Below are positions 1-64,000 of a stretch of 64,000 nt of DNA, piece after piece. The DNA lies in the IMG/VR virus record IMGVR_UViG_3300037086_000360, positions 186,112 to 250,111 of that record, one strand, 5' to 3'. The translations under genes and the position numbers were made by a program. How positions within the stretch are numbered: the stretch's first letter is position 1; the number at the start of each line of letters is the position of its first letter. Below the pieces are notes generated by a model that ran no database searches, had not been told where the DNA came from, and was given only the letters and a program-made list of their open reading frames with translations.

Positions 1-2
1 AT

Positions 3-278
3 CATGATGGTAGAAAATACTACGAGATTCCATTTATCTCTTCTCAAGTAGATGAATGGATAGGCGGTCTTTTTACTAAGATTGTTGTTTCTGTTGATTC
101 TGAGGAAGAAGTTCTTCAGCTTCAAAAGAAAGCGGATGAAGCAGGTATCATAAACGCAGTAGTGACTGATGCCGGACTCACAGAATTCCATGGAATTCCA
201 ACCATCACTTGTATTTCAATTGGACCAGATGATCCAGAAAAAATTGACAAGATTACTGGAGAACTACCTCTTCTATGA
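3..278 (+). CDS. pth2: Peptidyl-tRNA hydrolase type 2, C-terminal part (runs off the left edge)
   Basis: Frame 3 reads ...WIGGLFTKIVVSVDSEEE...VVTDAGLTEFHGIPTITCISIGP...IDKITGELPLL*, with the Pth2 DAGxT and IGP motifs. Absent from the ORF track because its start lies upstream. Confidence 0.92.
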   Translation, partial: HDGRKYYEIPFISSQVDEWIGGLFTKIVVSVDSEEEVLQLQKKADEAGIINAVVTDAGLTEFHGIPTITCISIGPDDPEKIDKITGELPLL

Positions 279-499
279 TAGAAGAAGGGTTGGAATGGCT
301 GTCGCAGACAGATGAAGAAATTGTCGAAGAAGCCAAACGACTTTTATGTCCGTTGCCATTTACTCATTTTAACAATGTAACCGTACTTGATAAGAAGCAC
401 TTTCTTTTTTCTTTTGCCGACAATACATGCCAAATTGCAATTCTCGTAGGGGACATTGTTACGCTTGGACCAAGAATTCCGTTTGCTGAACGTACATGA
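275..499 (+). CDS. Hypothetical protein
   Basis: ATGA overlap with the pth2 stop; VEEAK.LL motif shared with 22243..22572. Confidence 0.55.
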   Translation: MIEEGLEWLSQTDEEIVEEAKRLLCPLPFTHFNNVTVLDKKHFLFSFADNTCQIAILVGDIVTLGPRIPFAERT

Positions 500-519
500 A
501 AAAAGAAAATTAAGAAGGG

Positions 520-672
520 AGATATGCAGCGGTAGATAGAGTTTCATCAACCCAAACCGGAAGTTGCCAGTTCGAATCTGGTCAAGTGAATGCATCAATA
601 AGTGGTTCACTTGTAGTTCAATTGGATAGAACGCCAGTCGTATTAGACTTTATTTAAAAAATTCGCATATTT
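520..672 (+). ncRNA. Circularly permuted tRNA-like RNA 1 (Arg-like; YrlA/Y-RNA-like architecture)
   Basis: T arm GCCAG-TTCGAAT-CTGGT (566-582) and acceptor 3' strand CAAGTGA (583-589) precede acceptor 5' strand TCACTTG (607-613) and D arm GTTC-AATTGGATA-GAAC (616-632). The ends pair: AGATATGC (520-527) with GCATATTT (665-672). Confidence 0.8.
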
Positions 673-679
673 TCTTTTA

Positions 680-916
680 ATGGACGAAGCCCTTTGTGCT
701 AAGAATCTAATGCTCGAAAGAGATTGTGCAAAATGTCGCATTGCGAGAGACACTTATCTCGATTTTGTCGATAATTGGAAACAAATCAATGAAGAGCTTC
801 AGAAGCAAGGATGCATTGGTTCATTTAAATTGAAATCAGATGGGACCGAATATGAGTTTTGGGGTCCGCAAGTTGGAGTTTGTGATCACTACATCCCTTT
901 CAAAGGGAAAGAATAA
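680..916 (+). CDS. Hypothetical Cys-containing protein
   Basis: 78-aa ORF filling the gap between the two permuted RNAs. Confidence 0.55.
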   Translation: MDEALCAKNLMLERDCAKCRIARDTYLDFVDNWKQINEELQKQGCIGSFKLKSDGTEYEFWGPQVGVCDHYIPFKGKE

Positions 917-945
917 GTGATTTCGACATAGAATAAAGATAATAC

Positions 946-1092
946 AGTATGCAGCGGGGTTAGAGTTACATCAATAGGAACCGGCGCCGTAAGGCATGTT
1001 GGTTCGAGACCAACCTCACTCAGTAATGGGTGAGTGGTGAAATTGGCAGACACACTGGTAAAAGAAAAAACTCTTTCTAGAATTCGCATACT
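946..1092 (+). ncRNA. Circularly permuted tRNA-like RNA 2 (Leu-like, long variable arm)
   Basis: Order is ACCGG, V-arm GCC-GTAA-GGC, T arm GTTGG-TTCGAGA-CCAAC, CTCACTC-A (980-1022), short loop, GGGTGAG, Leu-type D arm GTGAAATTGGCAGACAC, CTGGT (1028-1059). The ends pair: AGTATGC with GCATACT. Confidence 0.82.
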
Positions 1093-1131
1093 ATTTTATA
1101 AAGTCGCGGGAAACCGCAAAAGGAGAACAAA

Positions 1132-1398
1132 ATGTTTGACATCGTATTGGCTGCCATTTCAGCAGTCATCGCCGTCGGAGTAATCCAGTTCCTCAAGAAC
1201 GTTTGGAAGACGGCTCCTCGCTGGGTATGGCAAGTCGCTCTACCAGTCCTAGTCGTTGCACTAGTATTGGTTCTGTCACTCATTCCGGCATGGCTAGTGG
1301 TTATGCTTCTTGCTTTGGCTATTGCCCAGCTTGGGTATGAGACCATTGTCAAGTTGCTCATTAGCGTCTACCAGAAGTTTTTCCCACCAAAGGCCTAA
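1132..1398 (+). CDS. Small multi-TM membrane protein (holin-like)
   Basis: AAGGAG RBS; 88 aa with three hydrophobic segments. Confidence 0.55.
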   Translation: MFDIVLAAISAVIAVGVIQFLKNVWKTAPRWVWQVALPVLVVALVLVLSLIPAWLVVMLLALAIAQLGYETIVKLLISVYQKFFPPKA

Positions 1399-1408
1399 AT
1401 GATCATTT

Positions 1409-1440
1409 GAACTGGCTCCACACGGAGCCAGTTCTTTTCT
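1409..1440 (+). terminator. Intrinsic terminator
   Basis: GAACTGGCTCC-ACAC-GGAGCCAGTTC followed by TTTT. Confidence 0.8.
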
Positions 1441-1513
1441 CTAATAATAGTGCCCTTCAATAAGGTTGTTGAAGGCTCGTTTTATCTCCAACGTATATCG
1501 AAGGAGGTATTAC

Positions 1514-1954
1514 GTGAAAAAAATGTTTTTGTTTTTATTGCTTTTGGTAGCATCTTTTTCTTTACTGATAATGGCCTGTCCAACGACAGCCACATTAATT
1601 TCTGGATTCGTTGTCAGCGGAGCTGCCACGACGAATGGTTTCAGCATAGATTCAACTATTCCAGCCACTATATCCATAGTGGGCCCCCCAAATCTTTCTT
1701 TAAACATTCCATCTCCACCATCAACTTCAGTCTCTTATTCAGTTCCAAATGTTCCGGCCGGAACCTATTCATTCTCCATAAATCTTTCCACCGTTGGTAC
1801 GGTTGGAACTATTGGAGTTAATGAAACCATAGGTGGAGTGCCACAGAGTTATTTTACCGTTTCTCCTGGATCTCCAAATCTTACACTCATGTTATCTAGT
1901 TTAGTAATAAATTCAAACGAAACAATAAATATAAGTCTGACAAACGCGAGTTAG
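1514..1954 (+). CDS. Lipoprotein with a beta-rich (Ig-like?) domain
   Basis: AAGGAGG RBS before GTG at 1514; signal KKMFLFLLLLVASFSLLIMA-C ending in a lipobox Cys; Ser/Thr/Val-rich mature part. Confidence 0.65.
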   Translation: MKKMFLFLLLLVASFSLLIMACPTTATLISGFVVSGAATTNGFSIDSTIPATISIVGPPNLSLNIPSPPSTSVSYSVPNVPAGTYSFSINLSTVGTVGTIGVNETIGGVPQSYFTVSPGSPNLTLMLSSLVINSNETINISLTNAS

Positions 1955-2001
1955 GAGACCATAGGCGATTCGCATATTTATTTAGTAAATAGGAGGCACC
2001 T

Positions 2002-2202
2002 ATGAAAAGAGTCCTTATCAACAATATGATGTGCGATAATTGTGTGCATTTTGTCAAAAAGTCTTTGACGAAAGCTGGTGGAAACGTAACTGGTGCAGTA
2101 GTTGGAGAAGTTTTTGTCGATCGGCTTTCTGATGACCAAATAAGAAAGGCTGTAGAAGAGGACGACATCTACAAGGTCAGGGAGATTCGTGAGGTCAAGT
2201 AA
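2002..2202 (+). CDS. Heavy-metal-associated (HMA/CopZ-like) protein
   Basis: INNMMCDNCVHFVKKSL matches the MxCxxC motif; 66 aa. Confidence 0.75.
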   Translation: MKRVLINNMMCDNCVHFVKKSLTKAGGNVTGAVVGEVFVDRLSDDQIRKAVEEDDIYKVREIREVK

Positions 2203-2216
2203 AGAAAGATAACTAC

Positions 2217-2726
2217 ATGCCATTCAATCGTAAGTGCTCATGGTGTGGGGATCCTCTCACAGAGGATCCCTCTCTTTATCCTGATCAACATATAACTTCA
2301 CATGGCATTTGTGATAAATGTTCCTTTTATTTAGACGGCGAAAAAGCACGTCTTTCTGAATTTATTTCTTCTTTTGATCACCCAATCCTCGTAATGGATG
2401 CTGAAGTGAGGGCTGCTTTTGCGAACGATTCTCTTTTAAGCCTTCTTGCAAAGAGCTTAGAAAGCGTTGAAGGTAAGCTGGGTGGTGAAGTGATTGAATG
2501 TCAACATTCTCGTTCTCCAGAAAAATGTGGTAGAACTGATCATTGTTCTGGATGTGCGTTGAGAATGGCAGTTACACACACGATGAATACTGGTGAACCC
2601 CACGAGCATGTTAAATCATTTCATATCATAATGAATTCCGACAATACCACCAAGAAAGTAAATCTTTTCTTTTCTACAGAGAAAATAAACAACTATGTTT
2701 TGGTAACGATTGAAAAGATAGAATAG
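2217..2726 (+). CDS. PAS-domain protein with N-terminal Cys/His cluster
   Basis: CSWC...SHGICDKC followed by PILVMDAEVRAAFAN...GKLGGEVIEC, a PAS-like segment. Confidence 0.65.
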   Translation: MPFNRKCSWCGDPLTEDPSLYPDQHITSHGICDKCSFYLDGEKARLSEFISSFDHPILVMDAEVRAAFANDSLLSLLAKSLESVEGKLGGEVIECQHSRSPEKCGRTDHCSGCALRMAVTHTMNTGEPHEHVKSFHIIMNSDNTTKKVNLFFSTEKINNYVLVTIEKIE

Positions 2727-2737
2727 AAGGAGAAAAT

Positions 2738-3091
2738 ATGAGCACACTTGCGACGAATAATGTTGTGGAGTATCTTGAAAACATTGATGATTATGAAGAA
2801 ATGGAAACCTTGGACTATGCAGATCCAAACAATAATCGAGGGGTTCCATTTCTAGTTGAGCGACACATGTCGATTCCTTGGGCCAAGGCAGCAAATGCCA
2901 AAGAAGGATGGGTTGATGTTTATGTGGCTCTTGGAATTGATACTGGTGGTAGTTTCTTTGTTCCAGCAATCGATGCTGAGAAGAGAGAGGCGATAATCCA
3001 TAGAGTCTATGGCAACATCAAGATTTTGAAAGTAGAAGTTCAAGGGCCTCAAACTGCTGGATATGTCAAAAAGACAGCCGCTGTTGCATAG
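2738..3091 (+). CDS. Hypothetical protein
   Basis: AAGGAG RBS; 117 aa; ends GCA TAG. Confidence 0.65.
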   Translation: MSTLATNNVVEYLENIDDYEEMETLDYADPNNNRGVPFLVERHMSIPWAKAANAKEGWVDVYVALGIDTGGSFFVPAIDAEKREAIIHRVYGNIKILKVEVQGPQTAGYVKKTAAVA

Positions 3092-3097
3092 TTTTTA

Positions 3098-3286
3098 TTG
3101 ATGAAGAAAACATTTCTCATTTTGTCGTATGTTGGCGTCCTTGCTTCTCTAGCTCTTTTTATCAGAGCTATGGAAATACATATTGGTCTTTGGTGGATTC
3201 TCGGAGCTGTTCTTGTTTATTCATTATCAGCATCTTATTTGGTAAATCGAATCGCCAAACACTTCATAAAACTGGACTATCAGTAA
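3098..3286 (+). CDS. Small 2-TM membrane protein
   Basis: Two hydrophobic helices; in frame with the upstream ORF across a TAG. Confidence 0.5.
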   Translation: MMKKTFLILSYVGVLASLALFIRAMEIHIGLWWILGAVLVYSLSASYLVNRIAKHFIKLDYQ

Positions 3287-3889
3287 TGAAGAAAAGAAAA
3301 TCTCGCTACACAGATGCTCCTCCAGACGTCGCTGAAGAGATCAAAAATTCTGTTCCAATTGAAAACGATGGACCAACCCCAAATAAGATGAAGGCGATTG
3401 TTTGCACCCCTTTTGTCCATTTTCACAAAGATGGGACTGTCACATCGGGGATCCATTTGGGTTATCTGAAGGATGAAAAGTGAGTGATACAATAAACTGG
3501 GAAAAAGAATATAACGATCTTCTAGAAGGTGTTAGAACAACTCTTTCAGCTCTGTGTAGAGATTATCGAAAAAGAGAACCAGAGAAGGGCTGTAATTATC
3601 CAATGTGTCCCTTGTGCCAAAGTTTGAAAAACAAATGAGGTTTGAATGAAGTGTCCAATCTGTGGGACGAAATTAGTGATTGAAAGATTCAGTCCGCATG
3701 GTCTTAGTTGGGCATATTGTCCGCCGTGGAACTATAGTCATGCCGTTGTTGAATCTAGATTTCGAATCATTGCTGTTTTTTTGCTTTACTTGGATTGTCT
3801 AGTTCATAGACAGCACCACGTAGATCACATGTTAAAACGCTCTAGAGATTTACTTGAAGGTAAGGAGCATATTTGAATGTGTTTACCAT

Positions 3890-3965
3890 TCCCCTGTAGC
3901 TCAGTTGGTAGAGCGGCGCACTGTTAATGCGCATGTTCGGTGTTCGAGTCACCGCCGGGGAGCCA
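3890..3965 (+). tRNA. trnN: tRNA-Asn(GTT)
   Basis: Cloverleaf TCCCCTG/CCGGGGA; anticodon arm GCGCA-CTGTTAA-TGCGC; T loop TTCGAGT; encoded CCA. Confidence 0.95.
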
Positions 3966-4217
3966 CTTTCATTTTAAGGATCCTATGATGAAAATAAACA
4001 AAGCCCTAAATCAGGCCTCCACTAGATCTTCCAAGGCTATTAAAATCAAAGAAATCACAAACTATGTCTACGACAAAATGATGGAAGGTGAGACGGAACA
4101 TGATGGAGACTTCTGGGATCAAATCAATACCATCGTAAAAGAAAATTACAACGAAAAGCTAACCAAGAGAGCCTATGTCAGTATAGTAAAATCAGAGGGC
4201 TTTTTCGGAGATGATTT

Positions 4218-4574
4218 TTGAAAAAGTTGTCGAAAAGAGAACTTAAATACAGAAGAAATATGAAGAAGGCCGGTTGGAAACTCGATTATGATTCCAAGGG
4301 AAGCACCACTTGGAGTAAGCCTGTTTCCAGAGCTAATCGCAATGCCATGGCAAAAGCTAGCCTCGAAGGTGAAAAAATCAGAGCCAAGTTGGCCAAGGAA
4401 TGGCTTATAAGCTTTTTGGTTTATGTCGGATTTGTCGTTATTTTGAACTTCGTTGTTGCAGACGGAGTTTTTGGAAAGATTCCACTTAGTTGGCAAATAT
4501 TTATTGGAGGCCTTTCATTGATCAGCATTATAGGCCAAATCTTTGATCGAAAGAATAAGATTGGACTTTTATAG
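4218..4574 (+). CDS. Hypothetical membrane protein
   Basis: Basic N-terminus and two C-terminal TM segments. Confidence 0.55.
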   Translation: MKKLSKRELKYRRNMKKAGWKLDYDSKGSTTWSKPVSRANRNAMAKASLEGEKIRAKLAKEWLISFLVYVGFVVILNFVVADGVFGKIPLSWQIFIGGLSLISIIGQIFDRKNKIGLL

Positions 4575-4591
4575 TCCTTGAGGAGAAGAAG

Positions 4592-4957
4592 ATGAAGATA
4601 AGAACTGGGTTCGTGTCTAATAGTTCCACTAGTTCATTTATTGCAGTTGGTTTTAAGTTTCCTGAAAAGCCCGCCAAGATTCCAAAGAAATACAACGAAA
4701 TGGTCAGAGTCGATAGAGAGAATGAAGAATATTTCTTCATTTCAGAGATCATCGGCTGGGAATATGGTGAAGAGCATAAGCTTGATGATTACCAAAAGAA
4801 GTTCGATAAGGCAAAGACTTCTGCTGAAAGGGCCATGGCAGACTTTGATGTCGAGGCCAAGATTGCAGTCTATACAAACATGACTGATATGGGTGGAGAA
4901 TCATGGCTTCAGTATATGGACGAAGAAGACGAGGAAGAGGAAGATGAGATTTCCTAA
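4592..4957 (+). CDS. Conserved phage protein (MKIRxGFVSNSSxSSF family)
   Basis: N-terminal MKIRTGFVSNSSTSSFI motif, common in phage hypothetical proteins. Confidence 0.7.
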   Translation: MKIRTGFVSNSSTSSFIAVGFKFPEKPAKIPKKYNEMVRVDRENEEYFFISEIIGWEYGEEHKLDDYQKKFDKAKTSAERAMADFDVEAKIAVYTNMTDMGGESWLQYMDEEDEEEEDEIS

Positions 4958-5339
4958 AAAGGTTGCCTCTCTAGAGAAAATCACCCTCCTCATCAATGGT
5001 CATAAGATTCGCACAGAAGTTGCGCGAACAGACGAAGAAAAAGAACATGGTTTAATGGGAAGAAAAGACTTGGGTCCTCGAGACGCTATGCTTTTCATCG
5101 AAGATAGTCGTCCGTCTCTCTGGATGAAAGACACTCCCACAGCTCTTTCTGCTGCTTGGGTGTCTGCTAAGGGAAAGATCCTTGGCATTGTTGATATGGA
5201 GCCCCTTTCAGAAGAAATCTATGTTTCACCACTTCATACTCACTTTGCAATTGAAATGCGCCAAGGCGCTTTTGCAGCCCTTGGAATTGAAAGGGGTGCG
5301 ATGGTTATTTTTCCACTCGGATTTCAGGTAAAGAAGTAA
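4944..5339 (+). CDS. DUF192 family protein
   Basis: EVARTDEEKEHGLMGR...AMLFI...LWMKDTPTALSAAWV...AIEM pattern. Confidence 0.85.
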   Translation: MRFPKKVASLEKITLLINGHKIRTEVARTDEEKEHGLMGRKDLGPRDAMLFIEDSRPSLWMKDTPTALSAAWVSAKGKILGIVDMEPLSEEIYVSPLHTHFAIEMRQGAFAALGIERGAMVIFPLGFQVKK

Positions 5340-5568
5340 TGTGCATAGATGGCAAGAAACATTCTTTAATCGAAATCTATAGCTCTGGCAGTGACGCAGA
5401 GGCAGACGTCATAAGATGGTGTTACGAATGTGGAGCAATTGTGGTCGATACCGACTATGATGGAAGAACTAATGCTGGCGCTGTGTTTGCAATGAGACGC
5501 CCTAATAATTTTGTAAAAACGAAAAAGACGGAAACAGGCATTAATAGATAAAAAAGTAGGAGATAAAA

Positions 5569-5799
5569 ATGAGCACGCTTTCAACAGACAACATCGAATT
5601 AGTAGAAAGATTTCAAAACATGGTTTCGACACAATTGGACCTTATTGAGAGATATTCTCGAAAAGGCAGCTCGGTCGCAGGTCTCAACAATAAGCTTGAC
5701 GTCCAGCTTGGAAATCTGATTGCTGGACTTGGTAGATTTACACGCCATTTCGAGCAGAGCCCCGTGGTTGATGAAAAGAAATCTGCAAAAAAGTCGTAG
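5569..5799 (+). CDS. Hypothetical coiled-coil protein
   Basis: AGGAG RBS; 76 aa. Confidence 0.55.
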   Translation: MSTLSTDNIELVERFQNMVSTQLDLIERYSRKGSSVAGLNNKLDVQLGNLIAGLGRFTRHFEQSPVVDEKKSAKKS

Positions 5800-5838
5800 A
5801 TCTTGCATACTTCTATTCGAAAGGCAAAGATAAGAACG

Positions 5839-5961
5839 ATGTCGTAGATTTCTTCTTCTACTACTAACTCTCGCCACTCAATTCTAAATCACAACACAGA
5901 ACCGATTTTCTCACAAACCAGGAGGTTATCTATGTCATAGACATTAATGCCACCTCCTTGA
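5839..5961 (+). promoter_or_regulatory. Candidate leader with two in-frame ATG-TCN-TAG minigenes and an SD-sequestering hairpin
   Basis: ATG TCG TAG at 5839 and AGGAGG-N6-ATG TCA TAG at 5932 share one frame; AGGAGGT (5920-5926) is complementary to ACCTCCT (5952-5958). Confidence 0.45.
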
Positions 5962-6006
5962 CGTTTGTCGTCGTCTGATCACAACACAAACTAAAGGAGA
6001 AAAACA

Positions 6007-6534
6007 ATGGAAACCACCACTGTTGAAAAAAAGGTCTTCACCCCCAGGAATTACATTTGCAGCAAGGAGAAATACCTTGAGCTTAGGGCTCTTCAGAAAA
6101 AGACGATCGAAATTGGAAGACTCGATCGTCAGGCCAAGGCTGCATACATCGCTGCTCGTCGTAAGTTTTATCACGACAAGGGCATGACTGCTCCTAACCA
6201 TTGGGGCTACGATGAAAAGAAAAACGTAGCGATTGATTATGACAAGGAAAACGGGTTCAAATACGATGGACTTCAGTCTGGATTTTCCGACAAAGAGAAA
6301 GCCCGTTATTTGAACATCATTTACGGTATTGCCCGTGGAAAACCCTATGATAAAATTGAGCAAAGAATCACTGAGGGCAATGAGATCAGTGAATACCGTG
6401 TAGAGAAGTATTGTAAGCAGTTTGGAATCGATTTCTCCGCGGTAAAGGGTTTTATTTGGCCTTACAACACCGAGAAGGTTCTACCCAAAGATGGACTTGG
6501 CAAGACCACTCTCAAGATCACGAGGAAGGCATAA
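6007..6534 (+). CDS. Conserved phage hypothetical protein
   Basis: AAGGAG RBS; ARYLNIIYGIARGKPYDKIE motif. Confidence 0.65.
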   Translation: METTTVEKKVFTPRNYICSKEKYLELRALQKKTIEIGRLDRQAKAAYIAARRKFYHDKGMTAPNHWGYDEKKNVAIDYDKENGFKYDGLQSGFSDKEKARYLNIIYGIARGKPYDKIEQRITEGNEISEYRVEKYCKQFGIDFSAVKGFIWPYNTEKVLPKDGLGKTTLKITRKA

Positions 6535-6535
6535 A

Positions 6536-6898
6536 ATGGCAGATGAAGTCAAACAGGTGATTGTGGTAAATATGGCCGTTCCATTTCCTCTCGGAAGATT
6601 GATGGCTCAAATTGCTCATGCTTCCATGCTCAACATCGTTAATCGTGGAACTTGGAATGGAGACAAGTTTTCCATTGATGCGGACGATTTGGCCCTAAGA
6701 TTTTGGCTTAAGGATCATTATACAAAAGTCGTATGCAAGGCTTGGGGCAAGGAGCAGATGATGAAGATCAAAGCTGAAGCTGAGAAAAGAAAACTTTACG
6801 TTGCGCTAATGGAGGAAGAGGGGTTTATTACAGCACTCGCTATTGGTCCTGCGGATGTGAAAGATCTTTCTTTCACTGACACTTTAGCATTGGTATGA
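6536..6898 (+). CDS. Divergent Pth2-like protein
   Basis: KQVIVV...GRLMAQIAHAS...YTKVVCK...TALAIGP fits the Pth2 fold; GK is replaced by GR and DAGxT by EEEG. Confidence 0.8.
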   Translation: MADEVKQVIVVNMAVPFPLGRLMAQIAHASMLNIVNRGTWNGDKFSIDADDLALRFWLKDHYTKVVCKAWGKEQMMKIKAEAEKRKLYVALMEEEGFITALAIGPADVKDLSFTDTLALV

Positions 6899-6926
6899 AT
6901 GTGGCGGAGCTGGTCTCCGCCACGTT

Positions 6927-6999
6927 CTCGCTGTAGCTCGAATCTTGGTAGAGCACCCGGTCAGCCGGGAGGTTGGAGGTCCGAATCCTTCTGGCGAGG
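6927..6999 (+). ncRNA. tRNA-like RNA without an anticodon (4-nt loop TCAG)
   Basis: Acceptor CTCGCTG/TGGCGAG, D arm GCTC/GAGC, T arm GGAGG-TCCGAAT-CCTTC; anticodon arm is CCCGG-TCAG-CCGGG. Confidence 0.78.
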
Positions 7000-7006
7000 T
7001 TTTCTT

Positions 7007-7082
7007 TCCGCTGTAGCTCGAATTTGGCAGAGCGTCTAGTCGAAAGATTAGAAGGTTGGAGGTTCAAGTCCTTCCGGCGGAG
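7007..7082 (+). ncRNA. tRNA-like RNA without an anticodon (GAAA tetraloop)
   Basis: Acceptor TCCGCTG/CGGCGGA, D and T arms nearly identical to 6927..6999; anticodon arm is TCTAGTC-GAAA-GATTAGA. Confidence 0.78.
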
Positions 7083-7105
7083 TTATTTTGCATATGTCTT
7101 TATAT

Positions 7106-7177
7106 CTCTTCGTAGCTCAACGGTAGAGCAAGAATCCCTAAAATTCTAGGTCGCGGGCTCGACACCCGCCGGAGAGG
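7106..7177 (+). tRNA. tRNA with CTA anticodon (amber suppressor-like), atypical C33 and T loop
   Basis: CTCTTCG/CGGAGAG acceptor, G73; AGAAT-CCCTAAA-ATTCT places CTA at 7138-7140; T loop CTCGACA. Confidence 0.72.
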
Positions 7178-7181
7178 CCTT

Positions 7182-7255
7182 GGTCCTGTAGCTCAGATGG
7201 TCAGAGCAACGGATTCTAACCCCGTCGGTCGAGGGTTCGAGCCCCTCCAGGATCT
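7182..7255 (+). tRNA. tRNA with CTA anticodon (amber suppressor-like)
   Basis: GGTCCTG/CAGGATC acceptor; ACGGA-TTCTAAC-CCCGT places CTA at 7216-7218 (A31.C39 mismatch); canonical T loop. Confidence 0.72.
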
Positions 7256-7756
7256 CTAGATAGTTGGATCGTGAAGTTTTTTGATTGCGTATGAGAATGC
7301 GCTATAAAAGTCTTTTGAAGAAACCCACTTATTCCTTAGAATTACCCTTTCACTTTCTTCATCGAAGAAAACACGGATCAAATCTTTAGCATTTTTCAAC
7401 ATCCATTTATCATATCTATGAATTCGTTTTGCCAAGTATGTGTAAGCAATGTCGAACATTAGTTCATAATCTTTTTCAGTTTGTACTGGTGGTAAATCTT
7501 TTTTGACTCTATATGGTCTGAGATTTCTCCACTTACTCGTTGCACTTGGCCAATTTGTTTCAGCAGAATAGCCTCTAATCACACCCTGCGCAAATACCGT
7601 GATTTTGTCATCAGCTACATCAGGATTGCCACTGAAGTCAATGTTTCCATGACTGAGTTGGGCTGGAGTGGTAGTATCTCGCCAACCAAGAGAAATGATA
7701 TCTTTATACGATGGCAACTGTTTGATTTTTTCATGGTCAAAATTGAAATGTTTCAT
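7256..7756 (-). CDS. Hypothetical protein (start MKHFNF)
   Basis: Lone minus-strand gene; a GTAAGATA motif lies just upstream on the minus strand. Confidence 0.65.
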   Translation of the reverse strand: MKHFNFDHEKIKQLPSYKDIISLGWRDTTTPAQLSHGNIDFSGNPDVADDKITVFAQGVIRGYSAETNWPSATSKWRNLRPYRVKKDLPPVQTEKDYELMFDIAYTYLAKRIHRYDKWMLKNAKDLIRVFFDEESERVILRNKWVSSKDFYSAFSYAIKKLHDPTI

Positions 7757-7967
7757 ATGATTTATCTTACTTACTTTGAGCATATATCTTATCGTGAAAG
7801 ACCAGTTTTCTGACTTGATCAAGAACGCTCGTCGCCAAGCCCAGAGAAAGGCCAAAAAGGAAGGTGATAAAAGCCCCAATGATGGGGAAGTTGCCTCCTG
7901 GGCAAGCGGTTTCATCGAGGGTTTCGACTTCTTGGCAGAAAAACTAAACAAAGAGAAGGAGTAACTG

Positions 7968-8249
7968 ATGAGAGGTGTTCTAAAGACGCATTGGACTCGC
8001 AATGGGGAAAAGTGGGAAAGGGAGATCTTGCTCGATGAATATGACAGGAAGTTTGTCATGTCTCACGGCAGCCAGGTCTATCTCGACGTGACCAACGACG
8101 TCCCAAAGTTCTATGATCGCGACGAGCAGAGAATGAAGTCTCTCGCGAGGGCAATCCTCGAAAACAGGGGTCGCTTCATTTCTCGTAGGAAGATCGGGAA
8201 CGTCAATGGCAATCCCTACGATCTGCGCTTCAGCAACCTCAAGTTTTAG
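7968..8249 (+). CDS. Hypothetical protein
   Basis: AAGGAG RBS; 93 aa. Confidence 0.6.
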   Translation: MRGVLKTHWTRNGEKWEREILLDEYDRKFVMSHGSQVYLDVTNDVPKFYDRDEQRMKSLARAILENRGRFISRRKIGNVNGNPYDLRFSNLKF

Positions 8250-8403
8250 AGGAAGGAGGAGAGCATGAAGATTCTGGAATCGAAGATGAATAGGGTTGTT
8301 CTGGGATGTCTGATTGGTTTTGCCCTCATCTCCCAGTTCGTGATCATCGGCGCCGCAATTCTTCGCGGCCATCTCTAAGCCAATAACGGGAAAAGATTTG
8401 AAG

Positions 8404-8432
8404 AAAAGGCTCACTATTTAGTGAGCCTTTTT
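8404..8432 (+). terminator. Intrinsic terminator (possibly bidirectional)
   Basis: AAAAGGCTCACT-ATTT-AGTGAGCCTTTT. Confidence 0.8.
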
Positions 8433-8899
8433 ATCTCAAGCACGAGCAGGCGAAGATAAACAAAACTAAATACTGGAGGTAGGAGATGGAAGCAGATCTC
8501 CGTGCTCTGGGGGAAAAGTATCCCGGTCACGTCTTTACTTTAGATGGGAAGAATCTTTTATGTGATGGTCGTGTTATTACAATCATCAACCCAATCGTTT
8601 CCGCTGAAAAAATCGTAGAGAATGGAATGACGGAACAAATGTTTTTTGACAGAATAGTTGAGTTTGGTGTTCATATGCTTGAGGATTCTCACTACTATGA
8701 TTATGACGTCGTTCAAAAAAGAAAGAAACAGTGCTCAGAGCAACAATAAAATACTTAATAGATAGATCTGGAATCACAAGAGATAACATTAGAATGATTC
8801 TTGTTTTGTTTCTCATCGATGGTATTTTTTGTTTATTGATGATTGCACTAAACAGCGTCATCCCAATGCATCACATTCCAATAAAACTACCATGATTTT

Positions 8900-9004
8900 G
8901 AGATTGGGTCTGCTCATTTGGTCCTCGGACTCCGTTTCCGAACTGGCGGGTATGGTTTAAAGTCATTACGGATGACAAGCAAGCCGCTTAGAGGACCCAA
9001 TCTC
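8900..9004 (+). ncRNA. Unidentified structured RNA of about 105 nt
   Basis: Perfect 11-bp closing helix GAGATTGGGTC/GACCCAATCTC; inner GTCAT-TACGG-ATGAC hairpin; intergenic. Confidence 0.55.
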
Positions 9005-9022
9005 TTTTGCATATTTCAAATA

Positions 9023-9277
9023 AGAACAGTCGTATCGACTCCACGCTGATTCTTGGTCAGCAGCTGCGATCGAGAGTTAGAGGGAAGCTCACGACAACTC
9101 CGCTGACCGTGGGAGGTCGAAAGACCGTTATTACCACGTAGATGGTTGCAACTCAAACAGTCCTAGGGGGAAAGCGGCCCTACAATGGACGGGTTGAGGC
9201 AGTCCGCAAGGACCAGTCGAAAGACTGAGACAGATGTGGAGATAAACCAGAATCGTGGCTACGGAGACGACTGTTCT
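9023..9277 (+). ncRNA. rnpB: Compact RNase P RNA (M1-like)
   Basis: P1 AGAACAGTCGT/ACGACTGTTCT; P2 CTCCAC/GTGGAG; P4-like AGC-(U)-CACGA in GGGAAGCTCACGA pairing with CAGAATCGTGGCT; GTTGCAACTCAAAC resembles the conserved GUGCAACAGA segment. Confidence 0.8.
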
Positions 9278-9494
9278 CTTTTTAGAAAGGAGAGGTGGAA
9301 GGTGTATGGTGCATGGCAAGGCAGGAAGTTTTTTGCTGGTCTTCACTACCTCGGAATAGGAAGCGGATACACTAACAGCATTCATATTCTTCCAATGATC
9401 GAAATCTATCCTTCATGCAAAATAGTATTTTTTGGATGGCTTTTGTTCCGGTGGCGTTGGGGTTGGAATAAAGAAGACAAGAGAAGATGAGACC

Positions 9495-9704
9495 ATGGCA
9501 AATATTTCTTTGAATTATGGTGCCATTGATCCTCAAATCTCATTTCCAGAAACACCGGGTACTATAGGCCTTCTTTACATCAAGGATGGCCGCTTCTTTA
9601 TAAAGATGCATCAAAAATCTATCTATGGCGAAATTGAAGACATAGAAATACCTACATCTGACGATCTTCTATCTATTTTCGCAAAGATTCTCCTCAATCA
9701 ATAA
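9495..9704 (+). CDS. Small protein of the IGLLYIKDG...IAK family
   Basis: PGTIGLLYIKDG is nearly identical to a segment of 41564..42073. Confidence 0.6.
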   Translation: MANISLNYGAIDPQISFPETPGTIGLLYIKDGRFFIKMHQKSIYGEIEDIEIPTSDDLLSIFAKILLNQ

Positions 9705-9732
9705 ACCACTGTTCTAAGTAAGATAATCTCAT

Positions 9733-10752
9733 ATGGGACACTCTATGGACTACAAGAAGTTTCTGTCTGGAATAAATCTCGAACTCAACAAACAATTGAG
9801 GATACAAGAAGACTTCACTGATCAGCTTTCAACTGCCATGGCCAAGAAGCAATCTGTTTGGGATGCTGAAGAGGAGCAAGAGAAGGCCGCAAAAAACGCA
9901 GCTCAAACAGCTTCTCAATCACCAGATCAAACAACTTCTCAACAAAATTCAAAACCAGAAGATTCTGGCAGAACGACTACTCCGTTGATCTTTTTCAAAG
10001 ACAAAACTACTTATACTTTGCAACAATTTCTAAATGTAAGAAATTTGATTCTATATGATTTGGGAAGACCAAAGAAACTTCCGGAAATCAAATATACCCC
10101 ACAACAAGACAAAGAACAACAGACAGCAGAACACAGATCGCGTCAAACTGCTGCAACTCTTAAGCCATTAGAGGTCAAATTTTTGGAATGGATAAAAAGA
10201 GAGGCGAACAATGGTCCAAAGTCTGATATAGACAGCTTCTTACGAAAACAGGATGGTACTTTTAATGAAGATGGCATCAAGCAGCTTCGACAAATGTTCC
10301 TTACATATGTAGGTAGTCAATATAACGCCAGAGTAGTTAAAAATCCAAAAAATGAAAATCCAGTTCTCGCTAAGGCTATAGAAACTTTTGGTCAAAAGTA
10401 TGAACTGAACACTCCTCAAACAAAAGGACAAACAGTAGCAATTGGGCTTCATGCCCCTAGTCCAGGAACAGCTGACCAAATAAAGCAAAATGTTTTGAAT
10501 GGAATAGCTTTTGGAGGTGGATATGAGGGTAACACCCCGTTGAAAAATGGGCAAATCGCCCAGTGGTGGAAAGAAGTTCAGCCCTATCTAGATAGATTTA
10601 CAGACACTAAAAAGGCCCTCAATTTTGGCATTCAATATGCTGGTTTCAAAAAGGGGATTGAAGGAGTAATCGATCCAACCATTGCTCTTCAACAAGAACA
10701 GTCCATTAACAACTCTTTCATTCAGAAACTTCGTTCTCAATTGTTAGCATAA
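9733..10752 (+). CDS. Hypothetical protein, 339 aa
   Basis: Long ORF preceded by the GTAAGATAAT motif. Confidence 0.7.
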   Translation: MGHSMDYKKFLSGINLELNKQLRIQEDFTDQLSTAMAKKQSVWDAEEEQEKAAKNAAQTASQSPDQTTSQQNSKPEDSGRTTTPLIFFKDKTTYTLQQFLNVRNLILYDLGRPKKLPEIKYTPQQDKEQQTAEHRSRQTAATLKPLEVKFLEWIKREANNGPKSDIDSFLRKQDGTFNEDGIKQLRQMFLTYVGSQYNARVVKNPKNENPVLAKAIETFGQKYELNTPQTKGQTVAIGLHAPSPGTADQIKQNVLNGIAFGGGYEGNTPLKNGQIAQWWKEVQPYLDRFTDTKKALNFGIQYAGFKKGIEGVIDPTIALQQEQSINNSFIQKLRSQLLA

Positions 10753-10761
10753 TTCCTTTAT

Positions 10762-12594
10762 ATGAATCAACCAACTCCCAAAGCTCCCAACATGCGTAAA
10801 AATATCGCTATTGTGGCCATACTGCTAATAGGCTATTTTGTTTTTCAGTTTTTTATTGGAGGTGGAACTACTCCAGAAATCAGCTATAGTACTTTTAAAA
10901 AGGCCCTAATTGACGGTAGGATCCAACAAGTTTCTGTTTCAACTACTGAGATCCGTGGAGTAATGAAAGATAAAGAAATTGAGAAGCAGTTTTCAACCAT
11001 TCGCGTAGATGATCCAGAATTGACGAAATTACTCGAATCCAAAAATGTTCAATACTCTGGAAAAATCCAGAGCAACTTCTTATCCAATCTTTTATGGATC
11101 ATAATTCCTTTTGCTCTTCTATATTTCTTTTTCATGCGACAAACTGGTGGAGCGGGCACTAATGTTCTCTCATTTGGAAAGAGTAGGGCGAAACTCAACC
11201 AACCTCTGATTGGAAAAAAGATCTCATTTAAAGATGTCGCTGGAGTTGATGAGGCGAAAGAAGAGCTTCAAGAGGTTGTAGATTTTCTGAAGACTCCCCA
11301 GCGCTTTCAGCAATTGGGTGGAAGAATCCCTCGTGGAATCCTTTTAATTGGAGCTCCTGGCACCGGCAAGACACTTCTTGCAAGGGCGGTCGCCGGAGAG
11401 GCTGGGGTTCCATTTTTCAGTATTTCTGGATCTGAGTTTGTTGAAATGTTTGTAGGAGTTGGAGCTGCGAGAGTAAGAGATCTCTTCGCTCAAGCGATGT
11501 CAAAAGCCCCTTGTATCGTTTTTATCGACGAACTTGATGCCCTGGGAAGAGCTCGAGGATTTTCTCCAGTTGGTGGATTTGATGAGAGAGAGCAAACTCT
11601 CAACCAACTCCTTACAGAGATGGATGGTTTTGATACTCGAGTTGGCATCATCATCATGGCTGCTACGAACAGACCGGAGATTCTTGACTCAGCTCTCATG
11701 AGACCTGGAAGATTTGACCGACAGGTTCTTGTTGATAGGCCAGATCTTGTTGGTCGAGAAGCCATTCTCAAGGTTCATTCAGAAGGGATCAAGATGGCTG
11801 AGAACGTTGATCTCAAAACCATTGCTCAGAGAACTCCAGGATTTGTCGGAGCAGATCTCGCCAACATCATGAATGAGGCAGCCCTTCTTGCTGCAAGACG
11901 CAACAAGACTGAAGTTATGATGGATGAGTTTAGTGAGGCTATCGATCGTGTTGTTGCTGGTCTAGAAAAGAAAAAAAGGCTGATCAGTCCATCAGAGAAG
12001 AAAATTGTGGCTTATCACGAGGCTGGTCATGCCATTGTTTCCCATTTCTCTGGAAAGGGTGATGAAGTCCATAAGATTTCCATTATTCCTCGTGGAATTG
12101 CTGCTCTTGGCTACACAATCAATCTTCCTACAGAAGATCGTTACTTGATGACTCAGAAAGAGCTTGAAGCAAGGCTCGCTACTCTTCTTGGTGGAAGAGT
12201 CGCGGAAGAGCTCTTCATTCAGGACGTTTCCACTGGAGCCTCAAGTGACCTGATGAAGGCAACAGAGATTGCGAAAGCTATGGTCAAAGAATATGGAATG
12301 AGCTCTCTTGGACTTTCTTCTTATGAGAGACCATCAAATCCATTTCTCAAAGATAATTCTTTCTTCCCTTCTGAAAAAGATTATTCAGAAAAAGTAGCGG
12401 CACAAATTGATGAAGAAGTTAAAAACATGCTCATTAAAGCACACGATAAAGCTGTGGTTATCCTTAACACCAAGAAACAGCTTATGGAAGACTTGTCGAA
12501 ACTTCTTCTTGAAAAAGAAGTCGTAGAGAAAGATGAGTTTATAAAACTCATGACAGAAGAGAAGCTGGAAGAATTGCCGCGCGCAGAAGCATAG
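10762..12594 (+). CDS. ftsH: ATP-dependent zinc metalloprotease FtsH
   Basis: Two TM segments, Walker A GAPGTGKT, Walker [37 protein letters not shown]. Confidence 0.98.
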
Positions 12595-12602
12595 TTTATG
12601 CT

Positions 12603-12986
12603 ATGCGTGATGAAAAACCGCATGGCGAATATGTCTCGATGAAGCTCAGAAAGGAGTATGAAACGGACTTTCAGTCCATGATCGATAAGTGGTATGAGGT
12701 CAATTTAAGCTCAAACCGCTTCCTTGTTTGTATTGAGGGATTTGAGTGGAATGATTGGCATAAAGACTATTTGCTTCATGGCCATATTATCAACTACAAT
12801 AACAATAAAGCAGCAATGGTAGTCAGTGATTTTGGTAGATACTACTCCGAAATTAGAGAATCGTTTCCACTATGGAAACGCAAAAAAGTAAAGGACAAGA
12901 AGCTTCTAAAAGCGATCAATGTCGCCTTTTATGCTCAAACAGCAAAAGCTCTCTTGGGTGAAAGACATGAGCGAGAAACCTATTAA
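12603..12986 (+). CDS. Hypothetical protein
   Basis: 127-aa ORF abutting ftsH. Confidence 0.55.
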   Translation: MRDEKPHGEYVSMKLRKEYETDFQSMIDKWYEVNLSSNRFLVCIEGFEWNDWHKDYLLHGHIINYNNNKAAMVVSDFGRYYSEIRESFPLWKRKKVKDKKLLKAINVAFYAQTAKALLGERHERETY

Positions 12987-13656
12987 TCTTTTTGATGGAG
13001 CGTGGAAGAAGCGCCCAAATGGTTTCTTCGAACTTGATCATGATCGAGTAGAAGAAAATGAAAAAAAAGCTAAGGCTCAGAGAGGATCTCCTCTTCTCGA
13101 AAAAATATATGAGAGACATAAGAGTGAAATCTATCACGCCAAAAAGAACTTCAATTGGTTCAGAAAAATGAGAAGCAGGCTTGAGCGTCTCAATAATATG
13201 CACCCAAAACAAATCTATATTTGGGGCCACACTGATATTGAAGGAACTAAGGCTGAGGGTTGTAAATACGCTTGGGAAGACGTTGAAATAGCTCTTCCAA
13301 CTATTTTCAGACGTCTCCATATGAGATGGATCACAACCATTCTGGCTGAATCTTGTTTCAAATCTGATTTGGACGAAGCCATTCGTTTTGGAAGTGAGTG
13401 CCCAGTTCTTGAACCTGAATATCCTCAGGACAACTTTGACGTTATGTATGTCAAGGGAAAAGAAGAATTCAATGATGAGAATGACGTCATCGAAGCTTTC
13501 AAGAAGTGGAGAGACTTCTTCCTTCCTAATCTCAAGAATGTTCCTATTGTTTGGAAGGAAATGAGTCCCAACTCGCTCACTTGGTCGATCTTCAAGTCGA
13601 AGAGTTTTCCAAGAATACGAATGTTGCTTGCCAATCTAAAACGAAAAACTTCCTGA
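12967..13656 (+). CDS. Hypothetical protein
   Basis: Long ORF; likely start MSEKP. Confidence 0.6.
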   Translation: MSEKPINLFDGAWKKRPNGFFELDHDRVEENEKKAKAQRGSPLLEKIYERHKSEIYHAKKNFNWFRKMRSRLERLNNMHPKQIYIWGHTDIEGTKAEGCKYAWEDVEIALPTIFRRLHMRWITTILAESCFKSDLDEAIRFGSECPVLEPEYPQDNFDVMYVKGKEEFNDENDVIEAFKKWRDFFLPNLKNVPIVWKEMSPNSLTWSIFKSKSFPRIRMLLANLKRKTS

Positions 13657-13738
13657 AAAACAAAAATGAATTCGACACTCGTGCAAGATACTATCTATAA
13701 GACTATACACCACCCATGTGGGAGGAGAAAGCAACTAA

Positions 13739-14836
13739 ATGGATGAATCTGACAAACAAGACCAGGAGTTCCCTCCAGGTACAGTGCCATCGGACCAGTG
13801 GAATGACTGGCGATGGCAAATGCGGAATCGAGTTAAAAACATTGAAGACATTAAGACATTGGGATTATGGAAAGATGACACATTGCCTAATCCAAAGCGT
13901 CTTCCCTTCACGGTAACCCCTTATTATTTGAAAGTCGCTCTCAATTCGAAAGCTCTTCAAAAAACTTTCGTGCCGAACATGAGTGAAAACATTGTGACAT
14001 CTGACTGTACGGATGATCCTCTTGCAGAAGAACATGACTCTCCTGTCAAATGCATCGTACATCGATATCCAGACAGAGTTCTGTTCCTTGCAACAGATCT
14101 TTGTGCTACTTATTGTCGCTATTGTACAAGAAGCCGAGTGATAGAGCAAAATGGATTTACTAAGTCTGAGTGGGAAAAGGGATTCGAATACATCAGAGAA
14201 CACGAAGAAGTTCGAGACGTTCTTATCTCTGGTGGAGACCCTCTCACATATGACGATGATAATCTTGAGTATTTGATTTCAAGCATTAGAGCAATTTCTC
14301 ATGTCGAAATCATAAGAATTGGTACCAAAGTTCCAGTCGTTCTTCCCCAAAGAATAACCCCAGAACTGGTGGCAATGCTTAAGAAGTATCATCCGTTATT
14401 CATGAGCATTCATTTCACCCATCCCGACGAACTCACAGAGGAATGTAAGACTGCATGCTTAATGCTTGCTGATGCAGGAATCCCTCTCGGAAGTCAAACA
14501 GTTTTGTTGAATGATGTGAATGATAATCTCTATATTCTGAAAGCTCTGTTCCAGGGTCTGTTAAAGATTAGAGTTCGCCCCTATTATCTCTATCAGTGTG
14601 ATGTTGTTCAAGGAGCTGCCCATTTTAGAACTCCTTTGGACGTGGGCATCAGGATGATTGAGGGATTAAGAGGATGGACTTCTGGATATGCTGTTCCACA
14701 ATTTGTAATTGACTTACCGAATGGTGGTGGAAAAACACCGGTCATTCCAAATTATGTGGTTGGAACTGAAGGAAAGAACATTGTCTTCAGAAATTATGAG
14801 GGCCAATCCTATCTCTTTCCCGATATAGCATCATGA
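13739..14836 (+). CDS. kamA: KamA-family radical SAM enzyme (lysine 2,3-aminomutase-like)
   Basis: WNDWRWQ, HRYPDR, CATYCRYC (CxxxCxxC), SGGDPL and the PLP-lysine motif GGGKTP. Confidence 0.93.
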   Translation: MDESDKQDQEFPPGTVPSDQWNDWRWQMRNRVKNIEDIKTLGLWKDDTLPNPKRLPFTVTPYYLKVALNSKALQKTFVPNMSENIVTSDCTDDPLAEEHDSPVKCIVHRYPDRVLFLATDLCATYCRYCTRSRVIEQNGFTKSEWEKGFEYIREHEEVRDVLISGGDPLTYDDDNLEYLISSIRAISHVEIIRIGTKVPVVLPQRITPELVAMLKKYHPLFMSIHFTHPDELTEECKTACLMLADAGIPLGSQTVLLNDVNDNLYILKALFQGLLKIRVRPYYLYQCDVVQGAAHFRTPLDVGIRMIEGLRGWTSGYAVPQFVIDLPNGGGKTPVIPNYVVGTEGKNIVFRNYEGQSYLFPDIAS

Positions 14837-14904
14837 AATATGGTGGTAGTATAACGGAACATGTCATAGCATAGTGGAACATGCCGTAGCATAATTTATT
14901 CATA

Positions 14905-15063
14905 ATGATTTACACCTATGAACTCTATTGTAAAAGATGTGATAGGATAGTTATCCTTGAGACTGATGTACGGGTAGGAAAAAAACCAAATTGTCCGAGT
15001 TGCAATCATAAGTTGCACGAGAAGAAAGATAATTTGGTTGCCTCTACAGGAGAAAACGAATGA
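14905..15063 (+). CDS. Small zinc-ribbon protein (52 aa, not in the ORF track)
   Basis: MIYTYELYCKRC...PNCPSC; ends in an ATGA overlap with the next gene. Confidence 0.65.
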   Translation: MIYTYELYCKRCDRIVILETDVRVGKKPNCPSCNHKLHEKKDNLVASTGENE

Positions 15064-15596
15064 AAAAATTCATTGTTATATTGTTGGCTCTTTTGTTTAT
15101 TGCGCCATTTGCAATGGCTGATTTTAAGATTGGAATTTCGGGAAATTTTGAATTTACGACAAATTCCCAATTGCAGTCATTGCAGTCGGGAGATCTCACC
15201 AAACTCATCAGACCTGGAATATATTTGGAACTATATGACCCAATGGGTTTTGGAATCGATTTAACGGCAGTTACCACACTCCCAGATTCAAGCAACAACA
15301 TTGTATGGTTTGCCACTATTGATCCAACATTCCATTTTCTGAATCTCAAGATCATTGATTTATCAATTTTTGCAGGACTTGGAGTAACTGGAGAAAATGC
15401 CACGGACTTTAGTAAGATAAATGCAGCAGCGTGGTTTTTTCAAATTGGTGGTGGTCCCTCGCTTCTGTTAGGACCACTATTTGTTCAAGCAAGAGCAGCA
15501 GTTAGATTTCAAATTGGAAATGGACAATTGGGATCTATAGCACCACTAAGTTTCGATGATATTGAATTAGCGCTTATAGCGGGCCTCAAACTGTAA
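15060..15596 (+). CDS. Secreted or outer-membrane beta-barrel-like protein
   Basis: Signal peptide APFAMA; alternating amphipathic strands; C-terminal ALIAGLKL. Confidence 0.6.
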   Translation: MKKFIVILLALLFIAPFAMADFKIGISGNFEFTTNSQLQSLQSGDLTKLIRPGIYLELYDPMGFGIDLTAVTTLPDSSNNIVWFATIDPTFHFLNLKIIDLSIFAGLGVTGENATDFSKINAAAWFFQIGGGPSLLLGPLFVQARAAVRFQIGNGQLGSIAPLSFDDIELALIAGLKL

Positions 15597-15601
15597 AGAA
15601 C

Positions 15602-15624
15602 AGGGGGCTTACGCCCCCTTTTTT
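15602..15624 (+). terminator. Intrinsic terminator
   Basis: AGGGGGC-TTAC-GCCCCCT followed by TTTTT. Confidence 0.8.
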
Positions 15625-15922
15625 ATTACTGGAGCCACTATGAAAAAAGTAATTATTAACTTTAGAAAGAAGAAAATTGATATTTCGTTTGGTAGATGGG
15701 ATCCAAAATTGAACTACTATGATCTCAAACGTACTGATGGTGATAATGAATATGAGGTCAAACCACCTCGACATTGTTTCTTCTACCACAAGTATGAATG
15801 GGGTGAAAAGGAAGTGTATATTGAATTTTTAAGATTTCACTTATCAATTAGCATACTTGATAACGATAGTGCCAAGTCTCAAATAGGCAGGAAAAAGGAT
15901 TCTTAAAAAAATCCAAATTTAT

Positions 15923-16009
15923 GGAGTCCGGGCAGGCCGGTAATGCAGCAGATTGCTAATCTGTACAACCCTTCATCGGGTTGACCGAGTTCGATTCTCG
16001 GGGGCTCCG
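15923..16009 (+). tRNA. trnS: tRNA-Ser(GCT)
   Basis: GGAGTCC/GGGCTCC acceptor, GCAGA-TTGCTAA-TCTGT, long variable arm, G73. Confidence 0.9.
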
Positions 16010-16053
16010 CTCAATTGGAAGGATTGTGGAGACCTTCCGGAAAGGATTTTATC

Positions 16054-16698
16054 ATGGAGGACGTGCTCTCTCTCAATGTTCTTGTCTTGAACAGGTCTTA
16101 CAAGCCTATCAAGATCATCTCAGCCAAGAAGGCTCTTATTCTGCTCTACAAAACAGTGGCAGAAGTTATTCAGGTCGAGGATGGTAATTATTCCAACTAC
16201 GACTTTAATAGCTGGGCTGAGGTGTCTGCTTATAGGAGAGCATATGAAGACAATCCAGAGATGGACTGGATTTTCACGCCGCAGCTGACGATCAATGTTC
16301 CTCGCGTCATCAGAGTTTTGACGTTCGACAAGTTTGTCAAGTACAACGTCAAGTTGAACCGCAGAAACATCTATGCTCGTGATGGAGACACTTGTCAGTA
16401 CTGTGGTAAGAAGCACCAGAAGAAGCACTTGAACATCGACCACGTTGTGCCAAAGGTGGCGGGTGGTAAGACGATTTGGGAAAACCTCGTTGTCTCTTGT
16501 TTCAAGTGCAACACCAAAAAGGGTGGTAGGACTCCTAAGGAAGCGGGCATGACCTTGCTCAAGTCACCTAAGAAGCCAGACTTCACTCCATCCCTCAGGA
16601 TCCACATCGGAAACAAGAAATATGAAAGTTGGCGTCAGTTTGTAAACGATGCATATTGGTTGGTCTCTATCGAGGATGAGAAGATTGAAGAGGAATAA
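16054..16698 (+). CDS. HNH endonuclease
   Basis: VLVLNRSY...NRRNIYARDGDTCQYCG...IDHVVP...WENLVVSCFKCNTKKG. Confidence 0.92.
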   Translation: MEDVLSLNVLVLNRSYKPIKIISAKKALILLYKTVAEVIQVEDGNYSNYDFNSWAEVSAYRRAYEDNPEMDWIFTPQLTINVPRVIRVLTFDKFVKYNVKLNRRNIYARDGDTCQYCGKKHQKKHLNIDHVVPKVAGGKTIWENLVVSCFKCNTKKGGRTPKEAGMTLLKSPKKPDFTPSLRIHIGNKKYESWRQFVNDAYWLVSIEDEKIEEE

Positions 16699-17117
16699 TG
16701 CGACGATGGCTTACAGCATGGACACCTGAGTTAGCAAGAAAAGAAATGATAGCCAGGGAGCTTAGAAGAACTAGGCCCCTGGTTTCTTTTCCGCTTCTCA
16801 AAAAAGTGTACGACAAATTTGGAATCTTTTGGGTGACAATGCACCATGTTGAAGATATGGATGAACATCTCTGGAGTAAAATGCATGATCTAAATAGACA
16901 TGGACTCTTAGAGCTTTCTGAGTGGAAAAAAGAAATCAATCCAACTCCCTCAAGAGGTCAAAAACTTGCAAACTATTGGAGAGTAACTCCACTTGGTTTG
17001 ATAGCCCTTACAAAATTTTATAGTGTCAAAGATGAAGACGTACACAAAGTTAGCAAATATTTGTTGGACCCAGAAGGAGATAAGAATGAGGCGACTGTCT
17101 TGGCAAAACGATATTGA
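16698..17117 (+). CDS. Hypothetical protein
   Basis: Coupled to the HNH stop. Confidence 0.55.
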   Translation: MRRWLTAWTPELARKEMIARELRRTRPLVSFPLLKKVYDKFGIFWVTMHHVEDMDEHLWSKMHDLNRHGLLELSEWKKEINPTPSRGQKLANYWRVTPLGLIALTKFYSVKDEDVHKVSKYLLDPEGDKNEATVLAKRY

Positions 17118-17697
17118 ACCCGAGATTCCAGACAGAAAATTACCGATAAACAACAATAAAAAAGATGATGATCAACAATTGGTCGAACACATTGATGGTC
17201 ACATTTACTTTTATTCAGATGTGACTTCCCTATCAGTAATTAAACTCAACAAAGTAATAAGAGAAATCACAAACAATATGCTTCCATATAAAGAAGATGG
17301 ATTGGTGTTGAAGCTTCATATCAACAGTGATGGTGGAGTTCTTCTTGATGGACTTGCCGCTCTCGATTCAATTATTTCTAATGCACTTCCCATCCATACC
17401 TATGTAGAAGGTGGAGCTGCCTCAGCCGCCACTCTTATTTCAGTCGCAGGTAAAAAAAGATTCATGCACAGACACTCTTTCATGCTTATCCACCAAATGT
17501 CAAGCAGACTGTGGGGCAAGTATGAGGAGATAAAAGACGACAAAGAAAACTGTGATCGATTCATGAAAATGATCAAGGATATTTACAAGGAATATACAAA
17601 AGTTCCTATGAAAAAGATAGATGAAATTCTCAAACATGATTTGTGGTTTGACGCAGATCAATGTCTTGAATATGGGATGATAGATGAGATAGTCTAG
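17086..17697 (+). CDS. ClpP-like serine protease
   Basis: INSDGG, GGAASAATLI (catalytic Ser), MLIHQ (His), DLWFDADQCLEYGMIDEI. Confidence 0.9.
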   Translation: MRRLSWQNDIEPEIPDRKLPINNNKKDDDQQLVEHIDGHIYFYSDVTSLSVIKLNKVIREITNNMLPYKEDGLVLKLHINSDGGVLLDGLAALDSIISNALPIHTYVEGGAASAATLISVAGKKRFMHRHSFMLIHQMSSRLWGKYEEIKDDKENCDRFMKMIKDIYKEYTKVPMKKIDEILKHDLWFDADQCLEYGMIDEIV

Positions 17698-17790
17698 AGA
17701 TTTTATGCGACAGACGGATAAGATAACTAACTCAGGCTTCACGTGAAGCCAAAATTAAGCATATTTCTATTTACCTTATAGGAGGAATGA

Positions 17791-18279
17791 ATGAAACGTC
17801 TATTTCTTATCTTGGCCCTTGCCTTGATTGGCACATTGGCTTTCGCTGCAACAACGGGAACTATTACTCTCAATGGAATAGTTGCAGCCAGCACAAACAT
17901 TACAGTTACACCACAGGCTGGGTTCAATACTCTTGATCTCACCACAACTGCAACTAATGTCTTGGTGGCAATAATCAATGAACAGACCAACGACCATAGT
18001 GGATATACGGTTACAGTTGCCTCGGCCAACTTGGCAGGAGCCGGAACTGCGCCTTTCTTAAAAGATGTTGCTAGTGGAAATACTTGGCTTTATACACTTC
18101 AATATAATGCAGTCGCCGTAGTGTTTGCAAGTGGAGTATCAACAATATCAAATACTGTCGCAATGACTGTACCAGCGGGAGTTAATAAGAACCTCAACAT
18201 ATCATATGTTGGAACCAATACCCTTGCTGCGAGCAACGCTTACGCCGATACTCTTACGTTTACAATTGCAGGAAAATAA
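17791..18279 (+). CDS. Major pilin (Csu/spore-coat-U-like)
   Basis: Signal peptide TLAFA; Thr/Ala/Gly-rich beta protein; C-terminal YADTLTFTI. Confidence 0.75.
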   Translation: MKRLFLILALALIGTLAFAATTGTITLNGIVAASTNITVTPQAGFNTLDLTTTATNVLVAIINEQTNDHSGYTVTVASANLAGAGTAPFLKDVASGNTWLYTLQYNAVAVVFASGVSTISNTVAMTVPAGVNKNLNISYVGTNTLAASNAYADTLTFTIAGK

Positions 18280-19013
18280 TGAAACTCAATAGAAATAGCC
18301 AGGCTGGTTTGACTAGTCTGGCATTTTTGTTCTTCTTTTTGGTGAGTGTTGGTGTAGCCTCTGCCTTCAGTTTTTCACCAATCAGTTTAAGTTTCTCTCC
18401 ATCTGGTGAAAACACAATCCAAAGTTTCAAGCTTACCAATACCTCAGATGTCACAGTAGCAATCAAAGTTACCATGGTATCTCGTGAAATGGCTGTCGAT
18501 GGAACTGAGACTTTGAAACCAACCGATTTATTTGCCATCTATCCATCAAGAATTATTCTCGACGCAAGCTCGGTCCAAATTGTAAAGGTTCAGTGGAAGG
18601 GACCATTTGATGTTTCAATGGAACAAAACTTCAGGATCATTGCTGAACAAGTTCCTGTTGATTTCAATGGCCCAAAGCCAGTAAATATTAGAATCCTTAT
18701 CCGCTATATGGGAGCCATTTATATTACTCCCTCAAATGCCGTTCCAAACGTTGTCCTAGACTCAGTCAAACACGACACACAGAACCTTGCTATTACACTC
18801 TACAATAAAGGAAATGCCCATGTTCTTATGAGCAACTTGACACTTCAAGTCAAGACAAGTGAGTCCTTTAAAATTTATTCTCCCGAGGAACTAAAGGGCT
18901 TCAATGGAGAGAATATGCTTGCAGGTTTGAAGAGAACCTTTGTTGTCCCTCTCCCTCCAGACATGAAGGGCGAAGATTTTAGTGTCACGTTTAAGTTTGA
19001 TTCGATTCGTTAG
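18279..19013 (+). CDS. Periplasmic fimbrial chaperone (PapD/CsuC-like)
   Basis: FSPISL...FKLTN...IYPSRIIL...EQNFRIIAEQVP...N.GNAH. Confidence 0.88.
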   Translation: MKLNRNSQAGLTSLAFLFFFLVSVGVASAFSFSPISLSFSPSGENTIQSFKLTNTSDVTVAIKVTMVSREMAVDGTETLKPTDLFAIYPSRIILDASSVQIVKVQWKGPFDVSMEQNFRIIAEQVPVDFNGPKPVNIRILIRYMGAIYITPSNAVPNVVLDSVKHDTQNLAITLYNKGNAHVLMSNLTLQVKTSESFKIYSPEELKGFNGENMLAGLKRTFVVPLPPDMKGEDFSVTFKFDSIR

Positions 19014-21306
19014 AATCATATTCTTTCTTCTCACAATCTCATCTTTTTCAGCCCAAAGCTCGAATATTGTTCCTCTTGATTTTACTATTAATGAACAATC
19101 TCAAAAAACAATCAACTGCATCATTGTTGATAACCAACTATTGTCTATAGATAGAACAAAGTTGATTGAAGTTGTTCGTCCCATTCTAGATGAATCAACC
19201 TTCTTTAAGCTTCAAAATGAAATAGCAAACAAAGATTTCGTGCCTCCAAAAGATTTAGAGAAATATGGTATTATATCAAAATATGATTCCAATTTGTTGA
19301 AGCTGGAACTAAATATTCCTATTCAAGAACAAAGGGTTCAAGTCCTTAGAATGCCTGGCAGCTCGATTCCAAACTATGTTGCCGCAACTCCAGCAGATTT
19401 CAGTGTCTACCTTAATATGAGAACAACCATGAATCTGCAGACAGCATATGATATCCAAAACTCTATAACCTTGCCCACTCAGCTTATCCTTCAACCTGTG
19501 ATTAACTACAAAGGATGGGTTCTTGATACCAGCGTGACAAGTAGTGTCATTGAGTACCCTAGCATCAGCCTCGATTACGCTAGAGTTGTTCATGATTTTC
19601 CAGACAACTCACAACGACTCACTATTGGTTCCGTCTTTTTCCCAACTACTGCTTTTATGGCACCATTTCCTGCTTATGGAGTTGAGTTCACGCGCAATCC
19701 AATCATGACTCAAGCTCTTCGAAGTCCATATCTCATTCGACAAAGCTTTGAACTTTCTCAGCCATCTGCAGTAAGTATCATACTCAACGATAGAACTCTG
19801 GAGTCCTATCAATTGAATTCAGGCAAATATGTCCTTCCAGATATTCCTTTCATTGGAGGGTTAAATGACTTAGTCATAAATACAAATGGCCAAATAACCC
19901 ATACTGAAGTTTCGTATGATGCGAGACTTCTCGTTGAAAATGACATGTCGTATTCTGTGAACGTAGCAATTCCACAATGGGAGCTACAAGTTCCAATATT
20001 TTCAGGCTATTTCCTGTATGGAATCCTTCCATTTCTAACTGTTGGTGTCAATATGCAGGCAGGACTTGGCCGTCAAATGGAAGGAGTTGAGGCTGTTTAT
20101 TCTACTCCATATGGAAGTGTTCATGGACAGTTTGGATTGAGTGAAAGTCCAATCGATTTTGCGGCAGAAATCGACTATCGACTTGTATTTGCATATGGAA
20201 ATCTCCGTCCTACCGTGACCTTCAGCGCCCAATACACTGGACAAAACTTCTTACTCCCAGGTTTTGATTACAACAGCAACATTTACGCCTGGCTTTTTTC
20301 TGCAAGCTACGGTCAATCTCTTCCATATGGCATTGGGCTTAGCTTGGGGGTTGGATACCAAGTGGGATTGAGTCCAAACCCCGATCAAGCAAGTGCGAAT
20401 ATTACTCTCACAAAACAAATCTTCAAAGATACAAACATAAGTTTGATGTTCACAGTTGCCTACCAAGCAGGCAATCCATTGAAGTTTGAAGGATATTTTG
20501 GTCTAGCTTCTGTTGCACTTGGAGGTAAAGAGACCACCAACTTCAACTCCCAGCTTGATGGGCAATCAGCCTCAGTAAATGCCACCTATCAGCCAAATCA
20601 GAGTCTTCCGATGTTTTCAACTTTCTTGGCAAAGAGTCCAGATTTGAATGGGGCTATTTCGGCGAACTATAATGTGCCATTCACTGAAAGTTCATTGACA
20701 GAATCTTTTTCACCAACAACAAACAGTCTCGTTCTCTCTGCCGGTGTGGCGATTGTAATGGTCGAAGGTCATTTTGGAATCACAAGACCAATCTCAGATA
20801 GTTTTGCTCTCATTATTCCTCAAGACAATATGGCTGGTCAAACTGTCGTTGCAAACAAGCAGGCTGAAACCTATGATGGCATGGCTATGAAAAACTTCAA
20901 CATTGGTCTTTCACAGTTGCCATCCTATACCTTAGATCTAGTGACCCTTAGTTCTCCTACCGCCCCTATAGATACGAACGTGGGAGACAGTATAAGAGTC
21001 ATGAAGCCAACTTACAAGAGTGGAATCGCTCTATTTGTTGGAACAAAGGCAGCAATTTCCATAAAAGGAAAGCTCACATTTAATGGACAGCCTTTCACTT
21101 ATCAATCAGGACAAATCAAAGGAAATACTAGTGTCACCTTTTTCACAGATGAAAATGGAGATTTCGAAGCCTACGGTTTGAGTCCAGGAGATTATCAACT
21201 CACCATCAATGATCTTGAGGGATACAGTCAGAAAATTACAATCCCAATAGCAGCCCCGGCTTCTTATAATATAGGAACGATTGTTGTTCAGGAGAAAAAG
21301 CAATGA
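18982..21306 (+). CDS. Fimbrial usher
   Basis: 774-aa beta-rich protein with usher-like segments (RLTIGS..F, GL.PG.YQL), located between chaperone and adhesin. Confidence 0.85.
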   Translation: MSRLSLIRFVRIIFFLLTISSFSAQSSNIVPLDFTINEQSQKTINCIIVDNQLLSIDRTKLIEVVRPILDESTFFKLQNEIANKDFVPPKDLEKYGIISKYDSNLLKLELNIPIQEQRVQVLRMPGSSIPNYVAATPADFSVYLNMRTTMNLQTAYDIQNSITLPTQLILQPVINYKGWVLDTSVTSSVIEYPSISLDYARVVHDFPDNSQRLTIGSVFFPTTAFMAPFPAYGVEFTRNPIMTQALRSPYLIRQSFELSQPSAVSIILNDRTLESYQLNSGKYVLPDIPFIGGLNDLVINTNGQITHTEVSYDARLLVENDMSYSVNVAIPQWELQVPIFSGYFLYGILPFLTVGVNMQAGLGRQMEGVEAVYSTPYGSVHGQFGLSESPIDFAAEIDYRLVFAYGNLRPTVTFSAQYTGQNFLLPGFDYNSNIYAWLFSASYGQSLPYGIGLSLGVGYQVGLSPNPDQASANITLTKQIFKDTNISLMFTVAYQAGNPLKFEGYFGLASVALGGKETTNFNSQLDGQSASVNATYQPNQSLPMFSTFLAKSPDLNGAISANYNVPFTESSLTESFSPTTNSLVLSAGVAIVMVEGHFGITRPISDSFALIIPQDNMAGQTVVANKQAETYDGMAMKNFNIGLSQLPSYTLDLVTLSSPTAPIDTNVGDSIRVMKPTYKSGIALFVGTKAAISIKGKLTFNGQPFTYQSGQIKGNTSVTFFTDENGDFEAYGLSPGDYQLTINDLEGYSQKITIPIAAPASYNIGTIVVQEKKQ

Positions 21307-22214
21307 AATCACGAATCATTTTAATCTTGTTGATGTTTATGTCTCTTTCAATTGGAGCCCAGACATTAACTTTTTCAGTTCCTCCAGGAAATCCTACTGG
21401 AACCTATTCTCCTGATACTGGTGTTACTATAGTTAGCACAATGACTATTCGGCATACTGGAGCCGCTTGTAGCTATTTTATCACTTTTGCTTCTGGATCA
21501 TCTGGAACCTTCACATCAAGAACAGCAAAAAGTGGTGCCAACATTCTCAACTATCAAATCTATGACAACATAACCAATAAAAATGTTCTCGAGGATTTGA
21601 CAGCGAGTCCAACATCTGCAAATGTGTTGAGTGGTTCTTTCGCAGCAGGAACTGCGACTCAGGTCCAAACATTCACAAGCTATGTTGCAACAACACAACT
21701 TCCTCCGGTTGGAACCTACACAGATGCTATAAGAATGGACATTTATATTGGAACAATAGCCGCTCACGGGGCATCTGTCAGAAATCGTACCTTCACAGAA
21801 ACCATGACTGTTCCAACTCTTCTCGACATATGCCTCGTTCCAACCGGTTCGTCCTTCAATGTTGCAAGCACTTCTACCACTTTCAACTTTGGAACTCTTT
21901 CAACTGGACAAAATCTTGGTGATGATTTCATGGTGAGATCTAATGGATTAAACACAGTGAAGGTCACTTCTACAAATGGACAAGTGTTAAAGAATGCTAT
22001 TAGTGGAGATATTAGTTCAGTTCCATATATCTTTGCTGTTAATGCTGTTGCATACACACTACCAGCCGCCACTGCTGTAACCATCATAGCGAGTCAACCA
22101 GCAACTGTAGCGACTGGAAAGCGATACCCAATTCTAGTAACCATAGGCACCATAGGGTGGGTCAGTGCGGCCACATATACAGACACGATCACTTTTACCG
22201 CAACTGCAAACTAG
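21303..22214 (+). CDS. Two-domain tip pilin/adhesin (CsuE-like)
   Basis: Signal peptide; LNYQIYD, PVGTYTDAI and ATYTDTITF spore-coat-U-like motifs in two domains. Confidence 0.8.
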   Translation: MKSRIILILLMFMSLSIGAQTLTFSVPPGNPTGTYSPDTGVTIVSTMTIRHTGAACSYFITFASGSSGTFTSRTAKSGANILNYQIYDNITNKNVLEDLTASPTSANVLSGSFAAGTATQVQTFTSYVATTQLPPVGTYTDAIRMDIYIGTIAAHGASVRNRTFTETMTVPTLLDICLVPTGSSFNVASTSTTFNFGTLSTGQNLGDDFMVRSNGLNTVKVTSTNGQVLKNAISGDISSVPYIFAVNAVAYTLPAATAVTIIASQPATVATGKRYPILVTIGTIGWVSAATYTDTITFTATAN

Positions 22215-22657
22215 CATACTTTAGATAAATTCATAGAAAGAATTGTTGATGACTAAGAAAACTCTCGAAAGATATGCATCCCAGATTAATGCTCCACAAT
22301 TAGACGATGATAAAGATTTGGTAGAAGAAGCCAAAATGCTTCTCGGCGACACAACATTCAGAATGTTGCCCAGGAGCAGTAGAATTTATTACATGCGACT
22401 CTTCGTAAAACATCGCTTTTTCAAAGTTAGATGTCACAAATGCAGAAAAAGAGTCAATGATTTATATGATTTCATTCAATTCAAAAATCCTACATGGTGT
22501 ATGGACTGTATGAGAAATGAGAGTCCAAATACTCTCTTTGAAATCAAGGAAAGCGTAGAGGAATTCATTTAGATTTTGCATATTTCTAAACACATGAATA
22601 TTCGGAAGTGAATGATATTTCTAAGAGAATGTTGAAAAAGAAAATAGGAGAAAATAA

Positions 22658-23500
22658 ATGGGAATAATTCGCACACACTGCGCACTCATCCTCGATAAAA
22701 GCGGGTCGATGGGCGGTATCAAGGATTCTGCTCTCAACAATTTTAACGAGCAGATCCAGACTCTAAAAACAGAGTCAAATTCACCAGATGCCATTGCCAA
22801 GAAGATGTTGATAAGTGGTGGAAATCCAACGGGAGTTGAGACATATGTCACTCTCGTAGCATTCAACGACAATGTCGAATTTTTGAACTTTGATCAGAAC
22901 ATTAATGACATTGAAGAGTTTCCAGCTGAAAAATACGCACCAAACGGCTCAACAGCACTCTTTGATGCCATTGGAATGACGATTGACCGTTTTACCAGCG
23001 AGATCCAAGGACTTGATGATCCAGATACTGGAATGTTGTTCATCATTATCACTGATGGACAGGAAAATGCCTCTAAGTCCTGGGGACAGGAAGATGGAAG
23101 AAAGAAGCTGAAGTCAAGAATAGAAGAGCTTCAAAACTCAAAGAAATGGACTTTCACATTCATTGGTTCTGAAAAGGTCATGGAGACCGCCGTTGATCAT
23201 CTGGGTCTCTATGCTGGAAACACCGCTTCCTTTGCAGCTACCGCTGGTGGGATCAGGGGCGCTTCAGTTCAAATGTCTGCTGGAACTAGAAGCTACATGT
23301 CAGCAAGAATGCTACATAAGACCTCTATAGATTCATATTACAGTGGCGATGATGACGCTACTGGTCCTACAGTTGTTCCACCAGTTGATCCTCTCACCGG
23401 AATTGACGTAGCAAAGATCAAGTTGATGGAAGAAGCCATCAAAAAGAGTGCACTGAAGAAACAAACAACAGTTTCCGAAGAAGATAAAGAAGAAGCATAA
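22658..23500 (+). CDS. vWA-domain protein
   Basis: LILDKSGSM (DxSxS), GSTALFDAIG, IITDGQEN. Confidence 0.92.
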   Translation: MGIIRTHCALILDKSGSMGGIKDSALNNFNEQIQTLKTESNSPDAIAKKMLISGGNPTGVETYVTLVAFNDNVEFLNFDQNINDIEEFPAEKYAPNGSTALFDAIGMTIDRFTSEIQGLDDPDTGMLFIIITDGQENASKSWGQEDGRKKLKSRIEELQNSKKWTFTFIGSEKVMETAVDHLGLYAGNTASFAATAGGIRGASVQMSAGTRSYMSARMLHKTSIDSYYSGDDDATGPTVVPPVDPLTGIDVAKIKLMEEAIKKSALKKQTTVSEEDKEEA

Positions 23501-23693
23501 AATATGACTCTGATTGAAATGAGAGAAGTTCGAAAGCGAAGAATGCAGAGAACTCGTATTTTTCGTAGAGGACCTAGCATATATAAAAGCGTTGAGAACA
23601 ATAGTGAAGTGAATTCACCAGGGGAGGCGATAGATAATGATTCACTTCACCAGCACAACAACGCTGCTGCATGTGTAGCAGCGGTACTTTGAA

Positions 23694-23968
23694 GGGGCCG
23701 TAAAGGTTTCGACTGAACAGTGTTGGGCTTAGCCGAAGTTTTTCTACAAAATAGACGCGAATAACTTCGCTCTCGCGGCATAGCCGCTCACCTAACGGCA
23801 TTTAGTTTTTTGCTTCTAGCTGTTGGGTAACAAAAAGCAAAGAACGGGTTCATTCAATGAAACTCCCGTAAAAAAGCGAATTGTGGTATTTAGAATCCAC
23901 CACTCTACGGTTCTACGGCAGGCGAAGGTCCTTTGTTCAGGACGGGATTTCGATTATCCCCGGCTCCA
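23694..23968 (+). ncRNA. ssrA: tmRNA, 275 nt, tag (A)ANNFALAA*
   Basis: GGGGCCG...TTCGAC 5' end; GGGAT-TTCGATT-ATCCC-CGGCTCC-A 3' end with G3.U70; AAAATAGAC upstream of GCG AAT AAC TTC GCT CTC GCG GCA TAG (23757-23783). Confidence 0.92.
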
Positions 23969-23977
23969 TTTCCAGAC

Positions 23978-24010
23978 ACCTCCAGCACATAGTATGTTGG
24001 AGGTTTTTTT
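23978..24010 (+). terminator. Terminator downstream of ssrA
   Basis: ACCTCCAGCA...TGTTGGAGGT followed by TTTTTT. Confidence 0.8.
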
Positions 24011-24275
24011 GATCATTTTCACGGAAATGATTGATAAGATAGTTGAAGTTATACTTTTCTAGAGGAGTCTGATTTGACGCGCACTAAAACCTTGAAGAGA
24101 TATGTTGTTATCTACAAAAAATCGCAAAAAACAGATGACCCCACAGAACAGGAAGATCTTCTAGCTAAACTTGATGATCTATATTATGAGCTGAGCGACG
24201 AAGATATGGAGTACGTTGAAAGACACGAAATGCTGCCTTAGTGTAAGATAAATATAAAACTGTGGGAGAAAAAGA

Positions 24276-24704
24276 TTGCAGCTCAATGAAAGTGTTTTCG
24301 ATGTCATCGGCAGAGATTCGCTGAATCTTGTCATTTTTAGATACCAACTGACAGATACTCCCACTGTTCAATGGACTGCTATTTTTAATCGTTGGGGTGA
24401 ACCATTTAGGGTTCATTCTTTCAAAAACACCAAATACATTGTAATTAAAGTGACTTCCAACCAGGCTAAAACCTTAGATGCCAAAGGGCTTGTCAAGAAA
24501 TTAATTGCCAATGCCAGTCAAGACTATGAGCGGGAAGTCCAAAAAAGTGCTACATTATTAAAAATTGCCACAAGATCAACACATCCCTTACCCAGAGGGC
24601 TAGTCATTGTTCATAACAACTTATCACATTCTATAGGTCCAAACGGTATTTCTGAATACGAGGACTATTTGAACAAAGTGATAACGAGAGTGAGCAACCT
24701 ATAA
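24276..24704 (+). CDS. Hypothetical protein
   Basis: ORF preceded by GTAAGATA. Confidence 0.55.
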   Translation: MQLNESVFDVIGRDSLNLVIFRYQLTDTPTVQWTAIFNRWGEPFRVHSFKNTKYIVIKVTSNQAKTLDAKGLVKKLIANASQDYEREVQKSATLLKIATRSTHPLPRGLVIVHNNLSHSIGPNGISEYEDYLNKVITRVSNL

Positions 24705-24754
24705 AGATATAGATGTAATTTCTTTTTACTATTCAAAAAGGAGAGGTAAAAACT

Positions 24755-25261
24755 ATGAGTATGGATTTCAATAAGTTTGTTGAAAACCTTGAGAAGAAAG
24801 CTGGTGGAGCTCTGTTTGAGCAGGGTCCAGGAGCAGGAGCTGGTCGTATTATTCCAGCTGACCAAGTCATTTCTGACGGAGCTGGTGGATGGTTCTATGT
24901 TCCAAAGCAGACCTTTCTAAGCAAGTCAATGAAAGTAGCTGTCCATGAGATCGACAAAGACAAGTGGCAGATTTTCTATATGGCACCACTATCTGGAGCT
25001 TCTGAAAAGGCAAGATCCGGAGCTGCCAAGTTGGCTTCTAGAGGCGCTGCTAAGGCTGAGGAACCAGAAACTGCAACTGAAGAGATCATGAGATATACGA
25101 GAATGCTCAATGAAAACATCGAAGGCGATTCAAAGTCACTTCCAAATTGGTTTGTGAAGGTAAAGTCTCCTGAAATGTCTTTCGAAGATTGCATTAAGAC
25201 TTGCGTGGATTTGGTAAAGGGAAAGGCTGACGCAATTCCAACTGCATTCAAGAGAGCATAA
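24755..25261 (+). CDS. Hypothetical protein
   Basis: GGAGAGG RBS; 168 aa. Confidence 0.7.
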   Translation: MSMDFNKFVENLEKKAGGALFEQGPGAGAGRIIPADQVISDGAGGWFYVPKQTFLSKSMKVAVHEIDKDKWQIFYMAPLSGASEKARSGAAKLASRGAAKAEEPETATEEIMRYTRMLNENIEGDSKSLPNWFVKVKSPEMSFEDCIKTCVDLVKGKADAIPTAFKRA

Positions 25262-25287
25262 CTCTACACTAGAAAAGGTGGTCTCAA

Positions 25288-27687
25288 ATGGACGTCCTCT
25301 TAGAAAAGCTCAGATCTGAGATACTAAAAGAGGGACTGCCCCATGATGAGGTTAGCTTGGAGTATCTGCTCGAGAATTACGAAAGTCTCGATGAGGATAT
25401 GAAAAAGTTTGCAGCTTGGGGAAGAATTGCCTTAAAAAAGGTTTCACAGTTCCTCGGCAAAGTGAAGATCTTCTTCCAAACGGTTGGAGATAAGACTTTT
25501 GCCATGTATAGAAAGGGAAATGAAGAGGGAATCATTGACCCAGTGACGATGAAAGTCGCCATTAAGTGGGGTAGTGGTACTCCACACTCAATGACAATTC
25601 TTTTAAATCCCGATGTATATGGTGTCCCACCAACGCATGCCCCAATACCAGAGGGTAAGACAAAAAAAGTATCATTAGAAACTTTACTCGAGGATGAAAC
25701 TCAAGCTGATTTTCAAAAGGCTTTGGGTAAGAGGACTTCTGAACTCGACATTCCATTAGACACGGGTGAATTAGATCAAGACGAAGCATCTAAACAACTT
25801 TCTTCACATAAAGATGTTGAAGAGATTGTCAAACTTCTAAAGCGATTTGCACGACAAGCTCTTGACAGAAAATCAATTAATGAAAGAGTACCTTCCATCT
25901 TGATTCAGGGACCTCCGGGTGGAGGCAAGACAACCATAGCAAAACAATTTGTTGAAACTATGGCAACTGAATGGCATTATAGTATTCTAGAGATTGCTTC
26001 TCTCTACAAAGAAATCTTGGGTGGATTCCCTGTTGTCACGAGATCACTTAGTCCAAATGATGAGAGCATTAGAGATCTTATGAAGAAAAAACTCTCTTCT
26101 CTTACATCTGAAGAGAGAAAAACAATCGAAGAATTCCAAAAAGAAATGCAGAGATTTGAAGAAGTTGTATTGAAGCCAGCAAACATTCTTCCACCAAGTG
26201 GAGCTCCAGGAAATTATGTTCTTTTCCTTGATGAGTTCAACAGGGAAGAAGAAAAGATGGCTGCAGCTATGAACCTCTGTCTCTCAGGAAGTATTGGAAA
26301 TACATATACACTTCCAGTTCATTCACTAGTCATTGCTGCTGGAAACGTTGGAAAGCCAGTCGATACTGTTGATGTTGCAAAGATGGATAGTGCAACCTTC
26401 TCAAGGTTTGGTGCAACAGTATATCTTGGATATGACTGGTTAGCTTGGGTCGATTATGCTAACACTAGAGAGTTTGCCGATAAACATATTGGAAAGGCCC
26501 CGGCAATTGTAACCAATTGGGTATTGGAAAAAACCGCACAAGAAAAGACAAGAGACTGGACAGTTCCTCTGAAGCAATTTACTACAAAGGGAGAAGGCCA
26601 GTTTAATCCAAGAATGATGTCAAACGTTGTTGCTCAGATGATCTCTGCGGCGGCGACACACTGGGAAGACAACACCCTGCTTGGCAAGAAACCAAAAGAC
26701 TACTATGAGAAAGGTTTCAAATCTGCCGGTTACCCCAATGCATTGGCGTATTATTTACACTACAATCAAAAACAATTATTTGCAGAAATCGCTGGGACTT
26801 CTCTCGGCGCGGCTCCAGAAGCAGTAGCTCATGAGATTTTGGGATCATTCGAGAACGCCCAACAGCAAAAGCGTACATTGGCACCTGAAGACATCTTGCT
26901 AACTTGGGTTTCAATGTCCGAGAAAAAGAGAAAAGCAGCAAATGCTGGAATGGCTAAATTGTTTGTAGTAAAAATTCCATTCTTCATTCAAGATCACGAA
27001 ACCATGGCATCTATTCAGAAGTACATTAAAGAACACGATTTGAAAATACCTGAGGAAGACCTCAAGGAAGTAAATGGTGATCTCGCAATGTATATTGCAG
27101 CCAACATCGCAGGCTTTACTGATTATGTTGGTATGAGAGCTGATGATGCTGGTGGATTGTTTAAAGCATTGTCGGAAATCAGAGCTGGTCGAGCATTGGA
27201 AGCGGATGAAGAGGAAGAGGAAGATGATTCCAAGCCTGCAAAGGGAAAGAAGAAAGCCGCTCCTAAGCAGAAGGCTGCTAAATACACTTCTGAAGTTGGA
27301 AAAGAAGCAATTGCTAACGAATTCGCAGATAGAATCATGACTCGTTTGATTGAGGTTTCTGAAACCTATAGCAATATCCAAAATGTGGCTATTGAGCATG
27401 CAAAGAAAACTGAAGGAAAGACTAGCAAATTCATTCAAGCATTTTCTCATGCACAAAGAGGCGAACTTATTGATGGTGGCGAACCACCTTCATATGCTGT
27501 TCATCACTTGAAGGGAAAAAACCTGACGAATTATTTGACTATTTTGAACATGCAAATGCTTGGACGAAACATCATCAACCCAATTCTCAAGAAAGCTCCA
27601 AAAGTAACAGAACTTGGTGCTGAAGAGCCACCGAGAGAAAATCCAGTTGAAGAGGGACTAAGAAGACTATTCTCAAGGATGCTATAA
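25288..27687 (+). CDS. MoxR-like AAA+ ATPase with long N- and C-terminal extensions (system 1)
   Basis: GPPGGGKT, LFLDEFNR, VIAAGN, D.ATFSRF, NPR. Confidence 0.88.
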   Translation: MDVLLEKLRSEILKEGLPHDEVSLEYLLENYESLDEDMKKFAAWGRIALKKVSQFLGKVKIFFQTVGDKTFAMYRKGNEEGIIDPVTMKVAIKWGSGTPHSMTILLNPDVYGVPPTHAPIPEGKTKKVSLETLLEDETQADFQKALGKRTSELDIPLDTGELDQDEASKQLSSHKDVEEIVKLLKRFARQALDRKSINERVPSILIQGPPGGGKTTIAKQFVETMATEWHYSILEIASLYKEILGGFPVVTRSLSPNDESIRDLMKKKLSSLTSEERKTIEEFQKEMQRFEEVVLKPANILPPSGAPGNYVLFLDEFNREEEKMAAAMNLCLSGSIGNTYTLPVHSLVIAAGNVGKPVDTVDVAKMDSATFSRFGATVYLGYDWLAWVDYANTREFADKHIGKAPAIVTNWVLEKTAQEKTRDWTVPLKQFTTKGEGQFNPRMMSNVVAQMISAAATHWEDNTLLGKKPKDYYEKGFKSAGYPNALAYYLHYNQKQLFAEIAGTSLGAAPEAVAHEILGSFENAQQQKRTLAPEDILLTWVSMSEKKRKAANAGMAKLFVVKIPFFIQDHETMASIQKYIKEHDLKIPEEDLKEVNGDLAMYIAANIAGFTDYVGMRADDAGGLFKALSEIRAGRALEADEEEEEDDSKPAKGKKKAAPKQKAAKYTSEVGKEAIANEFADRIMTRLIEVSETYSNIQNVAIEHAKKTEGKTSKFIQAFSHAQRGELIDGGEPPSYAVHHLKGKNLTNYLTILNMQMLGRNIINPILKKAPKVTELGAEEPPRENPVEEGLRRLFSRML

Positions 27688-27688
27688 A

Positions 27689-28576
27689 ATGAAGAGTTTG
27701 AAGCAACTGAATGAGAAGCTTCTTCAAAAGAGAGTCCTTTTGGAAGATGGTGATGCTCCTCCTAAGATTATTCAAGAGCTCTTGTTCAAAATCTCTTATG
27801 TAAATCCATTTATTTCAAATCTTCTCAGTAGTTCCCATACTGATTGGTATGAAGAACCTGGTATAGAAACTGCTGGAGTCACTGTCAGATTTGGCAAGAT
27901 CCATTTCTTCTACAATCCTGAATTTATAGCTTCACTGTCTGAACCAGAACTCGTTTTTTTGTTGTTGCATGAACTCTATCACATTTTTAAGCAACACACC
28001 ATCAGAGGAAAAATGGCTGGTGGTGATCCAGAAAAGGCCCACTTATTCAATGTTGCAGCCGACGCGATCATCAACGATGAAGTTGAAAAAGATGGTGGTC
28101 CAGGTGGAAGACCAATAAAAGTAATTGATCACGCTTGGTTCATCAAACCTCGTGGTACTTCTGGACAATATGGAAGTGTAGAAAAAGAATTTCAAAACGA
28201 TCCAAAAGATGACTATAAGGGACAGGAACTTACTGAAGAACTTTACAAATGGATGTTGGATCGAAAGAAAAACTATGCACCACCTCCACCTAAGCCTGGT
28301 AGTGGAAAGGGCAATCCTTATGTTCCAAAAGTTGGTGATGTGGTTTGGAACGAAAAAACTCAAGAATATGGAAAAGTATCTTCAATCGCTGGCAAGAAGA
28401 TTTCTGTAGAGACCATGACAGAAAAAGAAGCTGAAGCCGCATTGAAGGCCAAACAAGGAACGCAAACTTCTAGTCCTGTTGGACAAACAACTTCATTTTC
28501 TCAAAATCCTGCTCAACTGAGCCATCTTGAACAAGAAATGGCCAAAATGCAGCAATCAAAAGCTGGAAAGAAATAA
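27689..28576 (+). CDS. DUF2201 N-terminal metallopeptidase-like protein (system 1)
   Basis: TAGV...FFYNPEF...LLHELYH (HExxH)...NVAADAIIN; C-terminal KOW/SH3-like PKVGDVVW. Confidence 0.85.
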   Translation: MKSLKQLNEKLLQKRVLLEDGDAPPKIIQELLFKISYVNPFISNLLSSSHTDWYEEPGIETAGVTVRFGKIHFFYNPEFIASLSEPELVFLLLHELYHIFKQHTIRGKMAGGDPEKAHLFNVAADAIINDEVEKDGGPGGRPIKVIDHAWFIKPRGTSGQYGSVEKEFQNDPKDDYKGQELTEELYKWMLDRKKNYAPPPPKPGSGKGNPYVPKVGDVVWNEKTQEYGKVSSIAGKKISVETMTEKEAEAALKAKQGTQTSSPVGQTTSFSQNPAQLSHLEQEMAKMQQSKAGKK

Positions 28577-28577
28577 T

Positions 28578-30101
28578 ATGGGCCTAGAGTTTTTAGACCG
28601 TCTTTCAAAAGAAATTGTCGAACAAGTAAAGACAGCAACCTGGGATCAGCCCGATGTTCTTCCTGTTGGACTACCCCCACCATCTGGCGGTCAGCCTGGA
28701 AAACCAGGCGGTCAAAAAGGAAAAATAATAGGCAAGCAACCACCCCCTCCTCCAGGTGGAAAACCAGGACAACCTCAACCATCACAACCGCCTCAACCAG
28801 GTGGAAAACCACCAAAGGGCGGAGAACCTCAGGGTTCTCCATCTCCAGGAGATAAAAAGGGCGGAGAACTTACTAAGGGCAAAGATGCTATTGGAGATTT
28901 TGAGAATAAGGGAAAAGAAGGCAAGAAACCAGTTGCTGGAAAAGAGGGTGAGAGCACGAAGGGAAAAGAGAAGATGGAAACTGGTGAGGGAGAAGATGAG
29001 GGGAATAAAAAAGACTCTGATAAAAACAATGGAAAAGAGTGGATGGATGATCATTCCAAGTTGGCAGACAGTGATGGAAGTGCTAAGGGTTTGATTGAGA
29101 GAGCTTATAGAGAAGTCGAAGCAGATATGAAGAAAATAGAGGCTCGTTCTACTATGGCTGGAAAAGAATCTGGTGGTTTTTTTGCTCGTCTGAAAGAGTT
29201 CATGAAAGAAGAGTTTGACATCTCTCAAATCTTAGATAGACTTAGAGAGTATAAGATCGAAATCAACAAGCATATCAAAAAGAGAGAAACCTATCAAGCT
29301 GGAGTTTTTAATCCAGTAACTCATAGTGGAAGCATTCTCGCTCCAGGATCTCCTAAGCTCCCTATTTATGAGAAAAATGCTGCTATTTTGATTTTTGCTC
29401 TTGACACATCAGGATCTATCACCGCTGAAGATTGGTCTTCAGCACTTGGATATATGAACAGCATCGCTCGCCAATTTGAAGAACAAGAACATGGAATCAA
29501 GGGCAAAGTCTATTACATAAACTGGGACACTGAAGTCCATCCACCAATCAGAAAGTGGAACTATATGACTGAGTTGAAGCCTAAAAAAGAAATGACACCA
29601 GAAGAAAGAGAACAAATGGCAGTCATGGGAATGGGTGGAACCGACATTCAGTCTCTCTTTGATTTCCTTGATGAACACTTTGTCAGAGTGGTTGATGGAA
29701 AGCCATATTTCGTTTGGTCCGAGAAGATGGCACCGTTCATTTCAGATCCAAAAGAAAGATCGAAGGCGGCCAAAGAAAAAACTCTTCCGGACGATTCAGT
29801 TCAAGTAGAAATCGAACCACCAGATCCAAAGAACTATAAATATCGTGTTGGTGAGTATAAGAAGGAAATGTCGGATAAGGCAAAGCAGGGAAAACTTCAA
29901 TTGGATGTTGGCGGAGTTCAACCGGTTCCATATCTTCTTATCTATACTGATGGTTTCTTTGGAAAACCAGATGTAGCAAAAAGCAAACTCTTCGGCAGAG
30001 AGCCTGGAAACATTCTCTATATCATTACAAGCAGGGCTGGAATCGCCAACATCAATCCACCAAACTACGTGTATCACAACCTCCATAACGATAAACTCTA
30101 G
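28578..30101 (+). CDS. vWA-like protein with Pro/Gly/Lys-rich N-terminus (system 1)
   Basis: ALDTSGS, GMGGT, IYTDG; PPPPGGKPGQPQP low-complexity tract. Confidence 0.82.
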   Translation: MGLEFLDRLSKEIVEQVKTATWDQPDVLPVGLPPPSGGQPGKPGGQKGKIIGKQPPPPPGGKPGQPQPSQPPQPGGKPPKGGEPQGSPSPGDKKGGELTKGKDAIGDFENKGKEGKKPVAGKEGESTKGKEKMETGEGEDEGNKKDSDKNNGKEWMDDHSKLADSDGSAKGLIERAYREVEADMKKIEARSTMAGKESGGFFARLKEFMKEEFDISQILDRLREYKIEINKHIKKRETYQAGVFNPVTHSGSILAPGSPKLPIYEKNAAILIFALDTSGSITAEDWSSALGYMNSIARQFEEQEHGIKGKVYYINWDTEVHPPIRKWNYMTELKPKKEMTPEEREQMAVMGMGGTDIQSLFDFLDEHFVRVVDGKPYFVWSEKMAPFISDPKERSKAAKEKTLPDDSVQVEIEPPDPKNYKYRVGEYKKEMSDKAKQGKLQLDVGGVQPVPYLLIYTDGFFGKPDVAKSKLFGREPGNILYIITSRAGIANINPPNYVYHNLHNDKL

Positions 30102-31245
30102 GAGTTGGGATGGCTGAGAAGATCTATGCCCATGAATACATGCTTTTAGATCTCGCCCGCGCATCTCAGTGGCACTGGTCCCTTTTTAGCACACTTGCTA
30201 GTGGTTCTCTCACCGCAAAATCGTACATCTATAAATGCAGGGGTCTTCTTCAAATTCAAAGAGCATCGTCTGTCATGCATTTCCTGCATGGATCCGATAT
30301 TAATTCAAATGCAGCTGGTTTAAGACTTGAAGGATTCAAATTTCTTCTCAAACATTTTCCAAAGGATCCAGTGATTCAGAAAATGAAACTAGAATTGTTT
30401 GACTCCATCTTTGGTGATGGATCAACTTATCGAATGGTTCTCGCTCGAGCCAAGGGGTATGGTGGAAGAAACAAGAGTGTCTTTGACAGCTCTGAGTTTG
30501 ACCTAGCATAATTTTTAGTATGAGATGTCTCGAACCTGCATGTAAAACCCCAGCCAGAAAAGACAGCAACTATTGTGATCAACATCATCCCACCAGATGG
30601 GTTCGTAATAAAAGAACTGGTGAACTCACCAGACCTTGGCACAAGAAACAGTTGATTTTAGAGGTGATAGAGGGAAGAGGTATAATTGATTCATGATAGT
30701 AAAAGATGCTCTCAGGTCCTATAAGCACATTCAAGGACTCTTCACTCAGGATGTTGGAGTGAGACGCGAAGATCTTCCCAAGGAAATCAATGGCGTCAAA
30801 GTGGAAACACTCAATCCGGTGGAATTTCCTGATGAATCCCTTCAAACTCGGATTCAGATGGTGGCCAAGGAAACCGTTCACAGTCCGGTCCAGTTCGACA
30901 AGAACTTAGGAACTAAAATCAACATTCTCGTTCAGTAAGCATAGTTCTCTATATGGACAACACCCAAAAGCAGGCATTGCTGGCGAAGTACCACTTGATG
31001 TTCGATAGGCCTTCTATCGACGGGTTCTTGCTTTTTTCCATGGCACAAGCCAAGGAAGAAAATGGAAAGTTGAAAGTGTATTTGCCTCGAGCAAAAAAGC
31101 TTTTCATGGTGATGGTGAGATACTTTCCAACCGATAAGTTGAAGAAGTATTTTCCACGGTCTTGGAAAAACTCCAAGAGTAATCGATCCATCTTCCTCGA
31201 GAGATGTGAACAGTATTTTGAAGCCAAAACTATAAGGAGACGTCG

Positions 31246-31599
31246 TTGAAAGTTTTGATCTTCGAGGATGATGCTGAGAGGATAAAAACCTTTCAGAGAA
31301 TTCTCAAAAATCACGACCTTTACTTTTTCGACAAAGTAGATGAGGCCAAGAAAGCATTTGATCTTCTTGGCCCCTTTGATTTTATTTTCCTCGATCATGA
31401 TATGGACGGAAAAGTCTTTGTCCCATCAGAGGAAGAGAACACTGGCTATCAGCTCGCCAAACACATTGCTAAAATGGGAACGAAGGCAGAGATTGTTGTC
31501 CATAGTATGAACATGCCCGGAGTTGAGAAAATATTGGGCGTCTTGCCACAGGCAAAGAATGTCTCATTTCCTATTCTCATCCAACATCTCAAAGGATGA
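31246..31599 (+). CDS. Stand-alone receiver-like domain (cyclic-phosphate-processing type)
   Basis: IFEDDAERI...FLDHDM...TGY.LAK...VHSMN..G. Confidence 0.75.
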   Translation: MKVLIFEDDAERIKTFQRILKNHDLYFFDKVDEAKKAFDLLGPFDFIFLDHDMDGKVFVPSEEENTGYQLAKHIAKMGTKAEIVVHSMNMPGVEKILGVLPQAKNVSFPILIQHLKG

Positions 31600-33312
31600 A
31601 AATGGAACCCGATAAAAAGGCAAAAATACTTCTGGAATACGGAAGTATGATTGTATATCTCAGAGAAAAACTCATTGATGTTGGAATCGACGATTCAGAA
31701 GTTGAAGAACGCCTTACGACTTCTTTCTTTGATTTCATAGAACCAGAACAGGTGAGAGAGTCATACGATTCTGAAGAGCTTTCAGGTGATCCAGAAGAAG
31801 CCACCTATGAAACATGGCATGATGCCTGGGAAGATAACAGTGATCCTCTTTGTCATAGACTTGCTGAAGAATACTCTCTAATGGTTTTCGACAGTGATGG
31901 AGACATGGAAGATGAATTAGTAAAATACATCATGAAGGTGGCTGTTGGTATTTCTGTGGATGGTGGTCCAAATGAATGAAGATAACTCTACAAGACCTCA
32001 TCAATCACGCAAAATCCTCTGACATAAAATGGCTCTATGAGATCAAGACTGTAAGTTGGCTCAAGGGGCTTCTCAACAATAAACTTGACGAAGTCACAAT
32101 CAGATTTCTTTGGAACAGAAATGACATTCATTGGGACATCGTCAGATACCAAAAGATTCCTTCTGACATGGTAAAAGATTTATTTGAAGATTATATGGGC
32201 ATGAGAAAGAAGAAGGGTGTCAATGCTGCCACTTTCAAACAAGCTATAGTCAGTCAAAATATAACTCCAGAGATTGTCAAGCTGACCGAAGACGTCAATA
32301 ATTTTCCCAATGAAGCCTACTTCATGTTATGGAGTACTATTCCTGAAAAAATGGTTAAGATGGCCGACATCACAACTTTCATCAATAACATCAGTGATGT
32401 CACATATAAGGATTTTGGTTTCTATGTAAAGGAATCTCTCATAGCTCTTGTGAGAGAAGTTCCAGAGACCATGGTCACTGTGATGGAAAAGGTACTGGTT
32501 TCGAAAGATTTGTGTGAAGAAATCATTCCAACTCTTGGTAAGTTAGTGTTCTTCGATGATGAGACTATAGAACTCATTCGTCAAACAGTTGGAGTCATGA
32601 CGTTTTATACATTCATGGAGCATCTCATTAGCAGAGACCATTGTTCTGTGAGTGCAAAAGCAAAATATCTTCTGAGTAAATAGATGAGTGTATTGAAAGT
32701 TATTGGTGAAGCATTGGAAAATAGATGGTTTGAAGTTCCTGAAAAAGATGGAATAGTATATGTTCGTCTTTCTGTAATCAACGACTATCTTGGAAGAGAA
32801 AAAATCACCTATTTCAGTGTTGCGTTTGATAAAGATCATAAGTTGTTTATGCCTCTGTTTTATAGAGGTCATGATTTTGAATACTTCGCACAATTCAACG
32901 AAGTAGAAGATCAAGAGTTAGTTGTACAATTCACAGCCTTTGAAGCCAAATATTTACTTGGAGGAAAAGAATGACCACCGCTTTGGATCTAATATATGAA
33001 GCATTAAAAGACAAGTGGTTTGCTTCTAGGGCAGTTGATTTCTATTATGACATCTATCATGATCCAAAAAAAACTAAGATCTACCAAAGAGTTGAAATGG
33101 ATTCAGACAAGAGTCTTCGATGGGTCTTTATCGTTGTAAATAAAACTGGACTAAACTCAGAAGTCTCGTCTTCATATGAAGATTTTACTTCTGATGAAAC
33201 AGCCGATAAGCTTAGAGAAGTGAAAGATGACAGAATGATTAGAAAGCTTACAGCAATAGAAGCTCTTTATGCACTGAGTGAAGAAGATGAAGACGATGAT
33301 GACTGCGTGTAG
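31596..33312 (+). other. Run of four coupled hypothetical genes; 32684 and 32971 are paralogs
   Basis: Overlapping start/stop codons; shared EAL..(R/K)WF and TA.EA.Y.L motifs. Confidence 0.55.
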
Positions 33313-33363
33313 TCATTTTAGAGAGTATATTTTTTGTAGTACAATGATTATGGAGGAAGAACC

Positions 33364-33705
33364 ATGCGAATACTCGGTTCTGACAACGACGGAGTGACCG
33401 ACATCAGCCTAGAAGCTCTCGAAGCATTTCATGAAAAGGGCAAGGAGCTTGTGGCAGTTGGAATCCATAGCGATTCAACAAGTGAAGTAGTTTGTACTTT
33501 CTATTTCAAGAATGATGAGATCTATAACGCTTCTGGATTTTCCATCGGCTACAGTGGAACTGGACCTCATGGACTCTACAAAGCTATCAAGATGTGGGAC
33601 CCAAAAATTGGTCCTTTCGAAGACACCAAAATTTCTTCAATGGATACCAACAAGAGTTGGATGTGGTTTCCTATTGGTGGATTCAGAGAAGCCGAATTCA
33701 AGTAG
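33364..33705 (+). CDS. Conserved phage hypothetical protein
   Basis: SGFSIGYSGTGPHGL motif. Confidence 0.6.
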   Translation: MRILGSDNDGVTDISLEALEAFHEKGKELVAVGIHSDSTSEVVCTFYFKNDEIYNASGFSIGYSGTGPHGLYKAIKMWDPKIGPFEDTKISSMDTNKSWMWFPIGGFREAEFK

Positions 33706-33776
33706 GGAGAAAAGAACGTGCATACTTATTTGCATAGTCTTCCAAAACACATTGTTACATTAGGAAGGAGAGGTAA

Positions 33777-34883
33777 ATGCCGATTACGATCAAGGAACTA
33801 AAAGTCAATCTCAAGCTCGTCCTCAAAAAGGGAACGAAACAGCCTATCACCCCATATATTTGGGGAAAGCCGGGTATCGGAAAGTCGCAAGCTGTCAAGC
33901 AGATCGCCGATGAAATGGGAATTGGTTTCATCGACCTTCGTCTTTCACAGCTTGAATCTTCGGACCTTCGTGGTATCCCTGTTCCTGATATGGTGGCGGG
34001 TATCGCTCGTTGGCTTCCGCCCGAATTCATCCCCTTTCAGGGTGTAAAGGTTTACCAAAATACTTCCGGCATTCTCCTTCTCGACGAATTGAACCGTGCA
34101 AGAACCGACGTTCTTCAGGCCGCCTTCCAGCTTGTTCTCGACCGCCAGGTCGGTATGCACAAGCTCATGGATTCCTGGTACATCGTTGCCGCCGGCAACC
34201 TCGGTATGGAAGACAAGACTGACGTCAATGAGTTCGACTCTGCCCTCAAGAACAGGTTCATCCACTTCACAGTGGATGTCAATCTCGACACTTGGGTGAC
34301 ATGGGCCCAGAAGGCGAATGTTCATCCTGATGTCATCAACTATCTCCAGGGAAAGCCCAATCACCTTTTCTACACGGTGAAGGAAGATGACAATGTGTTC
34401 GTCACTCCTCGTTCTTGGGAAAAGTTTTCCGACATTCTCAAGCAGAATCCGGATGTCGATCCCAAGGAAATCACCCAGGCCATCGGTTCCGCAATCATCA
34501 ATGGTTGTGCCGGCCACTTCATCAAGTACCTCGAGTCCAAGGAGATCATCTCTCCGAAAGACATCATCGACAAATATGACGAGGTGAAAAACAAGATCAA
34601 AGCACTTCAGCGTGATCAGGTTTACCAGCTCAACACCGAGTTGGCTTCCTACATCGTGAAGAGTTTGAATAAGGACGCCAACAAACCTCGCAGGACCAAG
34701 GCCCTCGAGTCCGTCCATCAGTACTGTCATGATCACCTGGAGAAGGACATCTACATCGCGTTCCTCCAGTCTCTCACCAAGTCGTGCAATGGAGCTTCTC
34801 CGGTGAATGACTTCATGGACCTCTACCTGAAGAAATACATCGAGGATTCCAAACTGGTCATCAGCATCCTCAAGAAGAACTAA
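33777..34883 (+). CDS. MoxR-like AAA+ ATPase (system 2)
   Basis: WGKPGIGKS, IDLRLSQ, LLLDELNR, IVAAGN, ALKNRF, TPRSW. Confidence 0.93.
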   Translation: MPITIKELKVNLKLVLKKGTKQPITPYIWGKPGIGKSQAVKQIADEMGIGFIDLRLSQLESSDLRGIPVPDMVAGIARWLPPEFIPFQGVKVYQNTSGILLLDELNRARTDVLQAAFQLVLDRQVGMHKLMDSWYIVAAGNLGMEDKTDVNEFDSALKNRFIHFTVDVNLDTWVTWAQKANVHPDVINYLQGKPNHLFYTVKEDDNVFVTPRSWEKFSDILKQNPDVDPKEITQAIGSAIINGCAGHFIKYLESKEIISPKDIIDKYDEVKNKIKALQRDQVYQLNTELASYIVKSLNKDANKPRRTKALESVHQYCHDHLEKDIYIAFLQSLTKSCNGASPVNDFMDLYLKKYIEDSKLVISILKKN

Positions 34884-34892
34884 CCTCAAGCC

Positions 34893-34918
34893 GGGAGGGA
34901 GTTTAGAGACTCCCTCCC
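34893..34918 (+). terminator. Hairpin, probable terminator
   Basis: GGGAGGGAGT-TTAGAG-ACTCCCTCCC followed by TTGTTGT. Confidence 0.65.
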
Positions 34919-34946
34919 TTGTTGTATAATCTACATAGAGGTATTC

Positions 34947-35312
34947 ATGAAGCCGACAAAGAGATTTTCTCCAACCGATTTTTTCGAGACGTATATTGTT
35001 GGAGATTCTGCCGACCAAGCAAAAATACTTCTTCTTCTGACAGCGATGAATGAGGAAGAACTTGCAAAGTTTGCTACTAGGATTTCTTCTTATGTCGTCA
35101 AAAGCAAAGATATTGAAGAAACTGAACACGAGAAGTATTCTCTTGTTCTCCATCGATTTTGTGAGGATCTGAACGATTTTTACTTTAACAAGCTTTTGCG
35201 AGCGCTTATCCAAGCATGTCATTCGTCAAATCCTGTAAATCCATTTGTAGAGCATTATCTTAGCAAGTTTTCTGACGATGCAAAACGAGTTGTAATGACT
35301 CTCAAGGCATAG
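34947..35312 (+). CDS. Stand-alone paralog of the system-2 ATPase C-terminal helical domain
   Basis: SPTDFFETY vs SPKDIIDKY; SSYVVKS vs ASYIVKS; PVNPFVEHYLSKF vs PVNDFMDLYLKKY. Confidence 0.8.
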   Translation: MKPTKRFSPTDFFETYIVGDSADQAKILLLLTAMNEEELAKFATRISSYVVKSKDIEETEHEKYSLVLHRFCEDLNDFYFNKLLRALIQACHSSNPVNPFVEHYLSKFSDDAKRVVMTLKA

Positions 35313-35331
35313 TTGATATAAAGAGGAAATA

Positions 35332-37143
35332 ATGGCAGTCACCAAAGAACAAATCAAAGAAAACGCCAAGAAGATGATTTCAGTCATCGACAAGCTGACT
35401 AAGGTCAAGAGGGTCCGTCTCCCGGCTCGCGTTGAAGCAGTGTCGGTGAAGTGGGTTCGTGATGCTCCTTTCTTCTCGGAGTTCTTGATGAGGTTCAACT
35501 ACTTTGAGACTGAAGCAATTCCTACAATGGGAGTTAATTGCGTCAAGGGACGTATCAACCTCTATATCAACACTACGTTTATGAATGGTGGTGGTGAGTT
35601 CTACAAGTTTGACAAAGAAGGCAAACCCATTCTCAAGATGAAGGGTGGAAAACCACTTCTTGACGATCAGGGAAATGTCATCTACGAGATGGAGCCTTGG
35701 AAGGGTCTCAATGATGACCAGCTTGAGGCAGTTCTTCTTCACGAAATCATGCATCTCATTCGTTGTCACCATGAGAGGACGCTTGAAGACCCTTATGTTT
35801 TCAACGTCGCTGGGGACATGCTTATCAATGACGATTTGAAAACAATGCAGATCGGAAATCGTAAACCAACACTTCCTGACGGCGCCGTCTATCTCGACAT
35901 GGCAAAGAAGGAAGGGTATAAGGATGAGCCCATCACTGAAAAGGTGTATGTGTGGCTCATTGATCAGCGTCAGAAATACATGAATGCAATGCAGGACCTG
36001 ATGAAACAGCAGGGAAAGCAGAGCGGCCAAAAACAGCAGTGTTCTCATTGTGGTGGTTCAGGAAAAGTTGATCAGGAATGCTCTGAGTGCGGTGGAAAGG
36101 GAACTACGAAGCCGAAGTGCCCAACCTGTGGTGGAACTGGCCAGAAGCAACAAAACCAGGGAAATCAGAAGCAGGATGGAAAGGGAAAGGGCAAAGATCA
36201 GAAAGATAAGGGCGACGGAAACCAACAGGGAGAAGGCCAAGGTCAGGGTGATCAGAAACAGGATCAGCAGGGTAGTGGTCAGGGACAGGGAGATCAGGAA
36301 GGTGATGGACAGGGAAGCTCTTGCCCCGACTGCCATGGAACTGGAAAAGACCAGAGCGGACAGGAAGTTCCTTGTCCAAGCTGCGGTGGAGGCGGTCACG
36401 AAGAAGGAAAATGCCCTCACTGTGGCGGAAGCGGCAATCAACGCGGTTCCGACTTGTTTGATGCAATGTACGGTTCCAAGATCGATGACCACTCTTCAAT
36501 GGAACAGAATGATGAACTGACTGAGGCAACTATTAGGGAAATCATCGAAACTGGAAAGATCCGCGGATGGGGCAACATTAGCGGAGAAGCGGTCGAGAAA
36601 CTCGAAGAACTGACAAAACCATCCAAGATCTCTTGGAAGCAGATTCTCCGAAGGTATCTCACTGCGGCCATCCATGACGTTGGAAACATCTACGAAAACT
36701 CTTGGTCCAAGAGAAACAGAAGGCAGCTTCCACTTCCTGGAATCAAGAAGCTCAACAACCGTGTCATCATCGGAATTGATACGTCTGGATCCATTGGTAA
36801 GAAGGAATTTCAGATGTTCTTCACCGAAGTCGAGAGGATTGTCAAAGACACGTCCAACATCATTCTTCTCCAGTGGGATACGGAAATCAAAGATGTGAAA
36901 CTTGGCTACAAGAAGGGCGACTGGAAGAAAATCGCAATCAAGGGCAGAGGAGGCACGGACGTCCAGAAGACTTTCGACTGGATGGTCGAAGAGAAATACA
37001 CCACGTATCCACTCATCATGTTTACGGACGGTTATTTTGACCACAACTTCGACACTCGTGCTGTCAAGGTCGTATGGTGTGTCACCCAGAGCGAGAATAA
37101 GATCCCCGGGGGAGACAATATCTACATCGACATAGATGAATAG
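35332..37143 (+). CDS. DUF2201 metallopeptidase-vWA protein with inserted CxxCxGxG zinc-finger repeats (system 2)
   Basis: LLHEIMH, NVAGDMLIN, six CxxCxGxG repeats, IDTSGS, GRGGT, MFTDG. Confidence 0.9.
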   Translation: MAVTKEQIKENAKKMISVIDKLTKVKRVRLPARVEAVSVKWVRDAPFFSEFLMRFNYFETEAIPTMGVNCVKGRINLYINTTFMNGGGEFYKFDKEGKPILKMKGGKPLLDDQGNVIYEMEPWKGLNDDQLEAVLLHEIMHLIRCHHERTLEDPYVFNVAGDMLINDDLKTMQIGNRKPTLPDGAVYLDMAKKEGYKDEPITEKVYVWLIDQRQKYMNAMQDLMKQQGKQSGQKQQCSHCGGSGKVDQECSECGGKGTTKPKCPTCGGTGQKQQNQGNQKQDGKGKGKDQKDKGDGNQQGEGQGQGDQKQDQQGSGQGQGDQEGDGQGSSCPDCHGTGKDQSGQEVPCPSCGGGGHEEGKCPHCGGSGNQRGSDLFDAMYGSKIDDHSSMEQNDELTEATIREIIETGKIRGWGNISGEAVEKLEELTKPSKISWKQILRRYLTAAIHDVGNIYENSWSKRNRRQLPLPGIKKLNNRVIIGIDTSGSIGKKEFQMFFTEVERIVKDTSNIILLQWDTEIKDVKLGYKKGDWKKIAIKGRGGTDVQKTFDWMVEEKYTTYPLIMFTDGYFDHNFDTRAVKVVWCVTQSENKIPGGDNIYIDIDE

Positions 37144-37187
37144 AAGTTAGACTGCGTTGAAAGATAAGGGTATAGGAGAATGAACTC

Positions 37188-37715
37188 ATGTCATTCAATT
37201 CCGAATACTTCGACTCTTTCAATGCAGCCAAAAAAGACTTAGTCTTAACTGGAAATCACGCCAATGGTGATGATGTTTTAGTCATTATAGCTAATGGCAT
37301 CATGGATACTTACAACTCACCAGACGCCTGTAAAGCAATCTTACAAACCGTTACATCAGATACAGGAAAAAACATTGTTCTTGATCTTGAACAGTTGACT
37401 TATGTCTCTTCTACAGGAGTTGGTACATTGGTAGAAATTTTGAAGACATCAACTATTCTTGACAAGAGCCTTTTTCTTTTAAACATGAACACTAAAGTGA
37501 AGGAAGTCATGGATCTTCTTGGATTTTTGCAGATGTTCTTGGTAGTTTCAACTATAGAAGAGGTAAAAACTATTGGAAAATCCTCAATTTTTCCAATGAA
37601 TATCAAGTGTCTCTCCTGTTCAGCCAAGTTGAGAATTCCAAAGGCCGGAAGATTCAAATGCTCTCAGTGTAAAAAAGTTATAGAAGCAAATAAGGATGGA
37701 AAACTGACAATATGA
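37188..37715 (+). CDS. STAS anti-sigma-factor antagonist with C-terminal Zn ribbon
   Basis: VLDLEQLTYVSSTGVG (phospho-Ser motif), V.EVMDLLGF, CLSC...AGRFKCSQC. Confidence 0.88.
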   Translation: MSFNSEYFDSFNAAKKDLVLTGNHANGDDVLVIIANGIMDTYNSPDACKAILQTVTSDTGKNIVLDLEQLTYVSSTGVGTLVEILKTSTILDKSLFLLNMNTKVKEVMDLLGFLQMFLVVSTIEEVKTIGKSSIFPMNIKCLSCSAKLRIPKAGRFKCSQCKKVIEANKDGKLTI

Positions 37716-37931
37716 AAATAGAAGATTTTTTCGATAATCTGAATGTGGTTTTTGGTGACAGTGAGGGCGAGTTTGCAGATGTTGTTTCAAACGTCTATAG
37801 AGATGAAGATGGTAAAATAACTGAGATTCGTGTTTTCAATAGGGAATACGATGAGTTTCTAGTTATTGAGAGAGATGGAACATCTTATGCGATTAGCGTA
37901 CCTGGTGAAAAAGATTTAGCCAAAAAATAAT

Positions 37932-38618
37932 ATGACACGAAGAATTATTCCGATTTTCGCCATGATTTTGGGGATGTTGGGATTGGTTCTCTTTTTGTTA
38001 GCTGCTGAGATATTACCAGACACTACTAAAGAGATCGTGTCTGAAGCCTCAAATTGGTTTGATAAAGCCCGCTATGAAAAATCTCTAACAGATACTAGTA
38101 AATACTATACTGGTTTTCAAATTAATGAACAAATAGCGCGATTGTATAATCAAGTCAATTTTGTAGATTTTTATAACCAATTTATTCCAGACAGAGAGTT
38201 GATAAAAGCAACACTGCAGTATGGATTGAAATATAATGCTCCAATTAACTCTGCCTTCGCGCTTTGTAAGGGAGAGAGCCAGTTTAATCCAATGGCTTTT
38301 AATCGTAATACTAATGGAACAGTAGATAGAAGCTACTGGCAACTAAACAATGGTCATAGAAGAAATTGGAAGGTGGCTGATTTTTACAACGTTTGGAAAG
38401 CTACTCCAGAAGCTCTTCGCCAATTCAGAGATTCAATTAATTTTGCCAACGACATTACTTTTGCATGGTTGACGTATAATATGGGAATGGGAGGAGCCAG
38501 GCCGTGGATAGCGGTCAAACAAATACCAGAGTTCAGAAAAGATTACATCAATGAAATTTCGGATTTTGAAGACATGCTCAATAAGGCTTTTAACGACGGA
38601 TTGAAGAGATGGAATTAG
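37932..38618 (+). CDS. Lytic transglycosylase (SLT-like) with N-terminal TM
   Basis: ALCKGESQFNP.A.N.N.NGTVD...WQLN; YNMG. Confidence 0.8.
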   Translation: MTRRIIPIFAMILGMLGLVLFLLAAEILPDTTKEIVSEASNWFDKARYEKSLTDTSKYYTGFQINEQIARLYNQVNFVDFYNQFIPDRELIKATLQYGLKYNAPINSAFALCKGESQFNPMAFNRNTNGTVDRSYWQLNNGHRRNWKVADFYNVWKATPEALRQFRDSINFANDITFAWLTYNMGMGGARPWIAVKQIPEFRKDYINEISDFEDMLNKAFNDGLKRWN

Positions 38619-38878
38619 CAGTTGGAGACGTGATAAAAATCTCTGGTGCTATCTATATGATCGCCGCCATAAATACGAAGAAATCGTTAAAGAACCCGAC
38701 TGTCACTATAATGGGTTTAGATGGTCAATATGAGGCGCACTATAAGTCTGTTTTGTCTGATGTCAGGGCTCGACACGTTATAGGAGAAAACAATATAGCT
38801 AAGTGCTTGTTGATGTTTCGTAAAAAATGACAAGAAGCATATTTATGTGTAGTAATAATGTCCGCACAGGAGTAAGGA

Positions 38879-38959
38879 ATGCTTCTAAACAAGTTTAAGG
38901 GTCGCTTAGTGATCTTCGAAGGAGAAGATCATTGCGGATTGAATAATTCTGATTCCTGA
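38879..38959 (+). pseudogene. tmk: Orphaned 5' fragment of thymidylate kinase
   Basis: AGGAGTAAGG RBS; MLLNKFKGRLVIFEGEDHCG then LNNSDS*, versus MLLNKFKGKLICLEGQDHCGKTT at 39913. Confidence 0.85.
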
Positions 38960-38986
38960 GCAAGATAATATCATGAGGAGATTCCA

Positions 38987-39922
38987 ATGATATTATCTGA
39001 GTTGAAAAAAGTAAATTCAAAATACAAACCCCAACTTAAAGACAAAATTCAAATCACCCAATTCGTAAAAATAAAATGTGACAATAAAGAGTGCGGAAAG
39101 GAATGGGAAATATCATACTCTTACGTCTTGAAGGGACGAGAAACATATGGTAGAGATCTTTGCTATTCTTGTAAATTGAAAGAACAATATAAAAGGGGTT
39201 TGAGAGAAGAGCAGAGAATAAAGTTAGCAGAAAGAAATGTTGAAAACTCTGGAAAAACATACGAAGAAATTTATGGTACAAAGAAGGCTGAAAAATTCAA
39301 GAAAAAATTATCGAATTCAAATTCTGGAGAAAATAATCCTAATTTTGGTGGTCTTTATTCACATGGGTTTAGAGATAGGCCCCTCAACATAAAAGGTAAA
39401 TCATTCGAAGAAATATATGGTGATGAAAGAGCTGGTGAATATAAGAAAAAACTTTCAAAAGCTTCTTCGGGTGAGAACAATGGAATGTATGGAAAACCAT
39501 CTCCACAAGGTTCTGGAAATGGTTGGTCTGGGTGGTACAAAGCAAAGTATTTCAGAAGTCTTTTAGAGCTTTCATTTATAGTCAATGTGTTAGAAAAACA
39601 GAAATTACTATGGGACACTGGAGAAATAGCTAAATACAATATTCCATATGTAGATTACAAAGGAACTAATAGGAGTTATTATCCAGATTTTGTAATAGAG
39701 AATAGTGTTGTTGTTGAAATAAAACCCCACAATCTGAGAAATAGTAAAGATATATTGTTGAAGGAAGAGGCTGCAAAAAAGTGGTGTAAAAAGCATAATT
39801 TTGAATATAGAATCATAGACGAAGTGGAACGCCTTTCTGATGAAGAAATTAGAACACTTCATGATAATGAGTTAGTTAGATTCATAGATCGATATGAGGA
39901 GAAATTCAAAAGATGCTATTAA
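38987..39922 (+). mobile_element. Free-standing homing endonuclease (NUMOD-like repeats plus PD-(D/E)XK/TnsA-like domain)
   Basis: SGENNPNFG and SGENNGMYG repeats; FRSLLEL...YYPDF...VEIKP. Confidence 0.78.
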
Positions 39923-40560
39923 ACAAGTTCAAGGGTAAATTAATTTGTCTAGAGGGTCAAGATCACTGTGGGAAAACTACCGTAGGAAAGCTCTTGAATC
40001 AAGCTTTGAATGATGCCGGTATCAAATCCATCTTTACATTTCAGCCAGGAGATCCAGCTTATGGTTCTCATGCAGAACTGATTGATAAGTTTTGCACCAA
40101 GAAAGAGTATCCATTAGATCCACTGTCAAATCTCTTTGCATTTTTGTTGGATAGATCTGAACACACTTCTAAGATCGTAATTCCAGCTTTGAAAAATGGC
40201 ATCACTGTTATTTCTGATAGATGGTGGTATTCAACAATTGCTTACCAATTCTATGGTAAACAGCTTTTAGAAAAGTACTTCCTAGATAAGAAATTTGCAG
40301 GGTGGATGAATATTCTTGCATCTCACTATATGCAACCTGATATTTCATTTTATTTTCAAAGGCAGCAACAATTAATTGATAACGACAAAAACGATGAATC
40401 AGATCAATTTGAAACTGCTGATGAAGCATTCAAAAGAAGAGTCAAGAATGCTTATTTGGATATGGTCAACGACAAAATCTTTGTTAAGATTGATGTATCG
40501 AGCGATCCAAATGAGACTCTTCAAAGAGTTTTAAACGCTGATTTTTATGTAGATCAATAA
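39913..40560 (+). CDS. tmk: Thymidylate kinase
   Basis: EGQDHCGKTT P-loop, DRSEH, ISDRWWYSTIAYQ. Confidence 0.93.
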   Translation: MLLNKFKGKLICLEGQDHCGKTTVGKLLNQALNDAGIKSIFTFQPGDPAYGSHAELIDKFCTKKEYPLDPLSNLFAFLLDRSEHTSKIVIPALKNGITVISDRWWYSTIAYQFYGKQLLEKYFLDKKFAGWMNILASHYMQPDISFYFQRQQQLIDNDKNDESDQFETADEAFKRRVKNAYLDMVNDKIFVKIDVSSDPNETLQRVLNADFYVDQ

Positions 40561-40862
40561 ATGAACTTGGACGAAAAAGACATTCTAGAATCTAAGAATG
40601 ATTTTGATAAATGGCTCGAGGAAATGCGTCAAGAAAGTGTTGATAGAGTTGAAAAGAATCGTCTTGAATACGAGGCCTATCTCGCTGCTGGTGGTTGTGC
40701 TCATAGCAAATGCATACCAATTTATGACAGTGAGAGAGTTAGAAAAAAAATTATGAGTGCTGAAGAGGTGAGAAGACTTTATCCTCGTTTTTTTGGCAAT
40801 TGTCCAGACTGCGGACAACAACTCATTCAATATGCTTCATTTGAACACTATTTGGCTGGTGA

Positions 40863-43067
40863 TTGGTGATGTTCGATTGCAGGCAGAAGGACTGTCCAAA
40901 TCATCCTGAATATGTTTCGGAACCAGCAAATCTTGAAAATGAAACGAATTTCAAACATAAATTCAGAGAAGCTGCATTGAAAAACCATTATAGTAATCAA
41001 ACATTGAGTTGGGAAAATCTATCAGAAGCTGCTGGATGGATTAAGTTGGATGGGATCAGAATCTCCACCGAATGTTTGATTTGTGTGCATTGTCCAAAAA
41101 TAGATGTTCGTGAAATCAAAATCGCAGCATTAGCAAAAGATTATCTAAGAAAATGAAAATACTAGAATGTGATAAAATGGACTGTCCAGCTCATTCAAAA
41201 TATGTAAATCCTGAACCACCGGTAGTTCCAACTGGAATCTATTCGAGTACTACTGGAACATATTCTGCTGCGGTTGGTGGCGGAGGTGCAGGTTCAGGTG
41301 GTTTGATGGGCGTGGTCGTTGGTGGAGGTGGGGGTGCTGGAGTCATGACAATTAATGGTGTTCCATCATACGTCAGTAGCTTATCTTGGCCACAAATATC
41401 CGCAGTTCCACAAGAAAAACAAATATATCTCTGTTTTGGAGAAATCAGAGTCCATCCTGCCTGTCTTATGTGTTCCAATCTTCCAAAAATGGATATGAGA
41501 GAGGTTCAAATAGCCGAAAAAGCTAAGACAATGTTGGAGAGATGACCTCTTGGAGAAAATAAAATGTCGAATACAAATAGTAATACGCCTTCCTATTCTG
41601 TTTCTATTGGTGCTTCCATACTTGGTGGTGTTACAAACAGTGCTTCTTCTTCACTCAATGTTGGAGTCGATTATGCCTCCGGTAGTAGTCAATCTGACTA
41701 TACGACATACACGACTACGACTACTAATACCACCAATGTAATTTATGGTCAACAGGTTGGTGGTGGATGGCAGTGGCAACAGACTGGTTCAACAATATGG
41801 CCGTACAATCCTTCAACCACTCAACCAATTATCACAATAACTCCAGGAGTCATTTCAATTCCTTCTGTTTGGCCTCTACCTCCAAAATGGCCTGAAAATC
41901 TTCCTGATACAATTGGTCTCCTTTACATAAAAGATGGAAAGCTAATGATGATGACGGAAGAGGGTGTGGAAGTAGAACTTCTTGACCTATCTACTGCAGA
42001 AGGTGAAACTGCTCAAATTCTCATAGCCATTGCAGCCAAGAAAAAACTTTCCGAAGGAACTCCAGCAAAATAATGAGCTATAAGGATAATTGGCCGAAGG
42101 ACGCCATTGCCTGGGGAGACATCAATTCAGACGACAACTCCTACAACGTAAGGGTTCATTATTTGCCAAGTAGAAATATTTTTGTGATTTCTCCAGATCC
42201 TATGTATGCTGTGCCAATTATTGATTTAAACAAGGATCCTGACAACGAAGTGGCAAAAAGACTATTGGCCCTCATAGCAAAAAGAGTGATCAATCAATCA
42301 AATGAGAAGACATAAAGTTCACTGGTATGAATCAAATTCTTGGTGGTACGCCGAAGTTAAAGGCAGACTCCAAAAAAATCTAATTGGTGAGATTTTCTTT
42401 GAAAATGGTTATGTTGTACTATATCACGACAATCCTCGACAGAAAATAGTCCTTGGCAAGATAGAAAATGATAGTGGGATTGCAAAGAAGCTTACCACTC
42501 ACATCGCAAAAACGATGTTGGAAAAAAACGAATGAAACTAAAAGAGTATGTCAAATCGCTTCAAAAGGATCCGTCTAGTGATATACCTACGATGGGTGAT
42601 CCTTCTCCAGAAGGATTGGGCTCTATATTCACAATAGCAGGAAAGTTGTGTATGATCAATCATGATGAGGTAACTGAAATAGGTGATATAGAAGACATAG
42701 ATGAAACGATAGAAAATTTGACCGTGTATATTGCGAAAGAGCTACTGAAGGGAAAGAAAAGAAATTGAGCAGAAAATTACCACAGCCACTGCCTGGAGGC
42801 ATAAGGAAACCAACACCTCCACCTGCCCCTCCAAGAACTGTAACTCCAAAGAACATGAAAAAGAACCCATGGCTGCTCAAATTTAATGAATTACATGATC
42901 CAAGCTATTTAGGAGAGCTCCATTTTGAAAATGGACATCTTATTCTGCATCAACCGGATCACCCATACGCAGAAGAAGTAAAAATAGATTTAGGTGATCT
43001 TAATAATTCTGAGGGCATGCAACAGGTCCTCACTACTGTTATAGCAAAAAGACTGTTGATAAAGTAA
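40863..43067 (+). other. Array of seven small related genes ending in an IA(A)K..L helix
   Basis: C-termini LAKDYL, KAKTML, IAAKKKL, IAKRVI, IAKTML, IAKELL, IAKRLL; shared G.(L/I)....G beta segment. Confidence 0.6.
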
Positions 43068-43094
43068 TCATATAAAAAATCACAGGAGAGAGTA

Positions 43095-43322
43095 ATGAAT
43101 AATGAACAAATCAGGTTAGCGATACGCGACCTGTCTAAAGCCCTTCAGGAAGACGAGGGAGACATAGAGTTTTTAGGAGCAACAGAGAATGGAATTGTCA
43201 ATATACGACTTATCGGACAATGCGCTGGCTGTTCATCAAGATTAATGGTAAAGAACTTCATTGAGTTGAATTTGAAAAGAAAGTTTCCAGAAGTCGAAAG
43301 AGTTGTTGCGGTCCGAGCATAA
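43095..43322 (+). CDS. NifU/NfuA C-terminal-like Fe-S scaffold domain
   Basis: LQEDEGDIEF...VNIRLIGQCAGC...FPEVERVVAV. Confidence 0.85.
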   Translation: MNNEQIRLAIRDLSKALQEDEGDIEFLGATENGIVNIRLIGQCAGCSSRLMVKNFIELNLKRKFPEVERVVAVRA

Positions 43323-43354
43323 TTCTTTCCATAATAGAGTTCAAGGAGAAAAAG

Positions 43355-43615
43355 ATGGCCGACCTTTCCTTCAATAAAGAAGCAATTGCTGATATTAAGA
43401 AAACCTTCAAATCCCTGAAGATGCTTCAGGAACAAAAGAAATCAATTTCAGAAGACATCCGCGAAGAAAAGCTCGAATGCTCAAAGAAAACTGGTATGGC
43501 AATCAAGGATATCAACAACATCATGAAGGTCCTGCACGCCCGTGAGAAGGGCGACTATTCCGAGGACTACACGAAAATTGCCAAGGCGGTAGAAGGTATT
43601 CTAGACGCAGAGTAA
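43355..43615 (+). CDS. GapR/DUF2312/T4 DsbA-like dsDNA-binding protein
   Basis: LQEQKKSISEDIRE...KTG...K.IN.IMK...REK helical pattern. Confidence 0.7.
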   Translation: MADLSFNKEAIADIKKTFKSLKMLQEQKKSISEDIREEKLECSKKTGMAIKDINNIMKVLHAREKGDYSEDYTKIAKAVEGILDAE

Positions 43616-43683
43616 TGGGCTACGGGGGGCGTCGTTGACGTCTGAAATGGTCCATAAATAATACTCCTCCATTTCCTCCATTT

Positions 43684-43709
43684 AGCGCTCGGAAACGAGC
43701 GCTTTTTTT
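43684..43709 (+). terminator. Intrinsic terminator
   Basis: AGCGCTCG-GAAA-CGAGCGCT followed by a T run. Confidence 0.85.
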
Positions 43710-44044
43710 ATCCCTGAGGCCCATCTTCTGTAAGATAATAGAAATGAGCAAGTTCTACAAGTGGCTGAAGAGCGATACCTTGTATAATTCTAAGGGCAGG
43801 ATCGATCAGCCTATTTGGTGGTATCTGATAGGAACAGGGATACAGTCAAATACTGGTTGGGCAATAGCTGTTGGGTGGGTGTTTGGTGGAAGTAGGGGAG
43901 AGGGGCCACTAGGATTCGACAAGAAATTGCTCAAATTAAAAGTAGTACAACCAAAAGATCACCAACGATTTGAAAAAAGAATGATAACAGATGTCTTTGA
44001 GAGAGGCAAGACGTTGTGGCCTGAAGGCATAAGGAGCATAAAGT

Positions 44045-45518
44045 ATGAGCGATAATCAAGATCTTACGAAATACCTCGTTCAAGGTAGAGTAGATGAAGA
44101 ACTCGATAAAGAAGTTGATCAGGCTCTGGAGCCAGCAAAGAAACCAGAACCTCCAAAAACTACTCAGCCTGGTAAGATTGTACCAGCCGTCCTGGTAGAT
44201 GAGAATCAATTGAAACTATCATTGGTCAAGAAGATGGTAGAAGCCCTGACTGAGCAAAGCATGTATGGACCAACTGGCACTGGCACTGATGAAACGGACC
44301 CCAAGATCAAGGTTTCAAGAGCACTGACTCAAACTGTTTCAGATGCTCTTTGGAAGATCAGTGATTTCGATAGAAAGGGATCTGATATGGACGATCTCAA
44401 TGCAGAGATTCAGAAAGAGTTGAAGATGAGTTACAACAAAGTTCTTCGCCTTGCTGTCAAGAAGCTCTATGACACGTGGTGGGGTGGAGACAGTGAAGAA
44501 GAAAAGAAAGAACCAGAGAAGAAAGAACCAGAAAAAGAAGAGCCCAAACTTCAACTTCAGATAATTCCAAATGAACAAATCAAGTCTCCTACTGGAGAGA
44601 CATTGAAGATTGAAGAGATCCTGGGTGATAAGGTTAAGCTTCAAAAGGCCAATGGAGAATTCGTTCTAGCAGATCTTGATTCAGTAAAGAAGTGGGCAGG
44701 ATTAATTAAATAGAACTAAGGAGTAAAAAATGGCAAGTGAGTTTGCAAACAACTTTCTCGATAGAATGATACGTGAAACGTCTGACGAACCACAAAAGGA
44801 AGCAACAAGGGCTGAGCTTATCAGAGTTACAAGAGATGTACCAGTCCAGAGAACACAGTCAAAGCCCAAGCCAAGACCAATACCACAACCAAAAGAAGAG
44901 CCCGTAGAAGAGGAATTCGGCACAGTAGAGAAAAAAGTAGAAGAAGAACAGCTTGAAGAGGATTTTGTTGAAAAGGCCCTTAATTACGCTAGTGTTGTCA
45001 TGAGAACTGTGAAGAAAACATTCGAATCGTCAAAAGAAAGAGAAATTGTCTTGGAAGCTCTTTATAGTACTCTAAAGCTTCATTTCAAGACCAAAGGGAG
45101 AGAGCTTGTGGAAGAAACCACCACCCATAGGGCTGCTCCAGTTCATTCAGTTGGTGTTGCTTCTCAACTTTCTCCCCAATCCACCGCTCCTGTCAAACAA
45201 ATCGACAAAACAAATCTGCATCCTGGTGGAACGATGTCAGAACGTGATTGGATGAAGATCCCAACCATTTCTTACACTGATTACGAAACCTTTGATCCTG
45301 CTGCAGTTGAGGCCGAAGCTGGAAAAGAAGAGGCGAGAATAGTCGCACCACAACCAATTGCTCCCACCCCAGCAGTTCGCAAATCTAGTGAGACATATGA
45401 TCCAAAGCAGGTTGCGGCGCCAATAGTAGTCAATAATGATGGATTACCAACTCTAGACGTTAATTCAATGAGTCAAGAATCCATACATGCTTTGAGAGTT
45501 TTAGCGGGGATAGAATAA
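44045..45518 (+). other. Two hypothetical acidic/Pro-rich proteins (44045..44713, 44730..45518)
   Basis: Long ORFs with RBS and no recognisable motif. Confidence 0.6.
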
Positions 45519-46733
45519 TGGATGAACAAAGGCTTTTCAATTTACTAGAAGAAATGAACAAAACTCTCAAAGAGGTGGTTTCACAGTTAGAAGAAGTGAA
45601 TTCAAGATTTGCAAGATACGAAAATGAACTTGCAGATTCTGATGAAATGAAGAGAATAAAAGAGGGATAAATAGACCACTTGGAAAATTCAAATGAGAGT
45701 GGTGTTCCATGATTTTCAGAGAACCTTTAGAACAATACGTCGGAAGTTGGTTGCATTTCATCGAAGATGAACATGTAAATTCGACTAGAGGTTTGATTGC
45801 TGGTCTAGAACGTCGCATCTATTTTCCAATCGTTTTCATCGACATAAAAAACCAACAGCTAAGATACCGTTATTTTAGAGTTATTCATGATGATGGCAGC
45901 CCAATTCTCTATTCAGTAGAACAATACTTTCCAACTGATGACGAACTAGTTACATTATCTAAGCATTTACTAGCTTCTGCATATTTCTTTTCAGATGTGC
46001 AAAGCTACTGCGACGATAGAAACCGATAATAAAATCGACGGCAATACTCTCTATCAAACAATTCATATAGTCCCCTCAAAGCGAACGGATCTCAAATACT
46101 TCATCCATGATAGATACAAGGCGGCTCGAGCAGTTGACGACATTTTGTCAAAGCTTTATTTTGGTGATGGTCAGACAATAGTGTTTCGAGAAAAACAGCG
46201 TTTTAGAAATCTCATCACAATCAAGTATGAGATGATGGAAGGCGCTAAGCCAGATATGACACCTAAGAAATTTCATATCTCTGCTGAGGTGCCCTGTTTT
46301 GATGGATGTGATTATTGTGTTCAATTGAGACAGTCTAAAAAAGGCATGGACAATTGCCTATATTACAAATGCTTCTTGCCGAGACATAAGAGAAGTTGTA
46401 TTGATTTTTGCGAAAGGGATTAAGCATGTTCGATAAAAAAATAGAAATCGCTTGGCGTCGGACTGGAAAGAAACAATACCCCTTACAGAGTCAAGTTTGT
46501 CTCATCTACTTCGCTCATACTGGATTCAGCGTTAGCGAGTATGAAGAACAACCTGATTCTATCGATTATGGAGATGGAAATAAATACACAGTACATGTTT
46601 TTGTAGATCTGGGTGGTTGGCTGGGTGATGAAGATCTTCTTTGGATTCCGATCGCCGAGCTTCCAGCAGTAGGATCATTTCAACACATTGTGATACCGGA
46701 AGATTATTCGAGAGACTGTGCCCGTGAGAAGGA

Positions 46734-47891
46734 TTAAAAACCAAACAGCGTCTGGATTGCGAACTGCATATCTAAAGAAGTGATTTCATTAGCATCAGAG
46801 TGAATTTGGTCCCAATTTGGCTTGTAAGAAAGATCCCTATTGACTCTAGTTTCTTCTTTAGATATGATGTAAAGATGGTATCGAACTAAATGTGGTTCAA
46901 CTGCTTTTATGAAATAAACAAACGCACTATAGCTTTCTTCTACTGTTTTATTGACGAAAAGATATAGTGTCATTCCTGGTTTGAGTTGTCCAAATTTCAT
47001 TTAATTCTATCCATTCTTATCGAATAATGATGTGATTACTACTCGCATTTGTCCAGTTTGGATTTCTTTTGCTGAACCATTCGTCAAAATCCACCCCTTT
47101 ACCCACGCTTTTTCATTGAAGGTTTGAGTTATTCTCTTAGGAGAGTCCACCTCATGCCCATTATTGATTATGATGCGATCATAGACTACATATTCTGAGG
47201 TCTTTTCTTTAATGAATTCGAGATAGAGAATGTAACCGCTCGTGATTGTTGAGTTATCAACTAGATCATAGAGAATCATTCCTGGGCTTAGATCTTTGAA
47301 GTTTATCATGTGGTACTATCGAAAATTGCTTTCACTGCGAACCTACAGTCTCTATTATCAGCCTCTTCTGCTGTTCCATGATCTATGTTCCAATGCATGT
47401 GGTCTGCCATACTATTGGGATTTACCGTAATGTATTGAGGAAGATTGAAGCCTTTTCCAGTGACGCCATTGCTGACTATATATTGATTATATGTGGCTAT
47501 ATCAACTGTTTTCTTTTTGATGAAATACAAATAGATCTTATAGCCGCCAGTAGTTGCAGCATGGTCTATTGTATCAATTAGTACCATTCTAGATTTCAAT
47601 TCGTTAAATTTCATAATCTCCAAAAACACCTTTGATTATGATTTTGTATTTTTCAGGAACAAGCGGCACTAATCGCAACATTCTGTCATTCCATACTTTG
47701 ATTTCTGATTCAGGTTCATCTGAGAGCGATTGTTCATGATAAATTGTTAGGAAATACCCCCAAACGAGATGCGCTTCTGAATGTTTTCTTTTCACGAAAA
47801 AAACATTAGCCCAAGCTAAAGTTTTAGTTTCTTTGTCTAAGTATTGTGAATACCAAAGAATCATTCCTGGTTTCACTTCTTTGAATTTCAT
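46734..47891 (-). other. Array of four small paralogs starting MKF..LKPGM
   Basis: MKFGQLKPGM, MINFKDLSPGM, MKFNELKSRM, MKFKEVKPGM; all end with an I..(L/V/I)F helix. Confidence 0.75.
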
Positions 47892-48433
47892 TATGGTTCA
47901 TAAACCTCAATCTTGTTTCTAAATTTGTCGATTCCATTAATCTTCTGAACATAATCCCTCAAGAAACAAGTCAAAGCATAGGCATCTACGCAGTTGTCAT
48001 CGGGTAGGATAACTCCACCCTTATATTTCTTTGATGGGATGTCGAGATTCATCTGTACTGCTCTCGCAATCATCATATCCTTACCAGCATTTCCCTTGCC
48101 AGTCCAATATTGTTTCACCACTGTTGGTGGAACAACCATAAAATTGATGGCTTCCTTGATAAACATTTCTCTAATCATGTATGCTAAAGCACCCAATTCA
48201 GCGATTCTGCCGTGAGAACCAAACGAAATTCCCTCCATGGCAGCCCAATTGACTCCAGATGTCTTGCAGAGATCTCTAATTTCGTCTCTAATCTCCATAA
48301 GTCTGAAAGTGTAGTCAATGCTTCTTTCTTCGTCTGGATCTTTTGATGTTGCAAAAATTGAAAAACGAGGTGGATCGGAATAAATGCAGCAGCCCGTTCC
48401 TGAAAGACTCTGATCGACGCCGAGAAGTATCAT
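47891..48433 (-). CDS. RuvC-like Holliday junction resolvase
   Basis: LGVDQSLSGTG, AMEG, PPTVVKQYWTGKGNAGK, DNCVDAYAL. Confidence 0.88.
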   Translation of the reverse strand: MILLGVDQSLSGTGCCIYSDPPRFSIFATSKDPDEERSIDYTFRLMEIRDEIRDLCKTSGVNWAAMEGISFGSHGRIAELGALAYMIREMFIKEAINFMVVPPTVVKQYWTGKGNAGKDMMIARAVQMNLDIPSKKYKGGVILPDDNCVDAYALTCFLRDYVQKINGIDKFRNKIEVYEP

Positions 48434-48461
48434 GTTGTCACCTTTCTTTTGAGACATATAG

Positions 48462-48486
48462 ATTACCTTTACCCGGTAAAGATAAT
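48462..48486. promoter_or_regulatory. Back-to-back divergent promoter-like motifs
   Basis: ATTACCTTTAC-CCG-GTAAAGATAAT is an imperfect inverted repeat at the strand switch. Confidence 0.6.
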
Positions 48487-48509
48487 AGAAGTAGGAAAGC
48501 AGAAACAAA

Positions 48510-49481
48510 ATGGAAAAACATGAAATTCCAAGAGCCAAAGTTGGTCAGTATTATGTGGAAATGAGATCAGGAGAAGTGGCTCGAGAGTTCTATGTAATAG
48601 ACATGGACGGCAGTAGAATCTACGGAATTATGATAGCGCACGTTCCAACTCACGTTTTGAATGCTACCATTCAACCGCGGACTCTTATAGACTTCCACGA
48701 TTCTATGGATTACGAGGGAGGCTGGAGGAAGGGCCAGACTGTTTTTACAGGTCAGCATGGTGAAAAGAGACCATTTCCAGAGGATTTCAACCATAGAATA
48801 ATCAGAGCAGTTTTTAATTACACCATCATCAATGGTGAGAATATTTCATTGGGGAACAAATGAAGTTTGAACCGCCTTTTGAAAAATACTTGGGAATTTT
48901 TTTGACGACCCATCGCACCATGGGAAAAGACACGGTGGTTTATTTGACACATAAAAAAATTGAAAAACAACGGAAATTTGGAACAGAAGCATATGAAAGC
49001 GAGTATACTATAGCGTTTATCTTCTATTTCAACGATCCCGACATATTCACCACAGATGAGATTTTTGATTTTGAAAATGAAAACACTAACGTTGGTCAAA
49101 AATCCGAATGGCACGAAATGACTTCTTCTGAAATAAATCTCATAACTAAAAAAATGGTAGAAGCCTTATTTGAAAATCGATGGAAAGAGCACTTATAATA
49201 TGAAATTTGAAGAGCCCTACAATAAATATATAGGAAAGTTTTTCCAAACAACCCATGCTCCTGGTAAGAATGTAATGGTTACATTTATCCTAAAGATGCA
49301 TGAATCAAAATCAGATACTGCTGATGCCACCATGCTTTGGGATGCCGAGGATGTGAGAGACGAAGTGAGTCTCACAACCTTCAATTTCAAGGTCGAAAGC
49401 AACACTGATCAGCCATGGATGGAAGTTGAACAGCCTCTTTCTTACCCAAAGAGAATGATAAAAGGACTGTTCAAAGCATAA
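48510..49481 (+). other. Three small genes related to the minus-strand array
   Basis: MKFEPPFEKYLG and MKFEEPYNKYIG; C-terminal IRAVF, VEALF, IKGLF. Confidence 0.6.
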
Positions 49482-49491
49482 TTTAAGTTAA

Positions 49492-50172
49492 ATGAATAGG
49501 TACTCAGCCTCCAAAATAAAAACGTTTGAGACATGTAGACTGCAATTCAAACTACACTATATTGAAAACATCGAAGTAGAAAAACCAGTCTCACCAGACA
49601 CAGAATTTGGTTCTCTCATCCACAAAGCAGCAGAGATTTATAATGGATCCAATCTCACTGAAGTGGTAAAGCTTACAAGAGATTACCATCTCAATGAAGC
49701 ATACAAGAGAGAAATAGCCCACACATTAAGAAATCTTTTTGTGTTCAGTCAGAAATACAAACACGTCGATGAAAAAAGAGAGCTTGAAATTGAATGGAAA
49801 ACGGATGACATTTGGTTATATGGCTTTGCCGACAAGTTGATCGATAATAACCAACTCATTTGCATTGACTACAAAACAGCAAAATACGCCGACACTTCAA
49901 GATTCATGTTCCAAATGAGACTCTATAATCTCATCCTCTCTCACGTCTATCAAAAAGATCCCGACAAAATCAGATTTGTTGTCTATTTTCCAAGAATAGA
50001 TACTGAAGAGAAGATTCTTTTTTCAAAGAAGGAAATCATTCTCTTTGAGAGTGACATAAGGAAAAAGATCACTACAATAGAATCTAACACCGATTGGAAC
50101 CCAGCTCCTGGATACCATTGTAGATGGTGTCAATACTGTAAAGGCACCAATTGTGATGTTGGAAAGTGTTAG
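49492..50172 (+). CDS. PD-(D/E)XK nuclease (RecB/Cas4-like)
   Basis: SASKIKTFETC...GFADKL...IDYKT...QMRLY...CRWCQYC...C. Confidence 0.88.
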   Translation: MNRYSASKIKTFETCRLQFKLHYIENIEVEKPVSPDTEFGSLIHKAAEIYNGSNLTEVVKLTRDYHLNEAYKREIAHTLRNLFVFSQKYKHVDEKRELEIEWKTDDIWLYGFADKLIDNNQLICIDYKTAKYADTSRFMFQMRLYNLILSHVYQKDPDKIRFVVYFPRIDTEEKILFSKKEIILFESDIRKKITTIESNTDWNPAPGYHCRWCQYCKGTNCDVGKC

Positions 50173-50181
50173 GAGAACAAA

Positions 50182-50865
50182 ATGACTCAGAATCCTATAA
50201 CAACAGCGACACTTATTCGTAATAAACTTGCCTCGATGGATGAATCCACGATTCAATGGTTCCATGAAAAGGGGATTATGGTAAGTGGAGACGGAAATGG
50301 TGTTTTTTTTCTGAAAGCAGACGTTGGAGCCCACACTTCTGAACTTACTACTATTTGTGGAAAAGGGCTCGTATATTCTGTCCCTCATCTCGTTATCTTC
50401 TCAGGTACGAAACCGGCAAAATTGACCCTTGAAGAGGCAAAGGTTCTTCCATGGTTCATATGGAATGATAAGGTTATGTTCTTTCAGCATATTCCAGGTC
50501 AGCCAGTATATATGGGATGGGATCCAATCAAAAAGGATTGGTTATTTTCTGACGACAAGTCGTATACGACGCCCTATGAATCCATAATCAAAGACTCTCT
50601 TTACAATCGACAAGCTGCTGAATATAACTTCACATTCTGTTTTAAACTAGCTGTGAATGGGCACATTTTTCTTGAGAGTGTCTATAATAACAAGACTTGC
50701 AGGTCTATTCCACTAGATCAAACTCAATTCTATGCCTATAAGTTTAAGATTGAATACCCAAATATGTACGCATTTGAGGGTTTTGAAAAGCTTGAAGAAG
50801 GAGATTTTCCTCTTATTGCTAGAGATATGTCGGAAAATATGATCCATTTGACGAGTATGAAATGA
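50182..50865 (+). CDS. Hypothetical protein, possibly a degenerate RNA ligase 1 fold
   Basis: CGKGLVY, W.FS, FTFCFKL and FLESVYNNKT echo Rnl1 spacing, but there is no KxDG. Confidence 0.4.
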   Translation: MTQNPITTATLIRNKLASMDESTIQWFHEKGIMVSGDGNGVFFLKADVGAHTSELTTICGKGLVYSVPHLVIFSGTKPAKLTLEEAKVLPWFIWNDKVMFFQHIPGQPVYMGWDPIKKDWLFSDDKSYTTPYESIIKDSLYNRQAAEYNFTFCFKLAVNGHIFLESVYNNKTCRSIPLDQTQFYAYKFKIEYPNMYAFEGFEKLEEGDFPLIARDMSENMIHLTSMK

Positions 50866-51614
50866 AATTTGTCAAAGCTTCAGACCAGCCTCTCCACGAA
50901 CACTTGCCTCCAAAGCTGCTGAAGCAAATGAATGGTAGCATTAATAGTCTTATGGACATAAAGCTTTATCCAAATGTGGCTATATATCTCATGAAGCCTG
51001 GAACCAAGGGCTATTTCAAATATATTGCAACTTTAGCAAACAATGGAATTGAGGCCGCTAGCTGGTCAATTAGGGTGTTTTTTACAAACAATTGTTGGAC
51101 TTTGCAGGTAGCCCCACATCCAGAGATAGATCCTCATCAAATAACAATTAACCTTTATGAAATTTTAGAAAATGTTAAAGATGATACTGTAAAAACTTAT
51201 GGTAATTTACATTTTGCCTCAATGACAACCACCACCAAATCAAAAATTGAAACAGTTGTTAATCTCTTCGTTGAAAAATTAGCGACTTGTAAAATACCTG
51301 GAGTTGAGTCCCAGCCAATCGATAAAAAATACTCAATGTCTTTTAGTAACTCTAAGTATCGAATACACTATAACCCTGTTGTTGTCAACCCTTTCAATGA
51401 AAAAAATGTAGCTAAATATAATGCTATACTAAGGGCATTAAAAAATAAGGCTCTTGATGAAAACGAATTGAAGTTTATCAATCGAATTTCAAAGAAGTTG
51501 GAGAGTGGAAAACCGCTCATAAAAAAAGAGCATAGATTATTTAATGAGATGAGTCAAGATCATCTCTCCCAAAATGAGAAGATAAAGATCGCATTAGCTT
51601 TTTTAACGGAGTAG
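50862..51614 (+). CDS. Hypothetical protein
   Basis: 250-aa coupled ORF. Confidence 0.6.
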   Translation: MKFVKASDQPLHEHLPPKLLKQMNGSINSLMDIKLYPNVAIYLMKPGTKGYFKYIATLANNGIEAASWSIRVFFTNNCWTLQVAPHPEIDPHQITINLYEILENVKDDTVKTYGNLHFASMTTTTKSKIETVVNLFVEKLATCKIPGVESQPIDKKYSMSFSNSKYRIHYNPVVVNPFNEKNVAKYNAILRALKNKALDENELKFINRISKKLESGKPLIKKEHRLFNEMSQDHLSQNEKIKIALAFLTE

Positions 51615-51624
51615 AAGATACCCT

Positions 51625-52386
51625 ATGAAAGGGATTTATAAAATAACGAATCTGATCAACGGCAAGGTCTATATTGGTAAAAGTGAAGTATCAATAGAAG
51701 ATAGATGGAAATATGCCGGAACTACTAACGAACATTTTGCCAACGCTATAAAGAAATATGGGATCAATAATTTCAAGTTCGAAGTTCTGATTGAAACTGA
51801 TCAACACCTGAATGAATTAGAGACACAATATATTCTAGAATACAAGTCGAATGATCAGCATTTTGGTTACAATAAGACTCTTGGCGGTGACGGCTGTCTA
51901 GCAACTGAAGAAACTAAGAAGAAAATGAGTGAGAATTGGACACCGAGAGAGCCTTGGAACAAAGGAAAGAAGACAAAGCCCCATTCTTCTGAAACAAAGC
52001 TAAGAATGAGTGCGTCTCACAAGGGAAAGACCACTGGCCCACATTCAGAAGAGAGAAAACGAAAGAATAGTGAATCACATATAGGCATATTTCCATCAGT
52101 AGAGACCCGTGCTAAGCAAAGTGCTTCTATGAGGGGTAAAAATACTGGTCCTAAGTCACTGGAGCATAGAAAAAGGCTTAGTGAGTCACACAAAGGTATT
52201 CCGACTTGGAATAAGGGCTTAAAAGCCTCTGAAGAGTTGAGAAAAACACTTAGTGAGGCCCACATGGGAATAAAAAATGACTACGAAGAGAGAATCTGTC
52301 CCTATTGTGGTAAAAAAGGTAAGGGTGGGGTGATGGTGAGATGGCATTTTGATAATTGCAAGTTGAAGGGAGCCGTGAGTGACTAA
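51625..52386 (+). mobile_element. GIY-YIG homing endonuclease with NUMOD3-like repeats
   Basis: GIYKITNLINGKVYIGKS, GYN.T.GG, repeated HSEE.K.K.S.(S/A)H.G. Confidence 0.9.
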
Positions 52387-53311
52387 TCTAATCATCGACA
52401 GCAATAATGTTTCCAGCATTTCCTATTTCAAAGCCAAGAGTATGGCCCATATGCGTGGAAATCTGACTGAGGATGAGGCCGGAAGACAGCGATTGTCCAA
52501 TTTTTCAACCTATCTCTATTTTCAAATGATTCATAGTTATATTAGCCAATTCAATCCTTCCAAAATGTACGTGGTGTGGGACGGCCCCTCTGGCAGCACA
52601 TGGAGGAAGGCGGCTTACCCAGATTACAAGGCAGGAAGGGATCATTCTGGTGACAATTTCTACAGACAATTCCAGGGCTCATGTGAGCAAGAAAGGTTGA
52701 TTTTATCAGCATATCCCATTTATCAGCTTCAAGTCGACGAGGCAGAAGCTGATGATTTGATATACTCGGTGTGTAAAATCTTATCCGCGGATGCTAAAAA
52801 TGATCAAATTGTGGTATCTGGGGATGGAGACATGCTTCAGCTTCCTCAGCATTTTTCTAATACCAAGATATGGAATCCCCGCAACAAACAATTCCAGGAC
52901 ACTCCAGCCTATGATGTTATTCTCTATAAGTCGATCACTGGAGACGGTAGCGATAGAATCACCGGCATTCCAGGCTTTGGAGCCAAAAGAGGCTTGAAAC
53001 TAATGGAAGACATGAAGAATGGCTCTGCTAAGGTGACTGATGAACAACTTGCCATTATCGCCAAGTTTAGGAACCTTGTCGATCTCTCTGCCAACCCATT
53101 TGAAGAGAAAAACAGAAACTCCATTATCGAACTGTTGGACAAAACTAAGATAACACTAGATCAAGATAGAATCCAACAGCTTTTCGTGAGGTATGAACTT
53201 AACGGCTTCATGAAGAGGTGGGCGTATATAAGAAAATTGCTCACGCAACTAGAAACGGAGGCAGCAAATGGAGGGGCAACAGAAAGTGAATCTGATCAAT
53301 TTCGGTGCTGA
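52379..53311 (+). CDS. 5'-3' exonuclease / T4 RNase H (FEN family)
   Basis: IIDSNN, VVWDG, WRK..YPDYKAGR, EADDLI, SGDGDMLQL, GDGSD.I.GIPG.G.KR. Confidence 0.93.
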   Translation: MTNLIIDSNNVSSISYFKAKSMAHMRGNLTEDEAGRQRLSNFSTYLYFQMIHSYISQFNPSKMYVVWDGPSGSTWRKAAYPDYKAGRDHSGDNFYRQFQGSCEQERLILSAYPIYQLQVDEAEADDLIYSVCKILSADAKNDQIVVSGDGDMLQLPQHFSNTKIWNPRNKQFQDTPAYDVILYKSITGDGSDRITGIPGFGAKRGLKLMEDMKNGSAKVTDEQLAIIAKFRNLVDLSANPFEEKNRNSIIELLDKTKITLDQDRIQQLFVRYELNGFMKRWAYIRKLLTQLETEAANGGATESESDQFRC

Positions 53312-53708
53312 ATTACACGAAGATGTGATCAAGGAGATAGAAGAGAAGCATAATGTAAAACTTAAGATGGTGTCTATCAAAGCATCTTTGAATCTAAAGA
53401 AGCATAGTACATATATTCAAGCTCACGATATTATTGAAAAAAATAAAAATTATTTTTGTGAAAATGATTTCTCTATCATCAATCTACCAGGACTTCCAAT
53501 CTTTGCGGCGTTCTTAATAACAGAAATCCATGCTCTGACAGGACGCTTTCCAATCATCGTGGAATGTCTAAAAGACTATTCACAAGATGGAATCTTCTCC
53601 CACTATAAATTCAAAAGACTCTATGATCTTGATAGAGAGCGAGTCCAATCACGTGAATATTTCAAGACGAGTTGCAAAGAACCTCGACAAGATTTAGAAG
53701 ATAAATAA
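53268..53708 (+). CDS. Csx15-like protein (stand-alone)
   Basis: LINF..EL, INLPGLPIFAAFLITEIHALTGRFP and Y....LYDL...R..SR match, from recall, the Csx15 pattern LLNFSHPL...VNxP....AAxLLAELHGRxGxFP. Confidence 0.75.
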   Translation: MEGQQKVNLINFGAELHEDVIKEIEEKHNVKLKMVSIKASLNLKKHSTYIQAHDIIEKNKNYFCENDFSIINLPGLPIFAAFLITEIHALTGRFPIIVECLKDYSQDGIFSHYKFKRLYDLDRERVQSREYFKTSCKEPRQDLEDK

Positions 53709-54640
53709 ATGGACGTCTTAGAGTTTTTCGATAAGGTGCGAGCCAATGGCTGGCGCAATAATATAGAAGCCGAAATCTCATACAGCTTTGACAAGCTATT
53801 GGAGAAACTTTCTGCGTCCAAGACCGAAATCGTAGAGAAAACTGCCAAACAGCTCGAAATCTTGGATCAATTCAAGAAAGAAGAGAAAGAAGAAATGACT
53901 TATTCTATCTTCGAGAAATGGATTGAGAGATTTATACGCAACACGATCATTGAAAGATTCGACAATAAGGAAAACGAAGAGTGAAAACGTTCAACGATTT
54001 TTCAAAAAAACTTGAAGAGACATCTGGTAGAGCTAAGGCTGCTTATGATAGAACTCATTGGAATATGGCGATTGGAGTAGTGACTCAGGTTGTTTTTGAC
54101 GACAAGGATGACGAAGCTATTGAAAAAGTCGCCCAAGAATCTGGATACGATCCAACTATCACAAAACTCGCTAAAGAAGTTTATAAAGAACTTAAGAACG
54201 ATCTCAAAAATATGAGAAAGTAAATGTTTTATTACATGACTCTCTATGACTATACAAAACCCAAACCATATCATCAACCAAAATTTGGAAAGAAAGAGGG
54301 GATAATTTGGATTGGTAAAAATCCAAACGAAGGATATAGGCCTGCTGGCCACGATGCTTTAAGTGAAGAACAGATGATTAAATCATATTTCAAATATATC
54401 TCACAAGGATATGTCTTTGAAATCAGAAAATAGGGGGAATACAAAAATGTGGAAAAAAGTATTAGGATGGATCTTGGCAGTTGTTCTTGGGCCACTACAC
54501 ATCGGTCTTTCATTTATCAGCAAGGCGGCTCAGAAGCTTTGGGGAGAATTGCTCCCTGAAATTCATGATGTTGAAGCTGCAATCAAGAAGTTTTTCAACC
54601 TTCCATAAGGAATAGGGCCCTTGAGGGCCCTTTTAACTAT

Positions 54641-55439
54641 AATGAACTTCACAGATTACATCGCCAAAACAGTCATTCAAAAACAAATCATCAAAAACAA
54701 CCCTCAAGATTTAAAGCCTATGATACCGGTCATGCAAAAGACTCGATCATATAAAGAAGTTGAAACTGTAAAACCAAAACAAAAGCTTAATCTTACTCTC
54801 ATGAGACATCGATTCGGAGAAGAAAAGGGCGAATGGAAGATGAAGTGGTACGTCCAATGGCCGTTCTTCACTCCTATAGATAAGTCGCTTTCTGCTGAAC
54901 AAGTTAAGGCTTTTGCTGAGGACTATCTTCATACGAGCAGCGAAAGAGGAGACGATAAATATATCCAAGTCGAATCTGCCGACAAAAACTATGTAATTTA
55001 TAAGTGGGACGTTGAAAGGTGGCTCAGTGATAACTTCAGATCTGTCGTTGTCAAATACCATCCACCGACCACTCTAGCCTACAAATTTAAAATCTCGGTC
55101 CCACTCTTCATTTTCAGTCATGCCTCTCCTTCCGATCTCTCTAGGTTTATCGGTGATAGATTCTCGAAATGGTTAGGCTCTCACAAATCAAAATTTGAAA
55201 CTAAATGGTTCGCTTTTCTCAAGAAAGTAACTCCTGATCTGTTTGACTGGACAACAGATTTCCAAATGGGTGAAATCAGAGCCTCCCTCAAATACTCCAT
55301 TATTCTTACCTCTCTCGCAGCCTACATGTTGTTCTTCCACAAGAAGAGTTTTGCTCCAAAGGAATTCAGCGGACTCAAAAAACAACTTACCAAACTCAGT
55401 TCCGTTGATGATTTGGAGAAAAATCTGAAAAATCTCTAA
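54641..55439 (+). CDS. Hypothetical protein
   Basis: Long ORF downstream of a GGGCCC hairpin. Confidence 0.6.
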
Positions 55440-55496
55440 CAACACAATCCAATCGAGTCTGAAAGATAAACTAAACATAAGGAAAGGGGGTGAGTT

Positions 55497-56012
55497 ATAC
55501 CACTGACGATCTACAAAGACAGTCGTTTTGTATACGCTAAGACATTCCATCCGAATGTCAAAAGGGACCGTCATAGGAAAGCACAAGAACTGAAGAGAAA
55601 GCAGTTACTTTATACTGAGAATTGGGATGAGATTCGACATAAAGTCTATGAGCGCGACGGCCATCGTTGTGTGATTTGTGGGAAGAGGGGCAAGCTACAT
55701 GCGCATCATATCGTTCCAGTCAAGTTGAGTCATGATAATAGCATGACCAACCTTGTGACCTTGTGCAATAAACACCACCTGAAATTGGAAAAGATTGGCT
55801 TTGCCATACTAGAAAGAGGCGGAGGAAGAACAGATGTAAGAAGGACAGAGCTTCAAATAATTATGGAAGCGAGAAAAGAACGCTTTCAAAAGCTGATCGA
55901 GAATCGTGATAAAATAGAGTCAAAGGAGAAAATACTTGAGCGACCAGTTGCAAATGAAAGCGATGCTTCAGATCATAAAGACGCTGAAGGAAATGTCGCA
56001 GAAAATGGATAA
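55497..56012 (+). CDS. HNH endonuclease with a probable non-ATG start
   Basis: W..IR..V.ERDGHRCVICG...HAHHIVP...NLVTLCNKHH; the frame is open back to 55494 with no ATG. Confidence 0.8.
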   Translation: MPLTIYKDSRFVYAKTFHPNVKRDRHRKAQELKRKQLLYTENWDEIRHKVYERDGHRCVICGKRGKLHAHHIVPVKLSHDNSMTNLVTLCNKHHLKLEKIGFAILERGGGRTDVRRTELQIIMEARKERFQKLIENRDKIESKEKILERPVANESDASDHKDAEGNVAENG

Positions 56013-56084
56013 CATTGCGGAGGTCATGGATACTTTGCTTGATATTGAAGTCAAGAAGGTCGAGGCCGAAAAAAGAGGATTCTA

Positions 56085-57791
56085 ATGAAAATAGAAAAAC
56101 TTGTAAGCCATCTCGCTGAGAAAGAAGCGCTCGAACTCAAAAACATCGTCGATGACATTAGAGACGAAAAAACTCTTTTGAAGGTTGTGGCCGACGTTGC
56201 AAAAATTTACGATGATTGCTGCATGGCCAAAAATCGCAATTTGATAGAGTCGACGTGCGTGCATAATAGAGCTCGAAAGTATTTGGATGGGAATAAGGAG
56301 GACTAAATGAATACTGAAGAAAATAGAGAGCTAAAAAATTTGGATGAGTATTTGAATGAACTCGAATACGTCGATTTTCAGGGAGATCCAGATCCAGCTA
56401 AACAAATGAAGGCTCAACTAATCAAGAATATTGGTCTCGAGGGACTCACGGTGAAGGAACTACCAGATGAACAGTATCAATTGACCTGGAAAGGAAAAAC
56501 AGAAACCTACGATTTCGAAAATCTTTTGAAAAAATTGATTGAGCTTGCTAAAACCACTACTGCCGCTGAGCGCAAGGCACAAGCCCAGCCAACACCTCCG
56601 TCTCCAGCACCGGCTCCAGTAAAGGCGAACGTACCGGCTCAAGTTCAGGTATAAGAAATGGAACTAGATAATTTGATCGAGAAGATAAAGGAACAACCCT
56701 TTATCACCTACAAAAAAATTGTTGGTGAGATCAAGGACGAAGCAACTCTCAAAAAGATTATCACAGATCTTTCTAAAATCTATGACGATTGTTGCATGGC
56801 TGTTGCTTTGAGGCCAGTGAATCCTGATTGCATTCACATCAAAGCTCGCAAAGCTCTTGCTGAAGAGGAGGGCAAATAAGATGGAATTAGATAGATTTTC
56901 CACTCATCTTGAAAAGATGGATGAGTTCATAGATCCAATGGTTGCCGGAGAACTTATAGGTACAGCCATAAGTCTACCTCTCTGTGCTTTGCTTGGTTTT
57001 GTTCTTGGGGCATATGGCCGCGCAAATCTATTAAAAAAAGATGATGTGACGGCTACAGCATATCTCAAAGATGCTATCAAGACATTTTTTCAAAAGGGAG
57101 ATCTCAGAAAACACATGAAGAATGTAGATAAAGAGACTCTTACACAGATGACTAAAAAGCATAGGAAACTTGCTGACAGTATGCGAACATATATTAAGAA
57201 GCCTAACGATTATGATCTGTACGAAATGGCTGGATATCTCCAGCGCATGAGCAAAGAAGATCGAGAAGAAGCGATGAATATGATTAAAGGAAAAAGCTAA
57301 TGAACCTTAGTTTGGATCAAATAGTAAATGGTGCTATTGATAAAAAGGCACTAGAAAGACAGAGAAAGATTATCGCTCGACACGATTACACCAACCCAAA
57401 GAAAGTTGTTGAACCTATCAACTCCAACATTTCAGAGGAATTGGTTGGTGCCCCAGTGGGATTGCCCATTGCAGCACTAATCGATTATGTAAATAAGTGG
57501 GTTAGTGAATCAGCACTTCGAAAGAAGGATGATGTGACTACTATGGCCTATCTCAAAGAACGAATTCAAACATTCTTTGAAGAGGAGACATTGAAGAAGT
57601 ATATTAAGGAGCTTGATAAGGTTGCTATTATGAGAATAGCTGAGAAACATCAGAAACTTGGATCATCTATAAAATCGTATATTAAGGAACAAAACGAGGA
57701 CGCTCTGGAAGGAATGGTGAAATACTTTTTAAAAATGACTAAAGAAGAGCGTCGAGAAACTATGAAACTGATTAGAGGAGAAAGTAAATGA
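56085..57791 (+). other. Two paralog pairs (56085/56658 and 56857/57300) plus 56307
   Basis: KIYDDCCM...C.H..ARK shared by the first pair; KKDDVT..AYLK..I.TFF shared by the second. Confidence 0.7.
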
Positions 57792-58201
57792 ACCTAGAAG
57801 AATTGTTGAACAGTGTTCTTGGCGAAGCTATGGGAAAGAAGGAGAAGAAGGGCAAGAAGGATCATTGTGAGTGTGGTGAGAAGATGGGAAAAGATGGAAA
57901 ATGTCCAAAGTGTGACGGCGACGAAGACGAAAAGTAAATATATAACTAACGGAGAACTCTAATGGCAGAAGACAACAAGGGCGTTGTCGCGCAGTACAAT
58001 AAAAGTCCTGTCACTCAGCGTGATTATTACTATGATTACGAAACGACTGATAAGGAAGCAAAAGATAAGTATGCGGACAGTATGTTTAATCTCAAGAAAA
58101 CAAATGATGGACTCAAGAAAGAACTCGAGTCTGAGAAGGCTGCAAAGTGGAAAGAAGAAAAAGTTGAGGTAGAACAAAAGCCCATTACGAAAAAGTAGTA
58201 A

Positions 58202-58819
58202 ATGAATGTTTTATATAATGCTTTGGTACAAACCCTCAGAAAGCAATATGGCGCTAACTCGAGGGTTGTGCCGTTCGCTTTAGGAAGAGTCTATGAATGT
58301 GCCTACAGAAACTGGAAACACGATCCTAGCCCTCTTGTTTTTATAGTAGGCTCGGACGCATTTCACACAATAGGCATCAACATTCACTATGTAAGGGGTT
58401 TTGAAACAAATCTGATACAGTTTATAATGTTGCTCAGAAACTCTCAAGCACTGATCAATGGTCTTACATTGTACCAGCTCCTAAAAACAAGAATTCCTAT
58501 GATCCCCCAACTTGCATGCAGAATGTATTTTACTGCAATGTTGAGAGGAAGATTGGTTAGTGATGGAATTTCCCAGATTCCATCTCCCAATGTAGCAACC
58601 TTTATAAGAGATCCTTGGGTGAGAAGATTAAATAATTTGATCAGACCAAGGATTTTTTCCTTTAGAAAAACTGAAGTGAATCCGCAGGATGCAGCATCAA
58701 TAAGAAGTCAAGCTATTCAAACTCAATATAATGCCGACGCGGCAAAACCTTTTGCAAATAGAAATCAAGGAAATATAGTTCAGTATCTGCCTCCTGAAGA
58801 AGGAGAGGGGAATAAGTAA
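58202..58819 (+). CDS. DNA end protector-like protein (T4 gp2 family)
   Basis: Y..Y...K.D..PLVF......IGINIHY...R.Y motif. Confidence 0.6.
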   Translation: MNVLYNALVQTLRKQYGANSRVVPFALGRVYECAYRNWKHDPSPLVFIVGSDAFHTIGINIHYVRGFETNLIQFIMLLRNSQALINGLTLYQLLKTRIPMIPQLACRMYFTAMLRGRLVSDGISQIPSPNVATFIRDPWVRRLNNLIRPRIFSFRKTEVNPQDAASIRSQAIQTQYNADAAKPFANRNQGNIVQYLPPEEGEGNK

Positions 58820-60552
58820 TGGCTCTCAAAGACCCAGCTCCATGTAATTGGCTTGATGAAGGTAGAATCACGGCGAATTCTTATCCATATCTCGAGGTCA
58901 CCTTTGGACAAAGTGAAGATATGGATAAGGATCCACCGAAGGGCGCCACCCGTTGGCCGCGCTTTACAATTTCTAGTGAATTTTACAAAAATGCAACTCA
59001 AAATGACAAAATGACTGGTGGCGCGGGCATCATCGATGCTGAAATTGAAGGATTCTCTCCAGGAGCAAGAAACGGTCACATCTCAATCATCGATCCAACT
59101 GGAGCTTGGGCGAGCGCTATTCAGAAAATCACATCACAAGATTATTCTATGATGGGATATGCACCAGGAGCCAATATTCATCTAACCTATGGATGGAAAT
59201 ATTTGGCTCTCGGACCAAATATGGAAGGAAAACAAGATCGAGATTATTTAGCACACTTAGATGCCCTGTATTTAGACTCTGCATTTGATTTAACTGATGA
59301 TGGTGTTATGACGGTTAAAATTAACTTTGTTGAATTCGCTTCTCGAATTGTTGATATGATCAAATTTTCAAGTCCAGATGATATGATGGTTGGAAACACC
59401 CATAGTCTTTTTGATGGTGGTAAAAGCGATATTAAAGATCATGTGCCCCAAAATCTAATGAAGTATTTGCTCAACACCGACAGCCAAAATACTAGTGCCG
59501 CGAAAGCGTTATTCAAACATAATGTTGAGATTGTTTTTTTGGGGGCAAATGAAACAAAGGAAATGAACAAGGATAAGTGGCCAGACATCAGATTTTCCAC
59601 CACGCTTACCAGTTGGATTAATGCTCTTACTTCGATAATGGAAAGAAAAGATGCACCAGCGAGCAGTTCTCCTGAGAAATTTACATATTCATATGAAAAA
59701 TTTTTGACCATCAAGTGGTCAAAAAACTTAAAAAATTCATCCATGGATGCAATTGCTGGTAAAATAGGAGATCTCAATTTAAAAGAGGGCTTTAATTACG
59801 TTTTCTATGATTGGAGAGCTTCTCCAGAGGATGCAGGAGATACAAAAGATCAAAACTCTCCCATCATTCCAAATGCCATGATAATGTGGGCTGGCCCCAC
59901 TCTCTTATATAAAGGGATGAGAAAAAAGGGAAGTGAAAAGGTATTGTTGGGGTGGACGTCTGATCTATCATCTTATCCAGCTATTCTCCAACTTCTAGGT
60001 ACAACTCTAAATTCTACGATGAAAACTTATGTAGAAGATGATTGGAAGAATCTTGAATCAGCATTGAACAAGGGGTATATCGAGAATAATACTAGCAAAC
60101 ATACAACTCCATATATTGCTTCCCAGACGGCGGCCTATGCAGTAGGCGATGGAGGTGCGGGTGAAGTAGATACTCAAGCTGCTCTGAAAATGATAAATAG
60201 TTTGGGTTCATCTACAGATCAACAAAATGGTGCAATGTTATCTATGAATTCAAATGCACAGATCAGATCTGTTATTAGAAATAATCTTTTCAACGCTACG
60301 GCCACAATAATGGGTGATCCATCAATGGGGTATTTATTTATACCGATGAGTAGTGTTCTTGTTACAGACTTTAGTGCAGTGAGTGCTTTGGCTTCCGATT
60401 TTTTTAGTAGAGGATGGTATTTGGGAACTTCAACTCATAAGTTTGAAGCTGGAAAATATACAACCGAATTGAAAATTGTAGGATTCCCCAGTGTGAATTC
60501 GCCGGTAGGTGATAAGGATGCTGAGAAATTGTGGGAAATGCAACATACTTGA
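58819..60552 (+). CDS. Putative baseplate hub / tail structural protein
   Basis: C-terminal ATIMGDPS...WY...STHKFEAGKYTTELKI resembles hub proteins; adjacent to the tape measure. Confidence 0.5.
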   Translation: MALKDPAPCNWLDEGRITANSYPYLEVTFGQSEDMDKDPPKGATRWPRFTISSEFYKNATQNDKMTGGAGIIDAEIEGFSPGARNGHISIIDPTGAWASAIQKITSQDYSMMGYAPGANIHLTYGWKYLALGPNMEGKQDRDYLAHLDALYLDSAFDLTDDGVMTVKINFVEFASRIVDMIKFSSPDDMMVGNTHSLFDGGKSDIKDHVPQNLMKYLLNTDSQNTSAAKALFKHNVEIVFLGANETKEMNKDKWPDIRFSTTLTSWINALTSIMERKDAPASSSPEKFTYSYEKFLTIKWSKNLKNSSMDAIAGKIGDLNLKEGFNYVFYDWRASPEDAGDTKDQNSPIIPNAMIMWAGPTLLYKGMRKKGSEKVLLGWTSDLSSYPAILQLLGTTLNSTMKTYVEDDWKNLESALNKGYIENNTSKHTTPYIASQTAAYAVGDGGAGEVDTQAALKMINSLGSSTDQQNGAMLSMNSNAQIRSVIRNNLFNATATIMGDPSMGYLFIPMSSVLVTDFSAVSALASDFFSRGWYLGTSTHKFEAGKYTTELKIVGFPSVNSPVGDKDAEKLWEMQHT

Positions 60553-60561
60553 AGAAATTAA

Positions 60562-63500
60562 ATGCCTAAAATAGCTTTGGAATTCAATCTAGCTTTTAGA
60601 ACCTCAACAAAAGAACTTCAAAAAGGTTTGAAGACTGCCTCTAGTATGATGAGTGATCTGACAAAGTCAGCAGGACAATTGATTAGTGAATTTGGCGGTG
60701 GACTCGAGAAGAAAATTATTGATGAATTTGGTGCCCATGGTCCAATGATAGGCACCTTTAAGCAAAGTATTGCTGAAATAGGAAAGAATTTAAAAGACAC
60801 TGTCGCTTCTTCTACAAAAGGAATTAGTGCTGGAGCGACCGACATTTTACAGAAAGCTCAATTTATTCACGTTTCAGAGGGAATAGAAAGCATTAATAAG
60901 GCCATGGGAAGAATGGTCGAGGGATTTGGTGTTGCTGGAGCAGAGGGCCAAAAAATGATGGTTGAAATGACAGCCGCCATGGCAGGTTTGACATCTAAAG
61001 ACAATATTCAATACTTCAATCAATTCGTAAAACAATCTGAAAATCTGCGACGGAATATGGACGACTTTACTCCACAGCGTTTTGGAAAAATAGCCGGAAA
61101 TTTTGAAAAAATACAAACAGCATCACATATAATTGCTGAACTTCAGAAGAAAATATCACTATCAACTGGAATAGAAAAGAAAAATCTCGAAGAGACTCTC
61201 ACCGCCCAACAAAAATCCATTAAAAATCTCATAAGAGAGAATGATGCTTTGGCAAAACAGGGTGAGATGATTAATCGAATCAAAGAAAAAGCAAAAGATC
61301 TTTTTGGGAAACTAAAAATGCTCGCTGGAGTTGCCAGTCTTGCCGACATTGTGAAACGTGCGGCAGAGGCTCAAAACAATGCAGCTAGAATAGCTTTCAA
61401 AACTGGAATCAATGGCATCGCAGCTGTAGATGATGCCATGGGTCAATTTGTCAAAACTAATCAGAATTACTCTGATCAAGTTGGTCGAGCATCATTATTA
61501 ATGGGAAATGCCATGACTCAAGCCGCTGGGGAAGTGAGCGCCAATACTGCTGATATCGCTGAAAGTTGGGGCGAGTTGGCCTCTCTAAGAGTGAGAGGAC
61601 CCATTAGTGAGATGAAGGATTTGACTGAAATCAGTTATCAAATGCAAAAAGCATTTGGTATTTCTTCTGGAGAAGCTGCTAATTTTATTCGTGACTTGAA
61701 GGTTATTGGAGGTCTTGGAACAAAAGAAATTAAATCTGCTGCCGAAGGTTTGCTCGGAGTTCAGAGAGAACTTGGTCTCATGCCTGGTGAGGCAAGAGAA
61801 GTTAGTGCTACTGTCGGTGTCGTGATGCGACAAATAAGAGCGTTTGGTGGATCTGCAAAAAACATTAGCGTAGTCACAAAGGAAATTGGAAAATTGGTGG
61901 CCACGTTTGGAGACGTGGGTCTTGAAGCCTCTGATGCTACGAAAATGATTGAACAGATGATGGACCCATCTAAGATTAATGACAATATTATGCTGTGGCA
62001 TGGATTAGGAATGACGGCTCAAGAGGGAATGCAAATGGCAATGGGTGAGGGTAAAAATATGGCTGGAATGACCACTAAAATGGTTGGTTTGGCTAAAAGT
62101 TTGAAAGCCCAGGCCGGTGGTAACTATATAGTGTTAGATTCTTTAGCCAAAATGTATGGAATGACATATCAACAGGTCATGGCATTGACTCAAGCTGAGG
62201 TAAAAAGAACTGATAAACAAATAGCTGATGCGAAATTACAAGAAGCCGCCGCAGCGGCACAGAGAGGTATTCTCGATCAATTAAAGCGCGCGTGGAATAG
62301 TATCGCGGTCATAGTTGATAAAGCTGTACTTCCAGCCATAAGCGGTATCAGTTGGGTATTAGAAAAAGTATTGCCCCTTGTCACAAAACTTGCCGGTGCC
62401 TTTGATACCACTAAAGAAAAAGCAGGATCATTCGGAATGATTTGGAAATGGATTGGAAAAATTGGAATTCCAGTAGTGGCATTTGGGATGTTCAAGCTGA
62501 TCAAAAATGGAAAACTTCTTGCTGGTGTTTTTGGTGAAAAGGGTCTTCTTAAATCTTTCGGAGCCTTGATCAAAAGAGCTCCAATCCTAAATAAGTTGTT
62601 CAAAAACATAAAGGTTCCTGAGGTACCGGGCGGAGCAGTTGGGACTAAGGGCGGAGGCATCTTCAAAGGCATCGCTGATGCACTCAAAGGTATTAAACCC
62701 GCTCAATTGCTAGCAATTGGTGCGGCCATCTTTTTCATAGCTGCCGGTATTGCACTTATCGTGTTTTCGGTTTCATTGTTGGCCAAAGCGCTTAAAGACT
62801 TGAATCTGGATCAATTGAATGCTCTTGTTCAAATCATGGCTATCACCATGGGTGGAATGATTGCAATCATGATTGTATTTGCAGTTGTTATATTCTTGTT
62901 GGGATCAGCCGGATTGGCCGCCGCACCGGGTATTTTGGCCATTGGTGCCGCAATTTTCTTGATCGCAGCTGGTGTTGCTCTGATGATGTTTGCAATGGTT
63001 CTACTTATAAGAGAAATAGCTGGATTGGGTAAGAATATAATGCCTGCTGCTGTGGCTTTTGGAATGATGATTGTAATGTTGGCCGCCCTAACTATTGCTC
63101 TGTATTTCTTAATACCTGCAGTCATTGGACTAGGAGCTGCGGGATATGCATCAGCGGTAGGAATACTTGCTATTGGTGTTGCCATTTTTCTAATGGGAGC
63201 TGGGGCTGCTCTTGCTGGATTTGGTGTATTATTGATGGCTAAGGGTATGGTTCTGTTGGGACAGAATGCAGAAGCTGCGGTAAAAGGCGCCATGGCTCTC
63301 GTTGTTGCTCTTGCTGCCACTGCTCTTGCTTTATTTATTTTCATGAAAGCAGTGGGACCAGCGATTATAGCAATTGCTCTTTTGGCTGGCATGGCTTTGG
63401 TATTCTTCCTAGCAGGAAAGGCCGCACTTTGGCTTGCAGTTCCACTTGGAATAATTGCGCTATCATTAACCGCAATAGTTGGCATGACAGATTTGGCAGT

Positions 63501-63900
63501 TACGGCGTTAGGAAGGCTTGCCACCACTCTCAAGAGTCTTCCTAAAGGATTTGGTGTTAATTTTGCAGCTGAAATCAATATGATGACTATGGCTCTTTTG
63601 AAATTTGCTGCTGTTGGAGCAATAGCTGCTCCAATTATGGCGATTACAGCTATTTTTGGAATTAAGGGAGCAGCTCCTGCAGGAGCTACGACTGGAACAG
63701 CTGGTAGTAGTGGTGCCGTTGTAAGTGAATTACAAACCAGTAACCAGCATCTAGCTCTCATTGAAAAATACACTAGTATAACAAATGATAAATTGGATGC
63801 AGTCGTAAATGCTCTTAAGACAACAGTGTCCAATACTCGACGCTCTAATATGTATGGTGTTGATAAGTCACTAGGAGCGACTGCTCCAGTTTCTAGATAA
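60562..63900 (+). CDS. Tail tape measure protein
   Basis: 1112 aa, helical and Ala/Gly-rich with a long hydrophobic C-terminal region. Confidence 0.82.
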   Translation: MPKIALEFNLAFRTSTKELQKGLKTASSMMSDLTKSAGQLISEFGGGLEKKIIDEFGAHGPMIGTFKQSIAEIGKNLKDTVASSTKGISAGATDILQKAQFIHVSEGIESINKAMGRMVEGFGVAGAEGQKMMVEMTAAMAGLTSKDNIQYFNQFVKQSENLRRNMDDFTPQRFGKIAGNFEKIQTASHIIAELQKKISLSTGIEKKNLEETLTAQQKSIKNLIRENDALAKQGEMINRIKEKAKDLFGKLKMLAGVASLADIVKRAAEAQNNAARIAFKTGINGIAAVDDAMGQFVKTNQNYSDQVGRASLLMGNAMTQAAGEVSANTADIAESWGELASLRVRGPISEMKDLTEISYQMQKAFGISSGEAANFIRDLKVIGGLGTKEIKSAAEGLLGVQRELGLMPGEAREVSATVGVVMRQIRAFGGSAKNISVVTKEIGKLVATFGDVGLEASDATKMIEQMMDPSKINDNIMLWHGLGMTAQEGMQMAMGEGKNMAGMTTKMVGLAKSLKAQAGGNYIVLDSLAKMYGMTYQQVMALTQAEVKRTDKQIADAKLQEAAAAAQRGILDQLKRAWNSIAVIVDKAVLPAISGISWVLEKVLPLVTKLAGAFDTTKEKAGSFGMIWKWIGKIGIPVVAFGMFKLIKNGKLLAGVFGEKGLLKSFGALIKRAPILNKLFKNIKVPEVPGGAVGTKGGGIFKGIADALKGIKPAQLLAIGAAIFFIAAGIALIVFSVSLLAKALKDLNLDQLNALVQIMAITMGGMIAIMIVFAVVIFLLGSAGLAAAPGILAIGAAIFLIAAGVALMMFAMVLLIREIAGLGKNIMPAAVAFGMMIVMLAALTIALYFLIPAVIGLGAAGYASAVGILAIGVAIFLMGAGAALAGFGVLLMAKGMVLLGQNAEAAVKGAMALVVALAATALALFIFMKAVGPAIIAIALLAGMALVFFLAGKAALWLAVPLGIIALSLTAIVGMTDLAVTALGRLATTLKSLPKGFGVNFAAEINMMTMALLKFAAVGAIAAPIMAITAIFGIKGAAPAGATTGTAGSSGAVVSELQTSNQHLALIEKYTSITNDKLDAVVNALKTTVSNTRRSNMYGVDKSLGATAPVSR

Positions 63901-64000
63901 TTGTAAAGATATAGTATGGACCTAATTTTTGGCAAATGGTTGAGAAATGAATCTTGGGAGCATGAAGAAGAGTATAATGATTTTCAGAGAGTCTATTTGA

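What the first reader, a model, noticed from the sequence alone, without database searches (positions are those of the whole stretch)
520..1092. Two circularly permuted tRNA-like RNAs sharing one conserved scaffold
Seen: each element has the tRNA 3' half (T arm, acceptor 3' strand) before the 5' half (acceptor 5' strand, D arm), with the acceptor stem closed by a loop. Both sit in the same scaffold: terminal stem (AGATATGC/GCATATTT vs AGTATGC/GCATACT, with a compensatory A-T to G-C change), then AGCGG, a second stem (TAGAGTTT/AGACTTTA vs AGAGTT/AACTCT) and CATCAA. The tRNA modules have different origins: Arg-like (A20) and Leu-like (V-arm, A73). Known: YrlA-class bacterial Y RNAs use this permuted tRNA module on a Ro60-binding stem. 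Inference: these are phage Y-RNA-like tRNA mimics built by grafting different tRNAs onto one scaffold. Standard tRNA finders would miss them.
Basis: partly seen in the sequence, partly recalled or inferred. Interest (0 to 1): 0.9.

Follow-up and report, generated by a model that had tools for sequence, protein, structure and literature searches.

The report
Phage Y RNAs that mimic tRNAs
Two ~150-base genes in a 250-kb phage genome encode Ro60-type "Y RNAs" whose middle folds like a tRNA with its two ends joined; they belong to a known but poorly annotated phage RNA family, and are unusual mainly because they lie about 104 kb from the phage's own Ro60 gene.

Summary
Window 518-674 and 943-1095 (+) each hold a circularly permuted tRNA-like module (V region, T arm, capped acceptor hairpin, D arm). 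Both modules sit in one shared scaffold: P1 stem, AGCGG, P2 stem, CAUCAA, and AAUUC before the P1 3' strand.

The Y-RNA interpretation is supported. A covariance model built from element 1 alone found full-length homologs directly upstream of Ro60/TROVE genes, on the same strand, in Bacillus phage G and other viral contigs. A family model then gave 124 hits in Ro60 neighbourhoods, all on the Ro60 strand, against almost none in 982 kb of control loci. Across 47 members, 30 of 32 base pairs show compensatory changes.

The source contig encodes a phage-G-type Ro60 (49% identity), but about 104 kb away. Four more copies lie just upstream of the window, so this is a six-gene array in a tRNA/PTH2/RRM island. 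The D arms are nearest to tRNA-Arg and tRNA-Leu, and other arrays also mix tRNA types.

Phage Y RNA-like RNAs, including those of phage G, have been described since 2014. These are therefore new members of a known kind. The unusual points are the separation from Ro60 and the non-canonical D arms. Ro60 binding and function are inferred, not shown.

The parts
518..674 (+). Y RNA-like gene el1 (whole element, ends as matched by the models)
   Evidence: R1 was built from it. R2 scores it 118.8 bits. MFE -39.6 kcal/mol, z -2.9. Its ends are inferred from P1, not mapped.
520..527 (+). el1 P1 5' strand (AGATATGC); pairs with 665-672
   Evidence: P1 has double changes at 8 of 8 pairs across 47 family members.
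528..532 (+). el1 AGCGG junction motif (J12)
   Evidence: Present in all six copies of this phage and as (A/U)GCGG in phage G. In RNAalifold its G pairs with the C of the 3' UUC in 40 of 47 members.
537..544 (+). el1 P2 5' strand (TAGAGTTT); pairs with 645-652
   Evidence: The outer 6 bp are conserved in the family, with 6 of 6 pairs showing double changes.
545..550 (+). el1 CAUCAA loop motif, at the place of the family-invariant UACUUC(G)
   Evidence: It is probably the counterpart of the CGAA/GNCGAA Ro60-contact motif of PMC4201824 and PMC12135203. That equivalence is inferred.
556..638 (+). el1 permuted tRNA-like module: ACCGG, V loop, T arm 566-582, capped acceptor hairpin 583-613, D arm 616-632, CCAGT
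   Evidence: Python descriptor scan. Rfam YrlA 30.9 bits over positions 559-635. The D arm is nearest to tRNA-Arg(ACG).
639..664 (+). el1 3' side: CGUAUU loop, P2 3' strand 645-652, junction ending AAUUC
   Evidence: CGUAUUA is shared with the Ro60-adjacent homologs L107 and L109. The ...UUC before P1' is conserved in the family.
665..672 (+). el1 P1 3' strand (GCATATTT)
943..1095 (+). Y RNA-like gene el2 (whole element)
   Evidence: R1 35.9 bits, E 3e-5. R2 95.8 bits. MFE -48.7 kcal/mol, z -4.3.
946..974 (+). el2 5' scaffold: P1 5' 946-952, AGCGG 953-957, P2 5' 962-967, CAUCAA 969-974
980..1059 (+). el2 permuted tRNA-like module: ACCGG, 13-nt V arm 985-997, T arm 998-1014, acceptor hairpin 1015-1034 (GUAA-capped), D arm 1037-1053 (3-bp stem, 11-nt loop), CUGGU
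   Evidence: Descriptor scan with no mismatches. The D arm is 1 edit from tRNA-Leu, and the next isotype is much further.
1060..1092 (+). el2 3' scaffold: loop, P2 3' 1069-1074, junction ending AAUUC, P1 3' 1086-1092

Best explanation
el1 and el2 are two genes of a six-gene array of Ro60-type Y RNAs (YrlA-like) in a phage of about 250 kb.

Each is a small non-coding RNA of about 150 nt. Its 5' and 3' ends pair to form P1. P1, the AGCGG junction, P2 and the U(A/U)CAUC loop together form the platform that the phage's own Ro60 ring protein binds.

The apical part is a tRNA elbow mimic made of a T arm, a capped acceptor stem and a D arm. It has no anticodon loop and no free CCA end, so it cannot decode. 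It serves instead as a stable effector or handle module. By analogy with characterised Ro60/Y RNA/PNPase complexes, it recruits an exoribonuclease or other tRNA-binding proteins and so remodels RNA turnover during infection.

What is shown here:
- the structure;
- homology to Ro60-adjacent RNAs;
- covariation;
- a Ro60 gene in the same genome.

What is inferred:
- transcription as discrete RNAs;
- Ro60 binding;
- the identity of the partner of the tRNA-like module;
- the biological effect.
For: 1. Anatomy was confirmed.

2. The single-sequence model R1 found full-length matches next to TROVE genes on the same strand. These are:
- L061 3971-4118, 200 nt upstream of a TROVE ORF;
- phage G L097 240-401 and 1717-1805, upstream of gp540;
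- L107 and L109.

3. Phage G carries six copies with the same layout: P1, (A/U)GCGG, P2, UACUUC, a variable insert, P2', AAU.AUC, P1'.

4. The family model R2 gave 124 hits at E<0.01 in 716 kb of Ro60 loci, all on the Ro60 strand and often in tandem arrays. In 982 kb of control loci the only full-length hits were at L061, which has Ro60, and at L018/L019/L021.

5. Covariation across 47 members was strong. 93.3% of cells are paired against 58.5% in shuffles. 30 of 32 pairs show changes on both sides. The score is 0.854 against at most 0.17 when partners are slid. RNAalifold recovers the same helices.

6. The same contig encodes a 550-aa TROVE protein 49% identical to phage G gp540, on the same strand.

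7. Literature supports the class. YrlA RNAs have exactly this T/acceptor/D order and occur in phages (PMC4201824). A phage Ro60 binds phage Yrl RNAs and host PNPase (PMC12135203).
Against: - The Ro60 gene is about 104 kb from the array and has no Y RNA within 3.5 kb of it. The published criterion is within 4 kb.
- The strict GNCGAAN0-1G motif is absent.
- The family-invariant UACUUC reads U(A/U)CAUC in all six copies of this phage.
- The Rfam YrlA score is below threshold (30.9 against 69), and el2 is not hit at all. The Ro60-adjacent L061 and phage G RNAs also score only 36-42 bits.
- The alignments used for covariation were fitted to the model.
- There are no expression data.
- An RRM-domain protein gene sits inside the array and could be an alternative partner.
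Confidence: 0.75

Rival explanations
1. The elements are Ro60-independent tRNA decoys or sponges. The closed tRNA elbows would soak up a host or phage tRNA-binding factor, such as a modification enzyme, RNase P, or a defence nuclease that reads the tRNA body. The conserved single-stranded motifs would bind another protein, for example the RRM protein encoded within the array.
For: The array lies 104 kb from Ro60, in an island of tRNA genes, two PTH2 genes and an RRM protein gene. The UACUUC motif is altered to CAUC in every copy of this phage. The D arms depart from the near-invariant YrlA D arm towards specific tRNA types. L018/L019/L021 carry a family member inside a tRNA array, and the L061 Ro60 query found no TROVE match within the 6 kb of flank fetched on each side.
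Against: The scaffold is plainly homologous to RNAs that sit beside Ro60 genes in dozens of viral contigs. The phage keeps an intact Ro60 of the matching clade. The RRM gene has no counterpart in the other loci fetched.
Confidence: 0.13
2. The elements are cis-acting 5'-UTR or processing structures. The tRNA-like folds would punctuate a polycistronic transcript, through RNase P or RNase Z-type cleavage, or regulate the small ORFs that start 8-40 nt downstream.
For: Each element sits just upstream of a small ORF on the same strand (ORF 680-916 and ORF 1132-1398). No convincing promoter or terminator flanks them. M. smegmatis YrlA can be cut by RNase P (PMC4201824).
Against: In other phages the same RNAs form tandem arrays with no ORFs between them. 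In most family members the acceptor stems are capped by short loops of about 4-5 nt, which leaves no leader for RNase P. The conserved P1 that joins both ends argues for a discrete RNA.
Confidence: 0.06
3. The elements are permuted or split tRNA genes that mature into decoding tRNAs, or they are decayed remnants of adjacent tRNA genes.
For: The order is 3' half then 5' half. The D arms are 1 edit from real tRNA-Arg and tRNA-Leu.
Against: There is no anticodon loop, because the anticodon stem continues into a conserved scaffold. The acceptor strands of one element pair perfectly with each other, which adjacent unrelated tRNAs do not. Real adjacent tRNAs gave only partial model hits. The scaffold covaries.
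Confidence: 0.01

Closest known systems
YrlA (Rfam RF02553; Salmonella Typhimurium and Mycobacterium smegmatis Y RNA-like RNAs, Chen et al. 2014, PMC4201824)
   Same: It has the same module order: V region, T arm, acceptor-like stem-loop, D arm. The module sits on a stem formed by the 5' and 3' ends. tRNA tertiary nucleotides are kept. There is a conserved 5'-strand motif in the internal loop. Its partner is a Ro60/TROVE protein, and a Ro60 gene is present in this genome.
   Different: The strict GNCGAAN0-1G motif is absent and CAUCAA or CAUCGAC stands in its place. The Rfam score is sub-threshold. The genes lie 104 kb from Ro60 rather than within 4 kb. el1 and el2 lack the near-invariant GCUC/GAGC D stem.
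Bacillus phage G Y RNA-like array upstream of gp540 (TROVE); cited as known in PMC12135203
   Same: It has the same scaffold motif by motif: P1, (A/U)GCGG, P2 xAGxGU, UAC(U/A)UC, insert, P2', A-rich junction ending UC, P1'. There are six copies per genome, some with and some without a tRNA-like module. Its Ro60 is 49% identical to the one in this contig.
   Different: The phage G array abuts the Ro60 gene, whereas here it is 104 kb away and interleaved with protein genes. Phage G has one tRNA-like copy among six. Here three have full modules (el0, el1, el2) and one has a partial module.
Thermus phage phiLo Yrl1/Yrl2 with phiRo60 (PMC12135203)
   Same: These are phage-encoded Y RNA-like RNAs with a terminal stem and an internal loop carrying a CGAA-type motif. 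Ro60 binding and a ternary complex with host PNPase were shown experimentally. This is the best functional precedent.
   Different: The word 'tRNA-like' does not occur in the main text of that paper. Those genes are adjacent to Ro60. Sequence relatedness to el1 and el2 was not tested here.
Deinococcus radiodurans Yrn1 (the RYPER complex: Ro60, Y RNA and PNPase)
   Same: It is a Y RNA that tethers Ro60 to PNPase and contains a T-arm-like element.
   Different: Its module has a different orientation and it lacks a full D arm. It is regarded as an independent lineage (PMC4201824).
Circularly permuted tRNA genes (Cyanidioschyzon merolae) and two-piece tmRNA genes
   Same: The 3' half of a tRNA-like fold is encoded before the 5' half.
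   Different: Those RNAs mature into molecules with free, chargeable acceptor ends, and the permuted tRNAs have an anticodon. Here the acceptor is capped and there is no anticodon loop.

Membership tests
YrlA / bacterial and phage Y RNA (Chen et al. 2014) | tRNA-like domain in the order (V), T arm, acceptor-like stem-loop, D arm, with conserved T-loop and D-loop nucleotides | tested here: met
   Descriptor scan. Rfam YrlA local match for el1 over model positions 24-84. G18G19, T54-C56, G53:C61 and A15:U48 are read directly from the sequence.
YrlA / bacterial and phage Y RNA (Chen et al. 2014) | 5' and 3' ends form a stem that carries an internal loop (the Ro60-binding platform), supported by covariation | tested here: met
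   P1 shows double changes at 8 of 8 pairs and P2 at 6 of 6 pairs across 47 members. RNAalifold agrees. The six paralogs in this phage have unrelated P1 sequences that all pair.
YrlA / bacterial and phage Y RNA (Chen et al. 2014) | GNCGAAN0-1G (CGAA) motif near the 5' end | tested here: not met
   There is no exact match in el1 or el2. The equivalent loop reads CAUCAA. Paralog el0 reads CAUCGAC, and the Ro60-adjacent family members read UACUUCG(N). This is a divergent variant rather than the published consensus.
YrlA / bacterial and phage Y RNA (Chen et al. 2014) | Encoded within about 4 kb of a Ro60/TROVE gene on the same strand | tested here: not met
   No TROVE was found among the ORFs examined from 6.5 kb upstream to 63 kb downstream. 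The contig's TROVE gene is on the same strand but about 104 kb away.
YrlA / bacterial and phage Y RNA (Chen et al. 2014) | Rfam RF02553 gathering score (69 bits) | tested here: not met
   el1 scores 30.9 bits and el2 has no hit. Ro60-adjacent RNAs of L061 and phage G also score only 42.1 and 36.2 bits. The threshold therefore does not discriminate in phages.
YrlA / bacterial and phage Y RNA (Chen et al. 2014) | Physical association with Ro60; tRNA-type modifications (Psi55, D) | not testable with these tools
   This needs co-immunoprecipitation or EMSA, and modification mapping.
Phage-G-type Ro60-associated Y RNA family (defined here by models R1 and R2) | Full-length match to a model, with homologs adjacent to Ro60 on the same strand | tested here: met
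   R1 was built from el1 only. It hits phage G at 42.2 bits, L107 at 54.1, L109 at 47.9 and L061 at 33.2, all upstream of TROVE genes. R2 gives 124 same-strand hits in Ro60 loci against near-zero in controls.
Phage-G-type Ro60-associated Y RNA family (defined here by models R1 and R2) | Invariant UACUUC after the P2 5' strand | tested here: inconclusive
   About 43 of 47 aligned members have UACUUC. el1 and el0 have UUCAUC, and el2 and L176 have UACAUC. The variant is shared by all six copies of this phage.
Functional (decoding) permuted tRNA gene | An anticodon loop can be reconstituted and free acceptor ends are produced | tested here: not met
   The anticodon-like stem runs into the scaffold with no 7-nt loop. 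The acceptor is capped by GUAA in el2 and by a stem extension in el1.

The most novel reading that the evidence does not exclude
The tRNA-like modules may be isotype-specific mimics rather than interchangeable stabilisers. They are Arg-like, Leu-like with a V arm, and Glu-like in other arrays. On this reading, phage Y RNA arrays are panels that direct Ro60 and an exonuclease to factors that read the body of particular tRNAs, such as synthetases, modification enzymes or tRNA-targeting defence nucleases, or that act as decoys for those factors. In this phage the array has been uncoupled from Ro60 and moved into a translation-takeover island with tRNAs, amber-suppressor tRNAs, PTH2 and an RRM protein. 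It may there work with a different protein partner.
Probability: 0.12. Interest if true: 0.75.

Novelty: new member of a known kind. Interest (0 to 1): 0.42.

Why it matters
Y RNAs and Ro60 are conserved from bacteria to humans, and Ro60 is a major lupus and Sjogren autoantigen. The role of the tRNA-like module is still unknown.

This locus and the family model derived from it show four things:
- Phage Y RNA genes are far more numerous than standard annotation reveals. Rfam's threshold misses all of those tested here.
- They commonly occur as tandem arrays.
- They can sit far from Ro60.
- Their tRNA-like modules come in several tRNA flavours.

That gives a concrete comparative handle, module type against phage or host, on what the tRNA mimic is for. 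It also cautions against searches restricted to Ro60 neighbourhoods. For this particular window the finding is an annotation gain rather than a new principle.

Tried and rejected
Searches that led nowhere:
- Exact scaffold patterns in IMG/VR found only the source contig. A looser pattern gave 15 other loci, and none matched the model, so they were chance hits.
- A DNA search of the first 6 kb against isolated phages matched only the tRNA-Asn gene.
- The neighbouring small ORF 680-916 had no relatives in IMG/VR.
- The RRM protein and the small ORFs 275-499, 680-916 and 1132-1398 had no relatives in the fetched loci.
- The closest PTH2 in 5.8 billion proteins is 64% identical. The one identical hit is the same phage in another assembly, with no sequence differences. 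Orthologous covariation from close relatives was therefore not available.
- The L061 Ro60 used as a single query found only itself. It gave no tblastn hit in the window. An alignment of four phage Ro60 proteins was needed to find the contig's own gene.

Hits and ideas rejected:
- L037 54-213 and L073 1219-1291 are pairs of adjacent real tRNAs.
- A MAFFT alignment of el1 and el2 misaligns the modules because of the V arm. Model-based alignments were used instead.
- ATTCGCATA as a general promoter motif: there are only three exact copies, and copies with up to 2 mismatches occur at chance level.
- The sigma-70 and terminator scans gave nothing convincing around the elements.

Not done:
- The metagenome and genome collection scans were not used. 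No pattern specific enough could be written, and the question was settled without them.

Full report
**1. The observation**

Reading window 1-2400 confirms both elements on the + strand, in short gaps between small same-strand ORFs.

Element 1 (el1, 518-674) runs as follows:
- P1 5' strand AGATATGC
- AGCGG
- a spacer
- P2 5' strand TAGAGTTT
- CATCAA
- a 5-nt linker
- the module: ACCGG, AAGTT, T arm GCCAG-TTCGAAT-CTGGT, acceptor hairpin CAAGTGAA-(15 nt)-TTCACTTG, TA, D arm GTTC-AATTGGATA-GAAC, G, CCAGT
- CGTATT
- P2 3' strand
- an A-rich junction ending AATTC
- P1 3' strand GCATATTT

Element 2 (el2, 943-1095) has the same order. It differs in having a 13-nt V arm, a GUAA-capped acceptor stem, and a 3-bp D stem with an 11-nt loop.

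Further checks:
- Pairings were verified by script.
- Both folds are more stable than dinucleotide shuffles (z -2.9 and -4.3).
- The shared blocks TATGCAGCGG, TAGAGTT, CATCAA, AACCGG and AATTCGCATA appear in the same order in both elements.
- ARAGORN and the Rfam tRNA model do not report the elements.
- A strict permuted-tRNA descriptor written for this purpose finds both.

**2. First classification**

A permissive Rfam scan matched the el1 module to YrlA (RF02553). The score was 30.9 bits, E 1e-4, over model positions 24-84 only, and below the 69-bit threshold. el2 was not hit.

The window is the last 64 kb of IMG/VR contig 3300037086_000360, which is 250,111 bp long. Around the elements lie:
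- tRNA genes;
- a PTH2 peptidyl-tRNA hydrolase and an RRM-domain protein just upstream;
- two tRNAs with CUA anticodons and a tmRNA further on.

None of the window ORFs scanned against Pfam is a TROVE or RtcB protein. The 6 kb upstream holds only small ORFs and tRNAs.

**3. Finding relatives**

Exact sequence patterns and neighbouring proteins found nothing but the phage itself.

A covariance model built from el1 alone with the hand-derived structure (R1) detected el2 at 35.9 bits. Among 74 phage loci fetched through PTH2, it also gave a full-length match in L061. That match lies 200 nt upstream, on the same strand, of a 514-aa ORF with a TROVE domain. It is therefore a textbook phage YrlA. 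Rfam scores it only 42 bits, again over the module alone. This shows that Rfam's threshold does not discriminate in phages.

Using that Ro60 to pull annotated phage records, R1 then hit Bacillus phage G upstream of gp540 (TROVE). One hit was 42.2 bits with a tRNA-like module. The other was 23.4 bits without one.

Reading that region shows six tandem RNAs with the layout P1, (A/U)GCGG, P2 (xCAGU), UACUUC(R)A, a variable insert, P2', AAU.AUC, P1'. This is the el1/el2 scaffold, motif for motif.

**4. More copies in the same phage**

An unfiltered R1 search of the DNA just upstream of the window (L001, where position = window + 2030) found four further copies:
- L001 640-711, short;
- L001 726-805, short;
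- L001 830-971, with a T-arm-like hairpin only;
- L001 1332-1472 (el0), with a full type-I tRNA-like module and a GAAA-capped acceptor.

Their P1 sequences are unrelated to one another, yet all pair. All keep (G)UAGCGG and GUUACAUC or GUUUCAUC.

The phage thus has a six-gene array, in this order: three copies, ORF100, el0, the RRM gene, PTH2, ORF74, el1, ORF78, el2.

**5. The Ro60 gene**

An alignment of four phage Ro60 proteins, used to scan IMG/VR, returned 80 loci. One of them is the source contig itself. L106 carries a 550-aa ORF at contig positions about 81,126-82,778, on the same strand. It is 49% identical to phage G gp540 over residues 11-541. Its Pfam TROVE score is 45 bits against a cut-off of 23.

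The array starts near contig position 184,700, and el1 is at about 186,629. The Y RNA genes are therefore about 104 kb from Ro60. An unfiltered family-model search found no Y RNA within 3.5 kb of the Ro60 gene.

**6. The family**

A model built from nine R1 matches (R2) gave 124 hits at E<0.01 in 716 kb of Ro60 neighbourhoods. Every hit is on the Ro60 strand. Most lie within about 1-2 kb of the gene, and many form tandem arrays of three to six.

In 982 kb of control loci the only full-length hits were the three beside the L061 Ro60 and one RNA in L018/L019/L021.

On 47 members with E<1e-8:
- 93.3% of cells are paired, against 58.5% in column shuffles and at most 47% when partners are slid.
- 30 of 32 pairs show changes on both sides.
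- P1 shows this at 8 of 8 pairs, P2 at 6 of 6, the acceptor-like stem at 8 of 8 and the T stem at 4 of 5.

One caveat is that the alignment was fitted to the model. Even so, the paralogs' unrelated P1 sequences and an RNAalifold prediction on the same alignment agree with it. RNAalifold adds a G:C pair between the conserved G of (A/U)GC and the C of the 3' UUC. This leaves a bulged base next to P1.

**7. tRNA flavour**

Most members carry the D arm UAGCUCAGUUGGUAGAGC. This matches the published remark that YrlA D and T stems are nearly invariant (PMC4201824). el1 and el2 do not carry it.

Against 456 distinct phage tRNAs from the fetched loci:
- The el1 D arm is nearest to tRNA-Arg(ACG), at 1 edit.
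- The el2 D arm is nearest to tRNA-Leu, at 1 edit. The mean of the best three Leu matches is 1.3, against 3.7 for the next isotype.

Leu-like, Glu/Asp-like and other D arms also occur in Ro60-adjacent arrays, in L107, L109, L121, L144, L151, L170 and L173.

**8. Mechanism**

By homology, el1 and el2 are Y RNAs. The paired ends and conserved junctions form the Ro60 platform, and the closed tRNA elbow is the effector module.

Three precedents apply:
- In Deinococcus and Salmonella, the Y RNA tethers Ro60 to PNPase.
- YrlA is modified by TruB and DusA, and in M. smegmatis it is cut by RNase P (PMC4201824).
- A Thermus phage Ro60 binds its own Yrl RNAs and host PNPase (PMC12135203).

For this phage, transcription, Ro60 binding and the partner of the module are all inferred.

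Three features leave room for a Ro60-independent role: the 104-kb separation, the CAUC variant of the invariant loop motif, and the RRM gene inside the array. I put that at about 0.13. Cis-regulatory and true-tRNA readings are unlikely, for the reasons given under the rival explanations.

**9. Novelty**

Phage Y RNA-like RNAs have been reported since 2014, with phage G named among them. These are new members of a known kind.

The following may be new, though I could not verify it against the literature held:
- the size of the family in viral metagenomes;
- the array organisation;
- the uncoupling from Ro60;
- the diversity of tRNA types among the modules.

Interest is moderate.

Noticed in passing
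L001 640-711, 726-805, 830-971, 1332-1472 (upstream of the window; L001 position = window + 2030): Four more copies of the same scaffold lie here. Two are short with no tRNA module, one has only a T-arm-like hairpin, and one (el0) has a full tRNA-like module with a GAAA-capped acceptor containing tandem G.A pairs. With el1 and el2 they make a six-gene array.
   Followed up: yes
L106 3414-5066 (same contig, about positions 81,126-82,778): The phage's Ro60/TROVE gene is 550 aa and 49% identical to Bacillus phage G gp540. It has no Y RNA within 3.5 kb on either side. It is flanked by a weak methyltransferase-domain match (below the Pfam cut-off) and a class II aldolase-domain ORF.
   Followed up: yes
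window 1968-1976: A third exact copy of ATTCGCATA(TTT), the junction plus P1 3' strand of el1, lies in the gap before ORF 2002-2202. It has no 5' partner and no model hit. Three copies are seen against 0.44 expected. It may be a relic of a seventh element or a separate signal.
   Followed up: partly
window 7006-7256: Three clustered tRNAs lie here. Two have a CUA anticodon (amber suppressors, which ARAGORN labels Pyl). One has an anticodon that ARAGORN reads as four bases (GAAA). A second PTH2 paralog (ORF 6491-6898) lies directly upstream. Whether TAG is recoded in part of this genome was not examined.
   Followed up: no
window 23694-23971: A phage-encoded tmRNA with the tag peptide ANNFALAA (Rfam 60.6 bits).
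   Followed up: no
L001 1596-1880 and 1910-2308 (window 1-278 holds the PTH2 3' end): A single-domain RRM protein (Pfam RRM_1, E 1.7e-24) and a PTH2 peptidyl-tRNA hydrolase are encoded inside the Y RNA array. The RRM gene has no counterpart in the other loci fetched.
   Followed up: partly
L064 5730-5870 and L056 5560-5690: Two unrelated phage contigs share a tandem of two permuted tRNA-Glu-like modules, each with a T arm, a short capped acceptor and a GUCGUCUAG...GGAC D arm. They lie just upstream of PTH2, and the L061 Ro60 query found no TROVE match in the fetched flanks. A further conserved CCUGGCAGGG block follows. The Y RNA model does not hit them at E<0.01.
   Followed up: partly
L018/L019/L021 5373-5494: A family member (R2 43 bits, full length) sits between tRNA genes in a tRNA array 600 nt upstream of PTH2. 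The L061 Ro60 query found no TROVE match within the 6 kb of flank fetched on each side. This is a second case of a Y RNA-like gene away from Ro60.
   Followed up: partly
L037 2282-2741, 3466-3729, 10869-11209: One 218-kb viral contig carries a GOLLD RNA (187 bits), a bacterial-type RNase P RNA (100 bits) and a tmRNA (134 bits), beside more than 20 tRNAs.
   Followed up: no
alignment A9, columns 15 and 218 (el1: G529 and C664): RNAalifold predicts a conserved G:C pair (40 of 47 members) between the G of (A/U)GC and the C of the 3' ...UUC. This extends P1 past a bulged base, which recalls the bulged helix that Ro60 recognises in animal Y RNAs.
   Followed up: partly
window 10762-12594, 17023-17697, 13739-14836, 33777-37143: The phage encodes an FtsH-like AAA protease, a ClpP-like protease, a radical-SAM lysine-2,3-aminomutase-like protein, and a MoxR-type AAA protein followed by a DUF2201/VWA protein. 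It also has HNH, GIY-YIG and TnsA-like homing-endonuclease genes.
   Followed up: no

Follow-up and report, generated by a model that had tools for sequence, protein, structure and literature searches.

Why should a phage that ends genes at TAG carry, side by side, two tRNAs whose anticodons read UAG? The question is raised by a pair of genes in a 64 kb stretch of DNA (hereafter the window), which forms positions 186,112–250,111, the final 64 kb, of the viral contig IMGVR_UViG_3300037086_000360 (JGI Ga0334812_000008; 250,111 bp) from a peat metagenome. Positions are those of the window unless the contig is named. We consider it somewhat probable that the pair are working amber suppressors, which would bring about partial, untargeted read-through of UAG in a phage that is not recoded. 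The evidence for this reading, and for the alternatives to it, is set out below.

Results

Source and extent of the sequence

An independently made Logan assembly of the same run gave the identical sequence, and identical stretches of the phage recur across many peat DNA and metatranscriptome runs. No close relative was detected among GenBank phages, either by megablast with 25 kb or by tblastn with a 1112-aa protein. Because the early genes of known recoded phages use the standard code, the reading was extended leftward along the contig beyond the window; the stretch assembled and read was contig 82,264–250,111 (167,848 bp, 67% of the contig), with a GC content of 40.5%. A search for a terminal repeat in the contig found none. 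The JGI and Logan assemblies end at most one base apart at window position 64000, inside an ORF starting at about 63917; a repeat, variation between strains at this site or a true physical end could each account for this.

Two adjacent genes encode CUA tRNAs with different bodies

Of the six RNA genes that ARAGORN, the check that the initial annotation had suggested, called in the window, two are adjacent and have the anticodon cta (7106-7179 and 7182-7256). When the window was searched with the Rfam tRNA model RF00005 (gathering score 29 bits), both were matched at full length on the plus strand, at 7106–7177 (54.2 bits, E 7e-9) and 7182–7255 (61.1 bits, E 9e-11). These predicted amber-suppressor tRNAs are referred to hereafter as Sup-1 and Sup-2, respectively. 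The Rfam alignment places CUA at positions 34–36 of a 7-nt anticodon loop in both (7138–7140 in Sup-1, 7216–7218 in Sup-2). The agreement of the two methods confirms that both genes are true CUA tRNAs.

Divided into its arms, Sup-1 reads CUCUUCG-UA-GCUC-AACGGUA-GAGC-A-AGAAU-CCCUAAA-AUUCU-AGGUC-GCGGG-CUCGACA-CCCGC-CGGAGAG-G and Sup-2 reads GGUCCUG-UA-GCUC-AGAUGGUCA-GAGC-A-ACGGA-UUCUAAC-CCCGU-CGGUC-GAGGG-UUCGAGC-CCCUC-CAGGAUC-U. Sup-1 has a C1-G72 pair, the loop CCCUAAA with C33, the T loop CUCGACA with C54, and the discriminator G73 at 7177. Sup-2 has G1-C72, G2.U71, the loop UUCUAAC, an A31.C39 mismatch, and the discriminator U73 at 7255. The initial annotation had listed the two discriminators, C33, the CUCGACA T loop and the A31.C39 mismatch, all correctly, as the alignment shows. 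Encoded CCA is absent from both genes. They are 68% identical, which does not exceed their identity to unrelated tRNAs of the same genome, so that the earlier description of two unrelated CUA tRNAs with different bodies is borne out.

ARAGORN reports the pair as 'Pyl', its label for any CUA tRNA. tRNA-Pyl has a 3-nt variable loop, a short D loop without G18G19, a 6-bp anticodon stem and a single base between the acceptor and D stems, and is accompanied by pylS and pylBCD genes. Sup-1 and Sup-2 both have U8A9, GG in the D loop, a 5-bp anticodon stem, a 5-nt variable loop and a T arm of normal length; with such ordinary arm and loop lengths, they are not tRNA-Pyl.

A promoter and terminator scan revealed nothing exceeding shuffled expectation, and an HDV-like or theta ribozyme beside the tRNAs had no Rfam match even at E<=1. 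Peat metatranscriptome contigs that do cover neighbouring genes gave no clear coverage of Sup-1 or Sup-2.

Both tRNAs have relatives in other viruses

A pattern of the Sup-1 D arm and loop, with Y permitted at position 33, returned relatives of Sup-1 from 19 further viral contigs, of which many measure 160–580 kb. In the resulting alignment 97.7% of the cells are paired, and 16 of the 21 pairs show compensatory change. The loop is CUCUAAA in all 19 others, a constancy that is not independent since the anticodon loop was set by the search pattern; C33 and C54 occur in Sup-1 only. Given these two bases, which depart from near-universal residues and which no other class member has, Sup-1 may be weak or inactive. 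Two loci, L143 and L148, also have two CUA tRNAs each, in tandem or nearby.

A distant relative, L123, was obtained by a metagenome search with the protein encoded upstream of the tRNA cluster, the peptidyl-tRNA hydrolase PTH2 (6536–6898, plus strand; Pfam PF01981, E 1.5e-15). Its PTH2 is 63% identical, and 50 nt downstream lies a CUA tRNA that matches Sup-2 in the loop UUCUAAC, in U73 and in the 31.39 mismatch. A pattern derived from Sup-2 and the L123 tRNA recovered six more viral contigs, giving seven other loci. The alignment of this class, comprising six distinct sequences, has 93.7% of its cells paired and two-sided change in 11 of 21 pairs, and its score was matched by none of 500 shuffles. 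The loop UUCUAAC is invariant, the D arm and loop being dictated by the search pattern in this class as in the other, and 31.39 is unpaired in all six aligned members. Such constancy makes the mismatch a trait of the family and not a defect.

The CUA register is identical in every member of both classes, while the discriminators vary between U73, A73 and G73. These alignments place each tRNA in its own class of CUA tRNAs from viruses, with compensatory changes preserving the fold.

Fragments from two further runs were also found. In run X5, a peat contig carries the 3' 58 nt of a Sup-2-like tRNA (corresponding to window 7198–7255, with 3 differences) followed by unrelated sequence, and in run X4 a PTH2 fragment has 30 differences across 214 aligned bases (∼86% identity). 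There are, then, relatives in which the genes are ordered differently.

Non-canonical tRNAs and tRNA-like genes in the cluster

The surroundings of the pair bring in a different explanation, in which neither tRNA has a role in suppression and both are uncharged or poorly decoding tRNA-shaped RNAs (nuclease decoys or substitutes) or decaying copies. Two tRNA-like genes lie directly upstream on the plus strand, and an RNA-run contig covers 6952–7068. The first, tRNA-like A (6927–7001), was recognized by its fold and by direct reading of the sequence; it was not called by ARAGORN and had no Rfam match even at E<=1. It is cloverleaf-like but lacks an anticodon, since a UCAG tetraloop caps the 5-bp stem of the anticodon arm. 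Its paralogue, tRNA-like B (7007–7082), was called by ARAGORN and matches the Rfam tRNA model (40.9 bits) in an alignment that leaves out its anticodon loop. B folds with a 7-bp stem and a GAAA tetraloop (z = -2.3); on this predicted fold it probably lacks an anticodon as well, the 4-base 'gaaa' reported by ARAGORN being a probable misreading. The presence of these genes, C33 and C54 in Sup-1, and the widely non-canonical tRNAs of the phage are all in line with RNAs that do not suppress, and it has been suggested that phage tRNAs escape the anticodon nucleases of the host by way of altered anticodon loops (PMC10264068).

The C33 of Sup-1 proved to be part of a wider pattern. Among the 47 tRNA genes in contig 82,264–250,111, 11 have C33 where U33 is nearly universal, including Lys-UUU, Lys-CUU, Phe, Asn, two Met, two Val-GAC and Leu-GAG tRNAs in addition to Sup-1, and these often adjoin a U33 isodecoder. 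By comparison, C33 was seen in 0 of 182 cellular tRNAs and in 5 of 95 other viral tRNAs. As a habit of the whole genome, C33 does not mark Sup-1 as a pseudogene. Moreover, U33 is reportedly dispensable for amber suppression in a yeast tRNA, a result attributed to Bare et al. in 1983. Nuclease evasion was considered as an explanation of C33 and dropped, since a published study reports U33C to be without effect on gamma-toxin cleavage. Independently of the suppressor question, the many C33 tRNAs of this phage offer a lead on non-canonical anticodon loops. The caveats that the initial annotation had attached to the pair are largely settled for the A31.C39 mismatch and for C33; the C54 T loop is still unusual.

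Further evidence against a non-suppressing pair comes from the classes themselves. Across the divergent Sup-2 class, CUA and the entire loop are invariant while the stems co-vary, and the loop of the Sup-1 class, fixed as it is by the search pattern, is that of strong laboratory amber suppressors. Nor would a decoy require an anticodon that reads a stop codon. We therefore regard the absence of any suppressor role as unlikely.

Amino-acid identity

The acceptor stems and discriminators (G73 and U73) fit no assignable synthetase identity set. The phage's own tRNAs are at best 62–71% identical to Sup-1 and Sup-2. Glutamine identity by way of the phage tRNA-Gln was considered and rejected; its three genes have U1-A72 and A73, and no similarity to either suppressor.

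The loop CUCUAAA is also the anticodon loop of supF, and a single base separates it from CUCCAAA, the loop of tRNA-Trp, including the phage's own tRNA-Trp. The Sup-2 arm resembles the arms of tRNA-Gln or tRNA-Glu. Its sequence ACGGA-UUCUAAC-CCCGU, together with the D arm, is close to that of an alphaproteobacterial tRNA-Arg(UCU), ACGGA-UUUCUAC-UCCGU (L152 and other cellular loci), and the cellular tRNAs that share the D arm and anticodon stem of Sup-2 are mostly tRNA-Arg(UCU), along with tRNA-Val(UAC). It is tempting to speculate that the CUA of Sup-2 arose from UCU plus A37 through a one-base slip of the loop. An arginine assignment was not made since Sup-2 is without A20 and C35, the arginine determinants.

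TAG is an ordinary stop codon in the stretch read

Contig 82,264–250,111 contains 323 ORFs (about 90% coding), which end in nearly equal numbers at TAA (117), TGA (104) and TAG (102). The ORFs of at least 100 aa (n = 192) end at TAA in 73 cases, TGA in 48 and TAG in 71, and the 104 greedy ORFs of the window alone in 44, 31 and 29, respectively. Code-11 ORFs cover 0.84–1.0 of each 5-kb bin from 130 kb onward. TAG accounts for 32% of terminators as compared with 24% of all stop triplets, and is thus not avoided. Individual TAG stops noted previously were also found as described: those of FtsH, an AAA+ metalloprotease (10762–12594, plus strand; Pfam M41, AAA, FtsH_ext), of a ClpP-family protease (17023–17697, plus strand; Pfam PF00574, E 1.7e-26) and of two DUF2201/vWA genes (28527–30101 and 35332–37143). 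A weak VWA gene at 22658–23500 ends at TAA.

The first of the DUF2201-like genes is apparently split into overlapping ORFs in different frames (27689–28576 and 28527–30101), covering positions 14–200 and 149–344 of phrog_1314; a frameshift, decay into a pseudogene or an error in sequencing could explain the split. The paralogue at 35332–37143 is intact and lies beside a MoxR-type ATPase.

No convincing in-frame TAG was found in conserved genes within contig 82,264–250,111. There is none in the possible late or lysis genes (ClpP-like and SLT lysozyme-like, both ending at TAG), in a 577-aa protein with a gpD/VgrG-like, hub-like predicted fold, or in a 1112-aa tape-measure- or minor-tail-like protein; the last two assignments are Atlas leads with just a weak PHROG tail match. 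Among the Pfam hits listed for the called genes of contig ∼91–199 and 236–250 kb, there was no aminoacyl-tRNA synthetase, full-length release factor (RF2 included) or Pyl gene; the scan of window 12.7–50.5 kb and of contig 82–91 kb was of selected ORFs. The 167,848 bp read do not look like code 15, having no in-frame TAG, high code-11 density, common TAG and, among the Pfam hits listed, no RF2 or GlnRS. The standard code is thus verified for contig 82,264–250,111, and the earlier statement that the genome is not recoded holds for the window and for this 67% of the contig.

The main rival to our reading concerns the rest. TAG could be a sense codon in late genes within contig 1–82,263, with both tRNAs decoding those genes late in infection. 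In known recoded phages, it is the structural and lysis genes that contain the recoded stops, the early and replication genes follow the standard code, and CUA tRNAs are encoded as well. Moreover, capsid, portal and terminase genes were not recognized within contig 82,264–250,111, which leaves room for recoding confined to contig 1–82,263. Against this stand the undepleted TAG, which ends even the SLT lysozyme-like and ClpP-like genes, the lack of in-frame TAG in the two probable tail genes (577 and 1112 aa), and the absence of an RF2 gene among the Pfam hits listed and the called genes scanned. The closest in-frame TAG junction, at contig 84,885, has AAGGAG and ATG directly after the TAG, a Shine-Dalgarno site and start of its own, and was rejected. 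In known recoded lineages and their relatives, furthermore, the recoded stop turns rare first. Late-gene recoding is in our judgement quite unlikely.

Targeted read-through of particular genes is not supported

The initial annotation had proposed conditional read-through of selected genes. In this form of the suppressor hypothesis, which differs from the untargeted read-through that we favour, the tRNAs make C-terminally extended isoforms of chosen phage proteins. In its favour, the next in-frame stop comes slightly later after TAG (median 15 codons, as compared with 11 and 9 after the other stops; p = 0.049), although the distances broadly resemble those after TAA and TGA. Within the window, extensions past TAG are not longer than those past other stops, and contig 82,264–250,111 shows no enrichment of back-up stops behind TAG.

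A neighbouring ORF lies in frame after 17 of 41 TAG stops and 15 of 44 TAA stops, close to the expectation of about one third, and most in-frame ORFs downstream of TAG have their own Shine-Dalgarno site and ATG. There are a few TAG genes whose in-frame follower has no recognizable Shine-Dalgarno site (31976–32683 followed by 32684–32974; contig 169,064; contig 108,097), as chosen targets might. PHROG searches with the tested pieces, however, revealed no continuity of family across candidate TAGs, and the candidate junction between the exonuclease at 49492–50172 and its in-frame neighbour was rejected for the same reason. In any case, suppressors acting in trans cannot by themselves choose particular TAGs. 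The proposal of selected targets is not upheld, and we consider programmed read-through very unlikely.

The CUA tRNAs lie in a conserved neighbourhood

PTH2 is immediately upstream of the tRNA cluster. At L123 the order is PTH2, the CUA tRNA and then, 56 nt past it, a 111-nt tmRNA-like gene (L123:1389-1499) with tRNA-like ends and a very short middle, which scores 55.5 bits with the Rfam tmRNA model (gathering 47) and is not called by ARAGORN. The peat phage itself encodes a tmRNA with the tag ANNFALAA (23694–23971, plus strand; ARAGORN; Rfam RF00023, 60.6 bits). More distant PTH2 homologues (26–31% identity) occur in Mycobacterium phage Myrna, Xanthomonas XacN1, Agrobacterium Atu_ph07 and Salicola SCTP-2; in XacN1 the gene lies among structural genes, and not beside tRNAs as in the peat phage. 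Among 40 loci with FtsH relatives in viral contigs, none has the tRNA cluster of the peat phage.

Further along the contig, at L010:2490-2867 (contig ∼142,571–142,948), is a 125-aa protein with an RF-1 domain (Pfam E 5e-12). It has the size of an ArfB-type rescue factor, with the motif GNGGM where GGQ is expected, and may be catalytically inactive as judged from its GGM. The ClpP-family protein could be a quality-control or a prohead protease. Altogether, the translation and quality-control set comprises at least 47 tRNAs, the tmRNA, two PTH2 genes, the RF-1-domain protein, FtsH and the ClpP-like protease, as well as ribosomal protein L33 and a lysine-2,3-aminomutase-like radical SAM enzyme. 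This set may be tied to the suppressors.

Other cargo of the phage is also unusual. At contig ∼150.8–156.2 kb (L009:1180-6571) there are a periplasmic-binding protein, two sensor histidine kinases and a response regulator, and elsewhere a ferritin, an NMN transporter, an IMPDH and an AMMECR1 protein.

Discussion

A model for untargeted read-through

In our preferred reading, Sup-1 and Sup-2 would be two genuine suppressor genes kept by selection within the set of at least 47 tRNAs of a ∼250-kb peat jumbo phage. The pair would be co-transcribed with the surrounding tRNA and early-type genes of the same strand, CCA would be added by the host, and a host aminoacyl-tRNA synthetase would charge them; for the inserted residue, glutamine is the precedent among CUA tRNAs. 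Once charged, they would rival release factor 1 for UAG codons, so that on the messages of both host and phage UAG would be read through in part and without targeting, with no reassignment of the codon. Such read-through might be tolerated because the next in-frame stop follows at a median of 15 codons, with rescue and clean-up of the products by the tmRNA, the RF-1-domain protein, the two PTH2 genes, the ClpP-like protease and FtsH. Candidate gains are perturbation of host termination, buffering of nonsense mutations and an ambiguous intermediate on the way to recoding. Against this reading, suppression should be costly when TAG ends one third of the genes, yet back-up stops are not enriched behind TAG.

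A bolder version is that the phage deliberately keeps UAG ambiguous, the two suppressors, of different classes, making one third of the phage's own genes and the TAG genes of the host leaky and the rescue kit absorbing the products. It seems improbable to us. If true, ambiguous UAG would be a living intermediate of code change without prior loss of the codon, or, alternatively, a counter-measure to host factors acting on UAG-paused ribosomes, such as RelE-type toxins. RelE preferentially cleaves UAG in the A site, and tmRNA counters RelE. The conserved order of PTH2, CUA tRNA and mini-tmRNA would then be a functional module.

For the partial, untargeted suppression that we favour, the wider interest lies in the order of events. 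Recoding models have stop-codon loss first and the suppressor second; here there are two conserved suppressors while TAG ends one third of the genes. If contig 1–82,263 also uses the standard code, the phage would be a natural test of the opposite order, with ambiguity first, and would show the limit of viral tolerance for read-through. Both classes are easy to search for, by the CUCUAAA loop in one case and by the UUCUAAC loop with its constant 31.39 mismatch in the other, and these patterns could reveal suppressors that pipelines now mislabel as tRNA-Pyl.

Comparison with known systems

The CUCUAAA loop common to the Sup-1 class is that of supF, which, with Su7, is among the amber suppressors of E. 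coli (tRNA-Tyr CUA and tRNA-Trp CUA, respectively). Unlike these, Sup-1 has CCCUAAA and C54, and the genes are natural ones kept in many viruses rather than host tRNA genes altered by one mutational step. The peat phage shares CUA tRNAs with the code-15 phages (crAss-like, Lak and other huge phages) and is similar to them in genome size and tRNA richness; it differs in that neither in-frame TAG nor a low code-11 density nor RF2 was seen in the 167,848 bp read.

The closest parallels are phages of standard code that carry a stop-reading tRNA. An Agate phage near recoded relatives has a TGA-suppressor tRNA, which has been read as a step preceding recoding (Borges et al., bioRxiv 10.1101/2021.08.26.457843), and the Klebsiella jumbo phage phiKp24 encodes a tRNA-Sup-TTA (PMC8386662). 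Since suppressor tRNAs are already on record in such phages, the phenomenon itself is not new, and as in those cases the tRNAs could be a recoding precursor or a tool of host takeover. The suggestion in the initial annotation of a stage before reassignment matches the published model in this respect. In that model, however, depletion of the targeted stop comes first, and GC is low; in the published precursor case the targeted stop ends 4 of 146 genes (bioRxiv 10.1101/2021.08.26.457843), whereas in the peat phage TAG makes up 32% of terminators, at a GC content of 40%, and so shows no depletion. In contrast to the Agate phage and phiKp24, moreover, the peat phage has two amber suppressors, of different classes and in tandem, and, unlike the earlier standard-code cases, a neighbourhood of PTH2, CUA tRNA and tmRNA that is conserved.

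Follow-up and report, generated by a model that had tools for sequence, protein, structure and literature searches.

Genes for a tmRNA, a ClpP-like peptidase, FtsH and Pth2 in a conserved accessory block of very large peat phages

In bacterial trans-translation the ssrA-tagged proteins are degraded by ClpXP and FtsH, the latter acting on membrane proteins as well, and Pth2 releases the tRNA from peptidyl-tRNA that has dropped off the ribosome. On jumbo phages tmRNA, Pth2, ClpP and FtsH-like genes have already been reported, each kind separately. The huge phages of Al-Shayeb et al. 2020 (PMC7162821) resemble the phage described here in exceeding 200 kb and in carrying dozens of tRNAs, tmRNA and termination/rescue factors, and their translation genes were proposed to keep translation going during infection. 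SmpB was reported alongside tmRNA in those phages, whereas none was found in the present record; that paper makes no mention of FtsH, Clp or peptidyl-tRNA hydrolase. Pth2 of the archaeo-eukaryotic type was found on large phages by Iyer et al. 2021 (PMC7824862) and proposed to serve ribosome rescue, and jumbo-phage ClpP was regarded as a non-virion peptidase of patchy distribution; a ClpP-tmRNA linkage is not described there. Our phage differs in having two Pth2 paralogues, one of which lacks the catalytic loop and adjoins amber-suppressor tRNAs. The Pseudomonas jumbo phages MIJ3 and PA5oct (PMC6892783) carry a homologue of FtsH, the AAA+ zinc metalloprotease of their host, but the PA5oct-type protein matches only residues 104-517 of the FtsH found here (44% identity), which is full length: the membrane helices are both present, as are the periplasmic domain and a complete M41 domain. 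Megaphage G (PMC12484599), also very large, combines a tmRNA, ClpP and a stop-codon suppressor tRNA; it differs by its own ClpX, by the tag AKLNITNNELQVA and by its host, which belongs to the Bacillota. Marine myophages such as the lytic Melnitz (PMC9004378) encode a complete tmRNA too, but in two pieces, with a glutamine riboswitch and upstream of a transcription coactivator. Upkeep of the hijacked machinery or tagging of host proteins for recycling was proposed for it, and the words Clp and protease are absent from the main text.

The DNA analysed (the window, 64 kb) is the end of a 250-kb virus record of a very large phage from peat. Positions 4218-24241 of the window are syntenic with positions 2702-21753 of L045, an independent 732-kb metagenome contig from another sample. 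The features of the block are the following.

1-278, + strand: 3' part of Pth2a (PF01981); whole gene G000:C1:185991-186389 (window -120 to 278), 132 aa
6491-6898, + strand, start probably about 6536: Pth2b, a divergent Pth2 paralogue (PF01981)
7006-7256, + strand: cluster of three tRNAs directly 3' of Pth2b (ARAGORN; Rfam tRNA 40.9-61.1 bits)
7006-7083, + strand: tRNA of this cluster with an 8-nt anticodon loop
7106-7179 and 7182-7256, + strand: two tRNA(CUA) amber suppressors
9733-10752, + strand: 339-aa protein, no Pfam, PHROG or NCBIfam match
10762-12594, + strand: FtsH, full-length membrane-anchored AAA+ zinc metalloprotease, 610 aa (Pfam, NCBIfam, structure alignment)
12603-13656, + strand: two ORFs (127 and 245 aa) directly 3' of ftsH, conserved in L045; no Pfam, PHROG or NCBIfam match
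13739-14836, + strand: KamA-family radical-SAM aminomutase, nearest to lysine 2,3-aminomutase (PF04055, PF12544)
15923-16010, + strand: tRNA-Ser(GCU)
16015-16698, + strand: HNH endonuclease, following tRNA-Ser as in L045
16698-17117, + strand: 139-aa ORF overlapping the start of the ClpP-like gene, conserved in L045 only
17023-17697, + strand, probable start 17086: ClpP-like serine peptidase of a phage-borne family, 203 aa (PF00574)
22658-23692, + strand: VWA-like protein (280 aa) and 62-aa ORF directly 5' of the tmRNA, both conserved in L045
23694-23971, + strand: one-piece tmRNA, tag ANNFALAA (ARAGORN, Rfam RF00023)

The synteny with L045 takes in Pth2b, the suppressor tRNAs, FtsH, the radical-SAM gene, tRNA-Ser, HNH, the ClpP-like gene and the tmRNA, and the block order has been kept in two phages that are saturated for synonymous substitutions. 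The dN/dS values against L045 were 0.04-0.10 for FtsH, Pth2b, the radical-SAM gene and the VWA-like gene. The arrangement, which L045 repeats gene by gene under purifying selection, is beyond chance, and all genes of the block are present, intact and conserved. The co-occurrence in relatives on which the earlier note had made its proposal depend was found in one relative, L045, where the gene set stands together in the same order.

The claim of an intact ftsH held. The protein contains the FtsH_ext, AAA, AAA_lid_3 and Peptidase_M41 domains, scores 787 bits with the NCBIfam FtsH equivalog TIGR01241 (cut-off 600) and has two hydrophobic helices (residues 13-37 and 105-128). Alignment to the full-length T. 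maritima FtsH (7TDO) showed that the Walker A and Walker B motifs, the MFVG pore loop, the second region of homology, the HEAGH motif and the conserved Asp are all kept. A full-length FtsH is indeed unusual on a phage: among 50,697 GenBank phage records an FtsH-like gene, a shorter one, stood in a credible phage context only in PA5oct-like jumbo phages. The protein is 83% identical to that of L045 (dN/dS 0.056) and 67-71% identical to cellular FtsH labelled Spirochaetia, which is the origin of the phage gene.

This resemblance to cellular FtsH, together with a search of the 250-kb record that turned up neither a terminase nor an HK97 capsid gene nor any other structural gene, could be taken to mean that the FtsH and tmRNA stretch is a piece of spirochaete chromosome joined to phage DNA by assembly, or misclassified host DNA. 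We consider such a host-phage chimera, which the earlier note had raised against itself, extremely unlikely, since L045 has the same gene order, its FtsH is closer than any of the cellular ones and dN/dS is well below 1. Moreover, the neighbours of cellular ftsH (TyrRS, PFK and Mfd) are absent around the phage gene, the GC content is even throughout the block, and pieces identical to this DNA occur in peat DNA runs from other studies. All genes lie on one strand, and homing endonucleases and PHROG replication genes are among them.

The tmRNA, expected to carry an ALAA degron, passed the Rfam threshold (RF00023, 23694-23971, 60.6 bits; gathering score 47) and was delimited by ARAGORN to 23694-23968 with the tag ANNFALAA, which is similar to a Spirochaetaceae tag, ANNNGNFALAA. 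The acceptor stem has the G3:U pair of alanine identity and CCA is not encoded. At 278 nt, against 374 positions of the model, it is short and much of the pseudoknot region is absent. The tag in L045 is ANTFALAA; the stems show compensatory changes between the two phages, and the only difference in the last Ala codon is synonymous. A 257-nt contig of a peat metatranscriptome corresponds exactly to 23706-23962, i.e. to tmRNA only, and a second contig from an RNA library covers 23237-23975 including the tmRNA; contigs of this kind are no proof of transcription, strand or ends. The tmRNA is complete and probably expressed. The alanine identity, the ALAA end and the ClpP-fold and FtsH proteases encoded beside the tmRNA are as in bacterial trans-translation, but SmpB, ClpX, ClpA and SspB are not encoded here, the ClpP-like N-terminus is different and the tmRNA is short.

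The catalytic Ser and His ascribed to the ClpP-like protease (PF00574, E=1.7e-26) are both kept, as is the Asp: Ser113, His136 and Asp185 are invariant in an alignment of 31 family members. In the AlphaFold2 model (pLDDT 80) residues 1-29 are disordered, and the best Foldseek matches are all ClpP. The canonical N-terminal loop through which ClpP communicates with its partner ATPase (PMC4416901) is missing, and the protein falls below the ClpP equivalog cut-offs; it may be altogether incapable of docking to ClpX. By its database matches it could instead be a prohead (head-maturation) protease with no part in ribosome rescue: the best PHROG match is phrog_94, 'head maturation protease' (4e-38), the best NCBIfam match is NF045542, 'head maturation protease, ClpP-related' (100.9 bits), and its GenBank phage matches, at 27-31% identity, are mostly prohead proteases. 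However, the NF045542 cut-off is 120, the C-terminus is that of a ClpP and has no scaffold or capsid-targeting extension, and neither portal, capsid nor terminase genes adjoin the ClpP-like gene here, in L045 or in three other contexts. Of five genomes that encode close members of the family, four have a separate Peptidase_S77 (gp21-type) prohead protease, 80 kb from the ClpP-like gene. The head-maturation label is unsupported, there being no head genes nearby and close relatives occurring in T4-like phages that own a gp21-type protease; such a role is very unlikely.

Relatives of the ClpP-like protein are encoded in at least 507 IMG/VR stretches. Of the 176 distinct viral loci compared, 18 carry a same-strand tmRNA located 0.3-4.8 kb upstream of the ClpP-like gene; in 12 of these it is at most 500 nt away, and the 18 loci carry 10 different tags. 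Ten of the tmRNAs, checked with Rfam, scored 109-131 bits. The linkage is dispersed over the family tree, the starred branches forcing at least seven changes. Control viral loci, 562 kb in total, yielded no tmRNA, and only 2.3% of phage genomes carry one (PMC9004378). About 90% of the ClpP-like loci have no tmRNA nearby. Four of the five tmRNA/ClpP-like phage records examined for a prohead protease, including both complete ones, have a separate one of gp21 type; SmpB and ClpX were not found in these records. The comparative data support a link of the tmRNA and the ClpP-like gene. In our phage the gap between the two is 6 kb (3.4 kb in L045), and their order is opposite to that in the marine phages.

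The same genes may also be unlinked auxiliary genes, gained separately in a tRNA-rich region that collects accessory genes and each working alone, in translation support, membrane-protein quality control or as a peptidase. We regard this as possible but rather doubtful. An aminomutase, an HNH endonuclease, an outer-membrane beta-barrel protein and a pilus-like operon, the last missing in L045, intervene between FtsH, the ClpP-like gene, the tmRNA and Pth2, and 63 tRNAs for all amino acids are scattered with an RF-1 domain gene across 160 kb of the record. No tmRNA was seen in the FtsH viral loci, nor Pth2 in the marine tmRNA/ClpP-like phages. Since the marine ClpP-like genes are flanked by tRNA genes, their neighbourhood could reflect a shared variable region and not function. 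Against separate gains stand the constant position of the tmRNA, always upstream on the same strand, mostly within 500 nt and in several clades of the tree, and the order of the whole block, which is the same in the two diverged phages.

The intervening genes have their own affinities. The aminomutase (84% identical in L045) scores 304 bits with TIGR00238 (cut-off 199) and 441.6 bits with AblA, under the cut-off of 525. The 280-aa protein has a weak VWA match, its region with the 62-aa ORF matches phrog_7371 (1.2e-32), and the two are 81% and 75% identical in L045. The ORFs after ftsH are 46% (127 aa) and 77% (245 aa) identical; the gene of the 339-aa protein ends 9 nt 5' of ftsH and is 57-59% identical (dN/dS 0.13). 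The Atlas model of this protein is poor. In other phages the ClpP-like gene is not preceded by a homologue of the 139-aa ORF.

Two PF01981 matches substantiate the Pth2 genes of the earlier note, which had placed them within about 24 kb of the other genes; both do lie within that span, but outside 10762-23968. Pth2a, which starts at window position -120 and is therefore cut by the window start, scores 110.9 bits with PF01981 and 115.8 bits with TIGR00283 (cut-off 82), and full-length alignment to archaeal Pth2 structures showed that it keeps the GK and DAGxT motifs. Pth2b reaches 56.9 bits with PF01981 (cut-off 23) and is under the cut-off of the NCBIfam Pth2 models; a 7-residue deletion has removed its catalytic DAGxT loop, and Asp is replaced by Glu and Lys by Arg. 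It is nevertheless 90% identical in L045 (120 aa, dN/dS 0.075), where the tRNA cluster follows in identical order. Survival of host defences that cleave tRNA or mRNA has been suggested as the specific purpose of the set; the many tRNAs, the tmRNA, the two Pth2 genes and the RF-1 domain protein would suit it, and the same logic was already proposed for jumbo-phage tRNAs and PTH2 (PMC7824862). These genes would be just as useful during a prolonged, translation-heavy infection, or for the clean-up after the phage's own amber suppressors, and we consider a counter-defence purpose unlikely.

Our preferred explanation, to which we give about an even chance, is that very large peat phages share a conserved block of accessory genes, in which the tmRNA and the ClpP-like peptidase form a functional pair, with FtsH and Pth2 as plausible helpers. 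Host AlaRS would charge the tmRNA with alanine, and SmpB and EF-Tu of the host would deliver it; the tmRNA would free stalled ribosomes and append ANNFALAA to the unfinished protein, and AAA+ proteases would degrade the tagged products. The phage ClpP-like core may provide the chamber for proteolysis, with a host unfoldase probably feeding it; the membrane-anchored, host-derived FtsH and the two Pth2 paralogues could assist, if they are coupled to the tmRNA, and the phage would presumably benefit. The earlier idea that the phage supplies the whole pathway did not hold: a search of the 250-kb record revealed no SmpB, ClpX, ClpA or ClpS, which makes the phage dependent on host partners, and the N-terminal loop of the ClpP-like protein and the catalytic loop of one Pth2 are missing. 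Of its own tagging, release and degradation steps, the tmRNA-ClpP link gained comparative support and the coupling of FtsH and Pth2 did not. What is new is that this ClpP-like family often adjoins phage tmRNA genes, an association previously unnoticed.

The 250,111-bp record, of which the window is bases 186112-250111, is classed as linear in IMG/VR with a CheckV completeness estimate of 88%; it carries 63 tRNA genes and one tmRNA gene, and 48 of its 53 ORFs of at least 300 aa lie on the + strand. Its largest ORFs belong to phage replication families (DnaB, a split DNA polymerase, helicases). Among these largest ORFs no match to portal, capsid, terminase or sheath was obtained, and Terminase_6N and HK97-capsid searches of the record found nothing. 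Since no structural family is matched, the record was regarded as belonging to a larger genome, of which it holds a non-structural part. The CheckV value may understate the true genome size by far, because the closest relative lies on a 732-kb contig and structural genes could not be detected in 250 kb. The GC content is even over the block described here, and so is stop codon use (65 TAA, 61 TAG, 55 TGA), without any excess of TAG-joined frames; TAG recoding was thus rejected and table 11 was used throughout. No such recoding is visible in the record, but the late and structural genes are missing from it. Megablast against GenBank phages left the block unmatched. The following features are considered (window coordinates, except where G000:C1 marks those of the whole record).

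G000:C1:142550-142948 (1450-1848 of fetched stretch L003): RF-1 domain protein, 132 aa, ArfB-sized (PF00472, 45.5 bits)
G000:C1:185677-185961 (1178-1462 of fetched stretch L001): putative RNA-recognition-motif RNA-binding protein, 94 aa, judged by eye; directly upstream of Pth2a
1-278: Pth2a, cut by the window start
6491-6898: Pth2b, its paralogue
7006-7256 (5859-6204 in L045, the relative): a tRNA with an 8-nt anticodon loop and two amber-suppressor tRNAs (CUA), directly 3' of Pth2b in both phages
10762-12594: FtsH, 610 aa
13739-14836: KamA-family radical-SAM aminomutase; lysine 2,3-aminomutase is its nearest match, ahead of the EF-P modifier EpmB, and conservation in the relative is 84%
15060-15596: signal-peptide protein, 178 aa, with an N-terminus matching the Treponema TDE1717 outer-membrane beta-barrel family
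17086-17697: ClpP-like gene
17791-22214: chaperone-usher pilus-like operon of four genes with a spore-coat-U/Csu-type look, between the ClpP-like gene and the tmRNA, absent from the relative; its proteins have 162 aa (signal peptide), 244 aa (weak Ig-like match), 774 aa and 303 aa (SCPU domain, PF05229, 30.3 bits)
23694-23971: tmRNA
25288-27687; 33777-34883 (phrog_1297 3e-85): AAA+/MoxR-like ATPases
27689-28576, 28527-30101, 35332-37143: three phrog_1314 proteins

The region 25288-37143 resembles repeated CobS/CobT-type ATPase-VWA pairs. The Treponema-like outer-membrane match fits a spirochaete host.

Window 4218-24241 is matched collinearly by a 21.8-kb stretch (L045) of a 732,019-bp contig, which comes from another metagenome. 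The order common to both is Pth2b, the odd tRNA, the two tRNA(CUA), a 332-aa ORF, FtsH, two ORFs, the radical-SAM aminomutase, tRNA-Ser(GCU), an HNH gene, a 143-aa ORF, the ClpP-like gene, a VWA-like gene and the tmRNA. Between the two phages dN/dS is 0.04-0.10 for FtsH, Pth2b, the radical-SAM gene and the VWA-like gene, with saturated synonymous sites. Pieces identical to the window are also contained in peat DNA runs of several studies. The earlier note, which proposed that the phage carries a ribosome-rescue and proteolysis toolkit, had named a host-phage chimera as a danger to that reading. The window is not a chimera, as the collinear independent contig and the absence of the cellular ftsH neighbours indicate, and Pth2b, FtsH, the ClpP-like gene and the tmRNA do recur together and in the same order in the relative.

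The phage FtsH is intact, as had been claimed. All four FtsH domains are present, the score of 787.1 bits exceeds the equivalog cut-off of 600 (NCBIfam TIGR01241), and hydrophobic stretches at residues 13-37 and 105-128 correspond to the two N-terminal membrane helices, with the FtsH_ext domain at 16-102. In the alignment to T. maritima FtsH (7TDO) the Walker A and B motifs, the MFVG pore loop, the second region of homology and HEAGH are kept. The conserved Asp in GASSD, which we take from the T. maritima structure to be the third metal ligand of the M41 domain, is kept as well. Its best homologue (83% identical) is the one on the 732,019-bp contig; the next best (67-71%) are cellular and labelled Spirochaetia. 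The genes of these cellular homologues are neighboured by TyrRS/PFK on one side and by a TP_0454-domain gene and Mfd on the other, none of which is present here. For the 339-aa protein upstream of ftsH there was no usable Atlas match and the model was poor. In a quick tree, with SH-aLRT support only and with an outgroup row (L091) that was wrongly extracted and is to be ignored, the two phage proteins are sisters on a long stem among Spirochaetia-labelled sequences. A search of genome contigs returned relatives of 48-60% only, without the 67-71% Spirochaetia group, and the best identity in 301 genomes from the phylum of one 'Spirochaetales' MAG was 60%; the donor lineage is thus not sampled there. 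The FtsH of 'Microcystis phage MaAM05' (55% identical) was rejected as a phage FtsH, since its neighbours purB, proS, lepA and glgX are bacterial housekeeping genes. A shorter FtsH-like gene is present in MIJ3 and PA5oct (PMC6892783). What is new here is that a lineage of huge phages conserves an FtsH that is full-length and of spirochaetal origin.

The tmRNA, too, proved to be as described earlier, ALAA degron included. It scores 60.6 bits against a gathering score of 47 (Rfam RF00023, model positions 1-374), is short (278 nt) and does not encode CCA. Its tRNA-like domain shows, in sequence and Rfam alignment, a G3:U pair (alanine identity) and a T-arm. The tag frame GCG AAT AAC TTC GCT CTC GCG GCA TAG gives ANNFALAA and a stop, with an Ala resume codon. 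In the relative the tag is ANTFALAA, the last Ala codon is changed only synonymously, and compensatory changes are found in one acceptor pair and in the whole T stem. Like the phage tag, those found in two genomes labelled as spirochaetes, ADANYALAA and ANNNGNFALAA, end in ALAA. In one peat RNA library a 257-nt contig spans 23706-23962 and nothing else. From another peat RNA library a 739-nt contig ends at 23975, at a depth four to seven times that of other pieces. Such contigs give neither the strand nor the ends of a transcript, and DNA carry-over is possible; they fit a stable tmRNA transcript, short of proof. A 152-nt variant of the tmRNA (window 23756-23904) with 12 differences and one insertion was seen in one peat RNA library, which means that a related strain was present in that library. 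tmRNA genes occur in only 2.3% of phage genomes (PMC9004378), and tmRNA together with SmpB and release factors has been described in huge phages (PMC7162821). A search for SmpB (PF01668, E<=1) in the present 250-kb record, possibly a fragment, was negative.

For the ClpP-like ORF the most likely start is 17086, which gives 203 aa and agrees with the relative. The catalytic Ser and His reported previously are Ser113 and His136; together with Asp185 they are invariant in the family. The top Foldseek matches of the model are all ClpP with a probability of 1.00, at modest TM-scores (0.45-0.55) and large rmsd, probably an effect of a differently placed handle helix in the monomer model. The canonical ClpP cut-offs are failed (47.7 bits vs 308.6 and 76 vs 249 for TIGR00493 / PRK00277), and the Pfam match begins at profile position 45. 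The canonical N-terminal axial loop, which contacts the ATPase, is absent from the family; the N-terminus consists of an MKDxxW motif and a variable acidic linker, and residues 1-29 of the model have pLDDT <50. No partner Clp ATPase (ClpX/ClpA/ClpC) could be found in the 250-kb record; AAA_2 gave nothing above cut-off, and ClpS was absent too. Homologues of about 200 aa, 45-55% identical and sharing the invariant triad, form a tight family present in at least 507 IMG/VR stretches, and no member above ~32% identity was found among 50,697 GenBank phage records.

In databases the family carries the label 'head maturation protease'. The NF045542 score behind it is 100.9 bits, below the cut-off of 120, and the phrog_94 match has no curated threshold. 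Head genes (portal, scaffold, major capsid) are not found near the ClpP-like gene in the window or in the relative; on phage contigs the neighbours of family members are PhoH, glycosyltransferase, polymerase-clamp and exonuclease genes. A gp21-type (Peptidase_S77) prohead protease was present, some 80 kb from the ClpP-like gene, in four of the five records with a tmRNA/ClpP-like pair that were searched whole, both complete ones included. Head maturation was rejected on the low score, the non-structural neighbours and the separate prohead protease, and we conclude that these proteins are auxiliary peptidases with a tie to phage tmRNAs. This evidence against the label is new here.

The tie was surveyed over the family. 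A same-strand tmRNA is found in 18 of 176 distinct family loci, always upstream of the ClpP-like gene at 343-4750 nt and within 500 nt in 12 of the 18, and ten tags are represented; Rfam scores, obtained for ten of the linked tmRNAs, are 109-131 bits. Linkage requires at least seven well-supported changes on the family tree, thus it is not confined to one clade. Among 39 other viral loci (562 kb), taken as a control, there was no tmRNA. The five whole-searched records with the pair contain no SmpB, Clp ATPase or Pth2. A conserved small partner beside the ClpP-like genes was not found either, the flanking ORFs falling into many unrelated clusters, none of them common to the window. Phage G carries a tmRNA with ClpP and ClpX (PMC12484599). 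The recurrent neighbourhood of tmRNA and ClpP-like gene was not found described in the literature searched and is regarded as new.

In marine viral loci of uncultivated T4-like phages (L191, L233, L271, L338 and others) a tmRNA/tRNA array encloses the ClpP-like gene; tRNA genes separate it from the tmRNA and also follow it directly. The adjacency could possibly be caused by a shared variable region and not by function, and the tRNA genes that also flank the ClpP-like gene in marine phages speak for this. A functional link could be taken further, with the phage-specific ClpP family as the dedicated partner of phage tmRNAs in a small viral 'tag and destroy' cassette. Such a cassette would be common among uncultivated T4-like and huge phages and would rely on host SmpB and a host unfoldase, the spirochaetal FtsH being a second outlet for tagged proteins here. 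We hold this full version tentatively, as less likely than not.

Two Pth2 genes are present; however, both lie outside 10762-23968, the interval assigned to the toolkit. Pth2a is canonical (115.8 bits vs a cut-off of 82, TIGR00283) and keeps the conserved Lys and the DAGxT loop of archaeal Pth2. The conserved Lys and the Asp/Thr loop are presumably, in view of S. solfataricus work, the catalytic residues. Pth2b passes only Pfam PF01981 (56.9 vs 23) and falls below the NCBIfam cut-offs (36.2 vs 82; 46.5 vs 126); it has Arg for Lys and Glu for Asp and has lost the DAGxT loop by a 7-residue deletion, and it is probably not a normal hydrolase. In the RF-1 domain protein the GGQ motif is not clearly kept and reads GNGGM. 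The two suppressor tRNAs beside Pth2b would cause read-through and extra stalled ribosomes, from which a need for tmRNA might originate; similarity to the other tRNAs of the phage gave no clear answer about their amino-acid identity. PTH2 and a patchy, non-virion ClpP have been reported on jumbo phages, and a ribosome-rescue rationale after tRNA cleavage was already proposed (PMC7824862).

Taken as a whole, the earlier observation is confirmed: FtsH, the tmRNA, the ClpP-like gene and the Pth2 genes are real. Its toolkit reading stands in part. The tmRNA-ClpP link has comparative support, but the pathway is not self-sufficient, there being neither SmpB nor Clp ATPase in the record. The links of FtsH and Pth2 to the tmRNA are putative, as is the counter-defence purpose against host RNA cleavage. 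A phage rescue and proteolysis repertoire is not new as an idea (PMC7162821, PMC7824862, PMC6892783, PMC12484599).

In the working that we propose, the phage tmRNA would use host AlaRS, SmpB and EF-Tu, the host SmpB being needed because the record encodes none. Host and phage proteases that read an ALAA-type degron may then act on the tagged products, by analogy with bacterial ssrA tags; such degradation is conceivable since the tag ends in ALAA, like those of the spirochaete-labelled genomes. As no partner ATPase is found in the record, the ClpP-like core might borrow a host unfoldase via a non-canonical contact or act on peptides alone. The complete, membrane-anchored FtsH may degrade tagged or membrane proteins or form mixed hexamers with host FtsH, and Pth2a would free tRNA from peptidyl-tRNA.

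The annotation of thousands of metagenomic family proteins, labelled as head-maturation protease without support, is hereby corrected. This FtsH, under purifying selection in two huge phages, shows more clearly than any earlier case that a phage can keep a complete membrane AAA+ protease. Spirochaetes are indicated as the source of the gene and as likely hosts of this lineage, in which genomes may reach 700 kb. Phage tmRNAs were known before, and a protease that accompanies them in many unrelated phages provides a concrete, testable partner for the question of what they do for the phage.

What the first reader, a model, noticed from the sequence alone, without database searches (positions are those of the whole stretch)
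23694..23968. Short tmRNA whose degron ends in TAG, a possible suppressor-controlled switch
Seen: 275 nt, well below the usual 350 or so; the tag ANNFALAA ends at TAG, followed by CCG CTC ACC TAA. Known: the free C-terminal AA is required for ClpX recognition. Inference: read-through by the phage CUA tRNAs would give ...ALAA-X-PLT and mask the degron, so rescue could be switched from degradative to non-degradative.
Basis: partly seen in the sequence, partly recalled or inferred. Interest (0 to 1): 0.7.

Follow-up and report, generated by a model that had tools for sequence, protein, structure and literature searches.

The report
Short phage tmRNA ending in TAG
A giant peat-soil phage carries its own unusually short, expressed ribosome-rescue RNA (tmRNA) whose degradation tag ends at a TAG stop, but comparison with related phages suggests that this TAG is an ordinary stop codon rather than a switch worked by the phage's amber-suppressor tRNAs.

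Summary
Window 23694-23968 (+) is a 275-nt tmRNA. ARAGORN and Rfam (60.6 bits, cut-off 47) both call it. The tag is ANNFALAA, then TAG, then CCG CTC ACC TAA. Two tRNA-CUA genes lie 16.5 kb upstream.

The RNA belongs to a clade of 273-275-nt tmRNAs found at the same gene position in five huge-phage contigs. G3.U70 is invariant and 24 of 43 pairs show compensatory changes. In three peat metatranscriptomes it is the deepest feature of its neighbourhood.

The "suppressor-controlled switch" is not supported:
- TAG is a normal stop here, ending about 35% of genes.
- TAG exchanges with TAA and TGA between orthologues.
- I found no in-frame TAG, and backup stops are not enriched after TAG.
- Two other huge phages with a tRNA-CUA (G009, G003) end their tags in TAA, and one with a TAG-ended tag (G032) has no tRNA-CUA.
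- A TAA or TGA within three codons follows 12% of TAG-ended genes.

In its favour, the nearest relative (a 732-kb contig) keeps TAG-PLT-TAA and both CUA tRNAs, whose stems show compensatory changes. Some read-through giving ...ALAA-X-PLT therefore remains physically plausible and untested.

Verdict: a phage-encoded minimal tmRNA, a variant of a known kind. The switch remains a low-probability hypothesis.

The parts
23694..23968 (+). tmRNA (ssrA) gene, 275 nt, one-piece
   Evidence: ARAGORN. Rfam RF00023 60.6 bits against a cut-off of 47. MFE z-score -3.87. Five-sequence alignment with 24 of 43 pairs changed on both sides. Deepest RNA-contig feature of its neighbourhood in three metatranscriptomes.
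23694..23700 (+). Acceptor stem, 5' strand GGGGCCG. It pairs with 23961-23967 (CGGCTCC) and contains G3.U70. The discriminator A is at 23968. No CCA is encoded.
   Evidence: G3.U70 is invariant in 5 of 5 sequences, and pairs 5 and 6 covary.
23944..23960 (+). T-arm: GGGAT / TTCGATT / ATCCC
   Evidence: all five stem pairs show compensatory changes among the relatives. The loop is canonical in the window and deviant in the relatives.
23757..23780 (+). Tag reading frame, A N N F A L A A, with resume codon GCG
   Evidence: Relatives encode ANTFALAA, DNFALAA and ADAELALAA.
23781..23783 (+). TAG stop of the tag. U and A lie in the loop and G is the first base of the 3' strand of hairpin 23775-23787 (GCGGC AUA GCCGC).
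   Evidence: The stop is also TAG in the 732-kb relative, and no differences were listed over the tag, TAG or TAA in a variant RNA contig of run X8.
23784..23795 (+). CCG CTC ACC TAA: the in-frame continuation (P L T) and next stop. It lies in the 5' strand of the next helix.
   Evidence: The stretch is identical in the 732-kb relative. Its position in a helix means the conservation cannot be read as coding.
23978..24011 (+). Terminator-like hairpin plus a run of seven T, 10 nt after the tmRNA 3' end
7106..7179 (+). tRNA with anticodon CUA, loop CC-CUA-AA (C33), discriminator G
   Evidence: (54.2 bits). The orthologue in the 732-kb relative keeps C33 and CUA while its anticodon stem has changed on both strands.
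7182..7256 (+). tRNA with anticodon CUA, canonical loop UU-CUA-AC, discriminator U
   Evidence: (61.1 bits). The orthologue in the relative has a compensated anticodon stem.
7006..7083 (+). tRNA-like gene with an 8-nt anticodon loop, in the same cluster
   Evidence: (40.9 bits). An orthologue is present in the relative.
6491..6898 (+). PTH2-family peptidyl-tRNA hydrolase gene next to the tRNA cluster
   Evidence: Pfam PF01981, E 2.3e-15. The arrangement is the same in the relative.
10762..12594 (+). FtsH homologue (AAA + M41 protease), a possible degrader of tagged proteins
   Evidence: Pfam. 67-70% identical to FtsH of Spirochaetia MAGs.
17023..17697 (+). ClpP-family serine protease homologue. 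It could be either a prohead protease or a ClpP.

Best explanation
This is a working, phage-encoded, minimal one-piece tmRNA.

Shown:
- It has the tRNA-like domain with the alanine identity pair G3.U70.
- It has a resume codon in the usual A-rich context and an 8-codon tag ending in the canonical ALAA degron.
- Its stop codon sits in the hairpin that closes the tag frame.
- It belongs to a conserved clade of 273-275-nt tmRNAs at one gene position in huge phages.
- It is present at high depth in RNA libraries from peat.

Inferred:
- During infection it is charged by the host AlaRS and delivered by host SmpB and EF-Tu; the contig encodes no SmpB.
- It frees ribosomes stalled on broken or stop-less mRNAs.
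- It marks the products for degradation by host ClpXP and Lon, and perhaps by the phage's own FtsH and ClpP homologues.

The TAG is the normal terminator of the tag, used because TAG is a common, genuine stop in this genome. The TAA three codons further on is a chance or structural feature. If the phage's CUA tRNAs are active, they will extend a fraction of tags to ...ALAA-X-PLT. That would be the same collateral read-through that a third of the phage's own genes would suffer, not a dedicated control.
For: The tmRNA call:
- Identity rests.
- The anatomy rests.
- The clade and its covariation rest.
- Expression: the RNA-contig word depth on the tmRNA gene is 52.7, 22.1 and 11-19 (runs X3, X4, X8). 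Most of the neighbourhood is at 0-16 (up to 19 in the other stretch laid). The DNA run is flat at 3-5.
- A terminator-like hairpin follows the gene.

TAG is an ordinary stop:
- Stop use in genes of 100 aa or more is TAG 101, TAA 100, TGA 84.
- Many TAG stops are followed by an SD and ATG of the next gene, as in TAGGAG...ATG.
- Orthologue comparison gives TAG-TAG 4, TAG-TAA 2, TAG-TGA 1 and no TAG against a sense codon.
- Coding density does not rise specifically when TAG is read as sense.
- The next stop lies within 5 codons after 31% of TAG, 29% of TAA and 31% of TGA genes.
- The relative's TerL (985 aa with an intein) and its 23-kb surroundings are uninterrupted in the standard code, with 96% coverage.

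No TAG-CUA association:
- G009 and G003 have a tRNA-CUA and a TAA-ended tag.
- G032 has a TAG-ended tag and no tRNA-CUA.
- G035 and G036 have neither.

The ALAA directly before the stop is kept in all five clade members. This fits termination at that stop being the functional outcome.

Background from papers: huge phages are known to carry tmRNAs (PMC7162821; PMC4131195). Phage G has a 308-nt tmRNA, a suppressor tRNA and ClpXP (PMC12484599).
Against: - TAG is a minority choice for tmRNA tags: 1 of 32 in Spirochaetota and 7 of 52 unique IMG/VR examples. Its presence exactly in a lineage with two conserved CUA tRNAs may not be chance.
- TAG plus CCG CTC ACC TAA is identical in the 732-kb relative, and no differences were listed there in a third variant.
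- The contig lacks the structural module (no TerL). Strong late suppression for unseen recoded genes is therefore not excluded for this phage.
- No function has been shown for the CUA tRNAs. They were not seen in RNA contigs, which is inconclusive.
- My gene calls are a crude greedy ORF set, not a trained gene finder.
- PK1 was not verified.
Confidence: 0.7

Rival explanations
1. The CUA tRNAs, when expressed, read the tag's TAG. The tag then becomes ANNFALAA-X-PLT, the Ala-Ala-COO- end is buried, and rescue turns from degradative to non-degradative, for example late in infection.
For: - TAG, PLT and TAA, and both CUA tRNAs, are conserved in the nearest relative. The tRNA stems are compensated and the anticodon is kept.
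- TAG is rare in the tmRNAs of the presumptive host phylum, 1 of 32.
- ClpX needs the terminal Ala-Ala and the carboxylate (PMC7652416).
- The structural genes of this phage are unseen.
Against: - G009 and G003 carry a tRNA-CUA with TAA-ended tags, and G032 has TAG without a tRNA-CUA.
- TAG ends about 35% of the phage's own genes, with no extra backup stops after it.
- TAG swaps with TAA and TGA in orthologues.
- Neither 250 kb of this phage nor about 58 kb of the relative, TerL included, shows recoding.
- A close second stop occurs by chance in 12-22% of cases.
- The PLT-TAA stretch lies in a helix, so its conservation is structural.
- The window and its relative count as one evolutionary event.
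Confidence: 0.12
2. The link runs the other way. The phage's amber suppressors make ribosomes run through TAG stops into 3' ends, which creates stop-less complexes. The phage tmRNA, with the PTH2 and RF-1-domain genes, is carried to clear them.
For: - Suppressor tRNAs are known to provoke trans-translation through read-through (Ueda et al. 2002, as cited in PMC3985003).
- The genome ends a third of its genes in TAG.
- It carries two CUA tRNAs, a PTH2 gene beside them and an RF-1-domain ORF.
- The same co-occurrence is reported for phage G (PMC12484599), and G009 and G003 show it too.
Against: - tmRNAs also occur in huge phages without a tRNA-CUA, such as G035, G036 and G032.
- A TAG-ended tag would itself be read through, which is odd for a device meant to mop up amber read-through.
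- The RF-1-domain ORF has GGM in place of GGQ.
Confidence: 0.15
3. The RNA is a decoy or a remnant. Either it is a tRNA-like domain that titrates host SmpB and blocks host trans-translation, as proposed for the TLD-only gene of mycobacteriophage DS6A, or it is a left-over attachment-site fragment of a host ssrA gene.
For: - Phage TLD-only molecules exist and may inhibit tmRNA (PMC4131195).
- The contig has no SmpB gene.
- The T-loops of the relatives depart from the consensus.
- The pseudoknot region is reduced.
Against: - The gene is complete, with both acceptor strands, and the tag frame is intact.
- The ALAA end is conserved in five contigs despite many substitutions elsewhere.
- It sits at the same gene position inside huge-phage genomes, not at a prophage border.
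- It is abundant in RNA libraries.
Confidence: 0.03

Closest known systems
Bacterial one-piece tmRNA (SsrA; Rfam RF00023)
   Same: - A tRNA-like domain with G3.U70 and a T-arm.
- A long helix 2.
- A resume codon after an A-rich stretch (AAAAUAGAC|GCG, against E. coli AAAAAUAGUC|GCA as I recall it).
- A short tag ending in ALAA.
- A stop codon in the hairpin that closes the frame.
- The tag is close to the Spirochaetota tags ANDNFALAA and ANNNGNFALAA.
   Different: - 275 nt against about 335-385 nt in 141 Spirochaetota genomes. The Rfam alignment shows large deletions in the pseudoknot 2-4 region.
- The Rfam score is only just over the cut-off. Two clade members fall below it: L130 was not listed and G009 scored 41.7 bits.
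- The stop is TAG, where 30 of 32 Spirochaetota tags use TAA.
- It is encoded by a virus with no SmpB gene on the contig.
tmRNAs of huge phages and of cultured phages (Bacillus phage G, 308 nt; mycobacteriophages of the Bxz1 group; Al-Shayeb et al. 2020)
   Same: A phage-borne ssrA gene in a genome rich in tRNAs and other translation genes. Phage G likewise combines a tmRNA, a suppressor tRNA and Clp proteases (PMC12484599; PMC4131195; PMC7162821).
   Different: - It is shorter than phage G's tmRNA.
- It has a canonical ALAA tag, where phage G has AKLNITNNELQVA.
- The suppressors here are amber (CUA), matching the tag's own stop, whereas phage G's is UUA.
- No close sequence relative was found in GenBank phages or IMG/VR.
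Stop-codon-recoded phages with suppressor tRNAs (code 15; Lak and crAss-like phages; Borges et al. preprint 10.1101/2021.08.26.457843)
   Same: Phage-encoded tRNA-CUA genes. That work also reports suppressor tRNAs in standard-code relatives of recoded phages.
   Different: I found no in-frame TAG. TAG is not depleted but is the commonest stop in long genes. That model expects the reassigned stop codon to be rare before recoding.

Membership tests
tmRNA (RF00023) | Score at or above the curated Rfam gathering score | tested here: met
   60.6 bits against 47. Clade members: L131 54.1 and L211 62.1. G009 scored 41.7 and L130 was not listed at the gathering score, so both fall below it.
tmRNA (RF00023) | tRNA-like domain: a 7-bp acceptor stem with G3.U70 (alanine identity) and a T-arm | tested here: met
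   G3.U70 is invariant in 5 of 5 sequences. Acceptor pairs 5 and 6 and all five T-stem pairs covary. The window's T-loop is TTCGATT.
tmRNA (RF00023) | Tag reading frame with a resume codon, a hydrophobic C-terminal degron and a canonical stop | tested here: met
   ANNFALAA followed by TAG. The ALAA end is conserved in all five clade members.
tmRNA (RF00023) | Long helix 2 joining the tRNA-like and mRNA-like parts | tested here: met
   Columns 20-26/246-252 and 34-41/233-240 pair, with compensatory changes.
tmRNA (RF00023) | Pseudoknot 1 upstream of the resume codon | tested here: inconclusive
   The folding tools used predict no pseudoknots. The stretch 23721-23756 has small hairpins only. The Rfam alignment there has low posterior probability.
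tmRNA (RF00023) | Pseudoknots 2-4 downstream of the tag | tested here: not met
   The Rfam alignment shows large deletions across this part. About 100 nt are missing relative to the 374-position model. From my own knowledge, these pseudoknots are not essential for tagging in E. coli, so I do not treat this as excluding membership.
tmRNA (RF00023) | Works with SmpB, AlaRS and EF-Tu; tags nascent chains | not testable with these tools
   No SmpB was found on the 250-kb contig, so host factors would be needed. Presence in RNA libraries shows expression only.
Stop-codon-recoded (code 15) phage | In-frame TAG codons in genes, and a rise in coding density when TAG is read as sense | tested here: not met
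   for this contig, and for the relative's TerL region. The structural genes of this phage itself are not on the contig.
Amber suppressor tRNA | Cloverleaf with anticodon CUA, kept under selection | tested here: met
   The orthologues in the relative have compensated stems and an unchanged CUA. One of the two has C33 instead of U33.
Amber suppressor tRNA | Aminoacylated, and decodes UAG on the ribosome | not testable with these tools
   The identity could not be assigned: there is no close paralogue among the 63 tRNAs. RNA contigs do not cover the genes.

The most novel reading that the evidence does not exclude
In this lineage of roughly 0.7-Mb peat phages, the tmRNA tag is deliberately ended by the one stop codon that the phage's own two amber-suppressor tRNAs can read. 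As the suppressors accumulate, rescued proteins receive ...ALAA-X-PLT instead of ...ALAA and escape ClpXP. Ribosome rescue would then be uncoupled from proteolysis in a timed way. This would be the first natural case of a tmRNA degron regulated by stop-codon suppression.
Probability: 0.1. Interest if true: 0.75.

Novelty: new variant of a known kind. Interest (0 to 1): 0.35.

Why it matters
Phage-borne tmRNAs are known, but it is not known why phages carry them.

This clade shows how far a tmRNA can be trimmed, to about 275 nt, while keeping the tRNA-like domain, helix 2, the tag and its closing hairpin. It is also abundant in environmental RNA, which gives a compact natural template for studying the minimal requirements of trans-translation.

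The gene sits in a genome that also carries 63 tRNAs, two conserved amber suppressors, a PTH2 hydrolase, an RF-1-domain protein, FtsH, a ClpP homologue and DnaK. That points to a virus bringing much of its own translation quality control.

The TAG-plus-suppressor combination gives a cheap, clear experiment on whether stop-codon suppression can modulate a degron. On present evidence, though, the combination is best read as coincidence within a TAG-rich genome.

Tried and rejected
Searches that found nothing or hit a limit:
- DNA search of the tmRNA neighbourhood against GenBank phages: no match.
- Three exact or degenerate tmRNA patterns in IMG/VR and one in JGI metagenomes: no match.
- The 5' 20-mer pattern found only unrelated tmRNAs. 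I used them as a background sample.
- A single-protein locus search with the neighbouring ATPase: none. The alignment-based search found only distant relatives.
- The 732-kb relative could not be searched as a whole record. I reached its tRNA cluster and its TerL region through neighbouring proteins instead.
The host hint therefore rests on names in the protein database and on tag similarity.
- DnaK and a histidine-kinase protein were tried as markers for related phages and proved uninformative.

Inconclusive:
- Laying RNA contigs on the CUA tRNA cluster, because short tRNAs are not assembled.
- Assigning an amino-acid identity to the CUA tRNAs by similarity to the other 61 tRNAs: no close paralogue.

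Considered and rejected:
- TAG recoding of this contig.
- An in-frame TAG in the ClpP homologue suggested: the frame is open through the domain.
- An attachment-site fragment: the gene is complete, sits at a conserved gene position and is expressed.
- Rfam's placement of the consensus stop loop on the second stop: the alternative hairpin GCGGC-AUA-GCCGC puts TAG at the canonical place and is the one predicted by folding.

Full report
- ARAGORN reports a tmRNA at window 23694-23968 on the + strand, 275 nt, with tag ANNFALAA*.
- Rfam's tmRNA model matches 23694-23971 at 60.6 bits, above its gathering score of 47 (E 3e-21).
- In the sequence the frame runs GCG AAT AAC TTC GCT CTC GCG GCA (23757-23780), TAG (23781-23783), CCG CTC ACC (23784-23792), TAA (23793-23795).
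- The window also holds two tRNA genes with anticodon CUA at 7106-7179 and 7182-7256 (Rfam tRNA 54.2 and 61.1 bits). A tRNA-like gene with an 8-nt anticodon loop lies just before them at 7006-7083.

**2. What carries it?**
- The window is the last 64 kb of a 250,111-bp IMG/VR virus record. Sequencing runs that hold it are peat metagenomes.
- The record has 63 tRNA genes and this one tmRNA.
- It also encodes a DnaB-like helicase, a primase, a DnaE-like polymerase in two ORFs, DnaK, FtsH, a ClpP-family protease, a PTH2 peptidyl-tRNA hydrolase and a 132-aa RF-1-domain protein whose motif reads GGM rather than GGQ.
- No SmpB gene was found. No large terminase was found either.
- The nearest relative has neighbouring proteins 83-84% identical and lies on a 732,019-bp contig. 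That contig does carry a TerL of 985 aa, with an intein.
- The 250-kb record is therefore probably about a third of a much larger genome, and its structural genes are unseen, whatever CheckV's 88% says.
- The FtsH is 67-70% identical to FtsH of MAGs named Spirochaetia. Spirochaetota tmRNA tags such as ANDNFALAA, ANNNGNFALAA and ANNELALAA resemble the phage tag. A spirochaete host is a reasonable guess, not a result.

**3. Anatomy of the RNA**
- The ends pair as GGGGCCG/CGGCUCC with G3.U70, followed by discriminator A. CCA is not encoded.
- The T-arm is GGGAU-UUCGAUU-AUCCC (23944-23960).
- The resume codon follows AAAAUAGAC, much like the E. coli context as I recall it.
- The last tag codons and the stop form the hairpin GCGGC-AUA-GCCGC (23775-23787). 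TAG therefore sits where tmRNA stops usually sit.
- The TAA lies in the 5' strand of the next helix. Rfam instead aligned its consensus stop loop to the TAA, with low posterior probability. The two hairpins are mutually exclusive, and folding prefers the first.
- The Rfam alignment shows that the shortening is in the pseudoknot 2-4 region.
- A terminator-like hairpin with seven T follows 10 nt after the gene.

**4. A clade of short phage tmRNAs.** I searched with the 799-aa ATPase that lies 1.3 kb downstream. This found tmRNAs at the same gene position in four more contigs:

| Contig | tmRNA length | Tag and stop |
|---|---|---|
| 732-kb relative | 274 nt | ANTFALAA, then TAG CCG CTC ACC TAA (identical continuation) |
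| Logan contig L131 | 273 nt | ADAELALAA, TAA |
| Logan contig L211 | 274 nt | ADAELALAA, TAA |
| G009 (388-kb IMG/VR genome) | 274 nt | DNFALAA, TAA |

- In the five-sequence alignment G3.U70 is invariant, and 24 of 43 predicted pairs keep pairing through changes on both sides.
- More distant genomes with the same gene order lack the tmRNA at that spot.
- By comparison, 141 Spirochaetota tmRNAs are nearly all about 335-385 nt, and 67 tmRNAs on IMG/VR contigs are 312 nt or longer.

**5. Expression**
- In three peat metatranscriptomes the assembled RNA contigs over the tmRNA gene have the highest depth of the two stretches examined: 52.7 in X3, 22.1 in X4 and 11-19 in X8.
- Most surrounding genes sit at 0-16, and the highest elsewhere is 19. 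A DNA run is flat at 3-5.
- One X8 contig is a variant with 12 differences. The ones listed all lie at 23798-23858, and none is listed in the tag, the TAG or the TAA.
- The CUA tRNA genes are not covered by RNA contigs. This says little, because tRNAs are too short to be assembled.

**6. Is TAG special in this genome?** No.
- A simple greedy ORF call gives stops TAG 101, TAA 100, TGA 84 for genes of 100 aa or more. TAG is the commonest stop among genes of 150 aa or more.
- Many TAG stops are followed at once by a Shine-Dalgarno sequence and the ATG of the next gene, often as TAGGAG.
- Reading TAG as sense does not raise coding density more than doing the same for TAA or TGA.
- Between the window and 35.6 kb of the 732-kb relative, orthologous stops pair as TAG-TAG four times, TAG-TAA twice and TAG-TGA once. 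TAG never pairs with a sense codon.
- The relative's TerL and the 23 kb around it are uninterrupted in the standard code, with 96% coverage and stops TGA 22, TAA 14, TAG 10.
- If read-through of TAG were frequent, one would expect backup stops close behind TAG. The next stop lies within five codons after 31% of TAG, 29% of TAA and 31% of TGA genes.
- A TAA or TGA within three codons follows 12% of TAG genes. The tmRNA's own backup TAA is therefore unremarkable.

**7. Are the CUA tRNAs real?** They look functional and selected.
- The 732-kb relative has the same cluster: a PTH2 gene, odd tRNAs with enlarged anticodon loops, then two tRNA-CUA genes.
- In both CUA tRNAs the anticodon stem differs on both strands while the pairing, the CUA and, in the first, the unusual C33 are kept.
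- Their amino-acid identity could not be inferred.

**8.

| Genome | tRNA-CUA genes | Tag stop | Share of stops that are TAG |
|---|---|---|---|
| This phage | 2 | TAG | 35% |
| 732-kb relative | 2 | TAG | not measured genome-wide |
| G009 | 1 | TAA | 13% |
| G003 | 1 | TAA | 17% |
| G032 | 0 | TAG TGA | 20% |
| G035 | 0 | TAA | 10% |
| G036 | 0 | TAA | 10% |

- Counting the window and its close relative as one lineage, TAG occurs in one of three lineages with a tRNA-CUA and in one of three without.
- The tag's stop tracks how common TAG is as a stop in the genome, not the presence of a suppressor.
- TAG-ended tags are a minority everywhere but are not unique: 1 of 32 in Spirochaetota and 7 of 52 unique sequences in IMG/VR.

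**9. How it most likely works**
- Shown: a complete, conserved, transcribed tmRNA gene with an alanine identity pair and a canonical ALAA degron.
- Inferred from what is established for tmRNA (PMC8012679; PMC4131195):
  - It is charged with alanine and delivered with host SmpB and EF-Tu to ribosomes stalled on broken or stop-less messages, which are likely to be plentiful in an infected cell.
  - Translation resumes at GCG and adds (A)ANNFALAA. Release at UAG by RF1 frees the ribosome.
  - The product is degraded by ClpXP or Lon, and possibly by the phage's own FtsH and ClpP homologues.
- ALAA stands immediately before the stop in all five clade members. This argues that ending there is the selected outcome.
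- If the CUA tRNAs decode UAG, a fraction of tags will read ...ALAA-X-PLT. By the E. coli rules (PMC7652416) these would escape ClpX. A third of the phage's own proteins would be extended in the same way, so this looks like collateral read-through rather than a device.
- A reverse link is also plausible. Suppressor-driven read-through is known to create substrates for trans-translation (Ueda et al. 2002, cited in PMC3985003), so a phage with suppressors may profit from extra rescue capacity.

**10. Comparison with what is known.** Phage tmRNAs are established:
- mycobacteriophages and Bacillus phage G (PMC4131195);
- huge phages (PMC7162821);
- phage G with a 308-nt tmRNA, a suppressor tRNA and ClpXP (PMC12484599).

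Suppressor tRNAs in standard-code phages are also reported (preprint 10.1101/2021.08.26.457843). What is new here is a distinct, strongly shortened subfamily that sits at or below Rfam's threshold. In one lineage, its tag stop matches the resident suppressors. In the papers I searched I found no proposal that a tmRNA tag is regulated by suppression.

**11. Verdict**
- The finding is a new variant of a known kind and is of moderate interest.
- The switch keeps a probability of about 0.1 and can be tested with a simple reporter experiment.

**12. Limits**
- Gene calls are from a simple ORF heuristic.
- The sample for the association test is six genomes in five lineages.
- The phage's late genes are not on the contig.
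- RNA evidence comes from assembled contigs, which show presence, not ends or amounts.
- Pseudoknots were not modelled.

Noticed in passing
window 7006-7083; L134:5859-5940 and L134:5945-6022; G009 298666-298738: tRNA-like genes with 8-nt anticodon loops lie directly upstream of the CUA tRNAs: UCGAAAGA in the window and UCGAGAGA in the 732-kb relative. A further one is in G009. They may be quadruplet-decoding or frameshift-suppressor tRNAs. The cluster of odd tRNAs plus amber suppressors is conserved.
   Followed up: partly
window 6491-6898: A PTH2-family peptidyl-tRNA hydrolase gene abuts the suppressor tRNA cluster in both this phage and the 732-kb relative.
   Followed up: partly
genome 142550-142948 (L018:1450-1848): A 132-aa RF-1-domain ORF, about the size of ArfB, carries GGM where the catalytic GGQ is expected.
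   Followed up: partly
whole record, G000 1-250111: The record has no large terminase and no recognisable structural genes, while the relative at 83-84% protein identity is a 732-kb contig with an intein-bearing TerL. The record is probably a fragment of a roughly 0.7-Mb genome, despite CheckV's 88%.
   Followed up: partly
genome 21171-23474 and 31660-33708 (L009): The DnaE-like DNA polymerase III alpha is split into two ORFs 8 kb apart. They match the N-terminal and C-terminal parts of the same PHROG. A homing-endonuclease-like gene lies between them.
   Followed up: no
genome 52153-55260, 151897-153798, 154259-156187: Three paralogous proteins resemble hybrid sensor histidine kinases with receiver domains. 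This is unusual cargo for a phage.
   Followed up: no
window 10762-12594: A full-length FtsH (extracellular domain, AAA and M41) is 67-70% identical to FtsH of Spirochaetia MAGs. This suggests recent capture from the host lineage.
   Followed up: partly
genome-wide, e.g. genome 62863, 156185, 236281: TAG stops often double as the start of the next gene's Shine-Dalgarno sequence (TAGGAG...ATG). This may help explain why TAG is so frequent a stop here.
   Followed up: partly
L130:7284-7557, L131:8040-8312, L201:6841-7114 (-): The T-loops of the relatives' short tmRNAs depart from the canonical TTCGATT kept in the window, reading for example GUCAGUA and UGCAAGU. Two of these tmRNAs fall below Rfam's gathering score.
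   Followed up: no
window 13739-14836 and 21303-22214: A radical-SAM lysine-2,3-aminomutase-like gene (from its orthologue in the relative) and a protein with a spore-coat-protein-U domain lie near the tmRNA.
   Followed up: no
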